64,000 nt of DNA from Candidatus Porifericomitales bacterium (GTDB lineage: Bacteria > Pseudomonadota > Gammaproteobacteria > CBDEFV01), in contig CBDEFV010000007.1 of assembly GCA_965237735.1 (NCBI GenBank), positions 143,305 to 207,304 of the forward strand, read 5' to 3'. Under the pieces are notes generated by a model. The model ran no database searches. It was given only the letters and a program-made list of their open reading frames with translations, and was not told the origin of the DNA. This document shows, piece after piece, positions 1-64,000 of the stretch. The translations under genes and the position numbers were made by a program. How positions within the stretch are numbered: the stretch's first letter is position 1; each line of letters opens with the position of its first letter.

Positions 1-1154
1 GGGACCCGGGCTACTTTTTAGGAGATCTTCAGGTAGACCCGGCGCATTTGCAGGAGTGCTTTGATGCGGACACCCTCTTCTACGACGTCTTCTTTGAACC
101 GACCAACCGACATCTGGTTGCCGTCGGCCCGCCTCTGGGCAATTTACACCTGGATCTGGAAATCTGCGTAAACGGAGAGCCAATCAACCTTGATGTGATC
201 AAGCACGCGGCCAGTCGGATGCACCTGGTGAGGGGGGGGGACCGGATCGCAAAACAAAATGACATTCGCATAAAGGCAAACGCACAGACGTGGGAGCTCA
301 GCGTACCTGCAAACAACACCGGAACCAGTCATAAGTTCACCCTTTGCACTGTACAGAAAGACAACAGAGAGCATTGGATCAAAGACTGGATTGAGCATTA
401 TCGAAAAATCGGCGTCGACCGAGTGATTCTCTACGACAACAACAGCGAGAAGCTCCCCGATGTCGATGCCATTGTCATTCCCTGCCCGTACAAATTCGGT
501 CTCAGTAAATATGCCAGTATTTATAGAGGGTGGGCGTGGAAAACCGATTTTCTGCAGAGAAGCCTGCTGACGATCTGCGGCTACAAGTATCAAAATGGCC
601 ATCTGCTGAACTTTGATATTGACGAGCTGTTGCAAGTCAAAAGCCTGCGGAAATTCAAATGGTACAGACTGGTTTATTTTAATTCCTGTTTTGTGGAAAC
701 CAAAACAGAAGAGAAGCTGCCCGAGGACTACTCGTTCAGGCATTTTGTATATAGAAATGCGTATCTACGAAATCAAGACTTTAAATATATAATCAGAATG
801 AACGATATGCTGTGTTGCTCCAATCCGCACGTCGCCGTATTGAAAAATTCCATCCCGAAAAGAGTTGTTTCAAAACTTCAAAGGCTCTGGCAGTATCAAC
901 TTGAAAATATCCGGTCGTACCTGAAATCTGGACTTGCAAAGAAAGTGATGTCGATATGGGCTCCTCCAGGCGAGGATGTTCCTCGCTATAAGACACATCC
1001 ACGCTGGCCTGAAGGCAAGCCATCTCTTCCGGGCAAAGATGTTTTTTATCACTACAAGGCCATAAATACCGGTTGGAAAGTGGATAGGTCTTCCTTTGAT
1101 GAAGCTACAGAGGTGGTGAAAATCGAGAACTCACAGCCCTATAGTTGCGATTGA
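1..1154 (+). CDS. GT92/DUF23-like glycosyltransferase-domain protein, array copy 1 (5' end outside window)
   Basis: Frame continues from base 1 (RDPGYFLGD..AHLQECFDAD) with no start codon, so the gene begins upstream. It has the conserved core HW[IK][KR]DWIEHYRKIGVDRVILYDNNSEKLPDVDAIV and a FDIDELL DXD-like motif, as in Pfam GT92 (hhDiDEfl). It is 60-75% identical to copies 2-10. Confidence 0.8.
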   Translation, partial: DPGYFLGDLQVDPAHLQECFDADTLFYDVFFEPTNRHLVAVGPPLGNLHLDLEICVNGEPINLDVIKHAASRMHLVRGGDRIAKQNDIRIKANAQTWELSVPANNTGTSHKFTLCTVQKDNREHWIKDWIEHYRKIGVDRVILYDNNSEKLPDVDAIVIPCPYKFGLSKYASIYRGWAWKTDFLQRSLLTICGYKYQNGHLLNFDIDELLQVKSLRKFKWYRLVYFNSCFVETKTEEKLPEDYSFRHFVYRNAYLRNQDFKYIIRMNDMLCCSNPHVAVLKNSIPKRVVSKLQRLWQYQLENIRSYLKSGLAKKVMSIWAPPGEDVPRYKTHPRWPEGKPSLPGKDVFYHYKAINTGWKVDRSSFDEATEVVKIENSQPYSCD

Positions 1155-1316
1155 GTTTTATCATGATGAAAGATTGTAGCGGGCGAAGGAGGTGGACTCG
1201 TGAATGACCACCCAAGACCTGCTCCAGTCCCCGCTAACCAAGAAACGACTATCGCTGACCGCCGATTTCGCAATCCTGCCTCCTCTCCCAAGCAATTATG
1301 GTTTCACGACTAATAA
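1155..1316 (+). promoter_or_regulatory. Conserved array leader (TTATCATGATGA box plus downstream GCAATCCTGCC..CAAGCAATT element)
   Basis: Contains gagttttatcatgatgaaag and gatttcgcaatcctgcctcctctcccaagcaatt. The same elements recur upstream of copies 3, 4, 5, 6, 7 and 10. Confidence 0.5.
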
Positions 1317-2426
1317 ATGAATAAACCACACCTGAACGACGACATCCACCAACTCAGGGGCATCCGGCTGAAGGGACTGAACAGAGACTTGGGCTACTTT
1401 TTAGGAGATTGCAAGGTGGAGCCAGCGCATCTGGAGGAGTGTTTTGATGCGGACACCCTGTTCTACGATATTTTCTTCGAACCAACCAACCAGCATCTGG
1501 TCGCCGTCGGCCCGCCTCTGGGCAATTTGCAGGTGGATTTACAGATAGATGTTAACGGAGAGCCAATCAAGATCAGCGTGGTTGAGCAGGCAGCCGAACA
1601 GTTGCATCTGGTGAGGGGGAAGGTGAGCCGGGTTACAAAACAAAACGACATTCGCATAAAGGCAAATGCACAGACGTGGGAGCTCAGCGTACCTGCAAAC
1701 AACAGCGGAACCGGGCACAGATTTACCCTGTGCACGATACAGAAAGACAACAGGGGGCATTGGATCAAAGACTGGATTGAGCATTATCGAAAAATCGGCG
1801 TCGATCGAGTGATCCTCTACGACAACAACAGCGAGAAGCTCCCCGATGTCGATGCCATTGTCATTCCCTGCCCCTACAAATACGGTCTCCATAAATATTT
1901 CAGTATTTATGAAGGACGGTTGTGGAAAACCGGTTTTCTGCAGAGAAGCCTGCTGACGATCTGCGGCTACAAGTACCGAAGCGGCCATCTGCTGAATTTT
2001 GATACTGACGAATTGTTGCAGGTCAAAAGCCTGCGGAAATTCGAAAAGCGTGAACTGATTTATTTTGATTCCTGTTTTGTAGAAACCAAAACAGACGGAA
2101 AGCTGCCCGAGAACTACTCATTCAGGCACTTTGTGTACAGAAATGCGCACCTGAAAAATGAAAGCCTTAAATTTATTATCAAGATGGACAGGCTGCTGTA
2201 CATCCCGCATTCGCACCGCGTAAGATTAATACCAAAGAAAAAATCCATCTCAAGAAGAATTGTTTTAGAGCTTCAGAGGATTCGAAAGAAATTGATGTCA
2301 AAAATAGTTCCTCAAAGCGGCGATATTTTTTATCACTACAAGGGAATAAATACCGGTTGGAAAGTGGATAGGTCCTCCTTTAATGAAGCCACGGAGGTGG
2401 TGAAACTCAAGGGTCCACAACTCTAA
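1317..2426 (+). CDS. GT92/DUF23-like glycosyltransferase-domain protein, array copy 2
   Basis: ATG start, 369 aa, N-terminal MN..D[ID]HQLRGIRLKGL motif. Shares the YDNNSE and FD[TI]DELL motifs with the other copies. Confidence 0.85.
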   Translation: MNKPHLNDDIHQLRGIRLKGLNRDLGYFLGDCKVEPAHLEECFDADTLFYDIFFEPTNQHLVAVGPPLGNLQVDLQIDVNGEPIKISVVEQAAEQLHLVRGKVSRVTKQNDIRIKANAQTWELSVPANNSGTGHRFTLCTIQKDNRGHWIKDWIEHYRKIGVDRVILYDNNSEKLPDVDAIVIPCPYKYGLHKYFSIYEGRLWKTGFLQRSLLTICGYKYRSGHLLNFDTDELLQVKSLRKFEKRELIYFDSCFVETKTDGKLPENYSFRHFVYRNAHLKNESLKFIIKMDRLLYIPHSHRVRLIPKKKSISRRIVLELQRIRKKLMSKIVPQSGDIFYHYKGINTGWKVDRSSFNEATEVVKLKGPQL

Positions 2427-2594
2427 GCTGCGATCCGGTGTTATCATAATGAAAGGCCGTAACGGACAAGCACGGGCCGACTCCTCAACAACCACTCAGA
2501 CTCCACTTTGGGCCCGGCTGGTCGCGGCCTGAAAAGTCTGGCTACTCTTTCAAACCCTGCCTTTCCTCTGCAATTAAGTAAAGTTCCCCGACCA
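2427..2594 (+). promoter_or_regulatory. Conserved array leader
   Basis: ggtgttatcataatgaaagg ... tttcaaaccctgcctttcctctgcaattaagtaaagttccccgaccaatgaacgaaaag. Confidence 0.5.
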
Positions 2595-3782
2595 ATGAAC
2601 GAAAAGAAGCTGGAAAATGGAACCCGCATGAACGATGATGTCCATCAACTCAGAGGCATCAAGCTGACATGGCTCAAGAGAGACCCGGGTTACTTTTTAG
2701 GGGATCTCAAGGTGGCGCCGGCCCACCTGGAGGAGTGCTTCGATGCGGACACCCTGTTCTACGACATCTTTTTCGAGCCGACCAACCGGTATCTGGTCGC
2801 TGTCGGCCCGCCCCTGGGCAATTTGCAGCTAGCTATACAGATATATGTAAACGGAGAGCCGGTCAAACTTAAAGTGATCAGGAAGGCGGCCAGATGGAAG
2901 CATCTGGTGAGGGGGAAGGTGAGCCGAATAGCAGAGAGAAATGACATCCTGGTCAAGGCGAATGGACACCGGTGGCAACTCAGCGTACCTGAAAACGACA
3001 GTGGAACCGGACACAAATTTACCCTGTGCGCCATACAGAAAGACAACAGGGAGCACTGGATAAAAGACTGGATCGAGCATTATCGAAAAATCGGAGTGGA
3101 CAGGGTGATTCTCTACGACAACAACAGCGAGAAATCCCCCGACGTCGATGCCATTGTCATCCCCTGCTCATACAACAAATACGGCCTCAGTAAATATTTC
3201 GGTACTTATGGGCGACAGGCGATGCTAGCCTGTTTTCTGCATACAAGTCTGCTGACGATCTGTTGCTACAAATACAGAAGCGGCCACCTTCTGAGTTTTG
3301 ATGTTGACGAACTGCTACAGGTCAAGAATCTGGAGAAATACAGGGGGCGTAAATTGGTCTATTTTGATTCCTGTTTTGTAGAAACCAAAACGGACGGGAA
3401 GCTGCCTCGGGATTACTCGTTCAGACACTTTGTATACAGAGCCAAGCGCAGGAGAAAGGAGGCCCCCAAATACATTGCCAGGATGGACACCATGCTGTGC
3501 TCACGAAGTCAGCACCGAGTGAAATTAAAGGGAAATTTCACCCCGAGAAGGCTGATTATTAAGATTAAGAGGATCTGGTCGTATCTGAAGTTCATACTTT
3601 CAAAGAAACTGACGTCCCCAATGGCTCCTCAGGGTGAAGACACTGCTTATCGCTACAGGGAAGTATATATGGGCGAAGATGTTTATTATCACTACAAGGG
3701 AATAAATACAGGCTGGAAAGAGGATCGACTCACTTTCGATGAAGCCACAGAGGTCGTCAAAATCAAGGATTTACATCTCTAA
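2595..3782 (+). CDS. GT92/DUF23-like glycosyltransferase-domain protein, array copy 3
   Basis: ORF track 2508..3782; the first in-frame ATG at 2595 (MNEKKLENGTRMNDDVHQLRG) is the likely start, with an alternative at 2628. Paralog core is conserved. Confidence 0.8.
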   Translation: MNEKKLENGTRMNDDVHQLRGIKLTWLKRDPGYFLGDLKVAPAHLEECFDADTLFYDIFFEPTNRYLVAVGPPLGNLQLAIQIYVNGEPVKLKVIRKAARWKHLVRGKVSRIAERNDILVKANGHRWQLSVPENDSGTGHKFTLCAIQKDNREHWIKDWIEHYRKIGVDRVILYDNNSEKSPDVDAIVIPCSYNKYGLSKYFGTYGRQAMLACFLHTSLLTICCYKYRSGHLLSFDVDELLQVKNLEKYRGRKLVYFDSCFVETKTDGKLPRDYSFRHFVYRAKRRRKEAPKYIARMDTMLCSRSQHRVKLKGNFTPRRLIIKIKRIWSYLKFILSKKLTSPMAPQGEDTAYRYREVYMGEDVYYHYKGINTGWKEDRLTFDEATEVVKIKDLHL

Positions 3783-3801
3783 GTTGCGACTGAGTTTTAT
3801 A

Positions 3802-4962
3802 ATGACAGAAGATCGTGCCCAAGCGGAGCGCGAGTGGACTCCCCGGCCACCCAAGCTTCGCTTGATCCAGACTGACATCGCTGCGAACGATGTTCATCAG
3901 CTCAGGGGCATTCAGTTGAAAGAACTCGGAAGGGACCCGGGTTACTTTTTGGGAGACTGCCTGCGCCGGGTAGAGCAGGCCCATTTGGAGGAGTGTTTTG
4001 ATACGGACACCCTGTTCCACGATGTTTTCTTCGAACCGACCAACCAGCATCTGGTCGCCGTCGGACCGCCTCTGGGCAATCTGCAAGTGGATTTACAGAT
4101 CTCTGTCAACGGAGAACCTGTTGAACTCGATGTGATTGAGCAGGCGGCTGAACGGCTGTACCTGGTGAGGGGGAAGGTAAGCCGTATTGAAAAGCTGAAC
4201 GATGTTTTAGTCAAGGCAAACGAACAGAAGCGGGAGCTTAGCGTACCCAAAAACAACACAGAGGCCGGGCATGAATTTACCCTGTGCTCAGTACAAAAGA
4301 ACAACAAGGAGAACTGGATAAAGGACTGGATTGAGCATTATCGAAAAATCGGAGTCGATCGGGTGATTCTCTATGACAACAACAGTGAGAAGCTCCCCGA
4401 TGTCGATGCCATTGTCATTCCCTGCCCCTACAGACACGGTCTGTCCAAATATCTCACTGTTTATGGATCAGCGGTGTGGCCAGCCAATTTTCTGCAGAGA
4501 AGTTTGTTGACAATCTGTGGCTACAAATACCAAAGCGGCCATCTACTGAATTTTGATATTGATGAGTTGCTGCAGGTCAAAAGCCTGCAGAAATTCAAAA
4601 AGCGCAAACTGGTCTATTTTGATTCTTACTTTGTAGAAACCAAATTAGACGGAAAATTACCCAAGGATTACTCGTTCAGGCATTTTGTATATAGAAATGC
4701 CCGTATGAGAAATAGAAATTATAAATTTATGGTCAAGATGGAAGCGTTGCTTTACTGCCACCATTCACATAGGGCAGTATTGAAAAAGTCCATCTCAACA
4801 AGAGTCATGTTAGAACTTCAGAGGATTGGAAAGAAAGTGATGGCAAAAATCGCTCCTCAAAGCGGGGATGTTTTTTATCACTATAAGGGAATCAATACCG
4901 GCTGGAAGGTGGATCGGTCTCACCTTGACGAAACCACAGAGGTGGTGAAGTTCAAGAATTGA
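3802..4962 (+). CDS. GT92/DUF23-like glycosyltransferase-domain protein, array copy 4
   Basis: ORF track 3739..4962; likely start is ATG 3802 (MTEDR...). That ATG is the ATG of the conserved leader motif TTTATAATGA, so here the leader is fused in-frame with the gene. Conserved core present. Confidence 0.75.
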   Translation: MTEDRAQAEREWTPRPPKLRLIQTDIAANDVHQLRGIQLKELGRDPGYFLGDCLRRVEQAHLEECFDTDTLFHDVFFEPTNQHLVAVGPPLGNLQVDLQISVNGEPVELDVIEQAAERLYLVRGKVSRIEKLNDVLVKANEQKRELSVPKNNTEAGHEFTLCSVQKNNKENWIKDWIEHYRKIGVDRVILYDNNSEKLPDVDAIVIPCPYRHGLSKYLTVYGSAVWPANFLQRSLLTICGYKYQSGHLLNFDIDELLQVKSLQKFKKRKLVYFDSYFVETKLDGKLPKDYSFRHFVYRNARMRNRNYKFMVKMEALLYCHHSHRAVLKKSISTRVMLELQRIGKKVMAKIAPQSGDVFYHYKGINTGWKVDRSHLDETTEVVKFKN

Positions 4963-5140
4963 CGCCTCCGGATTGCGGTCGGGGTTCTATCATGATCACA
5001 ATATCGCGCTGGTCAATCACGAGCGGCCCTTGCAGGGAGCGCCCAGAACCTGTCTAGCCCTGTCGAACCGCGGGATTGCCATCGCTGGCCGCCGACTTTG
5101 CAACCCTGCCTTTTTTCTTGCAATTCAAGCTCCCCAAACA
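4963..5140 (+). promoter_or_regulatory. Conserved array leader
   Basis: gattgcggtcggggttctatcatgatc ... ctttgcaaccctgccttttttcttgcaattcaagctccccaaacaatgaaaagtag. Confidence 0.5.
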
Positions 5141-6331
5141 ATGAAAAGTAGTGAAAAGAAGCCTGAGGGAAACGGAATCCGCACGAACGACGACGTCCAT
5201 CGGCTCAGGGGCATCCGACTGAAGGGGCTCAAAAGGGACCCGAGCTACTTTCTGGGAGACTGCCAGGTAGAGCAGGCCCATCTGCAGGAGTGCTTCGATG
5301 CGGATACCCTGTTCTACGACATTTTTTTCGAGCCGACCAACCGGTATCTGGTTGCCGTCGGCCCGCCTCTGGGCAATTTGCAGGTTGACACACAGATCTG
5401 GGTAAACGGCGAACGAATCAAGCTCAAAGTGATCAGGAGGGCAGCCAAATGCAAACATCTGGTGAGGGGGAGGGTGAAGCAAGTCGCAAAACGGAATGAC
5501 ATTGCAGTTCAGGCAAACGGACAGCGGTGGGAACTCGACATCCCCGAAAACAACACTGGAACCGGGCACAGATTTACCCTCTGCGCGAAACAGAAAGGCA
5601 ACAGGGAGCAATGGATAAAGGACTGGATTGAACATTATCGAAAAATTGGAGTCGACAGGGTGATTCTCTACGACAACAACAGCGAGAAACTCCCCGATGT
5701 CGATGCCATCGTCATCCCCTGCCCCTACAAATTCGGTCTCAACAAATATCACAGCCTTTACGGGCAGCGGGTCAACAAAACGACTTTTCTACAGAACAGT
5801 CTGCTGACGATCTGTGGCTACAAGTACCGAAGCGGCCATCTGCTGAACTTTGATATTGACGAGTTGTTGCAAGTCAAAAGCCTGGAAAAATTCAGGGAGC
5901 AACAATTGGTTTATTTTAATTCCTACCTCATAGAAACCAAAACAGACGGGAAGCTACCCGAGGACTACTCGTTCAGGCATTTCATATACAGAAATGCGCA
6001 CCCAAGAAATCGATCCTATAAGTACATAGTCAGGATGGACGCGCTGCTGTACTCCCGTGATCCGCACTGGGCAAAATTAAATCCCATCCCAAGAAATATA
6101 AGGAGAATAGTTTCAGGATTGATGAGGATTTGGCTGCATCTGAAAGAAAAACTCCCAGTGGTGTCAAAAATAGCTCCCCAAAACGAAAGAAGCGGTGAAG
6201 CTCAAAGATTCTATAAGCATGAGCCTTTGAGTACGGATGTCTACCATCACTACAAGGGAATCAATACAGGTTGGAGAGACGATAGGTCCACTTTCGATGA
6301 GACTACAGAAGTCGTGAAGCTTGAAGATTGA
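5141..6331 (+). CDS. GT92/DUF23-like glycosyltransferase-domain protein, array copy 5
   Basis: ORF track 4973..6331; likely start ATG 5141 (MKSSEKKPEGNGIRTNDDVHRLRG). Conserved core present. Confidence 0.8.
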   Translation: MKSSEKKPEGNGIRTNDDVHRLRGIRLKGLKRDPSYFLGDCQVEQAHLQECFDADTLFYDIFFEPTNRYLVAVGPPLGNLQVDTQIWVNGERIKLKVIRRAAKCKHLVRGRVKQVAKRNDIAVQANGQRWELDIPENNTGTGHRFTLCAKQKGNREQWIKDWIEHYRKIGVDRVILYDNNSEKLPDVDAIVIPCPYKFGLNKYHSLYGQRVNKTTFLQNSLLTICGYKYRSGHLLNFDIDELLQVKSLEKFREQQLVYFNSYLIETKTDGKLPEDYSFRHFIYRNAHPRNRSYKYIVRMDALLYSRDPHWAKLNPIPRNIRRIVSGLMRIWLHLKEKLPVVSKIAPQNERSGEAQRFYKHEPLSTDVYHHYKGINTGWRDDRSTFDETTEVVKLED

Positions 6332-6668
6332 ATGAACATGAATCTTATGAGTATGAGCCTTAAGCTGGGAATACTTCAGAGGTTGAAAATGAGCCGGAGT
6401 GGACCCTTGAGGGCGCCGATAAATTTCCTGCCGCAGGCTGATCCGCTGAAGTAAAAAGGGCCAGGACAAGCCACAACCGAAGTGCGCCCGGGCTTTATAA
6501 TGATGAGAGATTCTCGGCGGTCAAAGTACGGACGAGCCCTGCTCCGGCCACGCCCAGGCACTGCTCTGTTCCAAATTGACAGCGCGACACGAATTGCCGC
6601 TGAACACCCATCTTCCGCCCTCCCCGCCCGATGAAAAGCAATGAAAAAATTTGGCAAATACAACCCTC
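6332..6668 (+). promoter_or_regulatory. Conserved array leader (longest version, ~330 nt)
   Basis: gggctttataatgatgagag ... ccgatgaaaagcaatgaaaaaatttgg. This copy is longer than the others and has extra upstream sequence. Confidence 0.4.
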
Positions 6669-7763
6669 ATGAATGACGATGTTCATCAATTAAGAGGCCT
6701 CAGACTGACAGAGCTCAAGAGAGACCCGAACTACTTCTCGGGAGGCCGCGGGATCAAGCCGGCGCATCTTGAGGAGTGCTTTGATGCGGACACCCTGTTT
6801 CACGACGTTTTTTTCGAACCGACCAACCGGCATCTGATCGCCGTCGGCCCGCCTCTGGGCAATCTGAAATTGCGCATACAGTTGTATGTAAACGGAGAGC
6901 CTGTCGAGTTCAAGACAATCCGGCAAGCAGCCAGAAGGCTGCTTCTGATGAGAGGGGAGCCGAGCCGGGTTGCAGAACGGAATGACATTCTCATCAAGGC
7001 AGATGGGCAGAAGTGGGAACTCAGCGTCCCTGAGAACAACAGTGGGACCGACCATAAATTTACCCTCTGTACGATACAGAAAGACAACAGGGAGCATTGG
7101 ATAAGAGACTGGATTGAACACTATCGAAAAATGGGAGTCGATCGAGTGATCATCTATGACAACAACAGCGAAAAGCCTCCTGACGTCGATGCCATTGTCG
7201 TCCCCTGTCCATACAAGTACGGCTTCGACAAATATCTCAGCGTCTATGGACGACGGCTGCGGAGAAACGGTTTTCTGCAGAGAAGTCTGCTGACAATCTG
7301 TAGCTACAAATACAGAAGCGGACACCTGCTGAACTTTGATATCGACGAGCTCCTGCAGGTCAAAAGTCTGGAGAAATACAGGGGGCGTAAAATCGTTTAT
7401 TTCAATTCCTACTTCATAGAGACTAAAACAGACCGGAAGTTGCCTGAAGGCTACTCATACAGGCATTTTGTATATAAAAATGCGCACAGGAGAAATCGCT
7501 CCCATAAATACATGGTCAGGATGGACGCCATGCTGTACTCACACGGCCCGCATCGCGCAATACTCAAGGGCACTATCGCCCCCGGGATCATGATTGTACT
7601 GAACATGATCTGGTCGTATCTGAAGGCCAAGATTCCGGCGATATCAAAAATGGCTCCTGAAAGCGAAGATGTCTTCTATCACTACAGGGGAATCAATACA
7701 GGCTGGAAATGGGATAGATCCCCCTTTGACGAAGCCACGGAAGTAGTCAAACTTGAGGATTGA
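6669..7763 (+). CDS. GT92/DUF23-like glycosyltransferase-domain protein, array copy 6
   Basis: ATG 6669 (MNDDVHQLRGL); the ORF track starts at TTG 6651. Conserved core present. Confidence 0.8.
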   Translation: MNDDVHQLRGLRLTELKRDPNYFSGGRGIKPAHLEECFDADTLFHDVFFEPTNRHLIAVGPPLGNLKLRIQLYVNGEPVEFKTIRQAARRLLLMRGEPSRVAERNDILIKADGQKWELSVPENNSGTDHKFTLCTIQKDNREHWIRDWIEHYRKMGVDRVIIYDNNSEKPPDVDAIVVPCPYKYGFDKYLSVYGRRLRRNGFLQRSLLTICSYKYRSGHLLNFDIDELLQVKSLEKYRGRKIVYFNSYFIETKTDRKLPEGYSYRHFVYKNAHRRNRSHKYMVRMDAMLYSHGPHRAILKGTIAPGIMIVLNMIWSYLKAKIPAISKMAPESEDVFYHYRGINTGWKWDRSPFDEATEVVKLED

Positions 7764-7970
7764 CGACTCTGGGTTGCGGTCGGAGTTTATCATGATGAAA
7801 AATTACAGCGGGCCAGGCTCAAGCAGACTCCCTGGTACTCTGCTTTGGCCCCGGCTGAGCGCGGCAGGCCATGGCAGGCCGACGATCCTGCAACCCCGCC
7901 TTTTCTCGTGCAATTACGTCTCCCCCAAAGTGAAAAGCAGTGAAGAGAACCTGGGACGGGTGCTGTCCGC
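7764..7970 (+). promoter_or_regulatory. Conserved array leader
   Basis: ggttgcggtcggagtttatcatgatgaaaa ... cctgcaaccccgccttttctcgtgcaattacgtctcccccaaagtgaaaagcagtgaagag. Confidence 0.5.
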
Positions 7971-9089
7971 ATGAACAACGATGTCCATCAACTCAGGGGC
8001 ATCCAATTGAAAGGACTCGGGAGGGACCCGGGTTACTTTTTGGGAGGCCTCATGGTGGAACCGGCACATCTGCAGGAGTGCTTCGACGCAGACACCCTGT
8101 TTCACGACATCTTTTTCGAACCGACCAACCAGCATCTGGTCGCGGTCGGCCCGCCCCTGGGGAATCTGCGAACAGACCTGAATATCTACGTAAACGGAGA
8201 GCCGGTTAAGTTCAACGTGATCAGGAGGGCCGCCAAATGGCTGCACCTGATCAGGGGGGAGGTGAACCGGGTTGCAAAGCAGAATGATATTCTCATCAGG
8301 GCAAACGGATACCAATGGGAACTCAGCGTACCCGAAAACGACAGCGGAACCGGGTACAGGTTTACCCTCTGCGCAAAACAGAAAGACAACAGGGAACACT
8401 GGATAAAAGACTGGATTGAACACTATCGAAAAATCGGCGTCGACAGGGTGATTCTCTACGACAACAACAGCGAGGAGCTCCCCGATGTCGATGCCATCGT
8501 CGTCCCCTGCCCCTACAAATTCGGTCTCAACAAATATCGCAGCCTTTACGGGCGTCGGGTCTATAAAACCACTTTTCTACAGGGCAGTCTGCTGACAATC
8601 TGTTGCTACAAGTACCGAAGCGGCCACCTGTTGAGCTTTGATATCGACGAGCTGTTGCAGGTCAAAAGCCTGGAAAAATACGAGGGACGCAAAGTCGTTT
8701 ATTTTAACTCCTGTTTCATAGAGACCAAAACAGACGGGGAATTGCCCGAAAATTACTCCTTCAGGCATTTTGTATACAGAAACGCGCACACCAGAAATCG
8801 GGACTACAAGTACATGGTCAGGATGGAGGCGCTCTTGTATTCACTCAGCCCGCACATCCCCATATTAGAGGGAAACTACGTCCCGAGAAAAATGATTGTG
8901 AAACTCAAGAGGATCTGGTTGTACCTGCTGGGCAAACTCCCGAAGCCGTTGAGGTCTGCAATGGCTCCTCCCAGCGGGGATGTCTTTTATCACTACAAGG
9001 GAATCAACACCGGTTGGAAAGTCGATCGATCCTCTTTCGATGAGACTACGGAGGTCGTGAAGCTTGAAGCTTCACGTCCCCCGGCATGA
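7971..9089 (+). CDS. GT92/DUF23-like glycosyltransferase-domain protein, array copy 7
   Basis: ATG 7971 (MNNDVHQLRGI), 372 aa. The C-terminus runs 6 aa past the paralog consensus end (…EVVKLEASRPPA). Confidence 0.85.
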   Translation: MNNDVHQLRGIQLKGLGRDPGYFLGGLMVEPAHLQECFDADTLFHDIFFEPTNQHLVAVGPPLGNLRTDLNIYVNGEPVKFNVIRRAAKWLHLIRGEVNRVAKQNDILIRANGYQWELSVPENDSGTGYRFTLCAKQKDNREHWIKDWIEHYRKIGVDRVILYDNNSEELPDVDAIVVPCPYKFGLNKYRSLYGRRVYKTTFLQGSLLTICCYKYRSGHLLSFDIDELLQVKSLEKYEGRKVVYFNSCFIETKTDGELPENYSFRHFVYRNAHTRNRDYKYMVRMEALLYSLSPHIPILEGNYVPRKMIVKLKRIWLYLLGKLPKPLRSAMAPPSGDVFYHYKGINTGWKVDRSSFDETTEVVKLEASRPPA

Positions 9090-9102
9090 GTCGTCTGCCG
9101 AC

Positions 9103-10281
9103 ATGAAAGATGACGTTCACGAGCTCAGGGGCATCAGTCTGAAGGGGATCAGGAGGGACCCGGGCTATTTTCTGAAAGGCTACAGGATGGAGCAGGCGGA
9201 CCTGGAGGAGTGCTTTGATGCGCGCGCATCTCGCGGAAAAACTCCATCTGCGATGGAGCAGGCGGACCTGGAGGAGTGCTTTGATGCGGACACCCTTTTC
9301 TACGATGTTTTCTTCGAACCGACGAACCGGCATCTGGTTGCCGTCGGCCCGCCTCTCGGCAATCTGCAGTTGGACTTGAAGTTGTACGTGAACGGGGAGC
9401 CAATCGGGCACACCATGAGCAGGCGAGCGGCGAAACGGTCATATTTGGTGAGGGGGGAGGTGAGCCGGGTTGAAAGACTGAACGACATCGTGGTCCAGGC
9501 AAACGGACAGCGAGGGGAAGTCCGCGTACCTGAAAACAACAGCGGAACAGGATACAGATTCACCCTCTGTACGCTACAGAAAAACAACAGAGAGCATTGG
9601 ATAAGAGACTGGATTGAGCACTACCGAAAGATGGGAGTCGACAGAGTGATCATCTATGACCACAACAGCGAGAAACTCCCCGATGTCGACGCCATTGTCA
9701 TCCCCTGCCCTTACAAATACGGTTTCCTTAAATCTTCCGAAGCCTCCAGCCTACAAGTGCGGAGAACCAATTTTCTCCAAAGAAGCCTGCTGACGATCTG
9801 TGGCTACAAATACCGAAGCGGCCATCTGCTGAATTTTGATATCGACGAGTTGCTGCAGGTCGAAAGTCTGGAGAAATACCGGGAGCGCAAGATAGTTTAT
9901 TTCGATTCCTACTTTGTAGAAACGAGAGTAGACAGAAAGCTGCCCACAGACTATTCGTTCAGGCACTTTGTATACAGAAACGCACAGATGAGAAACCGGT
10001 CCTACAAATATCTGGTGAAAATGGAAGAGATGCTGTACTCACGAGATCCGCACTGGGCAGTACTAAAGGGAAATTTCGCCCCGAGAAAAATAATCTTGAA
10101 AATCTGGAAAATTTGCTCCTACCTGAGGTCCCAGCTTCCTAAGAGGCTGAGGGCTAAAATGGCTCTTCAAGACAAGGATGTTTTTTATCACTATAAGGGA
10201 ATAAGCACCGGTTGGAGAGTTGACAAGTCCTCCTTTGACGACACTACAGAGATCGTGAGACTCGAGGATTCACAACTCTAA
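9103..10281 (+). CDS. GT92/DUF23-like glycosyltransferase-domain protein, array copy 8 (carries an in-frame 66-bp duplication)
   Basis: Likely start ATG 9103 (MKDDVHELRG), only 13 nt after copy 7 with no leader. Contains MEQADLEECFDA twice, 22 aa apart (9187-9222 and 9253-9288). Confidence 0.8.
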   Translation: MKDDVHELRGISLKGIRRDPGYFLKGYRMEQADLEECFDARASRGKTPSAMEQADLEECFDADTLFYDVFFEPTNRHLVAVGPPLGNLQLDLKLYVNGEPIGHTMSRRAAKRSYLVRGEVSRVERLNDIVVQANGQRGEVRVPENNSGTGYRFTLCTLQKNNREHWIRDWIEHYRKMGVDRVIIYDHNSEKLPDVDAIVIPCPYKYGFLKSSEASSLQVRRTNFLQRSLLTICGYKYRSGHLLNFDIDELLQVESLEKYRERKIVYFDSYFVETRVDRKLPTDYSFRHFVYRNAQMRNRSYKYLVKMEEMLYSRDPHWAVLKGNFAPRKIILKIWKICSYLRSQLPKRLRAKMALQDKDVFYHYKGISTGWRVDKSSFDDTTEIVRLEDSQL

Positions 10282-10296
10282 GGGAATGAAGTTTGC

Positions 10297-20500: not shown

Positions 20501-20796
20501 AGGCCGCCTGCCAGCGGCTGCGGGCGGTCATGGTAACCTCCCTGACGACCATCGGCGGCCTGACGCCGATCATGTTCGAAACCTCGCTCCAGGCACAGTT
20601 CCTGATTCCCATGGCGGTCTCTCTCGTCTTCGGCCTCGCTCTGGGCGCCTTCCTGATTCTGCTGGTGGTGCCCTCCATGATGGTCATGAGCGAAAACATG
20701 AGGGCCTCCCTGAGCTCCTTCATCAACGAAGGACCCCGGTCGGGCCGGCTGGCAAAATACCTCGGCGAGCCCAGACAGCTCGGTGAACGAGCCTGA
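17590..20796 (+). CDS. Efflux RND transporter permease, paralog 2
   Basis: 1068 aa, apparent GTG start. About 70-75% identical to 12908..16114 over its whole length. Confidence 0.85.
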   Translation: MNGELQAPGTATGFIALMARHRVASNIVMMLMILSGLWGLSSLNRQFLPPFSIDVVVVSIVWPSASAEDVDVGIAQPVELALKELENVKKMTITSRRGYAGITIEVIEGVDPQVVVDDVKRILDQLTTLPGNSETPVVQAGQFYEGIGRFVLSTTGPPSELWNTARELERDLLNFGIDKVVTDGLPPEEISIEVPMERLVGMQMSLPQIADIINSLSQDVSAGRFGRDQGSRELRSVAQKRDPLEFADLLLQSDDGRNVRLGDIAHISRRAEEGSPISKFEGQQAVEFELQRLAGNDLLDQAELMQRWIAQKKTDGSLPENMEITVYNEDWLLLEQRINLLLKNAAGGLVLVLLVLILFLNRRLTTWVAVGIPVSFLATFFVMSGFDKTINMVSLFGLIMALGIVVDDAVVVGENMFSHLERGLDSTSAAIASAHRMLPPIAASSLTTVAAFLPLLLVGGIIGQILRDIPLVVICVILASVIECFLVLPGHLSHSLKNFKPGQQASRMRAALDRGFERLRHRFHDLSHWCFEYRGFTLSTTFAILVISFALVAGGLLKFTFFPVIESDAILVNVEYSSGTRPEVTRKYLTRLEESLLQAEKNLVGDNGILVNSVVVSEGSSLSIDQEIPETPGDHFGGMFVSMKPGERPVTNVALMDEWRRLAAEENEPGLQNLLIAEPQAGPPGDPIEFNIRGTNLENIKAAAEEFKLALRDYAGVNNIRDTLPYGNEEFIFRLTPLARSLDFSVAEIGQQLRSAFAGIEVQTFYDKSAEVQVRLHLPEKERNVVASLNRLPVRRGPVVIPLGDLVNFDIGRGIEQIERIDGAPTVIVKAKIDVNVANANEVIARLQTEVVPDIVRKYGIDYRFGGSQEDQKQTLNDMLVGLGLGVALIYLILAWVFSSYTRPFIVMTAIPFGIAGAIYGHFIMGIDLTLLSMFGLFGLSGIVINNSIVLLSFYDDLRAAGMEPLDAAVEAACQRLRAVMVTSLTTIGGLTPIMFETSLQAQFLIPMAVSLVFGLALGAFLILLVVPSMMVMSENMRASLSSFINEGPRSGRLAKYLGEPRQLGERA

Positions 20797-20829
20797 GAAC
20801 TTCCACCACAACTTTTCAACCCCTGGTCG

Positions 20830-21066
20830 ATGTCGCAAACTGCCTTTTTCGTTGTCAGCGTCTTTATCCTGGCCGCCGCGCTCCTGTGGCCGGCCTCGCG
20901 GATGATCTGGGTGCTCAGCGTGCGTCGCATCGAAAAACGCACCAAGACACGCCTCAGGCCCGAAGAGATCGCCGGCCAGAAACGCCGCGCCTGGATCATC
21001 GCCATCTTCTGTTGCCTGGTATTTTCTTATCTGTTCAATCTCTCCACCCTGGGGGTGCCGACATGA
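20830..21066 (+). CDS. Small membrane protein (2 predicted TM helices)
   Basis: 78 aa with hydrophobic stretches at both ends. Its stop overlaps the next start (ATGA), suggesting translational coupling. Confidence 0.4.
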   Translation: MSQTAFFVVSVFILAAALLWPASRMIWVLSVRRIEKRTKTRLRPEEIAGQKRRAWIIAIFCCLVFSYLFNLSTLGVPT

Positions 21067-21641
21067 AAGCCGGACGCCTCCACCGCCGCCTGGTCGTCAT
21101 TGCCTGGGTTCTCGGCGGCGGCTGGCTCGGCTGGTCGCTCTACGAGCAGTTCTTCGACCGCGACCCCCTGGTGATCGAGGTGGAGAGCGCCGAGCGCCAC
21201 TTCACCGATGGCCGCTATCGCGAATCCTTTGCCGTCTACGAGGAACTGGAGCGGGAACATCCGGAACATCCGCAGATGCTCCGAGGCATGGCGCGCAGCC
21301 TTATGCAACTCGGCGAAAACGAGCCGGCACTGAAACTCTACGACCGCGCCATCAAGGCCGCCGGCGAGTTCGCCGTGGCCTACCTCAACCGCGCCGTCCT
21401 CCTCGACCGCATGGGCCTGTTCAGTGCAGCGATCGTCGACTACGAAAAAGCCGCCGAGATCGATGTCAGCATCGACGAGGGGCCAGGCTGGCTGACACGC
21501 TTTCTGCGCAACCAGTCGGAAAAGCAACCTACGGCCAGCCAGCGAGCCCAGTACCTGCGCCAGCAACTGGCGTTGCCCGAGAACGAGCGCCAACTGCACC
21601 GGCCCGAAATAGACAGCAAGCAGCGCTCCTACCGCCACTAG
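21064..21641 (+). CDS. Membrane-anchored tetratricopeptide-repeat protein
   Basis: ATG 21064 (MKAGRLHRRLVVIAWVLGG: single TM), then TPR-like helical repeats (ALKLYDRAIKAAGEFAVAYLNRAVLLDRMGLFSAAIVDYEKAAEID). Confidence 0.55.
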
Positions 21642-21650
21642 ACTCCCACG

Positions 21651-22577
21651 ATGAACGATATTTTCCCCCCAAACGATGCGAATCAGCAGCACCTGAGCGC
21701 CGAAGAGACAGAGTCCGCCGCCAGCCCCTGGCCGGAGGCCGAGTCGGCAGAAGAGAAAGAGCTCACCGGCGCCTCGGCCGATCCTGTCGAGGAACCCGAG
21801 GCTCCCGCAGATATCCATTCGCTGTCTCCGGTCGAAGTCCGGGTGCTCGCCTGCCTCATCGAAAAGGAAAAGACGGTGCCGCAGAGCTACCCCCTGACGC
21901 TGCACTCCCTGACGCTCGCCTGCAACCAGACAAGCAGCCGTGAGCCGGTCATGCAACTCGAAGAAGGGGAGGCCTCCTCGGCCGCCAAGTCCCTGCAACA
22001 GAAAGCTCTGCTGCAATCGCCGCCAAGCGCCCGCGTCGAGCGCTACTCCCACTGCGCCCATCGAACCTACGATCTGCCGCCAGCGGCCCTGGCCGTCATC
22101 TGCACCCTCATGCTGCGCGGGCCCCAGACGGCAAGCGAGATCTTCCAGCGCAGCAGACGTATCCACCCCTTCGTCGACAGGGAGGAGGTGGAATCGGCCC
22201 TCGACGCCCTCATGCAACGGCAGCCGGCCCTGGCCTGCCCCCACCGGTCCCCCGGCCGCGGCCTGCGCTACATGCACTGCCTGGCCTCAGCCTCCAGCCC
22301 TCCCCCTGCAGCAGCCGCACCCGAAGTCGTGCCCGCGCCCGCTGGGGCCCCAGTCGAGCAGCCGGGCGCTGCACCTTCCGCCAGCGCCGATTCACAGGCC
22401 GCGCCCGCTGCAACCCCAGTCGGACAGCTGGGCACTGAACTTCCCGCCAGCGTCGATTCACAGCTGGCCGAAGCCCTTGAACGCCTCAGCCAGCAGGTGG
22501 GGCGCCTGATCGACCGGCTCGACCGACTGGAACAATATTTCGAGGGCCATGACCGCGGACAGCACCCCTTCGACTGA
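21651..22577 (+). CDS. yceH: YceH/DUF480 family protein with a Pro/Ala-rich repeat region and C-terminal coiled coil
   Basis: LSPVEVRVLACLIEKEKTVPQSYPLTLHSLTLACNQTSSREPVM and TLMLRGPQTASEIFQRS match the E. coli YceH pattern. Internal repeats PVEQPGAAPSASADSQ / PVGQLGTELPASVDSQ. Confidence 0.7.
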   Translation: MNDIFPPNDANQQHLSAEETESAASPWPEAESAEEKELTGASADPVEEPEAPADIHSLSPVEVRVLACLIEKEKTVPQSYPLTLHSLTLACNQTSSREPVMQLEEGEASSAAKSLQQKALLQSPPSARVERYSHCAHRTYDLPPAALAVICTLMLRGPQTASEIFQRSRRIHPFVDREEVESALDALMQRQPALACPHRSPGRGLRYMHCLASASSPPPAAAAPEVVPAPAGAPVEQPGAAPSASADSQAAPAATPVGQLGTELPASVDSQLAEALERLSQQVGRLIDRLDRLEQYFEGHDRGQHPFD

Positions 22578-22727
22578 GGCCTCTGGCGCCAAGTGTCACC
22601 CCCATCCGCAGCCGGTCGAAGCCCTTGAACGCCAGCCAGCAGCTGGGGCGCCTGATCGAGCGGCTCGATCGGCTGGAACAAGATATCGAAGGCCATGGCC
22701 GCGGCCAGAACCCCTTCGACTGAGGCC
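22469..22727. repeat. Tandem direct duplication (~112 bp x2, period ~147 bp) of the yceH-like 3' end
   Basis: Copy 1 is 22469-22580 and copy 2 is 22616-22727. Both read gaagcccttgaacgcc..gcctgatcga(c/g)cggctcga(c/t)cg(a/g)ctggaacaa(t/g)at(t/a)tcga(g/a)ggccatg(a/g)ccgcgg(a/c)cag(c/a)accccttcgactgaggcc. Confidence 0.8.
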
Positions 22728-23330
22728 CCGGGCGCTGAGGCTCATCCTCGGGGGCCAGCCCAACCGGCAAAAAAAGCCAACACCTTTTTCGCGCTGTGCC
22801 CGCCCGCACCCGTCCGCCAAGCCTTGACGGCCGCCGCCGGCCCGGCCCCGCCCCGGGCACGGGCCGTTGTCAGCGACAATCTTCACCTGACCCTGGTGTT
22901 TCTCGGCCCCCAGGACGACGAGGACGCCCGCCGCCTCGCCACCCTGCCGCTGCAGGCAGGCGCCCTTGCCGACTGCTGCCCGTTTTCGCTGCTGATCAAC
23001 GCCCCGGGCCGCTTTTCCAAAGCCGAAGTCGGCTGGCTCGGCCCGAAGAAGTGGCCGGCAGAACTCGATCTCCTGGTCGAGCGGCTGCAGGCAATGGCAC
23101 GGGAGCTGAACCTGCTGCAACAGTCAGAGGACGGACGACCCCGTTCCGGCTGGGCCTTCCGCCCCCACATTACCGTCTTCCGCCGTAGCCGCTGGCTGCC
23201 GGCCAAGCCTTCGCCGCCGATCCGCTGGGACGTTGACCGGCTCTTCCTGCTTCGCTCGACCGACGCCGGCGGCTACAGTACCTTGGCCGACTGGCCGCTC
23301 AAGGGTTCCAGCGCCTCGGACGCAGATTGA
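22695..23330 (+). CDS. thpR: 2H phosphoesterase family protein (LigT/ThpR-like RNA 2',3'-cyclic phosphodiesterase)
   Basis: Two H-x-T/S motifs (HLTLVFLG and HITVFRR). The N-terminal FFALCPP is typical of LigT. Start uncertain: no ATG near the conserved N-terminus, so the ORF-track start may be too far upstream. Confidence 0.6.
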   Translation: MAAARTPSTEAPGAEAHPRGPAQPAKKANTFFALCPPAPVRQALTAAAGPAPPRARAVVSDNLHLTLVFLGPQDDEDARRLATLPLQAGALADCCPFSLLINAPGRFSKAEVGWLGPKKWPAELDLLVERLQAMARELNLLQQSEDGRPRSGWAFRPHITVFRRSRWLPAKPSPPIRWDVDRLFLLRSTDAGGYSTLADWPLKGSSASDAD

Positions 23331-23895
23331 CCGCTCCAGCCTCCTCAGCACTCGGGGCAACTGGAAATATTGAAGATTCAGAAAATCAATGATCTTCTCC
23401 GTTTTTGCAATGTAAATCATAGATTACGGGTTCGAAATCAGGCATTGAAGGCTGCCTTATTTTGAATTTGAAATACTCGGTGTCTTTTTATTGGCGTTTC
23501 TTTGGTGATTCGCTCCTGGCGGCGCGACTGGCCGATGCTCTCCACATGCTTCCAACATATAGAGTACAGGCGCACTCTCATCCTTACGGCCAATGCGGTT
23601 GAGGCGGTGCACCACCAATTCAGGAAACTTGCTGAAAAACCAAGGAGGCTTGGCCAAGGGGGACTTTGTCAATGAAAACGGCTTACTTAAACTGCTCTAC
23701 GCAGATATAATGACGGCCAGTGAACGCTGAACATGCCTTATTCAGAGTCGGAGCCTGACACTCTTCCCGCTGATGATCCGCTTCCGTGGACGACCGGGCA
23801 AGTTGACCTGTGACTTGGCGTGACACTCAATTTTAAACACCCTCACAACCTTGGCGCGATGCCGGCAGGGGAAAAAACTGAACAGCTTTGATGCC

Positions 23896-24685
23896 ATGAA
23901 TTTTAAGGTCGGTCTACTTGTAATCGCTACAGGGAAGTATAAAGTGTTCCTGTCGCAACTCATCGAATCCGCGAAAAAACTTTTTCTTAAAAACCACAAT
24001 ATCCACTTTTATATCTTTACCGATAGTGATGCCATTCCTGTGGACTCCAACGCGGTGACAATTTGCGAAATTGAACACGATAACCTGGCCCTATGTGACC
24101 CTGAAGCGATTTCATTATTTTGAAAAATACCGCAACCGAATCCAAGAACAGGATTTCTTGTTTTATATCGATGTGGACAGTCGCTTTGTTGCAGATGTCG
24201 GAGAAGAAATCTTGCCGATTCCAGATGAAGGCATGGTTGGGGTTGTTCATCCTAGCTTTCGCAAAATCCCGCGCGGCACCTATCTGATTTCCTCGATTCT
24301 CATTTGTTTGGGTTTAGGGTTTCTGGTTCCCCGCCGCAAACGTGGCACCTACAAACGTGGCACCTATGATGAAAACCCAAAATCCAAAGCCTGCGTATCA
24401 AAAAATGAAGGACACATCTACTACTATGGGGGTTTTAATGGCGGGTCTACCGATCAGTTTCTCGCGATGAGTAATTGCTTGAAAACCAACATTGATGCCG
24501 ACCTTCAAAACGATGTAATAGCGCTCTGGCATGATGAGAGCCATCTAAACAGATACTTCATAGACCATCCTCCCGCAATCGTCTTAAGTCCAAGTTACAG
24601 CTACCCGGAAAAATGGAATCTGCCCTTTGAGAAAAAGATTTTGGCCTTGAAAAAAGATCATAAATCCATGCGGGAGAAGAAATAA
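23896..24685 (+). pseudogene. GT6-family glycosyltransferase (alpha-1,3-Gal/GalNAc transferase-like), split by a frameshift near 24070-24090
   Basis: N-terminal piece MNFKVGLLVIATGKYKVFLSQLIESAKKLFLKNHNIHFYIFTD (ORF 23851..24123) and C-terminal piece TWPYVTLKRFHYF..FLFYIDVDSRF..YYGGFNGG..ALWHDESHLNRYF (ORF 24071..24685) are in different frames. The GT6 hallmarks are all present. AT-rich (~40% GC). Confidence 0.65.
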
Positions 24686-25467
24686 CCAAAATCCTGCTCT
24701 TGGGTTCTTCTCCGCTTTTGTAAGATGAAAGTGCTATAAAAGGCTGACAAGGCTGGCTTAAAATGCTGAAACATCTCATTTCTCACACCCCAACGTCAAG
24801 GAACTATACCAGATTTTGCCGCCTCGAATCGACCGGCATCGGAGGCTGTTCAGTCGTGCCCGAAGAATCGAGAAACGCTTGATGTTACAGGATAAAGAGG
24901 GAAGTTTGGGTAAAATACATGGGAATTTATGTAGTAAAATTCGCAATGGTTAGCGTGTCGGTCTTCAACGCTTCCGGTTCAGCCGGTATCGGATTTCGAG
25001 TTCAGCCTTCGTGGGTTGGCGGTTCTCGCTCCGCGCCTTGCCTTGTTGTGCCAACAGCACATCCTTGAGCGCATCCGCGAAGTCTTTCCTGGACATTTCC
25101 CGACGCTCGGTCTTGTCGAACGGGTTTCGGTTCATCGAATCTTCCGTACCCGCCAATCGGCCCTGTTGCACAAACGGCTGAAGCTCGCGTGAACGCGAAA
25201 GGCCTCTCCAAGCGACGGTGCAAGTCCGCCGACGCACCTTGGCGGTCCGCCGGGGAAGGGTTGTACCGCTTCTGCAGCGCGCCGCTGGCTTGGTGCCTTA
25301 TGTTATACTTCGCTCTGGTAGTTTTACTGTCGTGGAAAGTCCAGAACCAAACCATATGACGCGGATTCAGTATCAAGGATTAGTGATTCATGGACCATAT
25401 CATCCTGTTTGATCCAGGCGGCACCGTAACCGCCCAAGAAATTTCACTATGCATTGGTACGCACTAA

Positions 25468-26247
25468 ATGAGTATTTCTTTCCGTTATCTTCACCGGGTA
25501 AGAGAACTGTGGCATACCTTTTGCGCTGGTTGGCGCCGCCGTATTTTTTCTGTTATTCTTCATCGGATAAGAGAACAGCGCAGAAACAATGCGCTAAAAA
25601 ACCATGGCGTGGAAGCCTTGGATATACTGCATAAGCTACTGACAAAAGAGAAGATCACCTACTGGCTATACAGGGGAACCTTATTGAAATTAATGAGAGA
25701 CGGTAGTTTCATTGGAGACAATACAGACATTGATATAGGTATATGGTCGAAAAAAGAGGATTATTCAAGGCTTGAGAAATGTCTCGCTCTCCAGAATTTC
25801 AACAAAAATTGGGAGCATCGTTCAGACGGCGCAATATGCGTACAAAGATTTGAATACAAGGGAGTAGGAGTAGACTTTTGCCATTTTTTTAAATCGTCAC
25901 AAAAGGTTTCTCAGTTTTCAACCCAAAAAGACGATAAAAAGCAAAGGTACGTGGTAGAGTTCTGTTTTGCCAAGGGTACATTTGACCATATCAAGACAAT
26001 AGAAAAAAATGGGAAATGTTATGCAATCCCTGACGATTATGGCGACAAAGTCCTTCGACCCTTGTATGGAGATTGGAAAACCCCGATACCAAAGGCTTTG
26101 TATCGCCCCAATATAAACTCCTCCAATGATATTCATCACAAGGATAAGCGGGTCTGTACTACTTGCCCTGTCCCTTCAGCGCATCCTCATGAGGCAGGAT
26201 TTCTTACAATCCTGAGTTGTTACTTAACCAACAAGGTACGACCCTGA
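25468..26247 (+). CDS. LicD-family (nucleotidyltransferase-fold phospho-sugar/cholinephosphotransferase-like) protein
   Basis: LYRGTLLKLMRDGSFIGDNTDIDIGIW matches the LicD motif (G..LG..R...fIPWDDDiDi). AT-rich context, start uncertain. Confidence 0.5.
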   Translation: MSISFRYLHRVRELWHTFCAGWRRRIFSVILHRIREQRRNNALKNHGVEALDILHKLLTKEKITYWLYRGTLLKLMRDGSFIGDNTDIDIGIWSKKEDYSRLEKCLALQNFNKNWEHRSDGAICVQRFEYKGVGVDFCHFFKSSQKVSQFSTQKDDKKQRYVVEFCFAKGTFDHIKTIEKNGKCYAIPDDYGDKVLRPLYGDWKTPIPKALYRPNINSSNDIHHKDKRVCTTCPVPSAHPHEAGFLTILSCYLTNKVRP

Positions 26248-26337
26248 AAATCTGGCCACAAACATGTACGATTTAGGAATGGGTTTACTGGTTTTTAATC
26301 CTTATGATGATGCCAGTCACATGGAAAGAATCACACA

Positions 26338-27324
26338 TTGCCTACAGTCCTTAATCAACACCATTCACCATACAGACAAAAAAGTGAAGTTGCTGTTTTG
26401 ATGAATCAGACTGTCGTCGGTAATCCCGCTCTTCTCGGGGTTGGCAGGGAAACAGAGCGTACAGTGAGACAACTGTTGAGGTCCTCGGATGCTCAATACT
26501 CTCTTATGGCCGCCAAATTCCCCGACAGTATGATAGTTGCACCTTATCACAGATTACAGCAGGAGATGCATAAAAGAGACAGGTGTCATAAAGTAGTGGT
26601 GTTTGCAGATGATTATATTGTCCCTTATAGCTGGATAGAAACAGTTTTTGCTGAGTTCAGGCGCTATAAATACGCAGATTTCTTAACACCTTCATCAGTT
26701 TTTATTCCTCAAAAAGATGCTCTTGTTCCTCTGGAATTGAAACCTGAATGGAAACTTGCAAAACAAGGCGAAAGAATAGTCGGTGTTGCAAGTGGAGTTT
26801 CTATGGAAGATGTGAATCGTATGGCAAGGTCACATAAAGATAGAAAAACAATTATGCACTATAGAGCCAACTCCTTTGAGACAACTGTCTTTACTGATCG
26901 TTTTCTTGAACTCAACGGACATGTCCATCCACATTATTTTTCTATATTTTACAATCATGAATATTTTCAAAGGGCAAAGCGTAATAAAGCAGTCGGTGTC
27001 GTATCTCGCCGTTCGTTTGTTTTTCATTATGGCAAAGGAGGGACAGCCTCTCTATATCAGGAGACGAGAAATGAAAAGTACAAGGGGTCTCCAGTGGAGA
27101 AGTTCTTAATACGCGACATGCATCTGTATAACGAAAGAAATGCTAAAAATGCTGATTACTTTTGGCAAAAACCAATGAACAAGAAGGCAGAGAATATCTC
27201 ATTTTTTGATACCAACAAAGAAATCGAGAGAAGAATAACCAGAAATAATTGGCGTTCTCTCAAATATAAAGCAAAACTTTTTTTCAATAGATTTTACCAC
27301 TTACGAACCAAGGCACTAGCGTGA
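26338..27324 (+). CDS. Hypothetical protein, possibly glycosyltransferase-associated
   Basis: 328-aa ORF in the same AT-rich islet as the GT6 and LicD genes. No motif I can name with confidence (VVVFADDY is weakly GT-A-like). Confidence 0.4.
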   Translation: MPTVLNQHHSPYRQKSEVAVLMNQTVVGNPALLGVGRETERTVRQLLRSSDAQYSLMAAKFPDSMIVAPYHRLQQEMHKRDRCHKVVVFADDYIVPYSWIETVFAEFRRYKYADFLTPSSVFIPQKDALVPLELKPEWKLAKQGERIVGVASGVSMEDVNRMARSHKDRKTIMHYRANSFETTVFTDRFLELNGHVHPHYFSIFYNHEYFQRAKRNKAVGVVSRRSFVFHYGKGGTASLYQETRNEKYKGSPVEKFLIRDMHLYNERNAKNADYFWQKPMNKKAENISFFDTNKEIERRITRNNWRSLKYKAKLFFNRFYHLRTKALA

Positions 27325-27860
27325 CAATCAGGTCGCACATTGTCGTATCATTCATCGACTCCAGACTGAAGTAGCTGTTTCTGATGTCTCGAATCAACGG
27401 TCCAGCACACTCAAGACACTGTCCGATGCGACTACTGATTGCCTGGAGCAGGTCCGCCAGTTTTTCTCCGCGGAGAAGCTGAACGGTTCTCCCTGCTTCG
27501 CTTGACCGGCTCCGACGATCAGGCCAGCCCGGCAAGTTGGCCGCTCAACGCCCCGCCGCCCCAACGGGCGTAAACCGAATCGATTCCTCCATATTCCCTC
27601 AAGGGTAGCCGCCATGGCCCAGTATCTACTGAAGCAATGCGGTCCGGCCCATCAGTCCCCACGCTATCCCCGTCTCTATCGCCATGATTGTTCCGGCGGG
27701 CACAGCCAGTGCGCTCAGCAGCCTCCGATGACGATGTCTGTCCTTTCGGGGCGGTCTCAAGACTCAATTGACTTCGGGTAAACTGACTCAGTATATTCTG
27801 GCTTGCCCGGATTGAGCGGTCTCCTCAATCCGGGCCCATATCCCCTCAAAGACAACTGCC

Positions 27861-28256
27861 ATGACCCTCGCCCCTCTGCTCAACGCAGCCCAGCCCATTC
27901 CTCCCCACACCGTCCTCGCCTTTGCCGCCGTCGTCGTCGGCAGCGTCCAGTTGCTGATGCCCAAGGGTACCCGCCGGCACCTGCTGATGGGATACAGTTG
28001 GGTGGGGCTGCTGGCCTTTGTCGCCATCAGCGGTTTTTTCATTCATGAGATCAGGCTCTGGGGGCCCTTCAGCCCGATTCACATCCTCAGCGCCTTCACC
28101 CTCCTGTCCATCTGGTGGGCCGTCTCGGCCGCGCGCTCGGGCAACATCAAAAGGCACCGGCTGATGATGACGATGCTGTACGGCCTCGCCCTGATCCTGA
28201 CCGGCGCCTTCACCTTCCTGCCCGGGCGTATCATGCATGCGGTCGTCACAGGATAG
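27861..28256 (+). CDS. Small integral membrane protein (4 predicted TM helices)
   Basis: 131 aa, four hydrophobic segments, high GC. No identifiable family. Confidence 0.5.
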   Translation: MTLAPLLNAAQPIPPHTVLAFAAVVVGSVQLLMPKGTRRHLLMGYSWVGLLAFVAISGFFIHEIRLWGPFSPIHILSAFTLLSIWWAVSAARSGNIKRHRLMMTMLYGLALILTGAFTFLPGRIMHAVVTG

Positions 28257-28311
28257 AGCGCCCGGGTCACGGGGGGGAGCGGCGAACCCTGCGGGAGTCA
28301 GGCGCAAAAAA

Positions 28312-28388
28312 TGGGGTGGATGATGGGGCTTGAACCCACGACCTCTGGAGCCACAATCCAGTGCTCTGCCAACTGAGCTACATCCACC
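28312..28388 (-). tRNA. tRNA-His (anticodon GTG)
   Basis: Reverse complement GGTGGATGTAGCTCAGTTGGCAGAGCACTGGATTGTGGCTCCAGAGGTCGTGGGTTCAAGCCCCATCATCCACCCCA. Cloverleaf with an encoded G-1, discriminator C73, anticodon loop TTGTGGC, and T-loop GGTTCAAGC. Confidence 0.8.
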
Positions 28389-28398
28389 GCAAAAGATA

Positions 28399-28475
28399 TG
28401 GCGCGTCCGGCAGGACTCGAACCTGCTACCCTCGGCTTAGAAGGCCGATGCTCTATCCAGATGAGCTACGGACGC
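28399..28475 (-). tRNA. tRNA-Arg (anticodon TCT)
   Basis: Reverse complement GCGTCCGTAGCTCATCTGGATAGAGCATCGGCCTTCTAAGCCGAGGGTAGCAGGTTCGAGTCCTGCCGGACGCGCCA. Very similar to E. coli tRNA-Arg(UCU). Confidence 0.85.
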
Positions 28476-28504
28476 AGTTCCGACATGCGCTGCGCCCTGA
28501 TGTT

Positions 28505-28581
28505 TGGTCGGGACAGCAGGATTTGAACCTGCGACCTTCTGCTCCCAAAGCAGATGCGCTACCAGGCTGCGCTATGTCCCG
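28505..28581 (-). tRNA. tRNA-Pro (anticodon GGG)
   Basis: Reverse complement CGGGACATAGCGCAGCCTGGTAGCGCATCTGCTTTGGGAGCAGAAGGTCGCAGGTTCAAATCCTGCTGTCCCGACCA. Anticodon loop TTGGGAG. Confidence 0.85.
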
Positions 28582-28658
28582 TCGCCGTCCAGGCAACCTA
28601 TTAAGAATATAGGCAAGCCGTTGCCAATGCTACAGCTGAGGCGACAAAGGGTGCATCC

Positions 28659-28757
28659 AGGCCCTGAAAGTCCCTCGGTCGAAGGATTCAGGCCCTGAAA
28701 GTCCCTCGGTCGAAGGATTCAGGCCCTGAAAGTCCCTCGGTCGAAGGATTCAGGCCG
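28659..28757. repeat. Tandem 31-bp repeat x3.2 (AGGCCCTGAAAGTCCCTCGGTCGAAGGATTC), each unit able to form a hairpin
   Basis: Exact copies at 28659, 28690 and 28721, then a partial unit. Each unit has the inverted repeat GGCCCTGAA / TTCAGGCC spanning the unit junction. It lies between tRNA-Pro and the stop of the dihydroorotase-like gene, which converge here. Confidence 0.85.
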
Positions 28758-28772
28758 CTGGCAAATCCAGGG

Positions 28773-29990
28773 TCAAACCAGGCGGGCGCCGCCGACAAAG
28801 ACCGCTTCCACCGGGCTGTAATCGGAGGCCTCGCCCTCATCCGGCAGCGGCACTTCGGGGTCGAGGAGACAGAGGTCGGCGACGCCGCCGTCCTCGAGGC
28901 GGCCGACGTCCAGGCCGATCAGCGACGCCGGCCCGGCCGTGACACGCTGCAGGGTGCTGCCGAGCGGCAGATCGAGCTCGAGCCCGAGCTTCAGCATCAA
29001 CGGCAGCAGATCGGCAAAGGCCCGCATTCCCGCAGTCGTCGACTGGAACGGACGCAGCTTGGCATCGGCCGAACAGGGGCTGTGCCCCGAGCAGACCGCC
29101 TCGATCAGCCCCTCGGCGACCGCCGCTCGCAGGGCCCGCCGGTCCTCGACCGAGCGCAGCGGCGGGTGGGTGTGAAAGTGGCCGTCGAACAAAGCCAGCA
29201 CTTCATCGCTGAGAAAGAGATGATGAATGTCGACATCGGCCGTCACCGGCAGGCCGGCGCTGCGGGCGTGGCGCAGCACTTCGAGGCCGCGGGCGCTCGA
29301 CAGGCGCGAAAAATGCAGCCGGCAGCCCGTCTCACAGGCGAGTTCGACAGCGACCGCCATGGCCGCGCTCTCGGCGGCCACCGGGATGGTCGGCAGGCCG
29401 AGGCGCATCGCCATGTCTCCCTGATGAGCCGCGCCGCCGGCAGCGAGATCGGCCCAGGTCGGCTGCAGCACCACCGCCAGGCCGCAGTCGTTGGCACAGC
29501 GCATGGCATTGGCCAGCAGGCGCGGCGGCGGCAGGGGCCGATCGCCGTGGCTGAAGGCCGGACAACCGGCGGCGGCCAAGGCCTTCAGATCGGGCAGCCG
29601 CTCGCCCTTCAATCCTTCGGTCAGGGCGCCGTAGGGGCGCAGGCGGGCCCCGCCGGCATTGTCGGCGGTGTGCGTCAGCAATTCGACAGCCGCGCGCTCG
29701 TCGAGTGTGGAAAGTGAATCGGGGCCACAGCAGAAGGTCGTGATGCCGCCCCGCACCGCCGCCTGCATCTCGGCGGCGATCAGGTGCGATGAGGGCAGGC
29801 TGCCGAGACCGACATAGAGATCGACAAGACCCGGGCTCAGCGCCTTGCCGGCCCCTTCGATGACTTCGGCTTTTTTCTTCGCCGGCGCCGAAAAGCGGAC
29901 CTGGCCCTCATGTACCCAGATATCCCGCACCTCGCCATCGCCGCCATCGCCGCTGAAAACGCGGCTGCCTCTGATGTGCCAGGTTGTCAT
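28773..29990 (-). CDS. pyrC: Dihydroorotase-like protein (PyrC or the inactive PyrC' partner of aspartate carbamoyltransferase)
   Basis: Amidohydrolase fold. Sits immediately downstream of pyrB in a pyrR-pyrB-pyrC arrangement. Start placed at MTTWHIRGSRVF (29990); the 502-aa ORF-track version extends into the 167-bp repeat and is probably too long. Confidence 0.7.
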   Translation of the reverse strand: MTTWHIRGSRVFSGDGGDGEVRDIWVHEGQVRFSAPAKKKAEVIEGAGKALSPGLVDLYVGLGSLPSSHLIAAEMQAAVRGGITTFCCGPDSLSTLDERAAVELLTHTADNAGGARLRPYGALTEGLKGERLPDLKALAAAGCPAFSHGDRPLPPPRLLANAMRCANDCGLAVVLQPTWADLAAGGAAHQGDMAMRLGLPTIPVAAESAAMAVAVELACETGCRLHFSRLSSARGLEVLRHARSAGLPVTADVDIHHLFLSDEVLALFDGHFHTHPPLRSVEDRRALRAAVAEGLIEAVCSGHSPCSADAKLRPFQSTTAGMRAFADLLPLMLKLGLELDLPLGSTLQRVTAGPASLIGLDVGRLEDGGVADLCLLDPEVPLPDEGEASDYSPVEAVFVGGARLV

Positions 29991-30290
29991 TGGCCCTGCC
30001 CCGGCGACGCCGACAGAGCCGGCGGCGAACTCAGCGAGATTGCGGCAGCAGCCGTCATGAGAGCGCCCCTGTCCGGCGAGGCGGCGCCCCTGAAAATACG
30101 GCCATCGCCGCCACCGCCGCTGAAAACACGGCTGCCTCTGATGTGCCAGGTTGTCATTGGCCCTGCCCCGACGGCGCCGACAGAGTCGGCGGCGAACCCA
30201 GCGAGATTGCGGCGGCAGCCGACATGAGAGCGCCCCTGTCCGGCAAGGCGGCGTCCTTGAAAATACAGCCATCGCCGGCATCGCCCATCG
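29934..30290. repeat. Tandem duplication, 167 bp x ~2.1, spanning the pyrC 5' end and its upstream region
   Basis: Copy A (29934-30100) and copy B (30101-30267) are about 90% identical (gccatcgccgcca(t/c)cgccgctgaaaac..ctgatgtgccaggttgtcattggccctgcccc..), followed by a partial third copy. On the minus strand each copy encodes MTTWHIRGSRVFSG. Confidence 0.85.
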
Positions 30291-30296
30291 ACCTCG

Positions 30297-31286
30297 TCAT
30301 ATGTTTTCAGCCCCCAGTGGACCGGCCAGCGGGCCCGAGGGCGCGTTGCCGGCAATCAGCGAGATCGTCGCCATGCGAACGGCCACGCCCCATTCGACCT
30401 GACGCAGGATGGCCGAGCGGGGGCCGTCGGCGACGGCATCGTCGAGTTCGACGCCGCGGTTGATCGGCCCCGGGTGGAGCACTATGGCATCGGGCGCAGC
30501 GCGCTCAAGTCGTTTTTCCGTCAGGCCGTACTCGCGGTGAAATTCGCTGTTTCCCGACAGCAGTCCGCTCTCCATGCGCTCCTTCTGCAAGCGCAGGGCG
30601 ATGACCACATCGACCCCTTCGAGCCCTTCGTCGAGCGAAGTCATGCAGCGGCCGCCCAGCACTCGAGTCTCGGGCGGCACCAGAGTCGAGGGGCCGACCA
30701 GGCGCAGATCGGCGACGCCGAGGGCGTGAAAAATCTGAATCTGCGAGCGGGCCACGCGCGAGTGGAGGATGTCGCCGACAATGGCGATTCTGAGTCGCGC
30801 CAGATCGCCCTTGAGGCGGCGAATGGCATAGGCGTCGACCAGGGCCTGGGTCGGGTGCGAGTGGCAGCCGTCGCCGGCATTGATGACGCTGGCGTCGCCG
30901 TCGACCTGATTGGCGATGAAACGGGCCGCGCCGCCGTCGCCGTGGCGCACCACCAGCACGCGGCACTGCATGGCGATGATATTGCGCAGCATATCGAGCA
31001 ATCCCTCCCCCTTGACCAGAGCCGAGCGGGCGACGTCGACATGCAGGATATCAGCCGACAGCCGCTTGGCTGCGAGCTCAAAGGCCGTGCGCGTACGCGT
31101 GCTCGCTTCAAAGAACAGCATGGCGATGGTGCGCCCGCGCAGCAGGGGCACACTGCGCACCTCCTGGCTGCCGCGGAGAAAGGAATCGGCGGTCAGCAGC
31201 AACTTCTCGATCATGGGCCGCTCCATGCCGTCGATAGTCAGCAGGTGGCGCAGTTGCCTCTGGGGGCCCAGCTGAATATCGTTCAC
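30297..31286 (-). CDS. pyrB: Aspartate carbamoyltransferase catalytic subunit
   Basis: STRTRTAFELAAKRLSAD (carbamoyl-phosphate-binding STRTR) and HPTQAL..D motifs. 329 aa. Confidence 0.9.
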   Translation of the reverse strand: MNDIQLGPQRQLRHLLTIDGMERPMIEKLLLTADSFLRGSQEVRSVPLLRGRTIAMLFFEASTRTRTAFELAAKRLSADILHVDVARSALVKGEGLLDMLRNIIAMQCRVLVVRHGDGGAARFIANQVDGDASVINAGDGCHSHPTQALVDAYAIRRLKGDLARLRIAIVGDILHSRVARSQIQIFHALGVADLRLVGPSTLVPPETRVLGGRCMTSLDEGLEGVDVVIALRLQKERMESGLLSGNSEFHREYGLTEKRLERAAPDAIVLHPGPINRGVELDDAVADGPRSAILRQVEWGVAVRMATISLIAGNAPSGPLAGPLGAENI

Positions 31287-31807
31287 AACGGCGCCGACTC
31301 CACTTTTTTCAGCATCAGGCCGCCATCTTCAAGCTGGATCTGGTCGCCATCCGCCACTTCCAACTCCAGTCCCCAGACATCGGCGGCAACCGGCAACTGG
31401 CGCCCATCGCGCACCGCCAGCACCGCCAGCAGCACGGCCCGGGGGCGGCCGTAATCGAAAAGCTCGTTGATGGCGGCGCGCACCGTGCGGCCGGTGTAGA
31501 GCACATCGTCAACCAGAACCAGAGTGCGCCCCTCCACATCAAAGCCGATATCCGAGTCGCTGACACGCGGGTGCAGGCCGATGCGGGAAAAATCGTCGCG
31601 ATAGAAATGGATTCCAAGCTCGCCTGTGTCACGCTCGCCGCCGAAAAGCGGAGCGAGCCGCCGCATCACCTCGACGCCGCCGCGTCGGATGCCGACAAAA
31701 GCCGGGTTGTCGAAACCGCGCTTGTCCAGCCGCCGCTGCAGCCTCTGCCCCATATCGCCAAGGAGCTCCTCGACCCGCGCTTGATCGGCAATACAGCGCC
31801 CGTTCAC
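31283..31807 (-). CDS. pyrR: Bifunctional pyrimidine operon regulator / uracil phosphoribosyltransferase PyrR
   Basis: PRTase motif VLVDDVLYTGRTVRAAINEL. 174 aa. Overlaps the pyrB start by 4 nt. Confidence 0.85.
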   Translation of the reverse strand: MNGRCIADQARVEELLGDMGQRLQRRLDKRGFDNPAFVGIRRGGVEVMRRLAPLFGGERDTGELGIHFYRDDFSRIGLHPRVSDSDIGFDVEGRTLVLVDDVLYTGRTVRAAINELFDYGRPRAVLLAVLAVRDGRQLPVAADVWGLELEVADGDQIQLEDGGLMLKKVESAPL

Positions 31808-32289
31808 TAGGGCGAGTCCTGCTGTTCGAACCAGCGCTCGAGAATCAGGGTCGCGGCCAGGCCGTCAAAATAGTCGCGCCCCTTGGTGCGGCTGTGCCCC
31901 TGCTGACGGTTGTGCCTGTGGATATCGCGGGCGGAGCGGGTCGTGCCGCCCTCGTCGACGCGGTGTACCGGCAGCCCGTAACGGCGCTCGAGCTCGGCGG
32001 CAAAATCGAGGGCGCGGCGATCGACATCGCCTTCAGGGCCGGCGCCGGCCGCGCGGCCCTGCTGGCGGTCGTAGGGTACGCCGACGATCAGGGCCGCCGG
32101 CTGCCACTCGAGCAGGAGCTCGTCGAGTCCGTCCCACCAACCGTCGCTGCGGCGGTGCAGGGTCTTCAGGGGAGAACCTGTGGCCGAGACCGTCTGGCCG
32201 ACCGCGATGCCGAGCCGCCTGTCGCCGTAATCAAAAGACAGCAGGGCCGCCGGCGCACTGTCGCCAGCTCTGGCCCCCGCCTCAGGCAT
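31807..32289 (-). CDS. ruvX: Holliday-junction resolvase-like RuvX/YqgF
   Basis: LLSFDYGDRRLGIAVG (RuvX N-terminal catalytic motif). Start placed at MPEAG (32289), since the 220-aa ORF-track version is longer than typical RuvX. Confidence 0.75.
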   Translation of the reverse strand: MPEAGARAGDSAPAALLSFDYGDRRLGIAVGQTVSATGSPLKTLHRRSDGWWDGLDELLLEWQPAALIVGVPYDRQQGRAAGAGPEGDVDRRALDFAAELERRYGLPVHRVDEGGTTRSARDIHRHNRQQGHSRTKGRDYFDGLAATLILERWFEQQDSP

Positions 32290-32854
32290 GGCCACTGGAG
32301 GGGGAGAGCGAATTGAGGTCGACGCCGATTTTGTCGCTGACGGCCGCAAGCCGTTTGGAGCCGGGCGTGTCAAAGAGAATCTTCTGATCGGCCGGGCAGG
32401 TGAGCCAGGCATTCTGCAGCAGCTCCTGCTCCAATTGGCCCGCGCCCCAGCCGGAGTAGCCGAGTACAATCAGGTGTTTCTTCGGGCCCTTGCCACTGGC
32501 GATGGCGACGATGATGTCGCGCGAACTGGTGAAAGTGACGTCCTCATCGGTCTCGGCCGTCAGGTGCCACCTGTCCTTTGCACTGCGCGGATGGAGCACG
32601 AAGCCGCAGTCAGGGCGCACCGGGCCGCCGATCCAGACGGCCTCATCGACGATCTTGTCGATGTCGATCATTTCCTCGATGCGGGTCTGCTGCAAAATCT
32701 CCTTGAAGGAACTGCTCGACCGGCGGTTGACGATCAGGCCAAAGGCCCCCTCTCTGTCGTGGCGGCAGACGTAGATCAAACTTTTGGCGAACCAGTTATG
32801 CGAGGTCGAGGGCACGGCCAGCAGAAAGGAATGGGTCAGGTTGATCTCGCTCAT
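32282..32854 (-). CDS. yqgE: YqgE/AlgH family protein (UPF0301)
   Basis: MSEINLTHSFLLAVP...AFGLIVNRR matches the YqgE/AlgH N-terminus. It is upstream of ruvX, as in many bacteria. Confidence 0.75.
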   Translation of the reverse strand: MSEINLTHSFLLAVPSTSHNWFAKSLIYVCRHDREGAFGLIVNRRSSSSFKEILQQTRIEEMIDIDKIVDEAVWIGGPVRPDCGFVLHPRSAKDRWHLTAETDEDVTFTSSRDIIVAIASGKGPKKHLIVLGYSGWGAGQLEQELLQNAWLTCPADQKILFDTPGSKRLAAVSDKIGVDLNSLSPSSGHA

Positions 32855-32965
32855 AAAAGGCCTGCCCCCGGTCGCCGGAGAAACCTGCAAAAAAGCAGAG
32901 GCCGAAGGTGCCCAACCGTCTGCAGGTGTTCGCCGATGCCCGATTTCACAGGGGACCGCCGCCGG

Positions 32966-33262
32966 CTAGTGCTTGTTGTCGAGTGCCGCACGGGCCGCCA
33001 ACTGCTCTCTGCTGGCCTCGGCCTGATAGCGCTTTTTCCACTCGCTGTAGGGCATGCCGTACACCTGTTCGCGGGCCTGCTCGTAATCGACCTCAAGCGA
33101 ATGCTCAGCCGCGGCCTCGCTGTACCAGTGGGCCAGGCAGTTGCGGCAAAAATTGGCGAGGTTCATCAGATCAATGTTCTGCACCCCCGTCTCTCTACGC
33201 AAATGGGAGACCAGGCGGCGGTATACGGCAGCCTCGATCTCGGTGCGGGTTTTGGTGTCCAT
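32966..33262 (-). CDS. DUF1244 family protein
   Basis: 98 aa with the FCRNCLAHWY motif characteristic of DUF1244. Confidence 0.55.
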   Translation of the reverse strand: MDTKTRTEIEAAVYRRLVSHLRRETGVQNIDLMNLANFCRNCLAHWYSEAAAEHSLEVDYEQAREQVYGMPYSEWKKRYQAEASREQLAARAALDNKH

Positions 33263-33466
33263 AAGGCAAAAAATTCAGTGAAAACAGGCTTGCTTTATTG
33301 CTATTCTAGCAGAAAAACCTTTTTTATGTGTCTACAATTGTCTTCGCAGTGCCCGGGCGGCGGACAATTCTTTTTGTCCATGCGATAATAACCAATCCGA
33401 GCCGCAACTGCCGCCCGCAACTGCTCTCGCGCCTTTTAATGAAACACCTTTCGCCGGAACTCCATC

Positions 33467-34976
33467 TTGCCCGACAACTACATTGAAAAAATCCTCCGCG
33501 CCCGCGTCTACGAGGTTGCCCGCGAGACGCCGCTGTTCAAGGCCCGCGGGTTGTCGCGCAGCCTCGGCAACCGCGTGCTGCTGAAGCGCGAGGACCTGCA
33601 GGAAAACTTCTCCTTCAAGTGCCGCGGCGCCTACAACCGCCTGTTTCATCTGACGACCAGGGGCAAGGTCGGGGCCGTGGTCGCCGCCTCGGCCGGCAAC
33701 CACGCCCAGGGCGTGGCGCTCGCGGCCCAGCGCCTCGGCATCAGGGCCCACATCTACATGCCGCTGACCACTCCCTCGATCAAGGTCGAGGCCGTCAAGC
33801 GGCTCGGCGGCCGGGTCCAACTCATCGGCGACGGCTATGAGGAGGCCGCCCGCGCCGCCCGCGAGTTTGCCGACGACAAGGGTTACGAGCCTGATTCATC
33901 CTTTCAACGACGCCGACACCATCGCCGGCCAGGGCACCATCGGCATGGAGATCTGCCGCCAGTGCCCCGACCGGCTCGACGCCGTCTTCGTGCCCATCGG
34001 CGGCGGCGGTCTTGCCGCCGGCATCGCCACCTACATCAAATACCTGCGGCCCGAAGTGCGCATGATCGGCGTCGAGGCCGAGGACAGCGCCTCCATGAAA
34101 CTGGCCTTCGAGCGCGGCGGGCCGGCCGAACTCGATCAGGTCGGCAACTTTGCCGAGGGCGTCGCCGTGCGCCGGGTCGGCAGCGAGGCCTACCGCCTGT
34201 GCCGCCAGCACCTTGACGAGATTCTGCTGGTGTCGGTCGATCGCATGTGCGCCGCCATCAAGGATGTGTTCGAAGACACCCGCTCGCTCATGGAACCTTC
34301 GGGGGCCCTGTCCGTTGCCGGCCTCAAAATCTGGGCCGAAGAAAACCAGGCCAAGGGGCAGACTCTGGCCGCTGTCCTGACCGGCGCCAATGTCAACTTC
34401 GACCGCCTGCGCCACATCGCCGAGCGGGCCGAGATCGGCGAAAACCGCGAGGCGCTGCTGGCCGTCACCCTGGCGGAAAAGCCGGGCAGCTTCCGCGGTC
34501 TGATTCGCAACCTCGGCAAGCGCTCAATCACCGAGTTCAACTACCGCTACGCCGACAGAGACGAGGCCAAGGTGTTCGTCGGCATCGGCGTTGCCCGCTC
34601 CGATCTCGGGCCCGTGCTCGACAAACTGCGCGCTGGCGGCTACCCGGTCGAGGACCTGACCGACAACGACATGGCCAAGATCCATGTGCGTTACATGATC
34701 GGCGGCCGCGCCCTTCGGGTCGAGAACGAGCATCTCTTCCGCTTTACCTTCCCCGAGCGCCCCGGCGCGCTCCTCGATTTTCTCAACTCCATCGGCACCG
34801 ACTGGAACATCAGCCTGTTCCACTACCGCAACCACGGCGACGCCTACGGTCGCGTGCTGGCCGGCGTGCAGATCCCCGAGGACGAACTGCCGCGGGCGCG
34901 CTCACACTTCGACAACCTCCACTACGCCTACCAGGAGGAGACAGACAACCCGGCCTACCGCGCCTTCCTGCTGTAA
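33467..34976 (+). pseudogene. ilvA: Threonine ammonia-lyase (biosynthetic IlvA with C-terminal regulatory domains), disrupted by a single-base frameshift near 33888
   Basis: The N-terminal part (33467..) has FKCRGAYN (PLP lysine) and GNHAQGVALAA. After ..ADDKGYEP the frame changes, and LIHPFNDADTIAGQGTIGMEI..PIGGGGL continues in the frame of ORF 33837..34976. The break maps to gagcctgattcat, where one C appears to be missing. Confidence 0.8.
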
Positions 34977-35055
34977 AGGCCGCCGCCGTGAATCTCCTGC
35001 GCCCGCTGGCGGCAGACCCCTGCCGCACCCAGATGACAAAGGCCTCCGACCCGGC

Positions 35056-36006
35056 ATGCGGGCGGCCTCAATGAAGTCGCTGTCGAACCACGCCCGCGGA
35101 GTGCTGCTGGCCGTCATCGGCATTACCCTGCTGTCGCCCGATTCGCTGCTGATCCGGCTGATGGAGGCGACCGACATGACCGTGCTGGTGCTGCGCGGCG
35201 TTTTCGCCACCACCATGCTCGTGATCCTCTGGTGGTGGGTGCGCCGCCGCGACCAGCGCCCGGGCGCCGCCGGCAAACTCTCTGAGCGAAGCGCCGGCGA
35301 CCGCCGCGCTGAAATCATATACGCCCTGATCTGGGCGCTGGGGGCGGCCTGTTTTGTCACCTCCATCCGGCACACGCTCGTCGCCAACACTCTCATCATC
35401 CTCGCCCTGATTCCGCTTTTCGCCGCCGTCATCGCCGTCTTCTGGCTGCGCGAGTCACCGAGGCCGCACACCTGGCTCGTGATCATCGGCTGCCTGCTGT
35501 CGGTCTCCCTGATCTTCGGCGTCGATCTCAACAGCGGGCACTTCTTCGGCGACGCCTTTGCCCTTGCCGCCGCTGTGCTGCTCGCCTTCAACTTCTGCAT
35601 CCTGCGCCGCCGCCCCCGGCTCAGCCCCGTGCGCGGCCTGATGTATGGCGGCCTCTTCTCGACCTTCATCGCCCTGCCTTTGGCCGACCTGTCATCGATC
35701 GTCCCTCTCGACTACATCTACGGCTCCCTCCTCGGCGGCATCATCGTGCCCTTCTCTTTTCTGCTGCTGAGCTTCTCCTGCCGCCTGATCCAGCCGGCTG
35801 AAGTCGGGCTCATCATGCTGCTCGAGATGCTCATTGCGCCGCTCATGGTCTGGGCCGTGATCGGCGAGGTGCCGGAGCTCCTCGTAGTCGTCGCCGGCGT
35901 CCTCATCCTGGTGCTGCTCGCCCTCGATTCCTGGCTGACGCTGCGGCAGAGGCAACAGCCTCCTCCCCTCCCGGCCCGAGCCGAACTGGGGGACCAGAGC
36001 GGGTAG
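35056..36006 (+). CDS. EamA/DMT-family transporter, paralog 1
   Basis: 10-TM drug/metabolite transporter pattern; all three paralogs share TLVANTLIILALIPLFAAVIAVFWLRE. Confidence 0.75.
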   Translation: MRAASMKSLSNHARGVLLAVIGITLLSPDSLLIRLMEATDMTVLVLRGVFATTMLVILWWWVRRRDQRPGAAGKLSERSAGDRRAEIIYALIWALGAACFVTSIRHTLVANTLIILALIPLFAAVIAVFWLRESPRPHTWLVIIGCLLSVSLIFGVDLNSGHFFGDAFALAAAVLLAFNFCILRRRPRLSPVRGLMYGGLFSTFIALPLADLSSIVPLDYIYGSLLGGIIVPFSFLLLSFSCRLIQPAEVGLIMLLEMLIAPLMVWAVIGEVPELLVVVAGVLILVLLALDSWLTLRQRQQPPPLPARAELGDQSG

Positions 36007-36010
36007 CCCC

Positions 36011-36922
36011 TTGCGCCTTTCGCCCCACGCTTACGGCCTGCTGCTCGGCATCATTGGCATCCTCCTGCTCTCGCCGAGCGCGCTGCTGCTGCGCCTGATC
36101 GAGGCTCCGACCATGACCGTCACCTTCCTGCGCGGCGCCCCTTTGGTGCTCGCTTTTGGCGCACTCTGGCTGTGGCTGCGCCATCGCGACGGCGGCAAAC
36201 CGGGCGGCCTGTCGGCGCGCACCGAGGCCGACCGCTGGGCCGAGCTGGTCTTCGGCATCTTCTGGGGGGCAGCGGCCACGCTGTTCATCTTCTCGATTCA
36301 GTACACCTACATCGCCAACACACTCATCATTTTCGCGCTGATCCCGCTCAACGCCGCCATCATCGCCATTTTCTGGCTGCGCGAATTCCCGCCGATTCAC
36401 ACCTGGCTCACCACCATCGGCTGCCTTTCGGCCGTGATCTTCATCTTCGGCTTCGATTTCAACACCGCCCACCTCCTCGGCGACATCCTCAGTTTCATCG
36501 CCACCCTCTTCGTCGGCTTCAACCTCTGCCTGCTTCGGCGATACCCGCGCATCAACGCCATCCGCGCCTTCTTCCACAGCAGCCTCTTCATCGCCTTCCT
36601 CTCGCTGCCGTTCGCCGATTTCGCCTCCATCTCGCTCCTCGACTGCCTCTACGCCGCCCTGCTCGGCTTCGCTCTCTCGCCCCCGGGCTACTTCCTCATC
36701 TGCTATTCCTGCCGCTTCCTGCAATCGCCCGAAGTCGGCCTCATCATCCTGCTCGAGGTGCCTCTCGGCACTCTCCTCGCCTGGGCTGTCATCAGCGAGG
36801 TTCCCGAGACTCCCATCATCCTCTCCGGCGCCGTCGTCATGTCGCTGCTGACCCTCAACTTCTGGCTCTCCCTGCGGCGAAATCGCCTGGCCCCGGCCCT
36901 TGCCAGTCACGGACACCCCTGA
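36011..36922 (+). CDS. EamA/DMT-family transporter, paralog 2
   Basis: About 50-60% identical to paralog 1. Apparent TTG start. Confidence 0.7.
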   Translation: MRLSPHAYGLLLGIIGILLLSPSALLLRLIEAPTMTVTFLRGAPLVLAFGALWLWLRHRDGGKPGGLSARTEADRWAELVFGIFWGAAATLFIFSIQYTYIANTLIIFALIPLNAAIIAIFWLREFPPIHTWLTTIGCLSAVIFIFGFDFNTAHLLGDILSFIATLFVGFNLCLLRRYPRINAIRAFFHSSLFIAFLSLPFADFASISLLDCLYAALLGFALSPPGYFLICYSCRFLQSPEVGLIILLEVPLGTLLAWAVISEVPETPIILSGAVVMSLLTLNFWLSLRRNRLAPALASHGHP

Positions 36923-37074
36923 GGGCCGCGCCTTGAACCTGCCTCATCCCGTCCAGAGCGCAACGAGCCCTCGCCGGGCCCCGTCGTTTCGCTCCTGAAT
37001 CCCGGCGAATCGCCCGCCCTTAACTGCCAACTCCCACATTAATTGATGATTGTCGGATCTCTGAGGCCCGCACC

Positions 37075-37975
37075 TTGAGCGAACCCTTCCGCCCGCGCCT
37101 ATCGGTTCATGTCCTGGGGTTGATTTTCGGCATCGGCGGCATCCTGCTGCTGTCGCCGGCCACTCTACTGCTGCGCCTGATCGACACGCCCGAGATGACC
37201 GTCGTCTTCGTCCGCGGCATCTTCGCCTTCGCCACCCTCGCCGCCATCTGGCTATGGCTCCGCCGCCGCGACGGCAACCGACCCGGCGGACTCGCGGACC
37301 GCTCCCCCGCCGACCGCCGCGTCGAGTTGATTTTCGCCGCCGTCTGGGGTCTTTCGGCCGTGCTGTTCATCGCCGCCATCGAGCGCACCCTCGTCGCCAA
37401 CGCCCTCATTATCTTCGCCCTGATTCCTCTCTGCGCCGCGGTCGTCGCCTTCCTCTGGCTACGCGAATCGCCCCCGCTCCACACCTGGCTGGTGATTCTC
37501 GGCTGCCTCCTGGCCCTCCTTTTCATCTTCGGCATCGACCTCGGCAGCAGCCATCTGCTCGGCGATCTCTTCTCCTTCGCCGCCGCCCTGCTCCTCGGCT
37601 TCAACTTCTGCCTGCTGCGCCGCCACCCGCGTCTCAACCTCGTGCGCGGCCTGCTGTTCGGCACCCTCCTCATGGACGCTGATCGCGCTGCCCTTCGTCG
37701 ACTTCGCCTCGGTCTCCGCCAGCGACGCCCTCTTCGGCGCCCTGCTCGGCATGATCGTCACCCCCAGCGCCTACCTCCTCATCAACCACTCCTGCCGCTT
37801 CCTGCAACCGGCCGAAACCGGCCTCATCATGCTGCTGGAAATGCCCCTCGGCCCCCTCCTCGTCTGGGCCTTTCTCGGCGAGGAACCCAAGAGCGCGATC
37901 ATCCTCGCCGGCATCGTCATCCTGGGGCTTCTGATCCTCAATTTCGGATTGTCACTGCGCCAGGGGCGATTCTAA
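37075..37975 (+). pseudogene. EamA/DMT-family transporter, paralog 3, with a frameshift near 37672
   Basis: The N-terminal 200 aa are in one frame (..GLLFGTLL). The C-terminal IALPFVDFASVSASDALFGALLGMIVTPSAYLLINHSCRFLQPAETGLIMLLEMPLGPLLVWAFLGE is in another (ORF 37751..37975 and upstream). The break is in the ctcctc run. Confidence 0.7.
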
Positions 37976-38179
37976 AAAGACCTTGGATCAAGAAAGAATT
38001 TACCAAGCCTGCTGCTGTGTCCAAATCAATCGCTGAAAGCACAAAAGCTTGCGCATCAAAATATGGAGAACAACCATCAGAGGGGCGCAACTATCAGAAG
38101 GTGATAGCATGGAGAATCAAAGCCTTAGAAGAACTATAGACTAGACTTCTTTACGTAAATTCTGATATAATACGAAATC

Positions 38180-38458
38180 ATGAGTAACCAATTCTACCCT
38201 GGCTTGACTCCAGCACAGGTTCAGCAAATTCTTGAAACTGTCAAGGAAAATGCTAAAAATGCCCCCCGGGCTGTTGATGCTGCACACAGCATTGACCTTG
38301 CGTCTCTTATGCCGATAAAGCGAAGAGTGCTTTCCCAATCTATGCGCATGACCATTGCCGATCAGATGAAACGAGAAATGCTCCTTCAACTTTTGGGCAC
38401 GGCTAATCTCCAGCAGCTACCTGGCCCAACGGCGAATCGAAAGCGATCAGTTGCTTAG
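38180..38458 (+). CDS. Hypothetical small protein
   Basis: 92-aa ORF in a low-GC region at the left edge of the island. No recognisable motif. Confidence 0.3.
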   Translation: MSNQFYPGLTPAQVQQILETVKENAKNAPRAVDAAHSIDLASLMPIKRRVLSQSMRMTIADQMKREMLLQLLGTANLQQLPGPTANRKRSVA

Positions 38459-38723
38459 CATGGCAGTGAAGCAAAAGATGCCTTCTTGGCCTTTGACCGC
38501 TTCCAAGAGATCACTATAGCCTTGAAATGAGCATTTCACGAAGAGGCTGGAGCCCCTAAGATCCTAAAGCAGATAATGCCATTACTAGCCGGAGAAACGT
38601 TATACGGCTAGAATCGGAAATGTGCACTTACATGACTAAAGCTACTGGTCTCCATAGCAACAACTGATGGCCTGTACACACTGTTAAAAAAGCAACTTTA
38701 GAAAATCTACCATCAATTCAATC

Positions 38724-40277
38724 ATGGCCAACAAGACTCCTCAGAAAAGGACTCCCGAGAAAATCGAACAAGATATTGTTCAAGCATCAAGGGAGATCAA
38801 GAAAAATCCAAAAAGCGCTGATGCATACAGGCGTCGTGGGGGCCTCTATTTTGAGATAGGCAACTATGATCAAGCCATTGAAGAGTTCTCCCAATCAATC
38901 GAGTTAGGCACGGATCAAAGAAATTCTGAGACTTACAGATTGAGGGGAGCTGCCTACATCAGAAAGGACGCATATGATCAGGCCATTAAAGACCTTAATG
39001 CAGCGATCGATGCAGACCCCGGAAATGCCACGGCATACTACAGCCGTGGATTGGCCTACAATGGGAAGGACGAATATGATCTGGCCATTAAGGACCTTAG
39101 TGTAGCAATTGATGCAAACCCCAAAAATGCCCTGGCATATCTCTACCGTGGATTTGCCTACAATAAAAAGGGGAAATATGATCAGGCCATTGAAGACCTT
39201 AATGTAACGATTGGTGCAGACCCAGAAAATGCTCTGGCATACAGAACCCGAGGAGGTTTCTACGCCGAAAAGGGCGAATATGATCTGGCCATTGAAGATT
39301 TTTCCAAATCAATTGAGTTAGACAAGGATCAAAAAAATGCTGAGACTTACAGATTGAGGGGAACTTCCTACACCATAAAGGGTAAATATGATCTGGCCAT
39401 TAAAGACCTTAATGCAGCGATTGATGCAGACCCCCAAAATGCCCTGTCATACGGAATCCGAGGAGTTGCTCACGCCGAAAGGGGCGAATATGATCTGGCC
39501 ATTAAAGACCTTGATGCAGCGATTGATGCGGACCCAGAAAATGCCTGGGCATACTACAACCGTGGAACTTCCTGCACCATAAAGGGTAGATATGATCAGG
39601 CCATTGAAGACTTCAATGCAGCGATTAAAGCAGACCCAGAAAATGCCATGGCATACTACAACCGTGGAGTTGCCTACACCGAAAAGGGTGAATACGATCT
39701 GGCCATTAAAGACCTTGATGTAGCGATTAAAGCAGACCCAGAAAGTGCCATGGCATACTACAACCGTGGAGTTGCCTACACCAAAAAGGGCGAATATGAT
39801 CAAGCCATTGGAAGCTTTGATGCAGCGATTAAAGCAGGCCCGGAAGATGCTTGGGCATACTACAGCCGTGGAGTTGCCTACATTAAGAAAGATGAATATG
39901 ATCAAGCCATTGCGGACTTCAACGAAGCGATTAAAGTAGACCCCAACAGTGCAACGGCACACTTCTTCCGTGGAGATGCATACAAAGAGAAAGGCGAATA
40001 TGATCGCGCCATTGAAGACTACAATCGAGTACTTGAGCTAGACCCGAAAAATTCTGAGGCGTACTTCTACCGCGGAATCACCTACATTAAAAAAGGCAAA
40101 TACGACCAAGCCATTGAAAGCTTCAATCAAGCCATTGAGCTAAACCCTGACTATGTGGACGCTTACGAGAAACGCGGCGAAGTTTACCTGATAAAAGGCG
40201 ATCATGACAGAGCAATTGAAGATCTCGACCGAGTGATTGAGCACATTCCCAACGATGTCAGTGAAGGGCAAACATGA
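38724..40277 (+). CDS. Tetratricopeptide-repeat protein (about 14 consecutive 34-aa TPR units)
   Basis: Repeating unit A.AYYNRG.AY..KGEYD.AI.DL..AI.ADP.NA. Several 102-bp units are nearly identical at the nucleotide level (e.g. 39651 vs 39753). Confidence 0.85.
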   Translation: MANKTPQKRTPEKIEQDIVQASREIKKNPKSADAYRRRGGLYFEIGNYDQAIEEFSQSIELGTDQRNSETYRLRGAAYIRKDAYDQAIKDLNAAIDADPGNATAYYSRGLAYNGKDEYDLAIKDLSVAIDANPKNALAYLYRGFAYNKKGKYDQAIEDLNVTIGADPENALAYRTRGGFYAEKGEYDLAIEDFSKSIELDKDQKNAETYRLRGTSYTIKGKYDLAIKDLNAAIDADPQNALSYGIRGVAHAERGEYDLAIKDLDAAIDADPENAWAYYNRGTSCTIKGRYDQAIEDFNAAIKADPENAMAYYNRGVAYTEKGEYDLAIKDLDVAIKADPESAMAYYNRGVAYTKKGEYDQAIGSFDAAIKAGPEDAWAYYSRGVAYIKKDEYDQAIADFNEAIKVDPNSATAHFFRGDAYKEKGEYDRAIEDYNRVLELDPKNSEAYFYRGITYIKKGKYDQAIESFNQAIELNPDYVDAYEKRGEVYLIKGDHDRAIEDLDRVIEHIPNDVSEGQT

Positions 40278-40301
40278 CCACGGATCTGAGGATTCACTTG
40301 A

Positions 40302-41024
40302 GTGAGTGACCAGCAAAGACATCGCTATGCGGTGACATACTATAATCGTGGGCTCGCCTACTTCAAAAAAGGCGACTTTGACAGTGCCTGTAAAGATTTT
40401 GAAAAAGTGATCGGTTTAGACCCTAACAACACCACTTCCTCTTTGGCGCGCCAGGGTCTTGAGATAATCGAGGCTTTTCAGAATGTACTTGGCCCTCGGA
40501 CGATTGAAGTTACATTTGGCCAAAGGGAGAATAAATATTTGCAGAGAAAAGCACTTTTGCAGAAACAGTATAATATGGCCTTGTGGGTAATTGGCTTTAT
40601 TGTCTTTGCGGTTATCCTCGTCGCTGCGTGTGTTGCTATAAAAATTCTTTCTGTAGATCTTACTTATGAGAAGTATCTCATAGTTGCCTCGGCAGCTTTT
40701 CTCTCACTCCCTTGGCTATGCTTGCCTTTATTTCTATGGTTGAAAAGCTTGAGCAGGGAAATACGCATTACGCAAGTATGTGTAGAAGATTACTTTCGCA
40801 AGCGGATACTGCTTACCCATGCCTTGTTACATCCATTTGGTTCGCTGGCACGAACTGAGTTGATTCAACAAACACATGCCCATTTTTCAGAGAAAAGCGC
40901 GGCTGAGTTCATAGCACAGATGGATGCTAAGACAAAAACGTCCGATCTGCACCCCATTGTTAGCCTTTTGTTAGATGAGAGGAGAAAAGCCAGCAATAAG
41001 AAACTACAGAGCGAAGAATCTTAA
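40302..41024 (+). CDS. TPR-domain membrane protein
   Basis: One N-terminal TPR unit (YAVTYYNRGLAYFKKGDFDSACKDFEKVIGLDPNN) then two hydrophobic helices (LWVIGFIVFAVILVAACVAI; AFLSLPWLCLPLFLWL). Confidence 0.6.
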   Translation: MSDQQRHRYAVTYYNRGLAYFKKGDFDSACKDFEKVIGLDPNNTTSSLARQGLEIIEAFQNVLGPRTIEVTFGQRENKYLQRKALLQKQYNMALWVIGFIVFAVILVAACVAIKILSVDLTYEKYLIVASAAFLSLPWLCLPLFLWLKSLSREIRITQVCVEDYFRKRILLTHALLHPFGSLARTELIQQTHAHFSEKSAAEFIAQMDAKTKTSDLHPIVSLLLDERRKASNKKLQSEES

Positions 41025-41239
41025 AACCACAACCCCTGCCGAGGCGGAGCGGGCAAACCTTGAAGACCTGAAGGGCCGCCGGCGCGCCGAGACTTGGAGC
41101 GAAGTCGTCCGCTGCCGAGAGAAGACCGCAGAGAGATTGCGGAAGATTCGAGTCAAAGGGGGATTCGGAATGATGGATAGTGTAGGATGGAATAGCCTTT
41201 AAGCTTTCAGCTTCCATCCTCAATTCAGGAGATTCCAAC

Positions 41240-41368
41240 ATGGCAAATCTAAACAAGGCCCTGTCTGTCAGCCGACTTGGAAAGGGAGTTGTAAAGGAAG
41301 CAGTAAAGGAATCCGCCGCCCGTGAGGCCGGCCCGGAGTACCTGAAAACGACAAAACAAATGGTTTGA
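41240..41368 (+). CDS. Small ORF (42 aa) coupled to the PLD-SNF2 gene
   Basis: MANLNKALSVSRLGKGVVKEAVKESAAREAGPEYLKTTKQMV. Strong Shine-Dalgarno (caggagattccaacATG). Its TGA stop overlaps the ATG of the downstream gene (TGATG). Too short for the ORF track. Confidence 0.4.
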   Translation: MANLNKALSVSRLGKGVVKEAVKESAAREAGPEYLKTTKQMV

Positions 41369-44300
41369 TGGCAAAAACACCCATGCTTCCCTCAGGCATT
41401 CGAGATAACCGCGACCGAGGCTCAGCCGGCGAGCACCTCGCCGGCCTGCTGGAGGCAAAGTCCCATTTATCGATCGTCTCGGCCTATTTCACGATTCATG
41501 CATACGGCGAGCTGAAGGAGGAGCTGGAGCAGATTGACAACCTGCACTTTCTCTTCGGAGAGCCGAGCTTTCTCGGCTCCCTGGGCAGGGAACAGAGAGA
41601 GTCCAGGGAATTCAGCCTGACCGAGCAGGGGCTCAAGCTGGTCAATCAGCTTCGCCAGAGCAGGCTCGCCAAGGACTGTGCCGGCTGGATCAGGCGAAAG
41701 GTTAAAATTCGCTCTGTGCGGGAAAAGTTCCTGCACGGAAAGATGTATCACATCAAAAATGGCGAAGACAGCCACGCCCTGCTCGGCAGTTCCAATTTCA
41801 CCGCGGCGGGGTTGGGTCTCAATGAGGGGGGCAATGTAGAACTGAATCTGGTGGTGGACAGCAGGCGGGACCGCGACGATCTGCGTGCCTGGTTCGACGA
41901 GTGGTGGAGCGACGAAACGGCGACCGAGGACGTGAAAGACGCTGTTCTACAGGAGTTGGAAGCTCTTTATTCCGATCAGAAACCGGAGTTTATCTACTAC
42001 CTGACACTTTTTCACATCTTCAAGGATTACCTCGACAGCGAAAAGGACGCCGCATCCGACATTGAACAGATTGCACTGCCGGACACGGACGTCTGGGAAA
42101 AACTATACGCCTTCCAAAAAGACGGCGCCAAGGCGGCAATCAACAAGATCAAGCGTTTCAACGGCTGTATTCTTGCCGATAGCGTGGGGTTGGGCAAGAC
42201 GTTCACGGCCCTGGCGGTCATCAAGTACTTTGAACTCAGAAATGAGCGTGTGCTGGTGCTCTGCCCCAAGAGGCTGGAACGAAACTGGACCATCTACCGC
42301 GACAACACCGAATACAACCCATTCATAGACGATCGCTTCAGGTACGATGTTCTCTCCCATACCGATCTCTCGCGGGAGGGCGGCCACGCGGACAGAATGG
42401 ATCTCGCCACCTTGAGCTGGGGGAACTACGACCTCCTCGTCATCGATGAGTCCCACAACTTCAGAAACAACAACGCCAGCCGAGACCCGCAGCCGGGTGA
42501 GATGCAACCCGACGACAAACCAAGAAAAACGCGCTATGAAAAGCTGATCGAAGACGTCATTAAAGCGGGCATAAACACAAAAGTGCTGCTGCTTTCGGCC
42601 ACGCCGGTGAACAACAATATTTTCGACCTGCGCAACCAGATTTCACTCATTGCCGGCGGCGACGTCTTCCGGGACTCCCATGCGGATGCTGTGTTCAGGG
42701 AACACCTCGATCTTCAGTCCGTGAAAGAGACGACCAGAATAGCTCAGCAGAGATTCACCCAGTGGTCAATGAACCCCCAGAGGGACAGTCGTGATTTGTT
42801 GGAGAGCATCGGCGCTGATTTTTTCAAATTGCTGGACGGGCTGAGCATTGCCCGCTCCCGCAGGCAGATCATGCAACACTACAAGGAAGACATGGACAGG
42901 CTCGGCAAGTTCCCGGAACGCCCGCCGCCCCGCTCCATTTATTCCCCAATCGACCAAAAGGACGAGTATTTTTCGTTCGAGCAGATCAATGAAAAGATCA
43001 AGAAACTAAAGCTCGCACTATACCACCCTAGCGGGTATCTGCTTCCCGACCTGCCGACTGAGATCAGAAAAAGATACGAAGGCAGGGTGCTGGGCGGATT
43101 CACCCAGGAAAGGCGAGAGAAGATTCTCATCGGCATGATGAGGGTCAATTTCCTCAAACGGTTGGAGAGCTCGGTGCATTCATTCTGTCTTACACTGCAT
43201 CGAACCATCGGAAAGATCGATGAATTGCTACAGAAGTTCGACGAATTCGAGGAGCATCGGCAGGAAAACCAGGAGATCGATTACGACGAATTCCTGGACC
43301 CGGACAGGTTGGATGATCCTGAATTGGAAAGCAGCGAGTTTGTCGTCGGAAAAAAGCGAAAATTCCGCCTGGCCGACATCGACATCCCCAAATGGCGGAG
43401 AGCGGTTAGCGGCGATCGGGAAACCCTTGGACATCTTTGGGCCAGGACCGAGAAAATCGGGCCTGAGCGGGATGAGAAGCTGGCGCGTCTCCGCAAAGAA
43501 ATCTTCCGCAAGCTGAATCATCCGACAACCACCAACAAGTACGGGCGCGAGAACCGCAAGGTTTTGATCTTTACGGCTTTTGCCGACACCGCCGGTTATC
43601 TTTACGACAACCTGCATCAAGAAATCCAAGGCATGGGTACTCATACAGCGTTGCTTCGCGGCGATGGAGGCAACAGAACAACCATGAGCACTGGTAGGGA
43701 TTACGACAACATCCTTACCAACTTCAGTCCCATTTCAAAAGGAAAAGAAAAACCTGAAGACCCGCCGAGTGAGCAGATTGATGTGCTGATCGCTACAGAC
43801 TGCATCTCAGAGGGGCAAAACCTGCAGGACTGCGACCTGCTGATCAACTACGACATCCATTGGAACCCCGTGAAAATCATCCAGCGGTTCGGGCGCATCG
43901 ACCGCATCGGTTCTCTCAACGAGGAGGTTCATCTGATTAATTTCTGGCCAACAGAGGATCTGGAGTCATACCTTAATCTTCAGCGCCGGGTCGAAGATCG
44001 CATGGCATTGGTCGATGTGTCAGCCACGCAGACGGACAACGTGCTGCAGATCCCTGAAACCAAGGAAGGAAGCGACGGCCAAATCACGGACGTCAGTCCG
44101 CCCTACGAAGCGGAGGGCCCTGAAGTCGGGAAACTCGTCGAGAACGACCTGCGGTTTCGAGATGAGCAGCTGAAGCGCATAAAAGAAGAGATTCTCGATC
44201 TTGAAGACTTTGAAGACAACATTGCCCTGTCCGACTTTTCGCTGGATGAGTTTCGCTCTGACCTGCTGCAGTTCCTCGAAGAGCGCCGAAAAGAACTGGA

Positions 44301-44760
44301 AGCGGCCAACCCGGGGCTCTACGCGGTGGTGCCGCCCGTTGAAGACAATCCGGCCGCCAAACCCGGCGTCGTCTTCTGCCTGCGACACCTGAGGCAATCC
44401 GGGTCAGACGATGCGAAAGTCATCAACCCCCTGGGGTGTTATTACCTGATTTATGTCCTGGACGACGGCACTGTGCGTTTTGCCTTCACCCAGCCCAAAC
44501 AGGCACTGAGTTTGCTGCGCAGCGTCGCGCGGGGGCATAAGGAGGCCCTCAGGGATTTGTGCCGCCAGTTCGATGAAGCGACTCAGGACGGCCGTGATAT
44601 GGAGCGATACGACACTCTGATCAAGAAGGCGTTGAAATCAATTAAATACACTTTTGATCAGCGAAATTTGGGCAATCTTTTTTCAGGGCGCGGTGGCAAA
44701 CTCGCCAGTACAAGCCAAGTGCCCTCGGAATCTGAAGAGGAGTACGAGTTGCTCACCTAG
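41368..44760 (+). CDS. Phospholipase-D-like (HKD) nuclease domain fused to an SNF2-family helicase
   Basis: N-terminal HKD motif HGKMYHI..GSSNFTAAG. The helicase motifs are ILADSVGLGKTFTA (I), LLVIDESHNFRN (II), LLLSATPVNNN (III) and LIATDCISEGQNLQDCD..QRFGRIDRIGS (V-VI). Confidence 0.85.
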   Translation: MAKTPMLPSGIRDNRDRGSAGEHLAGLLEAKSHLSIVSAYFTIHAYGELKEELEQIDNLHFLFGEPSFLGSLGREQRESREFSLTEQGLKLVNQLRQSRLAKDCAGWIRRKVKIRSVREKFLHGKMYHIKNGEDSHALLGSSNFTAAGLGLNEGGNVELNLVVDSRRDRDDLRAWFDEWWSDETATEDVKDAVLQELEALYSDQKPEFIYYLTLFHIFKDYLDSEKDAASDIEQIALPDTDVWEKLYAFQKDGAKAAINKIKRFNGCILADSVGLGKTFTALAVIKYFELRNERVLVLCPKRLERNWTIYRDNTEYNPFIDDRFRYDVLSHTDLSREGGHADRMDLATLSWGNYDLLVIDESHNFRNNNASRDPQPGEMQPDDKPRKTRYEKLIEDVIKAGINTKVLLLSATPVNNNIFDLRNQISLIAGGDVFRDSHADAVFREHLDLQSVKETTRIAQQRFTQWSMNPQRDSRDLLESIGADFFKLLDGLSIARSRRQIMQHYKEDMDRLGKFPERPPPRSIYSPIDQKDEYFSFEQINEKIKKLKLALYHPSGYLLPDLPTEIRKRYEGRVLGGFTQERREKILIGMMRVNFLKRLESSVHSFCLTLHRTIGKIDELLQKFDEFEEHRQENQEIDYDEFLDPDRLDDPELESSEFVVGKKRKFRLADIDIPKWRRAVSGDRETLGHLWARTEKIGPERDEKLARLRKEIFRKLNHPTTTNKYGRENRKVLIFTAFADTAGYLYDNLHQEIQGMGTHTALLRGDGGNRTTMSTGRDYDNILTNFSPISKGKEKPEDPPSEQIDVLIATDCISEGQNLQDCDLLINYDIHWNPVKIIQRFGRIDRIGSLNEEVHLINFWPTEDLESYLNLQRRVEDRMALVDVSATQTDNVLQIPETKEGSDGQITDVSPPYEAEGPEVGKLVENDLRFRDEQLKRIKEEILDLEDFEDNIALSDFSLDEFRSDLLQFLEERRKELEAANPGLYAVVPPVEDNPAAKPGVVFCLRHLRQSGSDDAKVINPLGCYYLIYVLDDGTVRFAFTQPKQALSLLRSVARGHKEALRDLCRQFDEATQDGRDMERYDTLIKKALKSIKYTFDQRNLGNLFSGRGGKLASTSQVPSESEEEYELLT

Positions 44761-44779
44761 GTTGTCATCCTTGCACCTG

Positions 44780-45157
44780 ATGCCTGACAGCCGCCGACAG
44801 GCCATTCAGGCAGCGCTTGAGGGGTTCAGCCCCGTTGAACTGCGTAGGTCCAGCCTGGCGATTCTCAATGCGCTGGGATATCCAGGCGACAGGACGCCAG
44901 GGATTTCCGATTCACCGGAGGAGTTCAAGGAATTTGCGAAAGACAAATGGCCAAACTTCAATGAAGACAAAGCGCGATTCAACGAATGGAAGCAAGCCAG
45001 CATCCTTTTTCAACTGACAGACGAAGATTTGAGCGATCGGCATGCAACCATGTTAAGTAAAAAATTCGATGCAGGAAGAATTCAGTCCTACGTTTTTTTC
45101 GCCATCGAATTGGATGGAAGCCGCTACTCCAGAACTGCTCTTTTCCGATGCCCGTGA
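44780..45157 (+). pseudogene. Probable N-terminal fragment of the PglX-like methyltransferase (frame-shifted relative to 45148..48492), or a separate small gene
   Basis: MPDSRRQAIQAALEGFSPVELRRSSLAILNALGYP..EEFKEFAKDKW resembles the extreme N-terminus of BREX PglX / DISARM DrmMI methyltransferases. It ends 9 nt after the start of the methyltransferase ORF, in a different frame. Confidence 0.4.
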
Positions 45158-48100
45158 TGGTCTTTTTCAGTTACGGCGGCAAAGTTTCCATTGCCATCAT
45201 CAACCGCCGGCGCAATCAAATTCATCAAGACAGGGATGTTCTCGGCAAAGTCACTTTGATGCAAGATATAGATGTCTTCGAGCCGCATCGAGGCCATCTA
45301 CAAATTTTGGAATCTTTTTCAGCCGATGTACTTCGCAGAGATCAGACGGTAGATAGTTTTGATTCGTTGCACGCCGCTTGGGAGAAGGCGCTTAGCGTTG
45401 AGTTGCTTAACAAGCGCTTTTATCTCGAGCTGTCCAATTGGTACTTCTGGGCATCCGGTAAGGTGGAATTCCCCGACGACATTGAAAAGGATCAAGAGAC
45501 ACGCAATGCGACCAGCTTAATTCGTTTGATCACCCGATTGATCTTCTGCTGGTTTCTTAAGGAGAAGGGGCTGATCCCGAAGGATCTGTTTGAGGAAGAA
45601 AAACTTGAAACGGTTCTGATAGATATGAAGAAAGGTGAATCATCAACCTTTTACCAGGCAATCTTGCAAAACCTGTTCTTCGCCACACTAAACCAGCGGA
45701 TGAACACCGATCAGGAGGCACACCGCAAGTTTGCCCAAGATGCGGACCTTCATACAAACAAAAAAGAGTATGGGGTCAAAAATATTTATCGATACAGAGA
45801 CCAATTCCAAGATGTTGGCAGGGCGCTTGATCTATTCAGGGACATTCCATTCCTTAATGGCGGTCTGTTTGAGTGCCTGGACCGCGAAGATGAGGAGGGA
45901 AGAGTGCAATATCTGGATGGCTTTTCGCGCAACCCCAAGAAACAGTCAAAGGTGCCCGACTATCTGTTTTTCGGGGACGAGCAGGTTGTTGATCTCAACA
46001 AGTTTTTTCAGGAAAACAATAAGAGAGGCAAAAAACAAAAAGTTCGAGGCCTGATTCATATTTTGAGCGACTATAAGTTCACCATTGTCGAGAACACGCC
46101 TATCGAACAGGAAACCGCGCTGGATCCTGAGCTCCTCGGCCTGGTATTCGAGAACCTGCTCGCCCTCTACAATCCCGAAACGAAGACGACAGCACGCAAA
46201 AAAACCGGCTCCTTCTATACCCCCCGCCCTGTAGTGGACTACATGGTCACTGAATCGCTTAAAATGCACCTCACTACAGCATTGACCGAAACAGGCATGG
46301 CTGAAAAAAGGACCCAAACCAAACTCAAGGCTCTCTTTGCCTACGCCGAGCACGGACACGGGCTCAAAGAAGCGGAAGTCGATACTCTTCTTGGTGCCAT
46401 CCATACCTGCAAAATACTCGACCCTGCTTGTGGTTCTGGTGCGTTTCCAATGGGTATGCTGCAGAGATTGGTCTTTGTCATCCAAAAGCTCGACCCGAAC
46501 AACAGTAAATGGAAGAAGCTCCAAATTGACAAGGCGAAGGAGATTCCTGACTCCTCTGCCCGTAAGGCCGCTATTGATGCCATAGAAAAAGATTTTGCCG
46601 ATAACGAGGACGGCTATGGCCGCAAACTCTACCTTATTGAGAACTGCTTATACGGTGTGGATATTCAACCGATCGCTATCCAGATATCAAAATTGCGCTT
46701 CTTTATTTCGCTGATCTGTGATCAGAAGACTAACCGCAACAATACCGAGAACCGCGGAATCCGGCCACTGCCTAATTTGGAAACTAAATTCGTCGTTGCC
46801 GACACGCTTATCAGTCTCGGGATTACCAGGCAACTCGACGTTTTGGTTGACAATGATAAAGTCAAGGAGATAGAAGAAAAACTCCAACGCGTTCGTCATG
46901 ATCACTTCACTGCCGACAAACGCGAACGTCGGCTTGAACTTCAGAGAGAAGACCGAGAACATCGCGATGACTTGGCCGAGGCACTGAAAGAAGGCGGGGC
47001 AGAGGAAATAATCAGACGCAAACTTGCCGATTGGAACCCCTACGATCCTCAGGAATCTGCCGATTTTTTCGAGCCTCGCTGGATGTTTGACAAAACTGTT
47101 AAGGATGGATTTGATGTAGTCATCGGCAACCCACCCTACATGAGAATCCAAGGTATTCGGCAAGTCTCACCAATTGCTGCTGATTACTATAAGAAGCACT
47201 ATAAGAAATCGGCAACTGGTTCCTTTGACCTTTATGTCATCTTCATGGAGCGAGGCATGAGCCTGCTTAAACCCAACGGCATACTCAATTACATCAATCC
47301 AGATAAATGGGTGAATGCAGCCTTTGGTAAGGGTATCCGAGGATATTCTGTCGAGAATAAAAGTGTGCATCGTTTGATTAGTTTCGGAGCACACAAGGTT
47401 TTCTCGGCACATACCTATTCTTCGTTGCTCTGGATGGGCAAAAAGCCAACAGATTCTATCCGCCTTGCCCGGCTTGATCCTGATGTTTCCAAATTGATTC
47501 TGATTGATGAGGAACTGGACAAACTATCAGATCAGGGTTTCACATCAATCCCATTTGATAGTCTTACAGATAGACCGTGGATTCTTATTGCTGGGGATGC
47601 TGCTGAGGCGGCGATGGACGCTATTCAGAGATCTTCCCGGACTGTTAGCGATATTTTTTCAAACATATTCCAAGGTATCGCAAGTAGCAAGGATTCTGTT
47701 TATTTTCTCAAAAGAGCCGAAGACTGCGGAAGTTTCTTCAAAGCCTATTCGGATGAACTTGACGAAGTCATCAAGATAGAAAAGTGGTTGGTAAAGCCGT
47801 TATTGTATGGCGAGCAAGTTCATCGCTATGAATGTCTTGGAACAGATAACGTTGTTGTATTTCCATATGATCTTGGGAACGATGATCTTCCGGCAACAAG
47901 ATCCCTGATGACTGCTGGAGATATTCAGACCAAGTTTCCCATGGGTTGGGAATACTTGGAGCGATGCGAGGAAGCGTTGAGGAGCCGTGAAAGTGGCCGT
48001 CTTAGCAATGACAATAATTGGTATCGCTATATCTATCCCAAGAATTTGCGATTGTTTCGGCTACCCAAGCTTCTCGCTCCCGACATCTCTTTCGGCGGAA

Positions 48101-48492
48101 ATTTTTCGATAGATGAAATTGGTAAGTTTTATACAACCACAACACTATACGGATACATCAAAAGACCTCATATTCGAGAAAGCTATAAATTCCTTCTCGC
48201 GGTGCTAAACAGTAAAGTGCTCTGGTTCTATGTGAAAAATTCAGGAAGTGTTCTGGCTAAAGGATATTATCGCTACACGCCCGGGTATTTAAAAAATTTT
48301 CCGATCCCAGAAGTATCTGATAGTAAGCAGGAGCCGTTCATTCGCTTGGTTGATCAAACCTTGCAGGCTAAGGCCGACAATGGGAATGCCGATACCAGCG
48401 AGCAGGAAGCCGAGATTGACAAGCTAGTCTATGAGCTCTACGGCCTGACTGCCGAAGAAATTACAATCATCGAAGAAAAAAGCAGGGCATGA
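45148..48492 (+). CDS. N6-adenine DNA methyltransferase, gamma class, of the PglX / DrmMI / MmeI-like family
   Basis: Helical-region signature LLNKRFYLELSNWYF and SLIRLITRLIFCWFLKEKGLIP. Motif I is ILDPACGSGAFPMG, motif IV is DVVIGNPPYM, and there is a long C-terminal target-recognition region. 1114 aa. Confidence 0.85.
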   Translation: MPVMVFFSYGGKVSIAIINRRRNQIHQDRDVLGKVTLMQDIDVFEPHRGHLQILESFSADVLRRDQTVDSFDSLHAAWEKALSVELLNKRFYLELSNWYFWASGKVEFPDDIEKDQETRNATSLIRLITRLIFCWFLKEKGLIPKDLFEEEKLETVLIDMKKGESSTFYQAILQNLFFATLNQRMNTDQEAHRKFAQDADLHTNKKEYGVKNIYRYRDQFQDVGRALDLFRDIPFLNGGLFECLDREDEEGRVQYLDGFSRNPKKQSKVPDYLFFGDEQVVDLNKFFQENNKRGKKQKVRGLIHILSDYKFTIVENTPIEQETALDPELLGLVFENLLALYNPETKTTARKKTGSFYTPRPVVDYMVTESLKMHLTTALTETGMAEKRTQTKLKALFAYAEHGHGLKEAEVDTLLGAIHTCKILDPACGSGAFPMGMLQRLVFVIQKLDPNNSKWKKLQIDKAKEIPDSSARKAAIDAIEKDFADNEDGYGRKLYLIENCLYGVDIQPIAIQISKLRFFISLICDQKTNRNNTENRGIRPLPNLETKFVVADTLISLGITRQLDVLVDNDKVKEIEEKLQRVRHDHFTADKRERRLELQREDREHRDDLAEALKEGGAEEIIRRKLADWNPYDPQESADFFEPRWMFDKTVKDGFDVVIGNPPYMRIQGIRQVSPIAADYYKKHYKKSATGSFDLYVIFMERGMSLLKPNGILNYINPDKWVNAAFGKGIRGYSVENKSVHRLISFGAHKVFSAHTYSSLLWMGKKPTDSIRLARLDPDVSKLILIDEELDKLSDQGFTSIPFDSLTDRPWILIAGDAAEAAMDAIQRSSRTVSDIFSNIFQGIASSKDSVYFLKRAEDCGSFFKAYSDELDEVIKIEKWLVKPLLYGEQVHRYECLGTDNVVVFPYDLGNDDLPATRSLMTAGDIQTKFPMGWEYLERCEEALRSRESGRLSNDNNWYRYIYPKNLRLFRLPKLLAPDISFGGNFSIDEIGKFYTTTTLYGYIKRPHIRESYKFLLAVLNSKVLWFYVKNSGSVLAKGYYRYTPGYLKNFPIPEVSDSKQEPFIRLVDQTLQAKADNGNADTSEQEAEIDKLVYELYGLTAEEITIIEEKSRA

Positions 48493-50507
48493 CCATTTCA
48501 AAGCTGACGTCCGCGGATCTTCATGCCGTGGACAGCCTGATGAAAAGTAACAGTAAGACGCTTGGCTTCCTCCCCCGAGAGGTCCTTCTCTACTTTCTTA
48601 AAAAAGAGAGTGTGTTGGGTACCAAGACTGATGATGGGCAACTCATTGGCTATCTTCTCTATGCGTCTTACCCAAACTATATCCGTATCACCCAACTTTG
48701 TGTGTCAGAAACCTTTCGAGGTCAAGACTGGGGAAAACAGCTTTTTGAGGAACTAAGAAAATCCGTTACTACTCAAAAAGACATACGGCTTCACTGCCGT
48801 AATGATTTTCCGACAAATCACATGTGGAGTCATCTGGGGTTTATTCCTCTGGGTGAAAAGCCTGGACGCTCTGCTTCCGGGCATCCTCTGACGCATTGGC
48901 ACTTTACTTTAGCCCGCGATGATCAGCTCAGTCTGTTTCAGGCAAAAGTGTCGGATGATGCCCATGATGTTGCTATCGATGCTCAAGTTTTCTTTGATTT
49001 TGACGAACCTGATAGTGCCAGGATAGCACCCTCCCAAGCGTTGTTTCACGATTTTTCGGATGATTTTCTCAGACTCTGGACAACCGATGAACTGTTTGTC
49101 GAAATTCACCGTGGAAAAGATCCAGATCGGCGCTTCCAATCACGGCAAGAAGTTCATCGGCGGCTAAGAAAGATAGAGCACAAGCGACCATTGGCTGAGC
49201 ACTTTGAGGAAGTCTTAAAGGGAATATTGCCAGTTGCTGGTAGTGAGAGCCGACTATCTGATATTCGGCATATAGCGAAGGTGGCCGCTTCTGATGTAAA
49301 GACTTTTGTTACCTGCGACAGAGCCCTTGGGGGAAAGGCCGACGATATTGCCGATAAGACAGGTGTGCGGGTGCTACAACCAACCGAACTGATTATTCGA
49401 CTTCACAAATTTTCCAAGCCAGAATCCTATAGGTCTACTCGGATCTCTGGTTCCGGTCTCATATTTTGCCGCTTGGATGCCGATAACCTCAGCCACCTTC
49501 CATACGATTCGCTACTTTATGAAGGAGAAAGGAGAGGCCCGTTCAAGGAAAAACTGAATGCTTTTCTTGCAGAGCCTGATCATTACAGATGCGAACTCCT
49601 TCAGTCCGAGGGGGAGACTGTTGCAATCCGTATTCTTACGAGCAACTCGAAAAAGACGTTGTCCATAAAATTAGCCAGAGTTGCACGTTCTGCTGCTCAA
49701 ATGCGGGAGCTCTTCGATCGGTTTTTAATAACAGACACCGTTTCTCAGGCTGTAGAAAAAAAGCTGAGTATGGTGAAGATTGAGAAAGATGCTATTTCTA
49801 CCAGAATGATGACGGGTCTTTACGAGATGGGCTTTACGGAATATAATGGCGATTTCGTGAGGTTTTGTTTTTCACAGTGCCTTGATCGTGAAGAAGCACT
49901 CGACGAGATTTCTGCCTTGCACCCTGAGTCAAAAGAAGCATATTTCAAGATGCAAGGCCCTGATCTTGAACGATGCTGCTCCCCCCTTAGCCTGAAAACA
50001 TCTGATCAGCCGTGCTTTTTAATGCCGATTCGTCCTGGTTATGCAGAGAGCCTTGTTGACCCAGAGCGATCAGCCGGCAGTCTCTTGGGAGGAGTGCCCA
50101 GTGTGTTGCTGAGTTGGTATAACATATATTATCGAAAGAAAAACCGACATAAAATGTTTGGGGCACCCGGGCGGATTCTGTGGTATGTAACTGCCCCCGA
50201 AAAGTGTCTTGTGGCTATTTCACATCTTGATGCTGTTGAGGTGGGTGTTCCGAAAGATCTATTCAGGAAGTTCAAAAAGCACGGCATTCTGGAGTGGGAA
50301 GAGCTTTATGAGATGTGTAATAAGGATGTTTCGAATGAGATTATGGCATTGAAATTCTCCCACACGTTTCCTTTTCGAAAACGCATTTCATTGGATAAAT
50401 TGCGGTGTATTTTCAAGAAGGACCTAGTTGGTTTTTCGGTTCAGGCCCCACTGAGGGTGCCGATAGAAACATTTCAAAAAGTATTCCAACACGGGTACCT
50501 GGAGTAG
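48489..50507 (+). CDS. GNAT-family N-acetyltransferase domain fused to a ~500-aa domain of unknown function
   Basis: N-terminal GNAT fold with motif A (ITQLCVSETFRGQDWGKQLFEEL). The remainder has no recognisable motif. Its start overlaps the methyltransferase stop (ATGA). Confidence 0.6.
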   Translation: MTISKLTSADLHAVDSLMKSNSKTLGFLPREVLLYFLKKESVLGTKTDDGQLIGYLLYASYPNYIRITQLCVSETFRGQDWGKQLFEELRKSVTTQKDIRLHCRNDFPTNHMWSHLGFIPLGEKPGRSASGHPLTHWHFTLARDDQLSLFQAKVSDDAHDVAIDAQVFFDFDEPDSARIAPSQALFHDFSDDFLRLWTTDELFVEIHRGKDPDRRFQSRQEVHRRLRKIEHKRPLAEHFEEVLKGILPVAGSESRLSDIRHIAKVAASDVKTFVTCDRALGGKADDIADKTGVRVLQPTELIIRLHKFSKPESYRSTRISGSGLIFCRLDADNLSHLPYDSLLYEGERRGPFKEKLNAFLAEPDHYRCELLQSEGETVAIRILTSNSKKTLSIKLARVARSAAQMRELFDRFLITDTVSQAVEKKLSMVKIEKDAISTRMMTGLYEMGFTEYNGDFVRFCFSQCLDREEALDEISALHPESKEAYFKMQGPDLERCCSPLSLKTSDQPCFLMPIRPGYAESLVDPERSAGSLLGGVPSVLLSWYNIYYRKKNRHKMFGAPGRILWYVTAPEKCLVAISHLDAVEVGVPKDLFRKFKKHGILEWEELYEMCNKDVSNEIMALKFSHTFPFRKRISLDKLRCIFKKDLVGFSVQAPLRVPIETFQKVFQHGYLE

Positions 50508-50521
50508 TTGTGAAAACGATA

Positions 50522-50980
50522 ATGATCCCTTTGCTGCTCTCTCTGAAACCTCGCTATGCGCAACTCGTTTTCAATGGCAAAAAAACTGCTGAACTGCGAC
50601 GGCAAATTGCTTCCCGCATGGAAAACCGCGACGTGTTTATTTACGTTTCCGGCCCGGTCAAGCAGCTTCAAGGCCGCTTTCGTGTTGAGAAGGTATGGAG
50701 CGGATCACCAGGGGAGGTTTGGAAGCATGTGTCCAAGCTTGCAGGAGTCAATAAGGAAGATTTTGATGCTTATTATGCTGGACGAGAGATTGCCCATGCT
50801 CTGGAAATAACTAATATTTTGAAGTACGAAAAACCCGCCAACCTAAGAGCGCTGAAGAAACAATTTCCGGATTTTGTTGTTCCGCAGTCTTGGAGATACG
50901 TTAAACCTGAAGAACACCGGTCTTTCAAAAGCAAGAAATTAATCCCACAAATCTGGTACAGAGAGTCGAGAGCCTCATAA
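50522..50980 (+). CDS. ASCH (PUA-like) domain protein
   Basis: MIPLLLSLKPRYAQLVFNGKKTAELRRQ...DVFIYVSGPVKQLQGRFRVEKVW fits the ASCH beta-barrel pattern (compare YqfB-like proteins). Begins 15 nt after the GNAT-fusion stop. Confidence 0.55.
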   Translation: MIPLLLSLKPRYAQLVFNGKKTAELRRQIASRMENRDVFIYVSGPVKQLQGRFRVEKVWSGSPGEVWKHVSKLAGVNKEDFDAYYAGREIAHALEITNILKYEKPANLRALKKQFPDFVVPQSWRYVKPEEHRSFKSKKLIPQIWYRESRAS

Positions 50981-51530
50981 AGGTATTCCAAATCATTCTT
51001 TGCTCCTGAATGTAAAACCTTATTCAATAGAGAACAAACACAGTCTGATGCCTGAGGTGGAACCATGATAGACATTGCCTTCGAATTTACCGGGAAATTG
51101 CAGGTATTTTCAGGAAAGCCCCCTGGTACTTCGTCTCGCTCCCCAAAGACGAGGCTCAAAGGGTATATTTTTTCCGTGAAGAAAGCCGGGGCTTTGGCTC
51201 TTTCAGGGTTCAGGCCAAAATTGGCCGCACGGAGTGGAACACATCCATTTTTCGAGATAACAAGAGGGATACGTATCTGCTGTTTATCAAGGCCGCTGTA
51301 CGCTCGGCTGAAAACATCAGGGTCGGCGATGAGGTGCGGGTTCATATTCGGTTACTGTAAATGCATGCCCCGAACAAAACACTATCGGCAAAGCACCTTC
51401 AGGCAGCCCGCTACTCGCACTACCCCGGATTTTGCCCAAAACCACTTGACTGCAGCACCGCTGTATACTATACTTAGATTTAATCAATGCAAGACCCCGT
51501 GCTCTGAAAGCATGATCGTGATCACAAAGA

Positions 51531-52931
51531 TTGCGTGAAGAATGGTGGGAGGCTTCCATTAATGGCCTCGCAAAACTCTACTTCCAGGTGCAGTTTATGA
51601 TGAAGGGTATTCCCCAGCTATCTGTTTCTAAGGAGATCAGAAGCTTTCAATCCTATGATCCAAAAGCTGTTCACTTGTTTCACTATGAAGCAAAGGGGCA
51701 AGACAAATTACCGCATGTAGTGAAGTTTTCGGGCGGGCGCTCAAGCGGCATGCTGTTGCTCATTCTTCTTGAGGCTGGAATCCTTAAAGCGGCCAGAGGC
51801 GATGTGATTGTTTTCAACAACACCTCAGCCGAGCACCCGGCAACCTATGAGTTCACGAAGAAGTTTAAGGAGATGGTGGAGAAGGACTATGAGATTCCAT
51901 TCTTCTGGATAGAATCCCAGACCTATGAAGATGCCAGAAACGGCGAATGGAATCGGCTGTTTTCGTATAGGTTGGTGCAGCCTGAGCCCTATTCAGAAAC
52001 CAACCCCGACGGTTATCACTGGCGTGGAGAGGTCTTTGAAGAATTGCTCTCAGGGAAAGGGTATGTGCCCAATCAATTCAACCGAGTGTGCACAGCCAGC
52101 CTGAAACTGGAAACAACCCGTGCTTTCCTTAAGGACTGGTTTGCAAATAAGCCTGGCATAGCGCGTTTAGGCCACTATGGAGATAAAAGCCGCCTCAACG
52201 ATGACACCCTTTATCAACGCCATCGGAGAAATCAAGGAGATATGCCAAGGGATGTTTTTCTTGAAAAAAAATCATTTGTCCGAAGCAGGCCCGTATTTCG
52301 CCCTGAGCAGTTGTTTGGTGACTTTTCCAAAGCGGCAGTTCCTTTTGAAAACAAAATACTTGAAGGACGACAACTCGGTGGCAATGCCTACTTTGGCCAA
52401 GATGGCGTTGAGTACATTTCTTTCATCGGTATCCGCTATGATGAAATGCACCGTGTTGTTAAAATCCGCGAACGAAACTCCGGCGAGACAGGAACATCTG
52501 GATACGAAGGCGAATATATTCATATGCCTCTCTCGGTCATGGGCATTACTCAAAAAAATGTTAATGATTTCTGGCGCGAGCAGCCATGGGATTTAAGACT
52601 TGACGCAGAGGATGGTTTATCGAATTGCACCTACTGCTTCCTTAAGGGTGCAAGAGGTTTGCAAAAGGTTAGATCCAAACTACAAAAGAGCCTTCCAAAG
52701 AGTTGGGTTCAAACACCTTCAGATATCGCTTGGTGGGTATCCATGGAACGGAAATATGGCCGGGATATGAAGAGAGAAAAACGCAAGCTGCGTAAAAATG
52801 GAACTGATTTTATTGGATTCTTCGGGTCGGACAACAGATTTTCGTACAAATTACTGGCGAACGACACTCATAGAGACAGGATTGTGGCCCAAAATGCCGA
52901 CAGCATGTTGCCGTGCGATTGTACTGATTAG
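51531..52931 (+). CDS. PAPS-reductase-like PP-loop ATP pyrophosphatase (DndC/SspD-like)
   Basis: PP-loop variant VVKFSGGRSSGMLLLILLEAG (compare SGGKDS in DndC/CysH). C-terminal Cys motif NCTYCFLKG. Possible alternative start at MMKGIPQ (51597). Confidence 0.6.
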   Translation: MREEWWEASINGLAKLYFQVQFMMKGIPQLSVSKEIRSFQSYDPKAVHLFHYEAKGQDKLPHVVKFSGGRSSGMLLLILLEAGILKAARGDVIVFNNTSAEHPATYEFTKKFKEMVEKDYEIPFFWIESQTYEDARNGEWNRLFSYRLVQPEPYSETNPDGYHWRGEVFEELLSGKGYVPNQFNRVCTASLKLETTRAFLKDWFANKPGIARLGHYGDKSRLNDDTLYQRHRRNQGDMPRDVFLEKKSFVRSRPVFRPEQLFGDFSKAAVPFENKILEGRQLGGNAYFGQDGVEYISFIGIRYDEMHRVVKIRERNSGETGTSGYEGEYIHMPLSVMGITQKNVNDFWREQPWDLRLDAEDGLSNCTYCFLKGARGLQKVRSKLQKSLPKSWVQTPSDIAWWVSMERKYGRDMKREKRKLRKNGTDFIGFFGSDNRFSYKLLANDTHRDRIVAQNADSMLPCDCTD

Positions 52932-53140
52932 GAACAAGCTCTGCAAACAAAGGGCATTCAGACAACGGTAACAATGGATAAAAGCAAAGTAGCGAGGCCT
53001 GATCTCCACTTTAATCGCAGTGACAAAGTGGTTGATTCTATGCCGATCGGAACAACTGCATATGGCAATGATCCAACCATAGTCGTCAGTGAATTCCTAC
53101 AAAACTCAGAAGTTTCAGTCACCTTCTGCCTGGATCAGGC

Positions 53141-55153
53141 ATGACATCAGATATCCGACCGGACCTTCTCTTTGGGCTTGGTGCAAGCACCGGCTTTTCT
53201 TCCTCGGGAGTCGCATCGTTCGACGATCTTCGCCCTGCTGCCGTGGTGCGGGAGCTCATACAGAATTCTCTTGATGCCGCACGCGAGGCCAAAACCAGTC
53301 CTGCTGTCGTTCGCTTCCGACTCAGGCGCATTGATCAAAAACAGATTCCCGGCATCAAGGCTTACAAAGCGGCTTTTTGTAAGGCTATTAAGCGACAGCA
53401 TGACTCAGAGACCAACACCCTTCACGGCCAGGCCCAACTCACTGTAGATCAGATAGAAACTGCTCTCAACGAAGAGCGACTGGATGTTCTCTCCATCATG
53501 GATAACGGCGGCGGGATCGATAACCGACGGATGGATGCGCTTCTCAGCGACGGCGTCAGCGCCAAGGAAGGTCAGGCTACCGGCACGTACGGGAATGGCC
53601 ACTTCACAGCCATTCCCGCATCCAACCTGCGCTATATCCTCTACGGAGGAGTTATCGCCGACGGCAGCCGAATCGGTTCTGGACACGCCATTCTTGCCTC
53701 TCACATCGGGCTGGAAGAGGAAGAACATCTCCGGGGCGCCGACGGGTTCTTCATCCGTGGCTTCCAAGCCACTTCAGACACACTCTACGAATACGCGGAT
53801 GATCAGGACATTCCAGACCTGATCAGCCAAGACTTAACAGACATCAAATCTCATTCCGGACACGGCACGACCGTCATCATCACAGCCTTCAACCATTTTC
53901 TGGAAGACCGGGGCCGGTCTCTCTGGAATATGGTGTCGGAAGCGGCCTCGGCCAACTTTTTCATTGCGATCGCAAATGATCATCTCAAAGTTATTGTCGA
54001 GGACCTTCGAGATGAGCAACACTCCGAACCCCAGACTCTGGATCGCTCCACCCTTCGAGATGTACTGACTGAACACCAAGGGAAAAAACGGTCAGCCGCT
54101 TTTCTCAGCGGCAGACGGGCCTTTGACGCTCACAGGGCATTCCAATCCGGCAAAGTACACGACGTTGAGACCGACGCAGGCGAAGTCGTCGTCCACCTTC
54201 AGGAAAAAGCTTCCGGGACCACCCATATAGACCTTTGCCGGAACGGAATGTGGATCACCGACGACAAGAGCATTCCAATCTTCCGCTACAAGTTCACGGC
54301 TCGAGCTCCATTCCATGCAGTACTCTCCCTGAACCCGGATGGGGGACGCGACCTCTACAATCTGATCCGCCTTGCGGAAGGACCGTTGCACGATTCGATC
54401 CGGCTCAAGCGCCTCCCACCGGGAAAGAAGAAATGCCTTCAAGGCGCGCTCATACAGATCCGTGACTGGATTCTTGACAACACGACGCCCATCCAATCCG
54501 ATGCCTACTCCCCGGACGACTTCTTTACGTCTGATTTCGGCGACAATGCGGGTGGTGGAAACGGCAAGTCTCGAAAAACGTATTGGGCGCGAACGCCCGT
54601 TGCTGCCAAACGGCGCCCGGCACGCAAATTGCACCCGCCTTCCCCCGGCGAGAAGGAACCGGGAACGCCTGAACCCGAGAACCGCCCCGGGCAAAGGAGA
54701 AATTCAAATGCCAACCGGGCCAGACAAAGACCGTCGCTTCCTGCGCTATTTCGGGCTGCTTCACTCTCCATCGGCGAACACCGCCGCCGTATCGTGGTTG
54801 AGTGCATTGAGGACTACACCGATACCGAACTGCGTCTCGTGGTTGATGAAGCTCTGGATGTAACCTGTGATCGCCCCAATCAGGATGACTATGCCCCAGC
54901 GACCCTCGAAAATGTCACAGTTGATGGCAAACCGGCCTCCCCCGAAAGCCTATGCACATTGGACGGCCGTGTCATCGGCATCCGTCTGGGCAACCTCAAA
55001 GCTGGATCGTCGATTGAGGTCGAAACGGACTACGCTCTTTCTGGAGACTTCCACGGTCTTCCCGACCCCTCGCTCCGTGCCGAACTCTTCAGGTCCCGAA
55101 CGAAACCAGAAGCCGATGGCCAGAACAACAACAAGGACGGCGATACGCAATGA
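53141..55153 (+). CDS. GHKL-superfamily (histidine-kinase/MutL/MORC-like) ATPase
   Basis: Bergerat-fold motifs: N-box VVRELIQNSLDAAREA, G1 box VLSIMDNGGGID, G2 TGTYGNGHF. 670 aa. Overlaps the next gene by 4 nt. Confidence 0.7.
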   Translation: MTSDIRPDLLFGLGASTGFSSSGVASFDDLRPAAVVRELIQNSLDAAREAKTSPAVVRFRLRRIDQKQIPGIKAYKAAFCKAIKRQHDSETNTLHGQAQLTVDQIETALNEERLDVLSIMDNGGGIDNRRMDALLSDGVSAKEGQATGTYGNGHFTAIPASNLRYILYGGVIADGSRIGSGHAILASHIGLEEEEHLRGADGFFIRGFQATSDTLYEYADDQDIPDLISQDLTDIKSHSGHGTTVIITAFNHFLEDRGRSLWNMVSEAASANFFIAIANDHLKVIVEDLRDEQHSEPQTLDRSTLRDVLTEHQGKKRSAAFLSGRRAFDAHRAFQSGKVHDVETDAGEVVVHLQEKASGTTHIDLCRNGMWITDDKSIPIFRYKFTARAPFHAVLSLNPDGGRDLYNLIRLAEGPLHDSIRLKRLPPGKKKCLQGALIQIRDWILDNTTPIQSDAYSPDDFFTSDFGDNAGGGNGKSRKTYWARTPVAAKRRPARKLHPPSPGEKEPGTPEPENRPGQRRNSNANRARQRPSLPALFRAASLSIGEHRRRIVVECIEDYTDTELRLVVDEALDVTCDRPNQDDYAPATLENVTVDGKPASPESLCTLDGRVIGIRLGNLKAGSSIEVETDYALSGDFHGLPDPSLRAELFRSRTKPEADGQNNNKDGDTQ

Positions 55154-56019
55154 CAAAATCCCACAGTATTGATGTAGCCGTACCGGAACCTTCCAACTTG
55201 ATCCGGTTCCAGCGCCACCCCGTACTCGAATCCGGTAATCTCTCGTTTCCCAAGGGCCAATACACGCTTGACTTCGAACCAGGCACTGATCGAACCTCCT
55301 TCTTCATCACCCATCAGGTCCACGGCGCCCCTCTGATTACCCGCTTGCTGGAGGCTGGGAAAGCCCTGTTTGCCTGTATCGTATCGTCTCCAATCTCCTC
55401 GTATCGCCAAACCCATACTTCCGACGGTGCCCGGCACGAAGTGTGCTGCCACCAAAACAATCTCGGCGAACCACCGCTCTTCACTCCGATGATCCTCTGT
55501 ACACAACCCCTTGCCATTACTCTGGACGTCGCCCGCGACGGCCTTCACAATATCTGGGAGGGTCAGCCTGTTACGTTGCAGAAAGGGTCCCGCTTGGCCT
55601 TGGGCAGCGTCATCCAGTTGGAAACGTCGAGAAAAAGCCTTCTTTCCCTGCGCGAGGACACGAAACTGAAGGACGGCCAGTTTGTCGTTAACATTGAGAC
55701 GGAGCCGTTCCTTTTTGTCGTCAATCTCAGTACTGATCTTCACCGGTACTTGCAGCATAACCGGACCGAGCACCGCAGCAATATTATGACGCACATCGTG
55801 ACCGCTTGCCTCGCTCGTCTTCAGCGGAACTTCCACGAAGACGACGATGAATCGGGCTGGAAATCCCACAGCAATCTCCGTGCATTTGCGGATCACCTTG
55901 AAGATAAGGGATTGGGCCATTGGACCGACGATGATTTCCAGCCTGAGCAGGCTGCAACAGTGCTGCACCCGCATGTTCTGCCGACCATTGAATCGGCGGA
56001 TGAAACCGAAAACACATGA
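55150..56019 (+). CDS. Hypothetical protein (289 aa) within the GHKL-DUF262 gene cluster
   Basis: Linked to both neighbours by ATGA overlaps. No recognisable motif. Confidence 0.6.
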   Translation: MTKSHSIDVAVPEPSNLIRFQRHPVLESGNLSFPKGQYTLDFEPGTDRTSFFITHQVHGAPLITRLLEAGKALFACIVSSPISSYRQTHTSDGARHEVCCHQNNLGEPPLFTPMILCTQPLAITLDVARDGLHNIWEGQPVTLQKGSRLALGSVIQLETSRKSLLSLREDTKLKDGQFVVNIETEPFLFVVNLSTDLHRYLQHNRTEHRSNIMTHIVTACLARLQRNFHEDDDESGWKSHSNLRAFADHLEDKGLGHWTDDDFQPEQAATVLHPHVLPTIESADETENT

Positions 56020-56930
56020 ACGGGTTCAAAGAACTCTCTGACATCGAATACACCCGATTGCGGCAGAACCTGCTGCGTTTGAAAGGGAGCGAAAAACAAC
56101 GGAATTTTCTCGAAGAAGCACGCAATACCGGCGCTTTCTTGAACCGCATGGAAAAGATCCCCACCGTCGGCTCCACTGAGGCTGAGCTCGCTCCATCAAA
56201 GATGACTGAAAACGAATTCAAAGAACCTCCTCCTGACACGGAGGCCGCGCTTTACAACGCATGGACGGCGCTTCCGCCCGCGACCGCCTGTCGTTCCACA
56301 TTCTGGGCCAATCTCACACTTCGTCATATCCGGCACGGGTATATCCAATCGACCTTCCTGGCTGCCAACGGTGGCAAACACCTCGGAGGTGCCGAGCACA
56401 TCGACTCGGTTCTGCAGGATTCCACGGCACAGGCCGCCGAACGTATTGACCGGTGCGTCCGCGCCATCCTGCGGCGGCTCGGCGGCCTGCCTGAGATCCG
56501 CGGCAATCGGTCTGTCTACGTGGACTGTCCACTGGCCCGGGCCTGGTGGCGTGAGCGCTGGGTTGAGCAAGCTGCCCAAGGAGACCCGAAGCTCGCTGGG
56601 AAAATACGAGCAGTTGTCCGGATCAAACAAAACTACTGGGAAAAATTCGTCGACCGGATCGTGTTCAGAAATTCCACGTTCGGTTCTGAGAATATTCGAA
56701 ATGCCTTTCTGAGATCGCTGGCACGATTTCTTCAGTCCAACCCAGACTCGCAACTGCGAGAAACCAAAGATCTTCAGCGCCTCTGTCGACGCACCACCGC
56801 ATACCAGGGGCGACAGGAACTAAGCATCCTCACTGATGAGGAACTCGACGCAATTATGGCGGACGTTATTGAGAAGACGTCGAACATCACCCAGCACAAT
56901 CCACAATCAAACAAGAGAGGCAGCACATGA
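56016..56930 (+). CDS. Hypothetical protein (304 aa) within the GHKL-DUF262 gene cluster
   Basis: Linked to both neighbours by ATGA overlaps. No recognisable motif. Confidence 0.6.
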   Translation: MNGFKELSDIEYTRLRQNLLRLKGSEKQRNFLEEARNTGAFLNRMEKIPTVGSTEAELAPSKMTENEFKEPPPDTEAALYNAWTALPPATACRSTFWANLTLRHIRHGYIQSTFLAANGGKHLGGAEHIDSVLQDSTAQAAERIDRCVRAILRRLGGLPEIRGNRSVYVDCPLARAWWRERWVEQAAQGDPKLAGKIRAVVRIKQNYWEKFVDRIVFRNSTFGSENIRNAFLRSLARFLQSNPDSQLRETKDLQRLCRRTTAYQGRQELSILTDEELDAIMADVIEKTSNITQHNPQSNKRGST

Positions 56931-58756
56931 CCCAGCCGGAACCGGCGAGGTATTACCAAAGAAGCATTGATGATTGGCTGCGGAAAGCCGAACAAGGCGA
57001 TATCGCATTGCCGACATTCCAACGGAGTCATGTGTGGAAGAGCAGGCAATCGATTGCCGATTACATTTCCGCCCTGTTCCAAAATCGACCTACCGGACTT
57101 TTTCTTGTCCTGAAAACCGGTGGTAGCCCGGAATTCCCATCCCGACCCCTGAAAGGAATTTCTCCCAAGGCCGAAAACGTGAAGGAATTACTCCTTGACG
57201 GACAACAACGCCTCACGTCAATTTGGCAAGTTCTCAACGGTACTGCCACTGCTCACTTCTACGTCAGAGTCCATGAATTCTCAGAAGACATCTCCGTCGA
57301 CTCAGTTTTCTGGCCTGATAATCCTAAATACCGCAGAATACTGAAAAACCCCAAGGAAGCCTACCGAGAGAACGCGGTGCCTCTCAACATCCTCTGGGAC
57401 AAGACGGCAGGCAGGGGCAAAATCTGGGATTGGTGCAATCAGGCACAAGGGGACTCGTCGGATGCGGCCCGGGAACTTGAGGACGTGATCAATGCCATTC
57501 GGCAAGAGTTTCTCCTGAAGAGATATCTCCAGTACTGTGAGTTGCCGGCTGAAACCAGCAGGGAAACTGCGATCGACATCTTCGTACAATCCAACAAGTC
57601 ATCTGTCAAAGTCAGCGGATTCGATATTGCCGTGGCTCTGGCGACAGAAAAAGGAGACGACGATGCAGGCTTGCGCGAACAACTCTCCCACTTCCATGAA
57701 AGAAGTGACATAACCCGCCACTACATCCCGCATGCAAGTAACGACCCGGAGGTAGCAATTACTCCGCTTGGCGAATGGATGCTTTTTGCCGGCTGCCTTA
57801 CTCAACGCCCCCCGCTTTCTCCCAAGAGACAGCACTACGAGAAAGTCGTTATGGAACTTGTCAAAGATTCTCCTTCCGATGGGAAAAGTCGGTTTGATGA
57901 ATTGCTCGCCTCTGTCCAATGGGCATTGTCCATTCTTGCGGACCACGGTGCGCCGACGAGATCATCGCTCCCCTCATTACCCCCGCTACATGTTCTGTCC
58001 GGTCTCAGCAAAAAGCTGCAACTCCTTTATAGCCGAAGGCCCGTGATTAAACGCCTTACCCAAAGCCTGGTTTCCGCCTATATATGGCGCGCATTCCTCA
58101 CGAAGCGGTATGAGGCAAGCGCCAACGACAAGCTTTTCGAAGACTTCAGCAAACTGGATGCCTGTCTTGACAAAATTTCCAGTGACGGAGACTTTGACTG
58201 GGAACCTAACGACCTGCCACCCATCTTCAATCTCGAAGACTACCCGGTTCCAGATGCAGAAACTCTGGGCAGTCTTGATCGCCCACTGCCATGGCTCGGA
58301 TTAACCGACCGTCTCGGGCGCGCAATCGGATCGGTCTCGCTGAACAGCGACCCCGTTGACTGGGCCACGGGCGAAAAGTTAACTTGTCAATCTGTGCGTA
58401 AACTGGAAAGCAAGTCCAAACTGGATCGACATCACATTTTTCCGAAAGCGTTGTTACAGGAACACGAATTTAATCGAAAGCAAATTGATCATGCACTTAA
58501 CGGCATACTACTGAGCAAGTCTTCAAATAACGACTTTTCCCGTTCCGACCCCAAGGAATACCTCTCATCTCTTCTTGAACAACGATCCGGACCGACCGAA
58601 AAACAATTACGCGACTGGGTCCAATCCCATTTAGTTCCCTACGATGCCCTCATGGCTGAAGGTACGGTAGAAACCCGCTACCGCGACTTTATAAAAGCAA
58701 GAGCTGAACTCCTCGCCAAAAAGATCCAGGAATTGACCAATCCGAGGACACCGTAA
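56927..58756 (+). CDS. DUF262 (ParB-like NTPase) plus DUF1524 (His-Me/HNH nuclease) protein; GmrSD / SspE-like modification-dependent endonuclease
   Basis: N-terminal DUF262 signature IALPTFQRSHVWKSRQSIADYISALF. C-terminal DUF1524 signature KLDRHHIFPKALLQEH..NGILLSKSSN. 609 aa. Confidence 0.8.
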   Translation: MTQPEPARYYQRSIDDWLRKAEQGDIALPTFQRSHVWKSRQSIADYISALFQNRPTGLFLVLKTGGSPEFPSRPLKGISPKAENVKELLLDGQQRLTSIWQVLNGTATAHFYVRVHEFSEDISVDSVFWPDNPKYRRILKNPKEAYRENAVPLNILWDKTAGRGKIWDWCNQAQGDSSDAARELEDVINAIRQEFLLKRYLQYCELPAETSRETAIDIFVQSNKSSVKVSGFDIAVALATEKGDDDAGLREQLSHFHERSDITRHYIPHASNDPEVAITPLGEWMLFAGCLTQRPPLSPKRQHYEKVVMELVKDSPSDGKSRFDELLASVQWALSILADHGAPTRSSLPSLPPLHVLSGLSKKLQLLYSRRPVIKRLTQSLVSAYIWRAFLTKRYEASANDKLFEDFSKLDACLDKISSDGDFDWEPNDLPPIFNLEDYPVPDAETLGSLDRPLPWLGLTDRLGRAIGSVSLNSDPVDWATGEKLTCQSVRKLESKSKLDRHHIFPKALLQEHEFNRKQIDHALNGILLSKSSNNDFSRSDPKEYLSSLLEQRSGPTEKQLRDWVQSHLVPYDALMAEGTVETRYRDFIKARAELLAKKIQELTNPRTP

Positions 58757-59292
58757 CGGATCTGTCCAGCCACCGTGTCGATCAAATGGTCCAATTTCAC
58801 CAATGGCCATTATTGCACAAGAAGTTGCTTGTCCTAGAGACTCCGTGTTGGGCGATTCCAGGGTTCGCAGTGCGCTTGTCTGGGCCTTGTAGGAATATAT
58901 CGGCGATGAGGCAGGAATGCCTCTTTTTAAAGATAAGAACCTGGAAGAAATAATTAAATGCATTGGGCATCGGTCTGCATGGCAGGAGCTGGGGGTCTTT
59001 CCGGTGGGGGAGCTGAAACAGATGTTTGACCGGGAATATATCGCCGGCGTTCGCCAGCGCTGCTGTTGCGCCCCTAAAGGGGCCGGGTTGTGCGAGCCTG
59101 GGGTCGGGTACGATGACACAGGAAATCCGGGGCGCCTGTTATAGTGGCTGGGGCACGGGAGTGTCGAAGGTCCAGCGGCCCGAAAGACAGGATGCGTCGC
59201 TTCAGGTTGGCTGCTGCCCCTGTGCAGTTTGAGCTCATTCATCCCTTCCGCAAGTCGCAAGCCAGAAATCATGAGATGAAAAAGATGCAGTC

Positions 59293-59967
59293 ATGGTCAT
59301 GAGCGCGGTCATCGGCGAGAAAGCGCCGAACTTCGGGGTCTCGGAGTGGGTGCAGGGAGCCCCGACGAACTTTGAGCAGGAGAGGGGGCGGATCGTGCTG
59401 CTGGAAGTGTTTCAGGTGAATTGTCCCGGGTGCTTTCTCTATGCGATTCCGGAAGCAATTGATATCCACCACAGGTAGGGGGACCGGGGCGTGCGGGTTT
59501 TGGGGCTGGCCACGGCTTTTGAGGACTTTGACAAGAATACGCTGGAGAATCTGAGGATGCTTGCAGAGACGGGGGAAGTTGTCGGCGAGACCCGGGAAGC
59601 ACTGTCGTCGTGCGGTCAGTTGCAGGATGGGAACAGGATTCCGTTCAGGATTCCGTTTCCGCTGGCGATGGACAACCTGACAAAGATCGCAGCGGAGGAG
59701 GTCAGCCAAGAAAAGATTATGGAGTTCATCTATTCGAAGATTCCGCAGTTTGACGCCCGGCCGGAGGAGTACAGGAACCAGATGATCGAGAGAGTGAGGA
59801 ACTACATGAAAGCGAGGGAGCACTCAGCCGAGACGTTTGAAAAGTTTTCCCTGCAGGGGACGCCGTCCATGATCCTGGTGGACCGAAAGGGAGTTCTCAG
59901 GGACGTCTCGTTCGGGCAGTCAGGCCGCCTGGAGGCAAAGATTGGGCAGTTGCTCGGCGAGGATTGA
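59293..59967 (+). pseudogene. Thioredoxin-fold redoxin (TlpA/AhpC-TSA-like) interrupted by an in-frame TAG at 59476-59478
   Basis: APNFGVSEWVQG..GRIVLLEVFQVNCPGCF (CxxC) then ..IDIHHR-TAG-GDRGVRVLGLATAFEDF continues in the same frame. ORFs 59293..59478 and 59491..59967 are both in frame 1. Confidence 0.6.
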
Positions 59968-60100
59968 GTTGCCTGATTCGCTAAGGCTGTGATCGACGTA
60001 GTTGTCGCTGCTTGCGTCCCCGTTGTTGCCGAGCATACAGAGCTGGACAGGGTTGAAGGGCTGCGCGATAGGCTCTGGCAGGCAAGGCGCCCACCCTCCT

Positions 60101-60235
60101 CAAAGGCTATAATAATAAAAACTGTCGAAATTCGGCACCCAATCCTTCCATCGACTGCCCATGCCTGTCTTGCCCCCCCCCACACACAGCCGCGTCCAAT
60201 CCGGGTGACAACAGACAGATCCAACGCCTTGGCCA
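60101..60235. repeat. Degenerate duplicate of the ubiG promoter and 5' coding region
   Basis: ggctataataataaaaactgtcgaaattcggcacccaatccttccatcgactgcccatgcc..gccgcgtccaatccgggtgacaa is about 65-70% identical to 61258-61380 (ggcttataattgaaaggtgccagaacccggcgcccaacccttcaccgactgctcatgccc..gccgcgtccgatccgggcgaaa). Confidence 0.6.
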
Positions 60236-60288
60236 GCCGATGTTGGGACTGGGGCGGCAACTGAATTTACATTCAGTCAATCAGGATA

Positions 60289-61158
60289 ATGGGATCTCTC
60301 AAGGACAAAACAAAGCGTTGGCTTCGCCAGTACCCCCCTTTACTAAGGTTTCATCGTCAAAGAGTGATCCCGCTTTTGAGGAGGTTGCCTGACTTTGTGA
60401 TCATCGGCGCGCAGAAATCCGGAACCACATCACTATATCGCTTTCTCGCCCAGCACCCCGAAGTTGCGCCCGCTTTTAAAAAGGAGAGCCATTACTTTAA
60501 CTGGCACTATGAAAAAGGCGAATGGTGGTATCGTTCTCATTTTCCGACTAAGGCGTCGGGGTATTTTTTTACCTTAAAATCGAGGCAAAAGCTTCTCACT
60601 GGAGAGACTTGCCCAAATTATCTTTTTTACCCTCAGGTTCCCGGCAGGATGAAAGAGATTTTGCCTGACGCCAAACTGATCGTGATTTTGCGCAACCCCG
60701 TTGATCACGCATATTCGAATTATCATATGCGATTGGAATACAGTCAAGAGTCACTGTCATTTGAGAAGGTAATTAAGTTGGAAGAAGCGCTGTGCGCGAA
60801 GGGGTGGGAGCAACTGTTCAAAGCTCCGGATTTCGTTATGACCGGCTACCGTCCTTATTCGTACCTCGCCCGGGGATTTTACTCTGATCAGTTGGAAAAC
60901 TGGTTCAGGTATTACGGACGGGAGAAGTTCCTGATTTTGGCCACAGAAGACTTTTGCGAAAATCGACAGCGAACCTTGGATCAGGTTTTTGATTTCCTCG
61001 GAGTGCGCCCCTTTCAAATAGAGAATCCACAGGATATCAACGTCAGAAATTACAGGGCGATGGACGAGGATACACGAAAATTCCTCATCGAGTACTTCAA
61101 GCCTCACAATGCACGGTTGTACAAGCTGCTGCAACGTGATTTTGATTGGGATCGGTAA
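60289..61158 (+). CDS. Sulfotransferase-family protein
   Basis: 5'-PSB motif VIIGAQKSGTTSLY (PAPS phosphate binding), and a 3'-PB-like region further on. Low GC. Confidence 0.75.
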   Translation: MGSLKDKTKRWLRQYPPLLRFHRQRVIPLLRRLPDFVIIGAQKSGTTSLYRFLAQHPEVAPAFKKESHYFNWHYEKGEWWYRSHFPTKASGYFFTLKSRQKLLTGETCPNYLFYPQVPGRMKEILPDAKLIVILRNPVDHAYSNYHMRLEYSQESLSFEKVIKLEEALCAKGWEQLFKAPDFVMTGYRPYSYLARGFYSDQLENWFRYYGREKFLILATEDFCENRQRTLDQVFDFLGVRPFQIENPQDINVRNYRAMDEDTRKFLIEYFKPHNARLYKLLQRDFDWDR

Positions 61159-61269
61159 GGCTGCAATCGGCGTGAGCATTCATGCCCCCGTTGCCGATGC
61201 GTCCGCACAGGCCGAGCGAGTCCGGGGCCAGGTACCTTCTCCAGTGGGCGGGTGTCTCAGGGCTTATAA

Positions 61270-62037
61270 TTGAAAGGTGCCAGAACCCGGCGCCCAACCC
61301 TTCACCGACTGCTCATGCCCGCCCCGCCTCCCTCTGCCGCGTCCGATCCGGGCGAAATCGACAAATTCAACGCCCGGTCCGATCAGTGGTGGGACCGCGA
61401 CGGCAGCTTTCGCGCCCTGCACCAGATCAACCCGTTGCGCCTCGCCTACATCGAGCGGAAACGGTCGCTGGCGGGGCTGGAGGTGGCCGATATCGGCTGC
61501 GGCGGCGGCATTCTGAGCGAGGCCATGGCCCGCGCCGGCGCCGCGGTAGTCGGCATTGATCTGGCCGCCGATGCGCTCGCCAGCGCCCGTGACCACGCCG
61601 ACAGGGAAAAGCTGCAGATCGAATACCTCGAAGTCGATGCGGCCGCATTCGCTGCCGAGCGCGAGGGGGCTTTCGATGTGGTCACCTGCATGGAAATGCT
61701 CGAACACGTGCCCGAGCCGCAGCGGATCGTCGAAGCCTGCGGCCGCCTGCTGCGACCCGGAGGCGATTTTTTCATGTCGACCCTGAACCGCACAGCCAAG
61801 TCCTGGCTCTTCGCCCTGGTCGGGGCCGAGTACGTGCTCGGCATCCTGCCCCGCGGCACCCACACCTTTTCGCGCTTTCTGCGCCCCTCGGAAGTCGAGG
61901 CCATGGCGCGGGACGCCGGCCTGCACCTTGAGGATATCAGCGGCCTCCACTTCGATGCCTTCGGCTCGCACCACCGCCTGATCCGCTCGCCGGAAGTGCA
62001 GTATCTGGGGCACTTTCGCCGACCGCTACAGCCGTGA
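61270..62037 (+). CDS. ubiG: Ubiquinone biosynthesis O-methyltransferase UbiG
   Basis: FNARSDQWWDRDGSFRALHQINPLRLAYI and SAM motif VADIGCGGGILSE match UbiG. Likely start ATG 61315. Confidence 0.8.
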   Translation: MKGARTRRPTLHRLLMPAPPPSAASDPGEIDKFNARSDQWWDRDGSFRALHQINPLRLAYIERKRSLAGLEVADIGCGGGILSEAMARAGAAVVGIDLAADALASARDHADREKLQIEYLEVDAAAFAAEREGAFDVVTCMEMLEHVPEPQRIVEACGRLLRPGGDFFMSTLNRTAKSWLFALVGAEYVLGILPRGTHTFSRFLRPSEVEAMARDAGLHLEDISGLHFDAFGSHHRLIRSPEVQYLGHFRRPLQP

Positions 62038-62702
62038 GCGGCGCCGCCATGCCGCCGCCGGCCGCGGTCTTTTTTGATTTCGACGGCACCCTGGCCGACA
62101 CCGCCATCGACATGGGCCGGGCCCTCAATCGGCTGCGCGCCGAGCATCAATCGGAATCCCTGCCCCTGGAGGCCGTGCGCCAGCGGGTCTCGCGCGGCGC
62201 CAAGGCCCTGGTCGAATTTGCTTTTCCGGCGGCGACCGGCGCCGGGTTCGAGCAGTTGCGCAAAGACTTTCTGCGCCTGTACAGCGACAACATGATGGAG
62301 CACACGACACTGTTTCCAGGCGTTGAATCCCTGTTGCGGGAGTTGGAAAAACGCCGCCTGCCCTGGGGCATCATCACCAACAAGCCGACCCGTTTCACCC
62401 TGCCGATCGCCTCGGCCCTCGGACTCGGCGGGCGGGCCGTCGCCGTGGTCTGCGGCGATTCGCTCGAATGGAACAAGCCCCGCCCCGAACCCCTGTGGCA
62501 TGCGGCGAGGGCGGCCGAAGCCGAGCCGGATCGGTGTTTTTACGTCGGCGACGACCCGCGCGACATGGAGGCGGCGCGGGCTGCCGGCATGGCGCCGATC
62601 GCCGCCCGCTACGGCTACCACTGCCCCTCTGCGCCCCTGCAGAAATGGGGCGCGGCGGCGATTATCGATCGGCCGGAGGACCTCCTGAACCTGCTCAGTT
62701 GA
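62034..62702 (+). CDS. gph: HAD-superfamily hydrolase (phosphoglycolate-phosphatase-like)
   Basis: HAD motif I AVFFDFDGTLADT. ubiG-gph adjacency is common in proteobacteria. Overlaps ubiG by 4 nt. Confidence 0.7.
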   Translation: MSGAAMPPPAAVFFDFDGTLADTAIDMGRALNRLRAEHQSESLPLEAVRQRVSRGAKALVEFAFPAATGAGFEQLRKDFLRLYSDNMMEHTTLFPGVESLLRELEKRRLPWGIITNKPTRFTLPIASALGLGGRAVAVVCGDSLEWNKPRPEPLWHAARAAEAEPDRCFYVGDDPRDMEAARAAGMAPIAARYGYHCPSAPLQKWGAAAIIDRPEDLLNLLS

Positions 62703-62771
62703 ATCTGATTCCCGGGAGGGGTTCTGCCGGGAAGCTTTTTGCCGATTACCGGCGAGCCTGGGGTCCAGGCC

Positions 62772-63674
62772 CTAGAGCGAGGCTCCGGGGGGCAGAGTCA
62801 ACACATCGAAGCCATCCTCGGCTACAGCGATGGTGTGCTCCCACTGGGCCGAGAGTTTGCCGTCGCGGGTGACCACCGTCCAGCCGTCGTCCAGCAGGCG
62901 CACCGAGGCGGTGCCGAGGTTGACCATGGGCTCGACGGTGAAAGTCATGCCGACCTCGAGGGCGGGACCGGGGTTGAGCCGGTCTTCGTAATTCAGCACC
63001 GAGGGCTCCTCATGAAAGGTGCGACCAATGCCGTGGCCGCCGTATTCGCGCACGACCGAGCAACCGCGCTCACGGGCGCGCTTTTCGATGGCGCGGCCGA
63101 TGTGACTCAGCGGAACGCCGGGCCGGACCGCGCGGATGCCGGCGGCCATGCACTCGTAAGCTACCTCGCAAACGCGGTGGGCGTTGCCGCCGGCCTTGCC
63201 AACCTTGAACATGCGGCTGGCGTCGCCATGCCAGCCGTCCTTGATGACAGTTACATCGACGTTGATGATGTCGCCCTCGCGCAGCTTGCGGCGATTGCTG
63301 GGAATGCCGTGGCAGACCTCGGCGTTGACCGAAGTGCAGACAGACTTGGGATAACCGCGGTAGTTCAGTGGGGCCGGGACCGAGCCGATCCCATCGACGA
63401 TGTAGGCATGGCACAGGCGGTCGATCTCGCCCGTGGTGACGCCGGGCTCAATAGCAGAGGCGATCATGTCGAGCGTCTGGGCCGCTTCGAGGCAGGCGGC
63501 GCGGATGGCGGCGACCTCATCCGGGCTTTTCAGCCTGATGGCCGGGATTCGGCGGCGGGCGAGGTTAATCACAGCGGTCGGGACGGAACCAGAGGCGGGG
63601 GGGAAAGAGCGCGAAAGCCACGGAAAGGAAGAGGGGCGGTGAAAGATTCGATTCAGGGAGAAGGAAATCGGCAC
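62772..63674 (-). CDS. map: Type I methionine aminopeptidase
   Basis: VCHGIP, D..D metal ligands, ..FTVEPM. A 300-aa ORF with a possible N-terminal extension; start uncertain. Confidence 0.8.
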   Translation of the reverse strand: MPISFSLNRIFHRPSSFPWLSRSFPPASGSVPTAVINLARRRIPAIRLKSPDEVAAIRAACLEAAQTLDMIASAIEPGVTTGEIDRLCHAYIVDGIGSVPAPLNYRGYPKSVCTSVNAEVCHGIPSNRRKLREGDIINVDVTVIKDGWHGDASRMFKVGKAGGNAHRVCEVAYECMAAGIRAVRPGVPLSHIGRAIEKRARERGCSVVREYGGHGIGRTFHEEPSVLNYEDRLNPGPALEVGMTFTVEPMVNLGTASVRLLDDGWTVVTRDGKLSAQWEHTIAVAEDGFDVLTLPPGASL

Positions 63675-63813
63675 TACCGGCCGGTGGCCCCCTCTCGGGC
63701 CCTGAGGCCATTAGTATAATAAACGAAACTTTCGCTGCCGGTTGCCAATGCTCCCTGAGCCGTTCCCGCCCCCTGATTAACCAACTCTCACTGCCTGTTC
63801 GTAGTCGCTAACA

Positions 63814-64000
63814 ATGGCCTACTGTACTTTTCGCCGGCGGGGCGCCGAAAACGGCAGCGCCGACGCCATCCACCGCCTCAGGCCGCTGGCCCATGCCCTG
63901 GCCGCTCGCGGCCTGGAGACGAACGCGGATCTCGAGTTGCCCCTGAGTTCGCTGCTGCCGCCCGCCGGCCTGCTGAATCTGGAGCAGGGCGCCGAGATCC
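63814..64000 (+). CDS. Hypothetical protein, 3' end outside the window
   Basis: ATG 63814 (MAYCTFRRRGAENGSADAIHRLRPLAHALAARGLETNADLELPLS..), open to the window edge. High GC, divergent from map. Confidence 0.4.
   Translation, partial: MAYCTFRRRGAENGSADAIHRLRPLAHALAARGLETNADLELPLSSLLPPAGLLNLEQGAEI

What the first reader, a model, noticed from the sequence alone, without database searches (positions are those of the whole stretch)
41368..48492. PLD-nuclease-SNF2 helicase fusion paired with a PglX/DrmMI-like adenine methyltransferase: a reduced, fused DISARM/BREX-like module
Class 1 DISARM encodes separate DrmC (PLD), DrmD (SNF2 helicase) and DrmMI (gamma-class adenine methyltransferase with the same N-terminal helical signature), plus DrmA and DrmB. 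BREX PglX is the same methyltransferase family. Here PLD and SNF2 are fused into one 1131-aa protein directly upstream of the methyltransferase. No DrmA/DrmB (DUF1998 helicase) or BrxC/PglZ homologues are recognisable nearby. This is either a minimal two-gene variant, a new arrangement, or a Type ISP/IIG-like restriction-modification system with a helicase-nuclease. The downstream GNAT-fusion and ASCH genes are coupled by a start/stop overlap and a 15-nt gap and may be additional components.
Basis: partly seen in the sequence, partly recalled or inferred. Interest (0 to 1): 0.7.

Follow-up and report, generated by a model that had tools for sequence, protein, structure and literature searches.

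The report
Two-gene helicase-nuclease plus methyltransferase defence module
A nuclease-helicase gene and a DNA methyltransferase gene form a restriction-like anti-phage pair that is conserved across many bacterial phyla but has no name in the literature I could search, and the methyltransferase copy in this window carries a deletion in the domain that seems to link the two proteins.

Summary
The PLD-nuclease/SNF2-helicase fusion (41383-44760) is real and intact.

The methyltransferase gene starts at 44780, not 45148. That is 19 nt after the helicase stop. Ten conserved codons plus one base are missing near 45137-45150, which splits the gene into 125-aa and 1114-aa ORFs.

In 82 related loci from many phyla:
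- 69 carry this methyltransferase family beside the helicase-nuclease, nearly always directly downstream on the same strand.
- 6 carry a free-standing DUF4391 protein plus a complete Type III restriction-modification system instead.
- 7 are cut by a contig end.

The N-terminal domain of the methyltransferase is DUF4391-like. It looks like a decayed restriction-nuclease fold.

No DrmA, DrmB, BrxC, PglZ or DUF499 gene is present. Curated DrmD and PglX models score far below their cut-offs. So this is not DISARM, BREX or MANTIS. It is a separate two-gene restriction-like system, closest in logic to MANTIS and to Type IIL/ISP enzymes.

The GNAT-ASCH fusion and the ASCH gene form a separate, mobile pair. 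That pair recurs at the 3' end of restriction-type operons.

Verdict: new variant of a known kind, and possibly defective in this window.

The parts
41383..44760 (+). PLD(HKD)-nuclease / SNF2-family ATPase fusion, 1125 aa, the predicted restriction effector. Alternative starts are TTG 41365 and ATG 41368.
   Evidence: Pfam PLDc_2, SNF2-rel_dom, ResIII and Helicase_C. PADLOC C3a139 'HKD+Snf2' 8.6e-130. Aligns end to end with more than 120 homologues at 55-66% identity. Closest solved sequences are RapA.
41734..41799 (+). Single HKD motif: H118-G-K120 ... G-S-S-N138.
   Evidence: H118, K120 and GSSN are invariant in a 20-sequence alignment. Coordinates. One HKD per chain implies an active site built by a dimer; this rests on established PLD-nuclease knowledge and on the MtsD dimer structure reported in bioRxiv 10.64898/2026.09.23.753747.
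42187..43911 (+). SNF2 ATPase core: Walker A GLGKT (42187-42201), DESH (42445-42456), SATP (42595-42606), motif VI QRFGRIDRIG (43882-43911).
   Evidence: Motif search. All are invariant in alignment A1.
44780..45157 (+). 5' fragment of the methyltransferase gene: a 125-aa ORF that encodes the first half of the DUF4391-like N-terminal domain.
   Evidence: Aligns with residues 1 to about 121 of full-length homologues.
45137..45157 (+). Lesion: ten codons missing (homologue residues 122-131, including R126 and N129), plus a 1-nt frame change in a T4C2 run. Stop TGA 45155-45157 overlaps ATG 45157.
   Evidence: Three-frame translation. Repair by one T restores the alignment with a clean 10-residue gap. 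Residue conservation. The same sequence is present in a second public assembly record.
45148..48492 (+). Main methyltransferase ORF, 1114 aa. It starts at an internal conserved Met. It holds the rest of the DUF4391-like domain, an MmeI-like helical spacer, a gamma-class N6-adenine methyltransferase (motif I 46420-46440, NPPY 47128-47139) and a TaqI_C specificity domain (about 47950-48306).
   Evidence: Pfam Eco57I 1.3e-40 and TaqI_C 2.8e-10. PADLOC Type IIG 3.3e-75 over residues 572-1111. DUF4391 matched by 16 of 17 homologue N-termini and MmeI_hel by 6 of 17.
48489..50507 (+). GNAT acetyltransferase / central region / C-terminal ASCH fusion, 672 aa. An accessory module, not part of the core.
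50510..50980 (+). Stand-alone ASCH protein, the obligate partner of the GNAT fusion.
   Evidence: PADLOC PDC-M11B 2.8e-33. Follows the GNAT fusion in all 13 loci that have downstream sequence.

Best explanation
This is a two-gene, ATP-dependent restriction-modification-like defence module.

Gene 2 encodes a large methyltransferase that also determines specificity. It is built like a Type IIL/IIG enzyme: an N-terminal nuclease-like domain, a helical spacer, a gamma-class N6-adenine methyltransferase and a TaqI-type specificity domain. Its N-terminal domain has mostly lost the catalytic lysine and corresponds to DUF4391.

Gene 1 supplies the missing cutting activity in trans. It encodes an SNF2 translocase with one N-terminal HKD half-site.

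Inferred mechanism:
1. The methyltransferase recognises a short asymmetric site and methylates one strand of host DNA.
2. On unmethylated foreign sites, its DUF4391-like domain recruits or licenses the helicase-nuclease.
3. The helicase-nuclease translocates on ATP and cuts once two HKD halves form one active site.

Shown here: domain content, intact catalytic motifs, strict synteny across phyla, and DUF4391 as the only element besides the helicase-nuclease that both locus architectures share.

Inferred only: hemimethylation, recruitment through DUF4391, translocation-coupled cleavage, and the defence phenotype itself.

In this window the methyltransferase gene lacks ten conserved codons and is frame-shifted inside the DUF4391-like domain. 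This copy may therefore be uncoupled or inactive.
For: Synteny:
- 69 of 82 loci anchored on the helicase-nuclease carry the methyltransferase family. It is always on the same strand and nearly always the next gene. Six more loci carry DUF4391 as a separate gene, and the other seven end at a contig edge.
- The loci span Verrucomicrobiota, Planctomycetota, Chloroflexota, Cyanobacteriota, Bacteroidota, Pseudomonadota, Bacillota and others.
- The nearest relatives are isolated two-gene cassettes with overlapping stop and start codons.

DUF4391 link:
- Pfam DUF4391 matches 16 of 17 methyltransferase N-termini.
- hhalign between the fused and the free forms gives E 4.6e-5 and probability 69% over the shared motif.
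- HMM searches hit in both directions.
- Free DUF4391 sits directly after a helicase-nuclease homologue (39-41% identity) and before Type III Mod and Res on all 6 plasmids inspected, from E. coli, Enterococcus, Acinetobacter, Sulfitobacter, Desulforapulum and a methanogen.

Nuclease-like origin of the N-domain:
- D81 is kept in 91 of 109 and E110 in 84 of 109 homologues, but the lysine position in only 31 of 109. The window reads D...ELD.

Restriction-operon behaviour: relatives carry genes typical of restriction operons between the two genes, namely Schlafen/AlbA_2-HATPase_c_4, YhcG nuclease and Fic.

Precedent: in MANTIS, a dimeric PLD/SF2-helicase effector acts downstream of a site-specific hemimethylating methyltransferase (bioRxiv 10.64898/2026.09.23.753747).
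Against: - No experiment exists for this family. Cleavage, methylation and phage defence are all untested.
- D and E are still conserved in the N-domain, and about 28% of members keep the lysine, so some members may retain their own nuclease activity.
- In the Type III-associated architecture a complete Res nuclease is already present. The helicase-nuclease is therefore not simply 'the' restriction subunit everywhere.
- In MANTIS the methyltransferase needs an AAA+ loader, which is absent here.
- The window copy is damaged, so the locus may do nothing in this organism.
- GC content differs between the two genes (54.2% against 46.5%). This hints at a mosaic origin.
Confidence: 0.65

Rival explanations
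1. The locus in this genome is a decaying remnant. The methyltransferase gene is a pseudogene, or at best an uncoupled methyltransferase, and the pair no longer restricts DNA. This concerns the window copy only and does not conflict with the family-level explanation.
For: Ten conserved codons, including the invariant R126 and the near-invariant N129, are missing and the frame is broken at 45137-45157. The annotated start at 45148 is an internal Met with no Shine-Dalgarno sequence visible upstream. The lesion is present in both public assembly records.
Against: The helicase-nuclease and the 1114-aa ORF are otherwise full-length with all motifs intact. The 1-nt shift lies in a homopolymer, and the assembly is a long-read metagenome labelled about 7x, so it could be a base-calling error; that would leave an in-frame 10-residue deletion. 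The overlap TGATG at 45155-45159 would also allow re-initiation of translation.
Confidence: 0.4
2. It is a reduced or fused member of DISARM class 1 or BREX.
For: Among named families, PADLOC ranks DrmD (6e-35) and BrxHI/II (1.8e-24) highest for gene 1, and PglX (5e-25) and DrmMI (5e-23) score for gene 2. DISARM class 1 has separate PLD, SNF2 and N6A methyltransferase genes (PMC9142583).
Against: The conserved DISARM core, DrmA and DrmB, is absent from the window, and no recurrent family of that kind appears among the 82 loci. BrxC and PglZ are absent too. Curated NCBIfam scores are far below cut-off: DrmD 147 against 610, PglX 87 against 500. The methyltransferase scores much higher against Type IIG models (3.3e-75).
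Confidence: 0.1
3. The methyltransferase is an ordinary self-sufficient Type IIG/IIL restriction enzyme with its own nuclease, and the SNF2 gene is an unrelated neighbour.
For: The methyltransferase and specificity regions match Type IIG models strongly. The N-domain resembles the DrdV and BpuSI N-terminal regions. D81 and E110 are largely conserved, and 31 of 109 members keep D...ExK.
Against: Synteny with the helicase-nuclease holds on the same strand, with short or overlapping spacers, across many phyla in every locus that has enough sequence. The lysine is missing in 72% of members and in the window. The same N-domain exists as a free 250-aa protein (DUF4391) that always follows the helicase-nuclease.
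Confidence: 0.05
4. The helicase-nuclease plus DUF4391 is not the restriction subunit of the methyltransferase. It is an independent second-line effector that rides with methyltransferase-based systems, for example a SauUSI-like modification-dependent or anti-evasion nuclease.
For: In the second architecture the module sits beside a complete Type III system that has its own Res. PLD-helicase enzymes such as SauUSI target modified DNA, as cited in the MANTIS preprint.
Against: In the fused architecture no other nuclease is encoded, and the N-domain of the methyltransferase is mostly inactive. A protective methyltransferase would then have no toxic partner unless the helicase-nuclease plays that role. 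No reader domain for modified bases was detected in gene 1.
Confidence: 0.15
5. The GNAT-ASCH fusion and the ASCH gene are integral third and fourth components, making a four-gene system.
For: ATGA stop/start overlap with the methyltransferase. The same pair follows a distant (23% identity) PLD-SNF2/Fic/methyltransferase operon in a Nitrospira MAG (L085/L086) and in metagenome contigs L087/L088.
Against: The pair is absent from all 82 helicase-anchored loci and from the two nearest relatives. It also follows a Type I system and occurs without any adjacent restriction operon. It matches a separate PADLOC candidate, PDC-M11, and resembles the known (PIN)-GNAT-EVE plus ASCH operons that associate with restriction systems (PMC7641849).
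Confidence: 0.12

Closest known systems
MANTIS (Gao_RL, Type-2 DUF499-centred BREX-related system; MtsA-D)
   Same: The effector has one N-terminal HKD/PLD nuclease domain followed by an SF2 helicase-like ATPase. The catalytic His is at residue 122 in MtsD and at 118 here. A site-specific N6-adenine methyltransferase sets specificity. A small partner protein or domain sits in the operon: MtsB there, DUF4391 here.
   Different: No DUF499 AAA+ ATPase (MtsA) and no MtsB-type DUF protein were detected here. The methyltransferase is of the Eco57I/TaqI_C (YeeA/PglX-like) type, not the COG1743 type. There are two genes instead of four. I could not compare sequences with MtsD directly.
DISARM class 1 (DrmA, DrmB, DrmC, DrmD, DrmMI)
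   Same: It contains a PLD nuclease, an SNF2 helicase and an N6-adenine methyltransferase. DrmD is the best-scoring named family for gene 1.
   Different: The core DrmA helicase and the DUF1998 protein DrmB are absent. PLD and SNF2 are fused. Scores are far below curated cut-offs.
ARMADA and BREX type 3 (BrxHII-like SNF2 helicase next to a PglX-like methyltransferase)
   Same: An adjacent RapA/BrxHII-like SNF2 helicase and a YeeA/PglX-like methyltransferase form a gene pair (PMC12458937; RapA is the top solved match).
   Different: No YprA-like helicase, BrxC or PglZ. The helicase carries an HKD nuclease. The methyltransferase carries a DUF4391-like N-domain.
Type IIL/IIG restriction-modification enzymes (MmeI, DrdV, BpuSI, Eco57I)
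   Same: The layout of gene 2 is the same: N-terminal nuclease-fold domain, helical spacer, gamma-class methyltransferase and C-terminal specificity domain.
   Different: The nuclease catalytic lysine is lost in most members and in the window. A separate helicase-nuclease partner is obligatory.
Type ISP enzymes (LlaGI, LlaBIII), from my own knowledge
   Same: The same four activities are combined: nuclease, SF2 motor, gamma-class methyltransferase and specificity domain. This predicts translocation-coupled cleavage between asymmetric sites.
   Different: Those are single polypeptides with an Mrr-type nuclease and a different helicase lineage. Here there are two polypeptides, with a PLD nuclease and an SNF2 motor.
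(PIN)-GNAT-EVE plus ASCH operons and PADLOC candidate PDC-M11 (for the downstream pair only)
   Same: A GNAT fused to a PUA-like reader domain, followed by a separate ASCH gene, placed beside restriction systems (PMC7641849).
   Different: The C-terminal reader is ASCH, not EVE. GNAT is N-terminal. The match to PDC-M11A is weak (3.5e-9).

Membership tests
DISARM | DrmA helicase and DrmB (DUF1998) core | tested here: not met
   No DUF1998 or DrmA-type protein among the island genes or the other large ORFs of the window. No recurrent family of that kind in 82 related loci. Definition from PMC9142583.
DISARM | DrmD SNF2 helicase (NCBIfam NF038317 equivalog) | tested here: not met
   147.1 bits against a cut-off of 610.
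DISARM | DrmC PLD nuclease | tested here: inconclusive
   A PLD domain with an intact HKD motif is present, but fused to the helicase. I did not test it against a DrmC-specific model.
DISARM | DrmMI adenine methyltransferase | tested here: inconclusive
   PADLOC DrmMI 4.7e-23, covering only residues 345-516. This is much weaker than the Type IIG models.
BREX | BrxC/PglY ATPase and PglZ phosphatase | tested here: not met
   No hits among the island proteins or the other large ORFs scanned.
BREX | PglX methyltransferase (NCBIfam BREX_1_MTaseX) | tested here: not met
   86.7 bits against a cut-off of 500.
MANTIS / Type-2 BREX-related system | DUF499 AAA+ ATPase (MtsA) and small DUF3780/DUF3870 protein (MtsB) | tested here: not met
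   Pfam scans of all neighbouring genes returned neither family. Neither appeared among the accessory gene families I annotated in related loci. Definition.
MANTIS / Type-2 BREX-related system | HKD nuclease at the N-terminus of an SF2/SNF2 helicase (MtsD architecture) | tested here: met
   HKD at residues 118-138 and SNF2 core at 269-843. No MtsD sequence was available, so sequence-level orthology is untested.
ARMADA | [quoted passage not shown] | tested here: not met
   No second helicase in the window island. Definition from PMC12458937.
Type IIG/IIL restriction-modification enzyme | Gamma-class N6A methyltransferase with a C-terminal specificity domain in one chain | tested here: met
   Eco57I 1.3e-40, TaqI_C 2.8e-10, PADLOC REase_MTase_IIG 3.3e-75. 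Motif I lies before NPPY.
Type IIG/IIL restriction-modification enzyme | Active PD-(D/E)xK nuclease domain in the same chain | tested here: not met
Type III restriction-modification | Mod (N6_N4_Mtase) plus Res (ResIII helicase with endonuclease domain) | tested here: not met
   Absent from the window. Present in sister loci that carry free DUF4391.
Type ISP restriction-modification | Single polypeptide with Mrr nuclease, helicase, methyltransferase and specificity domain | tested here: not met
   Two genes, a PLD nuclease rather than Mrr, and an SNF2 motor.
DUF4391 (Pfam PF14335) | Match to the Pfam model above the gathering score (29.9 bits) | tested here: inconclusive
   Below threshold: 16 of 17 N-termini match, best E 5.2e-7, and the first member scores 23 bits. 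Four homologues have a precomputed PF14335 hit on record. hhalign E 4.6e-5, probability 69%. HMM searches hit in both directions.
PADLOC PDC-M11 (downstream pair) | M11A plus M11B (ASCH) gene pair | tested here: inconclusive
   M11B 2.8e-33, which is met. M11A reaches only 3.5e-9 over part of the 672-aa protein.

The most novel reading that the evidence does not exclude
The helicase-nuclease and DUF4391 together form a portable 'effector plus adaptor' cassette that plugs into different methyltransferase platforms. In one form DUF4391 is fused to a Type IIL-derived methyltransferase, giving a minimal two-gene system with no AAA+ loader. In the other form DUF4391 is free and sits beside a complete Type III system. 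On this reading DUF4391 is a decayed Type IIL nuclease domain that was re-used as the coupling or licensing element. That would make it a functional counterpart of MANTIS MtsB. The lesion in this window would then be a natural uncoupling mutation.
Probability: 0.35. Interest if true: 0.7.

Novelty: new variant of a known kind. Interest (0 to 1): 0.55.

Why it matters
Methylation-based defences that use ATPases (BREX, DISARM, MANTIS) are only now being worked out, and their many components make them hard to dissect. This family appears to do the same job with two proteins and no AAA+ loader.

It is also common. The N-terminal domain profile finds 2,477 clusters at 50% identity. The helicase-nuclease is on 128 sequenced plasmids, including plasmids of Listeria, Enterococcus, E. 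coli and Acinetobacter.

An intact homologue would be a simple model for testing how a methyltransferase licenses a translocating PLD nuclease. The work also gives DUF4391 a testable role. For genome annotation, these loci are probably being called as lone Type IIG or Type III systems, with the helicase-nuclease ignored.

Tried and rejected
- A tblastn search with the 125-aa N-fragment against the 82 loci found nothing at 1e-5. The fragment is too short and divergent; alignment with homologues settled the question instead.
- I first recorded the fragment start as 44781. Re-reading the sequence shows ATG at 44780.
- The 42-aa ORF that overlaps the helicase start (41240-41368) has no counterpart upstream of the homologues, so I dropped it as a component.
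- The promoter and terminator scan of 40900-53300 was no better than shuffled sequence.
- The Hma system was considered and rejected: it is DUF499-centred and uses a different methyltransferase.
- The MADS system was considered because of weak hits: mad2 for the methyltransferase (6e-13) and mad3 for the third-gene ATPase seen in 13 relatives (2e-12). I did not pursue it, and the window has no such ATPase.
- Two small proteins that follow helicase-nuclease genes (cluster c30 in L035 and L042; the 262-aa protein in L085) were not recognised by either DUF4391 profile.
- The context look-up for P0244 failed.
- The metagenome scan for GNAT-fusion loci returned only 11 loci, so statistics for that association are thin.
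- A literature search for DUF4391 found nothing relevant, and a search for Eco57I + SNF2 + PLD found no paper.

Full report
SETTING. The window has a host background of about 64% GC. A low-GC island runs from about 38 to 60.5 kb. All island genes discussed here lie on the + strand:
- two TPR proteins (38724-41024);
- the PLD-SNF2 fusion (41383-44760);
- the methyltransferase (44780-48492);
- a GNAT fusion (48489-50507);
- an ASCH protein (50510-50980);
- a 157-aa protein and a 466-aa PAPS-reductase-like protein (51065-52931);
- a pair resembling PADLOC candidate PDC-M33 (53141-56019);
- a DUF6339 protein and a GmrSD nuclease (56016-58756).
This is a defence island. The rest of the window holds a glycosyltransferase array, two RND efflux pumps and a tRNA cluster. 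It has no DrmA, DrmB, BrxC, PglZ or DUF499 gene.

THE OBSERVATION. Pfam finds PLDc_2, SNF2-rel_dom, ResIII and Helicase_C. The best PADLOC model is 'HKD+Snf2' C3a139 at 8.6e-130, well ahead of DrmD at 6e-35. The single HKD motif (H118, K120, GSSN) and all SNF2 ATPase motifs are present, and they are invariant among homologues.

The methyltransferase is also real. It matches Eco57I at 1.3e-40 and TaqI_C at 2.8e-10, and it has DPACGSG before NPPY. Its stated start at 45148 is wrong. The supposed 388-nt gap holds a 125-aa ORF from ATG 44780 to TGA 45157 in another frame. This ORF aligns with the first 121 or so residues of 1300-aa homologues, and those homologues cover 98% of the joined protein. 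Inserting one T into the T4 run at 45141-45144 restores the frame. The repaired protein then aligns throughout, except for a clean gap of ten residues. The gap removes R126, which is invariant in 109 of 109 homologues, and N129, which is conserved in 105 of 109. The gene therefore starts 19 nt after the helicase stop. It carries either a 31-nt deletion, or a 30-nt in-frame deletion plus a homopolymer miscall. The sequence comes from a long-read metagenome assembly labelled about 7x, and a second public record has the same lesion.

ARE THE TWO GENES A UNIT? Yes. I anchored 80 genome loci on the helicase-nuclease and added two loci found through methyltransferase homologues.
- A tblastn search found the methyltransferase in 66 of these loci, and ORF clustering found it in 69. 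It is always on the same strand and nearly always the next gene.
- Six loci, all Bacillota, have a different arrangement, described below.
- The remaining seven are cut by a contig end.
- No other gene family recurs in more than 13 loci.
- The two closest relatives of the window helicase (66% and 65% identity) are bare two-gene cassettes among housekeeping genes. In one of them the stop and start codons overlap.
- Where extra genes sit between the pair, they are the kinds usually found embedded in restriction operons: Schlafen/AlbA_2-HATPase_c_4-wHTH, the YhcG nuclease and Fic.
- Thirteen loci add an SMC_N/AAA_15 ATPase as a third gene. The window has none.

THE N-TERMINAL DOMAIN. The first 330 or so residues of the methyltransferase family match Pfam DUF4391 below threshold in 16 of 17 members. 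They match the MmeI helical spacer in 6 of 17.

A relic D...E-x-K pattern is visible. D81 is kept in 91 of 109 homologues and E110 in 84 of 109, but the lysine in only 31 of 109. The window reads E-L-D. I read this as a Type IIL-type nuclease domain that has mostly lost catalysis. The methyltransferase does resemble Type IIG/IIL enzymes, but it does not carry a reliably active nuclease, and the SNF2 gene is not an unrelated neighbour.

THE SECOND ARCHITECTURE. In the six Bacillota loci the helicase-nuclease is followed by three genes:
- a free 250-aa DUF4391 protein (2e-45);
- a Type III Mod methyltransferase (1.7e-199);
- a Type III Res enzyme.

Searching plasmids with free DUF4391 gave 31 records. 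In all six records I inspected the order is helicase-nuclease, DUF4391, Mod, Res, sometimes preceded by a small helix-turn-helix gene. In two of the six an insertion-sequence transposase sits inside the cassette. The six come from Desulforapulum, Enterococcus faecium, E. coli IncFIB, Methanomethylovorans, Acinetobacter and Sulfitobacter. In the four plasmids I checked, the helicases are 39-41% identical to the window protein over about 1100 residues.

The free and fused forms are homologous. Profile-profile comparison gives E 4.6e-5 across the shared motif, which reads FPMPVMVLF...INRR..K.D..KDVL in the fused form and IPYPLLLVF...KR..K.D..K in the free form. HMM searches hit in both directions. 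DUF4391 is therefore the one element, apart from the helicase-nuclease, that both architectures share, and it is always encoded right after the helicase-nuclease. The window lesion removes the helix just before its most conserved motif.

HOW IT PROBABLY WORKS. The following steps are inference.
1. The large protein recognises a short asymmetric site through its TaqI_C-type domain and methylates one strand, as Type IIL enzymes, PglX and MtsC do.
2. At unmodified sites, the DUF4391-like domain recruits or licenses the helicase-nuclease.
3. The helicase-nuclease translocates on ATP and cleaves when two HKD halves form one active site.

The best experimental precedent is MANTIS. Its MtsD is a dimeric PLD/SF2-helicase protein with a single shared active site (catalytic H122). 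It acts downstream of a hemimethylating methyltransferase and prefers inverted unmodified sites. The main caveat is that MANTIS needs an AAA+ loader and a small co-regulator, and this system has no AAA+ protein.

COMPARISON WITH KNOWN SYSTEMS.
- DISARM: the DrmA/DrmB core is missing, and NCBIfam DrmD scores 147 bits against a cut-off of 610.
- BREX: there is no BrxC or PglZ, and PglX scores 87 bits against a cut-off of 500.
- MANTIS, Hma and the other BREX-related systems: these are DUF499-centred and use a COG1743-type methyltransferase. Only the helicase architecture matches.
- ARMADA: this needs a YprA-like helicase.
- Type IIG/IIL: the methyltransferase layout matches, but the nuclease requirement fails.
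- Literature: I found no paper that describes a PLD-SNF2 plus DUF4391-methyltransferase pair. The helicase is in PADLOC only as a CRISPR-associated accessory family, C3a139.
- Abundance: the N-domain profile finds 2,477 clusters at 50% identity, 968 of them below 1e-30, and in the 150 best-scoring hits listed the match lies at the N-terminus; most are 1200-1300 aa proteins and the shorter ones look truncated. Helicase homologues occur on 128 plasmids.

- The two genes are always together, in all 13 loci that have downstream sequence.
- They are absent from all 82 helicase-anchored loci.
- Elsewhere they follow a Type I system, or a distant PLD-SNF2/Fic/methyltransferase operon at 23% identity, in a Nitrospira MAG (L085/L086) and in metagenome contigs L087/L088, or they lie in other defence islands.
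- They resemble the published (PIN)-GNAT-EVE plus ASCH operons that associate with restriction systems.
I treat them as a separate accessory module, not as core components.

VERDICT. The locus belongs to a widespread two-gene restriction-like family that has no name in the literature I searched. The family is related to DISARM, BREX and MANTIS in its parts and its logic, but it is not a member of any of them. The copy in this window is damaged in the domain that most likely couples the two proteins.

Noticed in passing
window 48-12725 (+): Ten consecutive paralogous genes of about 370-450 aa in a low-GC stretch (about 49% against a host level of 64%). The four I sampled all match glycosyltransferase families GT92 and Glyco_tranf_2_4. 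This is a tandem array of glycosyltransferase paralogues.
   Followed up: partly
window 12908-20796 (+): Two 1068-aa AcrB-family RND pumps with a HlyD-type membrane-fusion protein between them.
   Followed up: partly
window 48489-50980 (+); loci L084-L097: The GNAT/central region/ASCH fusion and the stand-alone ASCH gene form an invariant pair (13 of 13 loci). The pair tends to sit at the 3' end of restriction-type operons (Type I, or PLD-SNF2 plus methyltransferase). An acetyltransferase with two reader domains for modified bases suggests nucleic-acid acetylation or its sensing. The function is unknown.
   Followed up: partly
window 51065-52931 (+): A 157-aa protein with no hits overlaps the start of a 466-aa protein. 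The 466-aa protein has weak PAPS-reductase-like matches (SspD 8e-8, BrxP 9e-6, DndC), which hints at a DNA-modification enzyme.
   Followed up: no
window 53141-58756 (+): Four overlapping genes: a GHKL-type ATPase (PDC-M33A 1.8e-32), a weak PDC-M33B-like protein, a DUF6339 protein and a GmrSD-family nuclease. These probably form one or two further defence systems.
   Followed up: no
window 41383-44760 against 44780-48492: GC content falls from 54.2% in the helicase-nuclease gene to 46.5% in the methyltransferase gene, and stays at about 46% in the GNAT and ASCH genes. This suggests the operon is a mosaic.
   Followed up: no
window 41240-41368 (+): A 42-aa ORF ends in TGATG, overlapping the possible ATG 41368 start of the helicase-nuclease. 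It is not conserved upstream of homologues. Some homologous loci have a small helix-turn-helix gene in this position instead.
   Followed up: yes
window 38724-41024 (+); L085 11156-12769; L089 14804-16036: TPR proteins flank the module here. FRG-TPR proteins lie near the GNAT-ASCH pair in other loci. This may only reflect generic similarity between TPR repeats.
   Followed up: no
L001 13897-17963 (Pseudomonas aeruginosa): A Hachiman-like PDC-M23A/B pair (6.7e-100 and E = 0) sits directly after the helicase-nuclease/methyltransferase pair. An SMC_N/AAA_15 ATPase follows it, and an integrase lies upstream.
   Followed up: partly
L003, L005, L010, L015, L020, L044, L054, L055, L057 and others: Thirteen related loci carry a 500-610 aa SMC_N/AAA_15 ATPase as a third gene right after the methyltransferase. 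It weakly resembles MADS mad3 (2e-12). This may be a three-gene subtype.
   Followed up: partly
L085/L086 333-7989 (Nitrospira): A distant PLD-SNF2 (23% identity) is followed by Fic, an unassigned 262-aa protein, and then separate methyltransferase (378 aa) and TaqI_C (367 aa) genes. The methyltransferase is either naturally split or degraded.
   Followed up: no

Follow-up and report, generated by a model that had tools for sequence, protein, structure and literature searches.

Proteins that combine PIN, GNAT and EVE domains (PIN-GNAT-EVE proteins) are almost always encoded together with an ASCH gene, in operons that often adjoin type I restriction–modification (R-M) and SWI2/SNF2-nuclease operons and that are predicted to be toxin–antitoxin or defence modules (Bell et al. 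2020, BMC Biol 18:159). Bell et al. credit Iyer et al. with the earlier description of these operons and with the proposal that GNAT-EVE proteins acetylate DNA bases; their paper does not use the term 'GNAT-PIN'. Payne et al. (2024) selected candidates located inside BREX, DISARM or type I R-M systems ('guilt by embedding'), and one of their 145 candidates is PDC-M11 (cassette CAS_00069, with a count of 293 in the table). Here we analysed a pair of genes in a window of 64,000 nucleotides, the whole stretch of DNA introduced above; all features described below lie on its plus strand. Domain content and profile matches make a well-supported case that the pair belongs to the (PIN)-GNAT-EVE + ASCH operons, alias PDC-M11, both of which are computational predictions. 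The pair is an informative member of an already known kind of candidate, not a new kind of system. It is a copy of the widespread four-domain variant, in which an N-terminal GNAT, a PIN, a degenerate GNAT-like and an ASCH-like domain are accompanied by a separate ASCH protein.

Domain architecture of the large protein

The large gene (48489..50507) encodes 672 residues from an ATG start and, as the original prediction had described, overlaps the stop of the adenine methyltransferase ORF (45148..48492) by 4 nt (gcATGAcc). A chance ORF can be ruled out both for this gene and for the ASCH gene behind it. A profile of the large protein finds 1,126 cluster representatives at E ≤ 1e-30, mostly full-span and 670–730 residues long; more than 120 full-length homologues are 50–57% identical to it. 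PADLOC PDC-M11A models match residues 194–317 (profile positions 39–155, E 3.5e-9) and 505–639 (profile positions 324–463, E 4.7e-6), and by these matches the protein is a PDC-M11A relative, that is, a PIN-GNAT-EVE protein, with an added N-terminal GNAT domain.

This N-terminal domain (residues 1–145; 48489..48923) was recognised from Pfam, alignment, PDB profile and Foldseek evidence. Residues 39–123 score above the gathering cut-offs of three Pfam GNAT families: Acetyltransf_7 (27.8 bits; cut-off 27.0), Acetyltransf_10 (26.7; 23.6) and Acetyltransf_1 (26.2; 20.7). The acetyl-CoA loop, conserved across the family with the consensus R-G-Q-G-I-A, reads R-G-Q-D-W-G in the window protein, placing an Asp where most relatives carry Gly. 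A PDB profile search returned generic GNATs, headed by AAC(3)-I aminoglycoside acetyltransferases (E 8e-6), with no GNAT toxin among the best 60 solved-structure sequence matches, and Foldseek with the AF2 model (pLDDT about 70–89) ranked the protein N-alpha-acetyltransferases Naa10/Ard1/RimI first. That the best matches are protein and aminoglycoside acetyltransferases counts against the reading favoured below, as does the Asp in the loop. A TmcA-like ac4C writer, to which the original prediction had likened this domain, was rejected: the nearest solved relatives are generic, of AAC(3)-I and Naa10 type, and a Pfam scan of the large protein found none of the accessory TmcA/NAT10-type domains (no helicase/ATPase domain, no GNAT_acetyltr_2 and no tRNA-binding domain).

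The roughly 500 residues that had been left unassigned can now be divided into a PIN domain, a probable degenerate GNAT-like domain (on weak evidence) and an ASCH-like paralogue of the partner protein. The PIN-like nuclease domain (residues 155–315; 48951..49433) carries an acidic tetrad of D164, E201, D258 and D277; across 32 sequences, including relatives at 24–27% identity, the three aspartates are invariant and E201 is kept in at least 90%. The window's own domain is too divergent to be detected by Pfam, another point against the reading favoured below; among 32 homologous domains, 16 match Pfam PIN_3 (best E 1.7e-9) and 6 match Pfam PIN. This predicted nuclease, overlooked in the original prediction, is likely to shift the chemistry of the system towards RNA cleavage.

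For the middle domain (residues 318–497; 49440..49979), AF2 gives the topology b1-a1-a2-b2-b3-b4-a3-b5-a4-b6-b7, with block-mean pLDDT of about 73–90 over residues 321–470. Its PDB profile match is the GNAT 1yvk, at E 1.2e-3; when the alignment was made more diverse, this match weakened to E 0.48 and two further GNATs, Naa30 and 1z4e, came up near E 1. The domain has no recognisable acetyl-CoA motif and no Pfam match, and no other part of the protein is so poorly conserved (its columns average 42% identity, those of the other domains 58–64%); GNAT-like is the published label of the corresponding domain in the family description (Bell et al. 2020).

The C-terminal ASCH-like (PUA-like) domain (residues 498–672; 49980..50504) is a paralogue of the partner ASCH protein: hhalign matched it to the partner family over 141 columns with a probability of 95% (E 3.4e-8), whereas control domain pairs in the same test reached at most 2%. 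Modelled alone by AF2 (pLDDT 86.4, pTM 0.82), it retrieved ZmASCH structures at the top of a Foldseek search (E 4e-10, TM 0.83), followed by EVE, YTH and TRIP4-ASCH; partner-type ASCH proteins are also matched by PDC-M11A models. The Lys and Glu of the ASCH octapeptide are missing from the domain (GGxxxVLLRW in place of GxKxxExR). The expectation that PUA-like readers would be central to this locus has held up, and there are two of them, the second at the C-terminus of the large protein.

The ASCH partner and the proposal of base acetylation

The small gene encodes a 156-residue ASCH protein of the ZmASCH type, matched by PADLOC PDC-M11B (E 1.4e-33) and by Pfam ASCH (27.9 bits; cut-off 21.2). 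The mechanical ORF spans 50405..50980, but the real start is almost certainly the GTG at 50510 (giving 50510..50980), because it lies 2 nt past the upstream stop, has a GGAG 5 nt upstream and yields an N-terminus (MKTIMIPLL) that aligns with that of the homologues (MNxTTxPLL). An affinity with YqfB, suggested originally, did not survive the comparison: the octapeptide is intact and, as G-K-K-T-A-E-L-R, belongs to the ZmASCH-like GKER class, and the protein is homologous over its full length to the crystal-structure sequence of ZmASCH (5GUQ/5GUS; E 1e-26). ZmASCH Y47, Q127 and S128 have their counterparts in Y45, Q126 and S127, each of them invariant or conserved to at least 90%.

ZmASCH was first described as a Mg-dependent ribonuclease acting on single-stranded RNA. 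In a 2026 preprint, in-vitro removal of ac4C from tRNA is reported for each of the 19 ASCH proteins assayed, among them ZmASCH, and the complete GxKxxExR octapeptide was essential for deacetylase catalysis; ZmASCH was inactive on free ac4C and produced no significant decrease in vivo. These activities bear on a reading that goes back to the original prediction, in which the GNAT domain would acetylate a DNA or RNA base (for example, cytosine at N4) and the ASCH proteins would act as readers or erasers of the mark; the result would be either a self-marking layer beside adenine methylation or a DarTG-like toxin (the writer) with its antidote (the eraser). The conserved acetyl-CoA loop would suit a writer, but the domain lacks TmcA/NAT10-type architecture by Pfam and is nearest to protein and aminoglycoside acetyltransferases. 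The complete octapeptide of the partner, together with the deacetylation of tRNA by every protein in the preprint, would suit an eraser, although the findings for ZmASCH on the free nucleoside and in vivo weigh the other way. Strict co-occurrence of the two genes and the DNA-base acetylation that Bell et al. attribute to Iyer et al. agree with such a scheme, in whose pure form the conserved PIN nuclease would nevertheless have no role. Given that the pair is accompanied by many R-M types or none, it is not a marking layer dedicated to the window methyltransferase, and we consider base acetylation and its reversal an unlikely basis for this system.

Gene neighbourhood and distribution

The two genes form a real, strictly conserved functional pair. 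As their predicted pairing implied, they co-occur across genomes: of 78 related loci, drawn from at least nine phyla, 75 have the ASCH gene as the next gene downstream in the same orientation, and so do all three distant relatives (Calothrix, Nostoc and Prevotella; 24–26% identity). No other conserved gene family was found around the pair among the related loci. Relatives at 44–57% identity are scattered patchily over at least nine phyla, which points to horizontal transfer. The Calothrix copy is carried on a mobilizable plasmid, where it is flanked by an Eco29kI R-M system on one side and an McrBC-like system on the other, and the plasmid-borne distant pairs match PDC-M11 models; in the window, the GC content of the island is 46–50%, against 62–66% in its flanks.

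Two genes that we regard as context and not as core lie upstream of the cassette. The first encodes a fusion of an HKD (PLD) nuclease and an SNF2 helicase (41365..44760), recognised by the PADLOC model C3a139 'HKD+Snf2' (E 8.6e-130) and by Pfam PLDc_2, SNF2-rel_dom and Helicase_C. The second encodes an Eco57I/type IIG-like N6-adenine DNA methyltransferase (44780..48492; Pfam Eco57I, E 1.3e-40, and TaqI_C; PADLOC type IIG models, to E 3e-75) that, as assembled, is split by a frameshift near 45135–45150. The HKD-SNF2 protein is probably the restriction partner of the methyltransferase. The cassette follows both genes tightly on the same strand, making co-transcription with this R-M-like pair plausible. 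A candidate PDC-M33 and a GmrSD-like protein also adjoin, and the original assignment of the locus to a defence island is borne out.

The coupling to the methyltransferase, by contrast, is facultative: a methyltransferase of the window's type is the immediate upstream gene in 12–14 of 76 loci, an HKD-SNF2 gene occurs up- or downstream of the pair in 12 of 78, and the two accompany the pair in only about 15–20% of loci. Relatives of the pair sit in type I, type III-like and HKD-SNF2/methyltransferase operons, and also alone. The orders found include HsdM-HsdS-pair-HsdR (L047), type III-like Mod-pair-Res by Pfam (L022, with the same two flanking gene clusters in L063) and methyltransferase-pair-HKD-SNF2 (L020 and L037); in L005, L007 and L040, too, little space separates the pair from the methyltransferase. 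About 19 of 76 loci have an R-M component directly upstream of the pair, and the genes found directly downstream of it include methyltransferases, AriA/OLD, type III Res and PD-T4-4. In at least 60% of related loci, no recognisable defence gene is immediately adjacent, and the pair lies beside genes such as those for gyrase, a tRNA synthetase, ThiI and sulfatases, indicating that the association with R-M is frequent but not obligatory.

This context could suggest that the cassette guards an R-M system in the manner of PrrC, being silenced by contact with it until a phage anti-restriction protein frees the PIN and GNAT activities. Three kinds of R-M operon do contain the pair, internally or at their 3' ends and never on the opposite strand; it overlaps the methyltransferase gene by 4 nt in the window and is tightly spaced from it in the three loci named above, and PrrC is likewise almost exclusively embedded in type I R-M systems. 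Most related loci nevertheless lack a directly adjacent R-M gene, partners as different as type I, type III-like and HKD-SNF2 systems would demand a generic interaction surface, and the proteins have no sequence relation to PrrC or RloC; we regard such a guard as quite unlikely. Still less probable is a pure addiction (toxin–antitoxin) module that stabilises a mobile island or plasmid and plays no part in phage defence. Carriage on plasmids and in low-GC islands and a patchy, cross-phylum distribution would fit it, as would the PIN and GNAT domains, which are common in toxins (Bell et al. 2020), but repeated insertion within R-M operons goes beyond mere carriage by mobile elements, the typical small DNA-binding antitoxin is absent and simple addiction would hardly account for two nucleic-acid-reader domains. 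A housekeeping RNA- or protein-modification enzyme (for tRNA or ribosome maintenance, for example), in the island by chance, is highly improbable: ASCH/PUA domains are classically tied to the translation apparatus (Bell et al. 2020), the partner has a match to an NCBIfam L22/ASCH fusion model (E 1e-13), though one far short of the curated cut-off, and many related loci have housekeeping neighbours, but none of these neighbours was found to be conserved among the related loci, the scattered distribution indicates horizontal transfer, some copies are plasmid-borne and the cassette is embedded in R-M operons.

A predicted RNA-acting cassette and its relation to known systems

With moderate confidence, we favour the view that the pair is an autonomous, horizontally mobile two-gene cassette acting on RNA, a defence or toxin–antitoxin-like back-up to restriction. 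Domain content, the setting of the genes and what has been published on ZmASCH biochemistry lead us to infer the following mechanism. The two paralogous ASCH (PUA-like) modules would bind nucleic acid, either single-stranded or modified and most probably an RNA (tRNA, for instance), and would regulate or direct the effectors of the large protein, namely the putative PIN ribonuclease, with its intact acidic tetrad, and the GNAT acetyltransferase, with its largely conserved acetyl-CoA loop. The small ASCH protein may serve as a regulator, an antidote or a co-sensor. Cells would then enter a toxin–antitoxin-like growth arrest or undergo abortive infection as a second line behind restriction, directed, for instance, at phages that evade restriction through modified DNA.

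The GNAT systems TacAT, AtaRT and KacAT and the PIN systems VapBC have their toxin domain types in common with the window protein, in which, however, GNAT and PIN are fused with PUA-like domains in one 672-residue chain; its partner is an ASCH protein encoded downstream, with no small DNA-binding antitoxin upstream. In the type II toxin–antitoxin layout, a small DNA-binding antitoxin is encoded upstream. The order of large gene first and small gene second, with no DNA-binding antitoxin fold, fits classical type II systems poorly. The cassette resembles PrrC, the anticodon nuclease in the type I R-M operon of EcoprrI, in that a predicted RNA-targeting effector is nested in an R-M operon and may provide a back-up layer for restriction. 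It differs in that the two have no sequence or domain relationship (the ABC ATPase-type domain is PrrC's own) and in that most relatives of the window pair do not adjoin R-M.

ZmASCH (ZMO0922; PDB 5GUQ, 5GUS, 5Y6B and 5Y6C) is close to the small subunit in full-length homology, in the GKER-type octapeptide and in the equivalents of Y47, Q127 and S128; it also scores as PDC-M11B (E 3e-29), and its fold recurs in the fused C-terminal domain. Cleavage of single-stranded RNA and removal of ac4C from tRNA in vitro are activities reported for ZmASCH itself and putative in the window partner. In Z. mobilis, its gene lies downstream of one for a 375-residue protein in which no resemblance to either the large subunit or PDC-M11A was detected, so ASCH proteins of this type can work outside the cassette.

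With PDC-M11, the window pair shares the match of PDC-M11B to the small protein, the matches of PDC-M11A to the PIN and C-terminal regions of the large protein and, among its relatives, the embedding in R-M-type systems. The PDC-M11A matches are weak and partial, and the profiles, at 376–501 positions, have no counterpart of the N-terminal GNAT, so PADLOC rules might miss the window locus. Compared with the (PIN)-GNAT-EVE proteins, the window protein has an extra canonical GNAT ahead of the PIN domain, an internal GNAT-like domain without a recognisable acetyl-CoA motif and a C-terminal domain closest in fold to ZmASCH, not to EVE structures. The AAA ATPase often reported near these operons is absent from the window and from all 78 close loci and, among the loci examined, turns up only in the two cyanobacterial plasmid relatives. 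Common to both are a single protein that contains PIN and GNAT-like domains and ends in a PUA-like one, an adjacent ASCH gene and proximity to type I R-M systems and to SWI2/SNF2-nuclease and methyltransferase genes.

Genes and domains of the pair

The GNAT gene followed by an ASCH gene that the original prediction had placed in a defence island, and the coordinates assigned to them, were confirmed by the ORFs, the ATGA overlap upstream, the Pfam GNAT and ASCH matches, the start codon of the small gene and the neighbouring genes. The large gene (48489..50507, + strand) starts with ATG, encodes 672 aa and overlaps by 4 bases ('gcATGAcc') with the stop of the upstream ORF 45148..48492; residues 39–123 of its product match three Pfam GNAT families, all above their gathering scores. 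The small gene, called mechanically as 50405..50980 (+), most likely starts at GTG 50510, because this codon lies 2 bases past the upstream stop, has a GGAG 5 bases upstream and gives an N terminus that aligns with 30 homologues. Its product scores 27.9 bits against the Pfam ASCH family (cut-off 21.2), and no NCBIfam model reached its cut-off with either protein. The pair forms the 3′ end of a unit that begins with genes for an HKD(PLD)–SNF2 protein (41365..44760; PADLOC C3a139, E = 9e-130) and an Eco57I/type IIG-like adenine methyltransferase (44780..48492), and it is followed by genes for a PAPS-reductase-like protein, the three-gene candidate system PDC-M33 and a GmrSD-like protein. GC content is 46–50% in the region of the pair and 62–66% in the flanks. 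Scanning 40.9–53.2 kb for promoters and terminators gave counts not above those of shuffled controls, and no terminator after the ASCH gene.

The large protein is conserved end to end, in more than 120 database clusters at 50–57% identity over 97–100% of its length. Searching 1.8 billion cluster representatives with a profile of the protein retrieved 3369 relatives; 1126 of these, from many phyla, had E ≤ 1e-30, making this a large candidate defence family, and the best relatives were nearly all 670–730 aa long and covered profile positions ~1–670. The form with four domains (N-terminal GNAT, PIN, GNAT-like and ASCH-like) is common and not a singleton, in a family that databases annotate just as "GNAT family N-acetyltransferase" or "hypothetical". 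The C-terminal ~500 aa, which had been described as unassigned, can now be divided into three domains, the first of them a nuclease that had been overlooked and the second assigned on weak evidence. The full-length AlphaFold2 model has a pTM of 0.42, too low for the inter-domain arrangement to be read from it.

The PIN nuclease domain (aa 155–315) carries the acidic residues D164, E201, D258 and D277. Across 32 sequences, including relatives at 24–27% identity, the three aspartates never vary, and E201 is conserved in 90% or more. Pfam recognized PIN_3 in 16 of the 32 homologous domains and PIN in 6, and matched neither to the domain of the window protein itself. In the N-terminal GNAT domain, the acetyl-CoA loop reads R-G-Q-D-W-G, compared with a family consensus of R-G-Q-G-I-A, and the central glycine is also absent from several relatives. 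The closest solved relatives of this domain are generic, both by sequence (AAC(3)-I, E = 8e-6; Ard1/Naa10; RimI) and by fold (Naa10, Ard1 and serotonin N-acetyltransferase), and give no pointer to a substrate. The suggestion of a TmcA-like ac4C writer was rejected on architecture: Pfam shows generic GNAT families only, the ATP-dependent helicase, GNAT_acetyltr_2 and tRNA-binding domains of the TmcA/NAT10 type are missing, and PIN, GNAT-like and ASCH-like domains make up the remainder.

The middle domain (aa 318–497) was modelled within the full-length protein as b1-a1-a2-b2-b3-b4-a3-b5-a4-b6-b7, the order of the GNAT fold, with block-mean pLDDT of ~73–90. A profile of close homologues matched the GNAT structure 1yvk at E = 1.2e-3, whereas all GNAT matches of a more diverse profile were sub-threshold (1yvk, just E = 0.48). 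A Pfam search was empty, no Q/R-x-x-G-x-G/A acetyl-CoA loop is visible and the domain is the least conserved of the protein (mean column identity 42%, versus 58–64% in the others). Weak evidence thus points to a probable degenerate GNAT-like domain. Sequence-level proof of a GNAT assignment was sought with the more diverse profile, which brought no improvement.

The C-terminal domain (aa 498–672) is ASCH-like. Profile–profile comparison (hhalign) aligned it with the family of the partner over 141 columns (probability 95%, E = 3.4e-8), and four control domain pairs reached at most 2% probability. It was modelled poorly within the full-length protein and well alone with 41 diverse sequences (pLDDT 86.4, pTM 0.82). 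Foldseek then ranked first the crystal structures of ZmASCH (ZMO0922 of Zymomonas mobilis; E = 4e-10, TM 0.83), followed by EVE, YTH and TRIP4-ASCH, and matched YqfB structures at E ~0.03–0.06 only. Equivalents of ZmASCH Y47 and Q127 are kept, and the lysine and glutamate of the ASCH octapeptide are gone, with GGxxxVLLRW in place of GxKxxExR. The C terminus of the large protein is a stripped paralogue of the partner. This paralogy is established directly, as are the domain content and the fact that the PIN acidic residues and the GNAT loop are conserved.

The partner, by contrast with this stripped domain, has the octapeptide intact (G-K-K-T-A-E-L-R, the GKER class). It is a full-length homologue of ZmASCH (E = 1e-26, positions 7–136). 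Three residues of the partner, Y45 (invariant) and Q126 and S127 (each conserved at 90% or more), correspond to ZmASCH Y47, Q127 and S128. By homology, the partner thus belongs to the family of a bacterial ASCH protein with a crystal structure and published biochemistry. In ZmASCH these three residues are sited in the nucleic-acid cleft, and Y47F reduces both binding and RNA cleavage. ZmASCH was originally reported as a single-stranded-RNA-specific, Mg-dependent ribonuclease; in a 2026 preprint it removed ac4C from tRNA in vitro, did not hydrolyse free ac4C and caused no significant decrease of tRNA ac4C in vivo. The proposed YqfB-type identity of the partner was abandoned: YqfB-type N4-acylcytidine amidohydrolases are ~103 aa long with a GK[T/S]R octapeptide, and the partner, at 156 aa and of the GKER class, differs in both.

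ZmASCH itself scores as PDC-M11B, the small-protein component of the PADLOC phage defence candidate PDC-M11 (E = 3e-29; L082, the Z. mobilis locus, 6825–8447). Its gene lies 49 nt downstream of a gene for a 375-aa protein, and one model of PDC-M11A, the large component, has 376 positions. The 375-aa neighbour, which might be a highly diverged GNAT–PUA partner, had no Pfam or PADLOC match and no hhalign similarity to the large subunit in a single-sequence comparison of low sensitivity, so no link through this neighbour to the same operon type in Z. mobilis was found.

Pairing, embedding and mobility

Scanning one genome per species yielded 78 related loci (numbered here with the prefix L). In 75 of these the large gene is followed directly by the ASCH gene on the same strand, after a few to ~45 nt; of the other three loci, two are on very short contigs and the third has only a partial match to the large gene. 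The pair is also kept in all three of the distant relatives (24–26% identity), which lie on Calothrix and Nostoc plasmids and a Prevotella replicon. The genes therefore form a pair, as had been proposed, and co-occur across genomes. When the 1339 neighbouring ORFs of the 78 loci were clustered, conservation was limited to the two pair genes, and the next commonest neighbours were an Eco57I-like methyltransferase (15 loci) and an HKD–SNF2 protein (12 loci). Obligate coupling to the adenine methyltransferase was rejected, because nothing beyond the pair is conserved among the neighbour clusters.

Restriction–modification (R–M) genes recur beside the pair. The immediate upstream gene matched Pfam Eco57I in 14 of 76 loci, Methylase_S in 4 and N6_N4_Mtase in 2, and PADLOC models of type IIG methyltransferases in 12 loci and of type I specificity subunits in 5; the other upstream genes are a varied set with many housekeeping genes among them. 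Directly downstream, the genes include those for type II methyltransferases (4 loci), AriA/OLD-like proteins (3), type III Res (2) and PD-T4-4 (2). Three kinds of R–M operon contain the cassette: a type I operon ordered HsdM–HsdS–pair–HsdR (L047), a type III-like operon ordered Mod–pair–Res (L022, with the same flanking gene clusters in L063), and operons of the HKD–SNF2 and methyltransferase genes. The last are ordered HKD–SNF2–methyltransferase–pair in L004, L005, L015 and L069, as in the window, with both genes also upstream in L007, and methyltransferase–pair–HKD–SNF2 in L020 and L037. This nesting in three different kinds of R–M operon was observed independently of earlier reports, and the R–M and defence neighbours in the window bear out the defensive setting of the genes. 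The Calothrix copy sits on a mobilizable plasmid, between an Eco29kI R–M system and a McrBC-like system.

Strict pairing, tight same-strand spacing behind R–M genes, several R–M embeddings and horizontal mobility are thus established directly. Given that only the pair is conserved, that its R–M embedding varies and that distant copies lie on plasmids and a replicon, the cassette is therefore autonomous and mobile, entering R–M operons of various kinds frequently but not obligately. No phage-borne copies were found in 50,697 phage records, where the sole match was a weak one between the N-terminal GNAT domain and a Thermocrinis virus acetyltransferase.

The close relatives come nearly all from metagenome-assembled genomes, of Poribacteria (13), Dehalococcoidia (28), Latescibacterota (7), Nitrospirales (4), Binatia, Caldilineaceae and Verrucomicrobiales. 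Marine sponge microbiomes typically harbour these lineages, and identities of 44–57% across these phyla suggest exchange within one habitat. In the cyanobacterial plasmid relatives (L079, 9649–12512; L081, 3125–4411), an AAA-type ATPase gene follows the pair, and in Calothrix this is followed in turn by a McrBC-like gene (resembling a component of a 5-methylcytosine restriction system). This arrangement echoes the AAA_17 association reported for PIN–GNAT–EVE operons; neither the window nor any of the 78 close loci has the ATPase.

Upstream of the pair, the HKD(PLD)–SNF2 fusion and the type IIG/DrmMI-like adenine methyltransferase (41365–48492) form a two-gene restriction-like unit. Both genes are found together at no fewer than 10 related loci, where their order relative to the ASCH pair varies. 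The unit resembles a minimal DISARM-like or type ISP-like system without DrmA/B, and Pfam found no DUF499 in it. As assembled, the methyltransferase is split by a frameshift into 44780–45157 and 45148–48492; its homologues at other loci are single ORFs of 1190–1290 aa, of which residues ~8–130 align with 44795–45142 in one frame and residues from ~134 with 45133 onward in another. A second frameshift, at a five-C run (51119–51123), interrupts a small gene directly 3′ of the ASCH gene (51065–51360), the repaired 98-aa product of which matches Pfam DUF1905 (E = 7.5e-23). A seven-T run lies at ~45094–45100 in the methyltransferase region; taken with the second frameshift, the split suggests homopolymer indel errors of long-read assembly and not a pseudogene. 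No related locus has a DUF1905 homologue beside the pair, so this gene is not part of the cassette.

Further downstream, a promoter-like site (TTGACT-17-TATACT, 51446–51474) precedes the gene for a 466-aa protein (51531–52931) that has no Pfam family and weak PAPS-reductase-type matches (SspD, E = 8e-8; BrxP, E = 9e-6; DndC, E = 2.5e-4); this protein may be associated with the adjoining PDC-M33 genes. PDC-M33 (53141–58756) is a second candidate system in the same island, with genes for a HATPase-type protein (E = 2e-32), a B component and, possibly as the third member of the cassette, a DUF6339 protein; a GmrSD_N/HEC-05-like gene follows directly, its start overlapping the preceding stop codon. 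The island is flanked by large TPR-repeat proteins (38724–41024), and 11 related loci likewise encode TPR proteins no more than 10 kb from the pair, among them L009–L011, L015, L040, L056, L059, L061, L069 and L070. At the start of the window (48–12725), a tandem run of ~10 same-strand ORFs of ~370–450 aa with 48–52% GC resembles an array of glycosyltransferase paralogues in a low-GC segment of its own; the two ORFs scanned matched glycosyltransferase families GT92 and GT2_4.

Possible mechanisms

We propose that the ASCH modules bind nucleic acid, probably RNA, in single-stranded or modified form, and that they would direct or gate both the PIN RNase and the activity of the GNAT domain. The outcome would be toxin–antitoxin-like arrest or abortive infection as a backup for restriction, with the free ASCH protein acting as a regulator or antidote. 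The interpretation in the original prediction was partly right: the pair and its defensive setting stood, and reader domains were borne out twice over, in the partner and in the ASCH-like domain of the large protein. The analogies to TmcA and YqfB did not survive, and the PIN nuclease had been missed. What was a vague pairing of GNAT and ASCH becomes a concrete, testable scheme with an effector that has PIN and GNAT domains, a pair of ASCH readers and possibly a deacetylase as antidote.

The chief rival to this proposal, a writer/eraser system based on acetylation, is made attractive by the catalytic octapeptide retained in the partner and by the in vitro deacetylation of tRNA by ASCH proteins; however, it leaves the conserved PIN domain unexplained and draws no support from the nature of the GNAT domain. 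By analogy with DarTG, the cassette could even be a reversible nucleic-acid acetylation switch, although we consider this improbable. In such a switch, the toxic or immune act would be acetylation, by the N-terminal GNAT, of phage DNA or of RNA (tRNA cytidines or aminoacyl-tRNA). The free ZmASCH-type protein would be devoted to erasing the mark and would act as the antidote, the fused ASCH domain, stripped of its catalytic residues, would be the reader that directs the enzyme to its target, and the PIN domain would destroy marked RNA. If this were true, ASCH deacetylases would be immune antidotes, acetylated nucleic acid would have a role in bacterial immunity and the newly reported ASCH tRNA-deacetylase activity would be tied to immunity; if not, the cassette would be another RNA-targeting backup module for restriction systems. 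A PrrC-like guard of R–M would fit the embedding in R–M operons but not the many solitary copies.

Comparison with known systems

Type II GNAT toxin–antitoxin systems (TacAT and AtaRT) consist of a stand-alone ~170-aa GNAT toxin and an upstream DNA-binding antitoxin. Here, by contrast, the GNAT lies inside a 672-aa fusion, with a methyltransferase gene upstream and the gene of the ASCH partner downstream; no GNAT toxins were among the best 60 PDB matches of the N-terminal domain. With ZmASCH-type (GKER) proteins, the partner shares full-length homology, the octapeptide and the equivalents of all three cleft residues.

The closest counterparts are the "(PIN)-GNAT-EVE" operons, almost all of which also encode a second PUA-like protein, ASCH, and which often lie beside type I R–M systems and SWI2/SNF2-nuclease and methyltransferase operons (Bell et al. 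2020). Toxin–antitoxin or defence roles were predicted for these modules, all of which the authors describe as uncharacterized (Bell et al. 2020), and acetylation of a DNA base was proposed by Iyer et al., as relayed there. PADLOC lists the family as PDC-M11, one of 145 guilt-by-embedding candidates picked for embedding in BREX, DISARM or type I R–M. Our literature search found no experimental work, anti-phage or toxin–antitoxin, on (PIN)-GNAT-EVE or PDC-M11 members. The small protein matches PDC-M11B at E = 1.4e-33, the large protein gives partial and weak matches to PDC-M11A (E = 3.5e-9 and 4.7e-6), and the cyanobacterial pairs and ZmASCH match the same PDC-M11 models.

With this family the locus shares a PIN domain and a C-terminal PUA-like domain in the large protein, a separate, adjacent, same-strand ASCH gene, profile matches to both components and a position in or beside R–M-type systems, in the window and in the type I, type III-like and HKD–SNF2 relatives. 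It differs from the published operons in its extra N-terminal GNAT domain, in an internal GNAT-like domain that appears degenerate, in a C-terminal domain that is ASCH-like and not EVE-like, and in having no associated AAA ATPase. To the earlier descriptions we add a full domain map of the large protein, its stripped-paralogue C terminus, the kinship of the partner with ZmASCH and the three-way R–M nesting; the refined anatomy and the ZmASCH link make the family directly testable. Taken together, these features identify the locus as a variant of a cassette already known from computational prediction.

What the first reader, a model, noticed from the sequence alone, without database searches (positions are those of the whole stretch)
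51531..58756. Candidate undescribed defence system: PP-loop (DndC/SspD-like) enzyme, GHKL ATPase, two unknown proteins and a DUF262-DUF1524 nuclease
Five same-strand genes. The last four form a cluster joined by three consecutive ATGA start/stop overlaps; the PP-loop gene sits 210 nt upstream of the GHKL ATPase gene. The terminal DUF262+DUF1524 protein has the architecture of GmrSD-type modification-dependent nucleases and of SspE, which senses phosphorothioate DNA. The first gene is a PAPS-reductase-fold ATP pyrophosphatase, like DndC and SspD of phosphorothioation systems. That pairing suggests a DNA-backbone or base-modification step plus a modification-sensing nuclease. The middle components do not match the Dnd or Ssp sets I know: there is a GHKL ATPase, not an SMC-like DndD, and two unrelated 289- and 304-aa proteins. 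No cysteine desulfurase gene is present. GHKL/MORC-like ATPases are known in defence islands, but I do not recognise this combination as a described system.
Basis: partly seen in the sequence, partly recalled or inferred. Interest (0 to 1): 0.8.

Follow-up and report, generated by a model that had tools for sequence, protein, structure and literature searches.

The report
GHKL-driven DNA sulfur-modification defence system
The five genes belong to a widespread but uncharacterised bacterial immune system that most likely marks the cell's own DNA with sulfur using unfamiliar helper proteins and pairs that mark with a DNA-cutting enzyme; the copy in this window is a recombinant hybrid of two versions.

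Summary
The five genes are present as described, with three ATGA overlaps. Comparative genomics shows a real, modular system. A divergent PP-loop (PAPS-reductase/DndC/SspD-superfamily) enzyme is linked almost without exception to a trio: GHKL ATPase, a 289-aa protein and a DUF6339 protein. They sit together in about 74 of 77 GHKL-anchored loci and 55 of 66 PP-anchored loci. Most sponge-symbiont copies also carry a DndA/SspA-type cysteine desulfurase between PP and GHKL. The window has none.

The DUF262/His-Me nuclease is an optional partner (20 of 77 loci). It is mutually exclusive with a PbeABCD-like restriction module (26 of 77). DndB-like and ScoMcrA-type sulfur-binding HNH genes also recur nearby. 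This points to a phosphorothioation-like modification module in which the trio stands where DndD/E or SspB/C do.

The trio corresponds to PADLOC's untested candidate PDC-M33. I found no paper linking it to sulfur modification. Neither unknown protein resembles any solved structure.

The window's copy is a chimera. PP comes from one clade and GHKL-to-nuclease from another. There is a GC step and a 56-codon remnant of the displaced GHKL gene at the junction. Function is inferred, not shown.

The parts
51446..51474 (+). Promoter-like site (TTGACT-17-TATACT, 10 of 12), about 120 nt upstream of the PP start codon.
   Evidence: This is a consensus match only; the number of such sites in the region is not above the shuffled expectation.
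51597..52931 (+). PP-loop ATP pyrophosphatase of the PAPS-reductase/DndC/SspD/BrxP superfamily (444 aa). It carries KFSGGRSSG and invariant Cys at RxCT (C165), SNCxxCFLKG (C344/C347) and C-terminal LPCDCTD (C440/C442). It is the probable sulfurtransferase. It belongs to the 'clade B' type, GC 0.46.
   Evidence: (PAPS_reduct in 35 of 40 members).
52974..53144 (+). 56-codon remnant of the N-terminus of a displaced clade-B GHKL gene (..RPDLHF..VVSEFLQNS). It marks the recombination junction near 53110. GC is 0.44, and its stop overlaps the intact GHKL start (ATGA).
   Evidence: (it aligns to the exact N-termini of GHKL genes in L073, L064, L072, L062, L034 and others).
53141..55153 (+). GHKL (Bergerat-fold) ATPase, 670 aa, related to PADLOC PDC-M33A. 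Motifs ExxxNxxD, DNGGG and GTYGNG are invariant. Clade A type, GC 0.56.
   Evidence: (PDC-M33A 1.8e-32).
55150..56019 (+). 289-aa protein, related to PDC-M33B. The predicted fold is a beta-sandwich N-terminal part plus a helical C-terminal part. H55, C76, R86 and W136 are invariant; H215 and C220 are nearly invariant. It matches no solved functional analogue.
56016..56930 (+). 304-aa DUF6339 protein, related to PDC-M33C. It is all-helical with an Arg/Trp-rich conserved core (..GNRSVYVDCPFARAWWRER..). It has no structural match in the PDB.
56927..58756 (+). DUF262 (GmrSD_N; FQR and DGQQR motifs) plus a C-terminal His-Me-finger nuclease, 609 aa. It is an optional restriction module of the system, BrxU/GmrSD-like in sequence and SspE-like in architecture.
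   Evidence: GmrSD_N 7.3e-19; HEC-05 2.7e-16; 7p9k BrxU 3e-12.
58908..58923 (+). Terminator-like hairpin plus T-run, about 150 nt after the last stop codon.
   Evidence: consensus match only.

Best explanation
The locus is a hybrid copy of a modular modification-restriction immune system.

Shown:
- A divergent PP-loop enzyme and the GHKL / 289-aa / DUF6339 trio form a conserved operon in many phyla.
- Most sponge-symbiont copies insert a DndA/SspA-type cysteine desulfurase between PP and GHKL.
- The operon carries either a DUF262/His-Me nuclease or a PbeABCD-like module, never both.
- In this window the PP gene comes from one clade and the GHKL-to-nuclease cassette from another, with a scar between them.

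Inferred mechanism:
1. A cysteine desulfurase supplies persulfide sulfur. Here this would have to be a housekeeping IscS-type enzyme encoded elsewhere.
2. The Cys-rich PP-loop enzyme, probably Fe-S-bound, uses ATP to activate its DNA target and inserts the sulfur. The most likely product is a phosphorothioate in the backbone.
3. The GHKL ATPase, as an ATP-gated dimeric DNA clamp, works with the beta-sandwich protein and the Arg/Trp-rich DUF6339 protein. Together they find, open or nick the target sites and present them to the PP enzyme. This is the job DndD/DndE or SspB/SspC do in the known systems.
4. The DUF262/His-Me nuclease reads the modification state and nicks or cuts invading DNA, as SspE does for Ssp. 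In sister loci the Pbe-like module does this instead.
For: Linkage anchored on GHKL: of 77 loci, PP is present in 74, the 289-aa gene in 73, DUF6339 in 71 and the desulfurase in 63. They are on the same strand and usually abut or overlap.

Linkage anchored on PP: 55 of 66 metagenome loci carry the trio directly next to PP, in either order. The other 11 are contig-end truncations or short PP fragments. Many loci are four-gene only.

Sulfur chemistry:
- The desulfurase hits the SspA and DndA models at about 1e-140.
- PP shows the PP-loop motif, five invariant Cys, and weak SspD/BrxP/DndC/PAPS_reduct hits.

PT-linked partners:
- PbeA-like (5.6e-151) and PbeC-like (4e-41) genes occur in 24-26 loci.
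- DndB-like genes (Pfam 3.4e-23) occur in 8 loci.
- ScoMcrA-type sulfur-binding-domain HNH genes lie within 10 kb in at least 5 loci.

Restriction modules:
- The DUF262 and Pbe-like modules are mutually exclusive: 20 loci, 26 loci, 0 with both.
- Both can sit inside the operon between PP/desulfurase and GHKL (L050, L057, L067-L070, L072, L075, L078; L068).

DNA as substrate: PP-family members occur fused to a C5 DNA methyltransferase (P0401, DNA_methylase 3.9e-70) on a mobile element without the trio.

Chimerism:
- The window is the only locus with a negative PP-versus-GHKL identity correlation (rho -0.13; median 0.83).
- PP is 61% identical to L073/L075, whose GHKL is 32-38% identical to the window's.
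- The trio is 57-64% identical to L001/L006, whose PP is 49-51% identical.
- GC steps from 0.46 to 0.56 at the scar.
Against: - No modification, ATPase, nuclease or defence activity was measured.
- PP resembles DndC, SspD and BrxP only weakly, far below NCBIfam cut-offs (TIGR03183 16.9 bits against 290.4).
- The trio also exists without any PP gene on Lactobacillales plasmids: alone between IS elements, or beside methyltransferase and type I RM genes. It can therefore work without sulfur chemistry and might be an effector rather than a targeting device.
- 31 of 77 loci have no recognisable restriction partner within 10 kb.
- The nuclease is nearer to BrxU/GmrSD than to SspE and could be an independent type IV enzyme.
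- The window's copy lacks a desulfurase and mixes components from two clades, so it may not be functional.
- No nickase or sequence-reader domain could be identified in the trio.
Confidence: 0.55

Rival explanations
1. The trio (PDC-M33) is itself the effector or sensor arm, a stand-alone defence system. The PP enzyme, with desulfurase, merely provides the self-mark that keeps the trio off host DNA, or regulates it. On this view the trio is not the targeting machinery of the modification enzyme.
For: - Distant trios occur with no PP gene: a Lactococcus plasmid trio sits between IS elements, and the L. salivarius trio is embedded among RM genes.
- PADLOC derived PDC-M33 as a candidate defence system by guilt-by-embedding.
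- 31 of 77 loci lack any other restriction module.
- A PP domain can act without the trio when fused to a C5 methyltransferase.
Against: - No nuclease or other toxic-effector domain was detected in any trio protein.
- Known PP-loop PT enzymes always need DNA-handling partners: DndD/E, SspB/C, or DUF4007 fused to BrxP (PMC12839542). The unfused 444-aa PP has no recognisable DNA-binding domain.
- Dedicated restriction modules (DUF262 or Pbe-like) are inserted in 46 of 77 loci, which would be redundant.
Confidence: 0.2
2. The product is not a phosphorothioate. It is a different sulfur-containing or otherwise PP-loop-activated DNA base modification, for example a thiolated pyrimidine, made at a flipped-out base.
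For: - PP-loop enzymes classically adenylate base carbonyls, as ThiI, MnmA, TtcA and TilS do (established knowledge).
- PP-family members are fused to C5-cytosine methyltransferases, which flip cytosine out.
- PP is only remotely related to DndC, SspD and BrxP.
Against: The recurrent partners are exactly those of PT systems: Pbe-like modules, DndB-like regulators, ScoMcrA-type sulfur-binding domains that recognise PT, and a DndA/SspA-type desulfurase.
Confidence: 0.15
3. The DUF262/His-Me protein is an independent type IV (modification-dependent) restriction enzyme of the GmrSD/BrxU kind. It is simply embedded in the operon as a second layer against modified phage DNA and does not read the system's own mark.
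For: - The best solved relative is BrxU (7p9k, 3e-12), and the best PADLOC family is HEC-05, which is BrxU-like.
- No SspE model was hit.
- BrxU-type genes are known to be embedded in BREX as a complementary defence.
- The nuclease is absent from 57 of 77 loci.
Against: - It is strictly exclusive with the Pbe-like module and occupies the same operon slots.
- In the window it is translationally coupled (ATGA) to the DUF6339 gene.
- Its divergence tracks that of the trio across the clade-A loci.
Confidence: 0.3
4. The copy in this window is an inactive evolutionary wreck: a mismatched PP enzyme, no desulfurase, and a gene scar left by cassette replacement.
For: The evidence is the chimerism, the GC step and the 56-codon GHKL remnant, together with the absence of a desulfurase in the window.
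Against: - All five ORFs are full length with every invariant motif intact.
- Desulfurase-less PP-GHKL arrangements are normal in the clade that donated PP (L059, L064, L065, L073, L076) and in many four-gene metagenome loci. They presumably use IscS, as some Dnd systems do (IscS-DndBCDE, PMC11662687 title and abstract).
Confidence: 0.2

Closest known systems
SspABCD-SspE phosphorothioation defence (Xiong et al. 2020; PMC9646914)
   Same: Both combine a PP-loop/PAPS-reductase-type enzyme, a cysteine desulfurase (in relatives), an ATPase and small DNA-handling proteins with a DUF262 + His-Me nuclease partner. In both, restriction modules are interchangeable (SspE or SspFGH there; DUF262 or Pbe-like here).
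   Different: - The ATPase is GHKL-type. It hit no SspC model, and no DUF4007/SspB was found.
- PP matches SspD only over the PP-loop motif (8e-8).
- The nuclease hits BrxU/HEC-05 rather than SspE.
- The product is unknown.
DndABCDE with DndFGH or PbeABCD (PMC6459918; PMC10853773)
   Same: - The desulfurase is DndA-like (1e-140).
- PP is Cys-rich, like the Fe-S enzyme DndC.
- DndB-like genes lie upstream in 8 loci.
- PbeA/PbeC-like modules lie downstream in about 25 loci.
- The idea of a DNA-scanning ATPase core that can recruit different modification enzymes parallels the DndD-DndE core described in PMC10853773.
   Different: - There is no ABC/SMC DndD and no RHH DndE.
- The GHKL + beta-sandwich + DUF6339 trio stands in their place.
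- PP scores 16.9 bits against the 290.4-bit cut-off of TIGR03183 DndC.
PADLOC phage defence candidate PDC-M33 (Payne et al. 2024 preprint, 10.1101/2024.01.29.577857)
   Same: The GHKL protein hits PDC-M33A (1.8e-32). The 289-aa family hits PDC-M33B in 44 of 45 members. The DUF6339 family hits PDC-M33C in 27 of 41 members. Gene order is the same.
   Different: - PDC-M33 is a three-gene, untested candidate predicted by embedding in other systems.
- The PADLOC scans returned PDC-M33 models only for the three trio proteins, and no PP-loop, desulfurase or nuclease gene accompanies the plasmid examples.
- Matches are distant: 22% identity to the plasmid GHKLs, and the window's own DUF6339 protein hits PDC-M33C at only E 0.012.
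BREX type 4 (BrxP PAPS reductase + cysteine desulfurase; PMC12914056, PMC12839542)
   Same: Both pair a PAPS-reductase-family enzyme carrying a Cys-rich region with a DndA-like desulfurase to make PT outside the Dnd/Ssp frameworks.
   Different: BrxP is fused to DUF4007 and works with BrxC, PglZ and BrxL. None of these is present here. PP hits the BrxP model only weakly (9.4e-6).
GmrSD/BrxU type IV restriction enzymes (PDB 7p9k)
   Same: Both have an N-terminal DUF262 with FQR and DGQQR motifs and a C-terminal His-Me finger. The profile hit to BrxU is 3e-12.
   Different: The C-terminal domain is below the Pfam DUF1524 threshold in all 19 members. Here the gene is operon-coupled to a modification module and alternates with a Pbe-like module.

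Membership tests
Dnd (DndABCDE) | DndC: PP-loop [4Fe-4S] sulfurtransferase (TIGR03183 equivalog). | tested here: not met
   TIGR03183 scores 16.9 bits against a cut-off of 290.4. PADLOC DndC gives 2.5e-4 over about 40 residues. The superfamily is the same, but it is not an orthologue.
Dnd (DndABCDE) | DndD ABC/SMC-type ATPase plus DndE (two RHH domains). | tested here: not met
Dnd (DndABCDE) | DndA/IscS cysteine desulfurase in or near the cluster. | tested here: not met
   It is absent from the 64-kb window. It is present in 63 of 77 related loci, with DndA/SspA models at about 1e-140.
Ssp (SspABCD-SspE) | SspB (DUF4007 nickase) and SspC ATPase. | tested here: not met
   There is no PADLOC SspB/SspC hit and no Pfam DUF4007 hit at E <= 0.01 for any protein, nor in 41 and 45 family members at E <= 0.1.
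Ssp (SspABCD-SspE) | SspD PAPS-reductase-like ATP pyrophosphatase. | tested here: inconclusive
   PADLOC SspD gives 7.9e-8, but only over model positions 2-56 of 277, which is the PP-loop motif.
Ssp (SspABCD-SspE) | SspE: DUF262 NTPase plus DUF1524 nicking nuclease that senses PT. | tested here: inconclusive
   DUF262 is met (7.3e-19). The His-Me motif is present, but there is no Pfam DUF1524 hit and no PADLOC SspE hit. PT sensing cannot be tested with these tools.
PADLOC PDC-M33 (untested candidate) | Three co-oriented genes matching models PDC-M33A, B and C. | tested here: met
   A scores 1.8e-32. B scores 8.2e-7, with 44 of 45 relatives matching. C scores 0.012 for the window protein, with 27 of 41 relatives matching down to 3.7e-8. 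Both the window protein and the plasmid C proteins are DUF6339. The match is distant, at subfamily level.
GmrSD/BrxU type IV restriction | N-terminal DUF262 with DGQQR plus a C-terminal DUF1524 His-Me nuclease in one polypeptide. | tested here: inconclusive
   GmrSD_N is found in 19 of 19 members, and the BrxU profile hit is 3e-12 over the N-terminal half. The C-terminal motif HH..N..N is invariant, but DUF1524 was not detected. Dependence on modified target DNA was not testable.
BREX type 4 | BrxP (PAPS reductase-DUF4007) with BrxC/PglY, PglZ and BrxL. | tested here: not met
   BrxP is hit only at 9.4e-6 over about 65 residues. No PglZ, BrxC or BrxL hit was found among the five genes or the upstream neighbours scanned.
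GHKL ATPase superfamily | Bergerat-fold motifs I (ExxxNxxD), II (DxGxG) and III (GxxGxG). | tested here: met
   E38/N42/D45, D121-N-G-G-G125 and G148-T-Y-G-N-G153 are invariant in 15 sequences. There are weak HATPase_c_3, HATPase_c, MutL and Topo VI-B hits.

The most novel reading that the evidence does not exclude
The GHKL / beta-sandwich / DUF6339 trio is a general-purpose, ATP-driven DNA-targeting platform, unrelated to DndDE and SspBC, that recruits different DNA-modifying enzymes. With this PP-loop enzyme it would make either phosphorothioate by a fourth, independent route or a DNA sulfur modification not yet known in nature, such as a thiolated base. The sulfurtransferase partner is seen here. 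The methyltransferase partner in Lactobacillales is suggested only by gene adjacency.
Probability: 0.2. Interest if true: 0.9.

Novelty: new variant of a known kind. Interest (0 to 1): 0.7.

Why it matters
If the inference is right, this is a further independent architecture for putting sulfur into DNA, beside Dnd, Ssp and BREX type 4. Its DNA-handling core is a GHKL ATPase plus two proteins whose predicted folds matched no functional analogue among solved structures.

It would give the orphan PADLOC candidate PDC-M33 and Pfam DUF6339 a testable function. It would show that Pbe-like and GmrSD-like restriction modules plug into more than one kind of modification machine.

It would also explain part of the 'phosphorothioation-like' defence load of sponge symbionts and marine bacteria that dnd/ssp-based surveys miss. 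The natural chimera in this window shows that the PP enzyme and the trio can be swapped between clades. That bears on how target specificity is encoded.

Tried and rejected
- Single-sequence and profile searches of PDB sequences gave only chance or motif-level hits for PP, GHKL, the 289-aa protein and the DUF6339 protein.
- The AFDB Foldseek library was unavailable.
- I tested whether the last 11 codons of the scar ORF derive from the 3' end of a clade-A desulfurase gene. The resemblance (..LDQ..A*) is too weak to call.
- The only plasmid hit for PP (Bosea pANAM02) is an unrelated PAPS sulfotransferase next to thymidylate synthase and is uninformative.
- Literature searches for DUF6339, PDC-M33, phosphorothioate + GHKL, and phosphorothioate + MORC found no description of this system.
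- Two comparative-genomics papers on PT and BREX machinery do not mention a GHKL partner.
- I rejected a tRNA-thiolation or sulfate-assimilation role for PP. It is tied to defence genes, sits in a low-GC island, and occurs fused to DNA methyltransferases.

Full report
OBSERVATION

GHKL/289-aa, 289-aa/304-aa and 304-aa/DUF262 each share an ATGA start/stop overlap. The PP gene ends 209 nt before the GHKL start.

The PP gene probably begins at ATG 51597. The resulting 444-aa product is the one on public record and fits the homologues. A promoter-like site (51446-51474) and a terminator-like hairpin (58908-58923) bracket the unit, but such consensus matches are not above chance in number.

The window is a GC mosaic. 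The host is about 0.65 GC, and the island from about 38 to 61 kb is 0.45-0.56.

WHAT THE PROTEINS ARE

PP (444 aa):
- It carries KFSGGRSSG and five invariant cysteines: RxCT, SNCxxCFLKG and C-terminal LPCDCTD.
- It gives only weak hits to SspD (8e-8), BrxP (9e-6), DndC (2.5e-4) and Pfam PAPS_reduct (35 of 40 family members, best 6.5e-5).
- It is therefore a separate, divergent branch of the PAPS-reductase/DndC superfamily. It has 131 representatives at 50% clustering with E <= 1e-30.

The 670-aa protein has invariant Bergerat motifs and matches PADLOC PDC-M33A at 1.8e-32.

The 289-aa family matches PDC-M33B in 44 of 45 members. The 304-aa protein is Pfam DUF6339 (7.6e-9), and its family matches PDC-M33C in 27 of 41 members. 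PDC systems are untested candidates predicted by 'guilt-by-embedding' (10.1101/2024.01.29.577857).

AlphaFold models of the two unknown proteins:
- The 289-aa protein (pLDDT 80) is a beta-sandwich part plus a helical tail.
- The DUF6339 protein (pLDDT 83, pTM 0.82) is an all-helical domain with an Arg/Trp-rich conserved core.
- None of the three trio proteins hits a Dnd or Ssp model.

The last protein has DUF262 with FQR and DGQQR motifs. Its C-terminus has an invariant (D/E)RHH[IV]FP...LNG[VI]LL...N motif. Its best solved relative is BrxU (7p9k, 3e-12). Pfam DUF1524 and PADLOC SspE are not reached.

CO-OCCURRENCE

Contexts of GHKL homologues first revealed the operon: PP, then an Aminotran_5 desulfurase, then GHKL, the 289-aa gene and DUF6339.

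Scan anchored on GHKL. A scan of one genome per species gave 74 further loci, all of them MAGs from many phyla: Gamma- and Alphaproteobacteria, Latescibacterota, Acidobacteriota, Longimicrobiales, Dehalococcoidia, Spirochaetia, Binatia, Verrucomicrobiae and Entotheonella. Many are recognisable from their record titles as sponge-symbiont bins. That attribution is my own reading of the titles, not checked against metadata. Over 77 loci, ORF clustering gave these counts:

| Gene | Loci of 77 |
|---|---|
| GHKL | 76 |
| PP | 74 |
| 289-aa | 73 |
| DUF6339 | 71 |
| Desulfurase | 63 |

The shortfalls include truncated contigs (L007, L035, L046, L074).

Scan anchored on PP. A metagenome scan gave 66 loci. 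In 55 the trio is directly adjacent, in the order PP(-desulfurase)-trio or trio-PP(-desulfurase). The other 11 are contig-end truncations or short PP fragments. Many loci have the four genes only.

The conserved unit is therefore PP + trio. The desulfurase (SspA/DndA models about 1e-140) is a frequent addition.

ACCESSORY MODULES

- The DUF262 nuclease occurs in 20 of 77 loci. It lies either after DUF6339, as in the window, or between PP/desulfurase and GHKL.
- A four-gene Pbe-like module occurs in 26 loci. It comprises a 661-aa Sigma70_r4 protein, a PbeA-like helicase (5.6e-151), a PbeC-like ABC ATPase (4e-41) and a 171-aa protein.
- No locus has both modules.
- In L068 the Pbe-like module sits inside the operon, between PP and GHKL.
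- DndB-like genes lie close to the operon in 8 loci, usually just upstream of PP (Pfam DndB 3.4e-23).
- ScoMcrA-type sulfur-binding-domain HNH genes lie within 10 kb in at least 5 loci.

This is the same modular logic, and partly the same partner families, as the known phosphorothioation systems: Dnd with DndFGH or PbeABCD, and Ssp with SspE or SspFGH (PMC6459918, PMC9239217 abstract).

THE WINDOW'S COPY IS A CHIMERA

- Its trio is closest to 'clade A' loci such as L001 and L006 (57-64% identity), whose PP is only 49-51% identical.
- Its PP is closest to 'clade B' loci (L073 and L075 at 61%; L064 and L078 at 58%), whose trio proteins are 28-42% identical (GHKL 32-38%).
- Across loci, PP and GHKL identities normally correlate (median Spearman 0.83). 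The window is the single negative outlier (-0.13).
- GC steps from 0.46 (PP, and the genes upstream) to 0.55-0.56 (trio) and 0.51 (nuclease).
- The 56-codon ORF in the gap aligns with the exact N-termini of GHKL genes, best with clade B (PDLHF...VV.E.LQNS). It breaks off just after the N-box.

A clade-A cassette (GHKL to nuclease) therefore displaced the original clade-B trio downstream of codon 45 or so.

Several clade-B loci naturally lack a desulfurase (L059, L064, L065, L073, L076). Its absence here is probably ancestral to the PP donor rather than a fresh deletion. All ORFs and invariant residues are intact.

WIDER RELATIVES

Distant trios (about 22% identity) lie on Lactobacillales plasmids without any PP gene. 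One in Lactococcus is alone between IS elements. One in L. salivarius is embedded among type I RM genes, next to a 900-aa methyltransferase, a DEAD helicase and a GIY-YIG nuclease.

Conversely, PP-family domains occur fused to C5 DNA methyltransferases (P0401: DNA_methylase 3.9e-70). P0401 lies on a mobile element with ParA, Rep, topoisomerase and SSB, and without a trio.

Together these suggest that PP acts on DNA and needs a DNA-engaging partner, either the trio or a fused methyltransferase. They also suggest that the trio can serve, or act, without sulfur chemistry.

MECHANISM (INFERRED)

1. Cysteine desulfurase persulfide passes sulfur to the Cys-rich PP-loop enzyme.
2. The enzyme uses ATP to activate its DNA target and inserts sulfur, most probably as a phosphorothioate.
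3. The GHKL ATPase with the two novel proteins stands in for DndD/E or SspB/C in finding and preparing sites.
4. The DUF262/His-Me nuclease, or the Pbe-like module in sister loci, discriminates and attacks invading DNA.

Rivals are set out in their own section: the trio as the effector arm; a product other than PT; the nuclease as an independent BrxU-like type IV enzyme; or this particular copy being inactive.

COMPARISON AND NOVELTY

The locus fails the membership tests for Dnd, Ssp and BREX type 4 at component level, although it shares their PP-loop/desulfurase logic. It is a distant member of the untested candidate PDC-M33 for three of its genes.

In the library I could search, no paper connects a GHKL ATPase, DUF6339 or PDC-M33 with sulfur modification. 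A January 2026 paper still lists dnd, ssp and BREX-4 brxP as the PT gene families (PMC12914056).

I rate it a new variant of a known kind, and interesting (0.7). It is widespread, modular and directly testable, and it has two proteins without known folds at its core. Nothing about function has been shown.

Noticed in passing
window 48-12725 (+): Ten consecutive paralogous genes of 367-452 aa sit in a 0.48-0.52 GC block. Each has the same weak GT2 (Glyco_tranf_2_4) / GT92 signature. This is an unusually long tandem array of one glycosyltransferase type.
   Followed up: partly
window 41365-51361 (+): A second defence-like module lies directly upstream, sharing the PP gene's low GC. It comprises a PLD(HKD)-SNF2 helicase (PADLOC C3a139 8.6e-130; DrmD-like), a type IIG-like Eco57I/TaqI_C methyltransferase (1114 aa; DrmMI/PglX-like), and a 672-aa GNAT-domain protein overlapping it (weak PDC-M11A). 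An ASCH protein (50522-50980) and a 99-aa ORF follow.
   Followed up: partly
window 1-64000; tRNAs at 28312-28581 (-): The window has a strong GC mosaic. Host-like 0.62-0.68 segments alternate with 0.44-0.56 islands at 1-12.7 kb, 23-27.5 kb and 38-61 kb. A tRNA-His/Arg/Pro cluster abuts the 23-27.5 kb island, which holds GT6 and LicD-like genes.
   Followed up: no
L152 9001-11472: An 823-aa fusion joins a complete C5 cytosine DNA methyltransferase to a PP-family domain (42% identical to the window's PP). It lies on a mobile element with ParA, Rep3, topoisomerase, SSB and secretin/T2SSE genes, with no GHKL trio nearby. P0395 and P0397 are similar fusions.
   Followed up: partly
L082 8920-18430 (L. 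salivarius pMP1046A); L081/L085 (Lactococcus lactis plasmid): Distant GHKL / 287-aa / DUF6339 trios occur on Lactobacillales plasmids without any PP-loop gene. One is embedded after hsdS/hsdM and before a 900-aa methyltransferase, a DEAD helicase and a GIY-YIG nuclease. The other is alone between IS6 and IS21 elements.
   Followed up: partly
L073 8169-9650 and 12266-14323: One clade-B locus has two GHKL genes. The copy after PP is apparently truncated, and a second full-length copy follows DUF6339. This hints that cassette shuffling within this system is recurrent.
   Followed up: no
L007-L080 (record titles): Virtually all genome hits are MAGs, and many titles name sponge-associated lineages or bins (Entotheonella, Porisulfidus, COS/RHO/CLI/SB06xx bins) from more than 10 phyla. 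Identities of 50-60% across phyla imply horizontal spread within one habitat.
   Followed up: no
L002/L003/L004 about 13816-14425 and 14527-16965: In one gammaproteobacterial lineage a BrnT/BrnA toxin-antitoxin pair and an 812-aa 2OG-Fe(II) oxygenase-domain protein follow the operon. An imuA/imuB/dnaE2-type mutasome with LexA lies upstream.
   Followed up: no
17 GHKL-anchored loci, e.g. L011 13746-15239 and L002 17492-18991: A 497-aa protein with no family assignment (only a weak HNH_repeat hit, E 6e-4) recurs immediately after DUF6339. It usually precedes the Pbe-like module. It may be a further component.
   Followed up: no
window 60289-61158 (+) and 38724-41024 (+): A sulfotransferase gene (GC 0.47) lies at the right edge of the island, and two TPR-repeat proteins lie at its left edge.
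   Followed up: no
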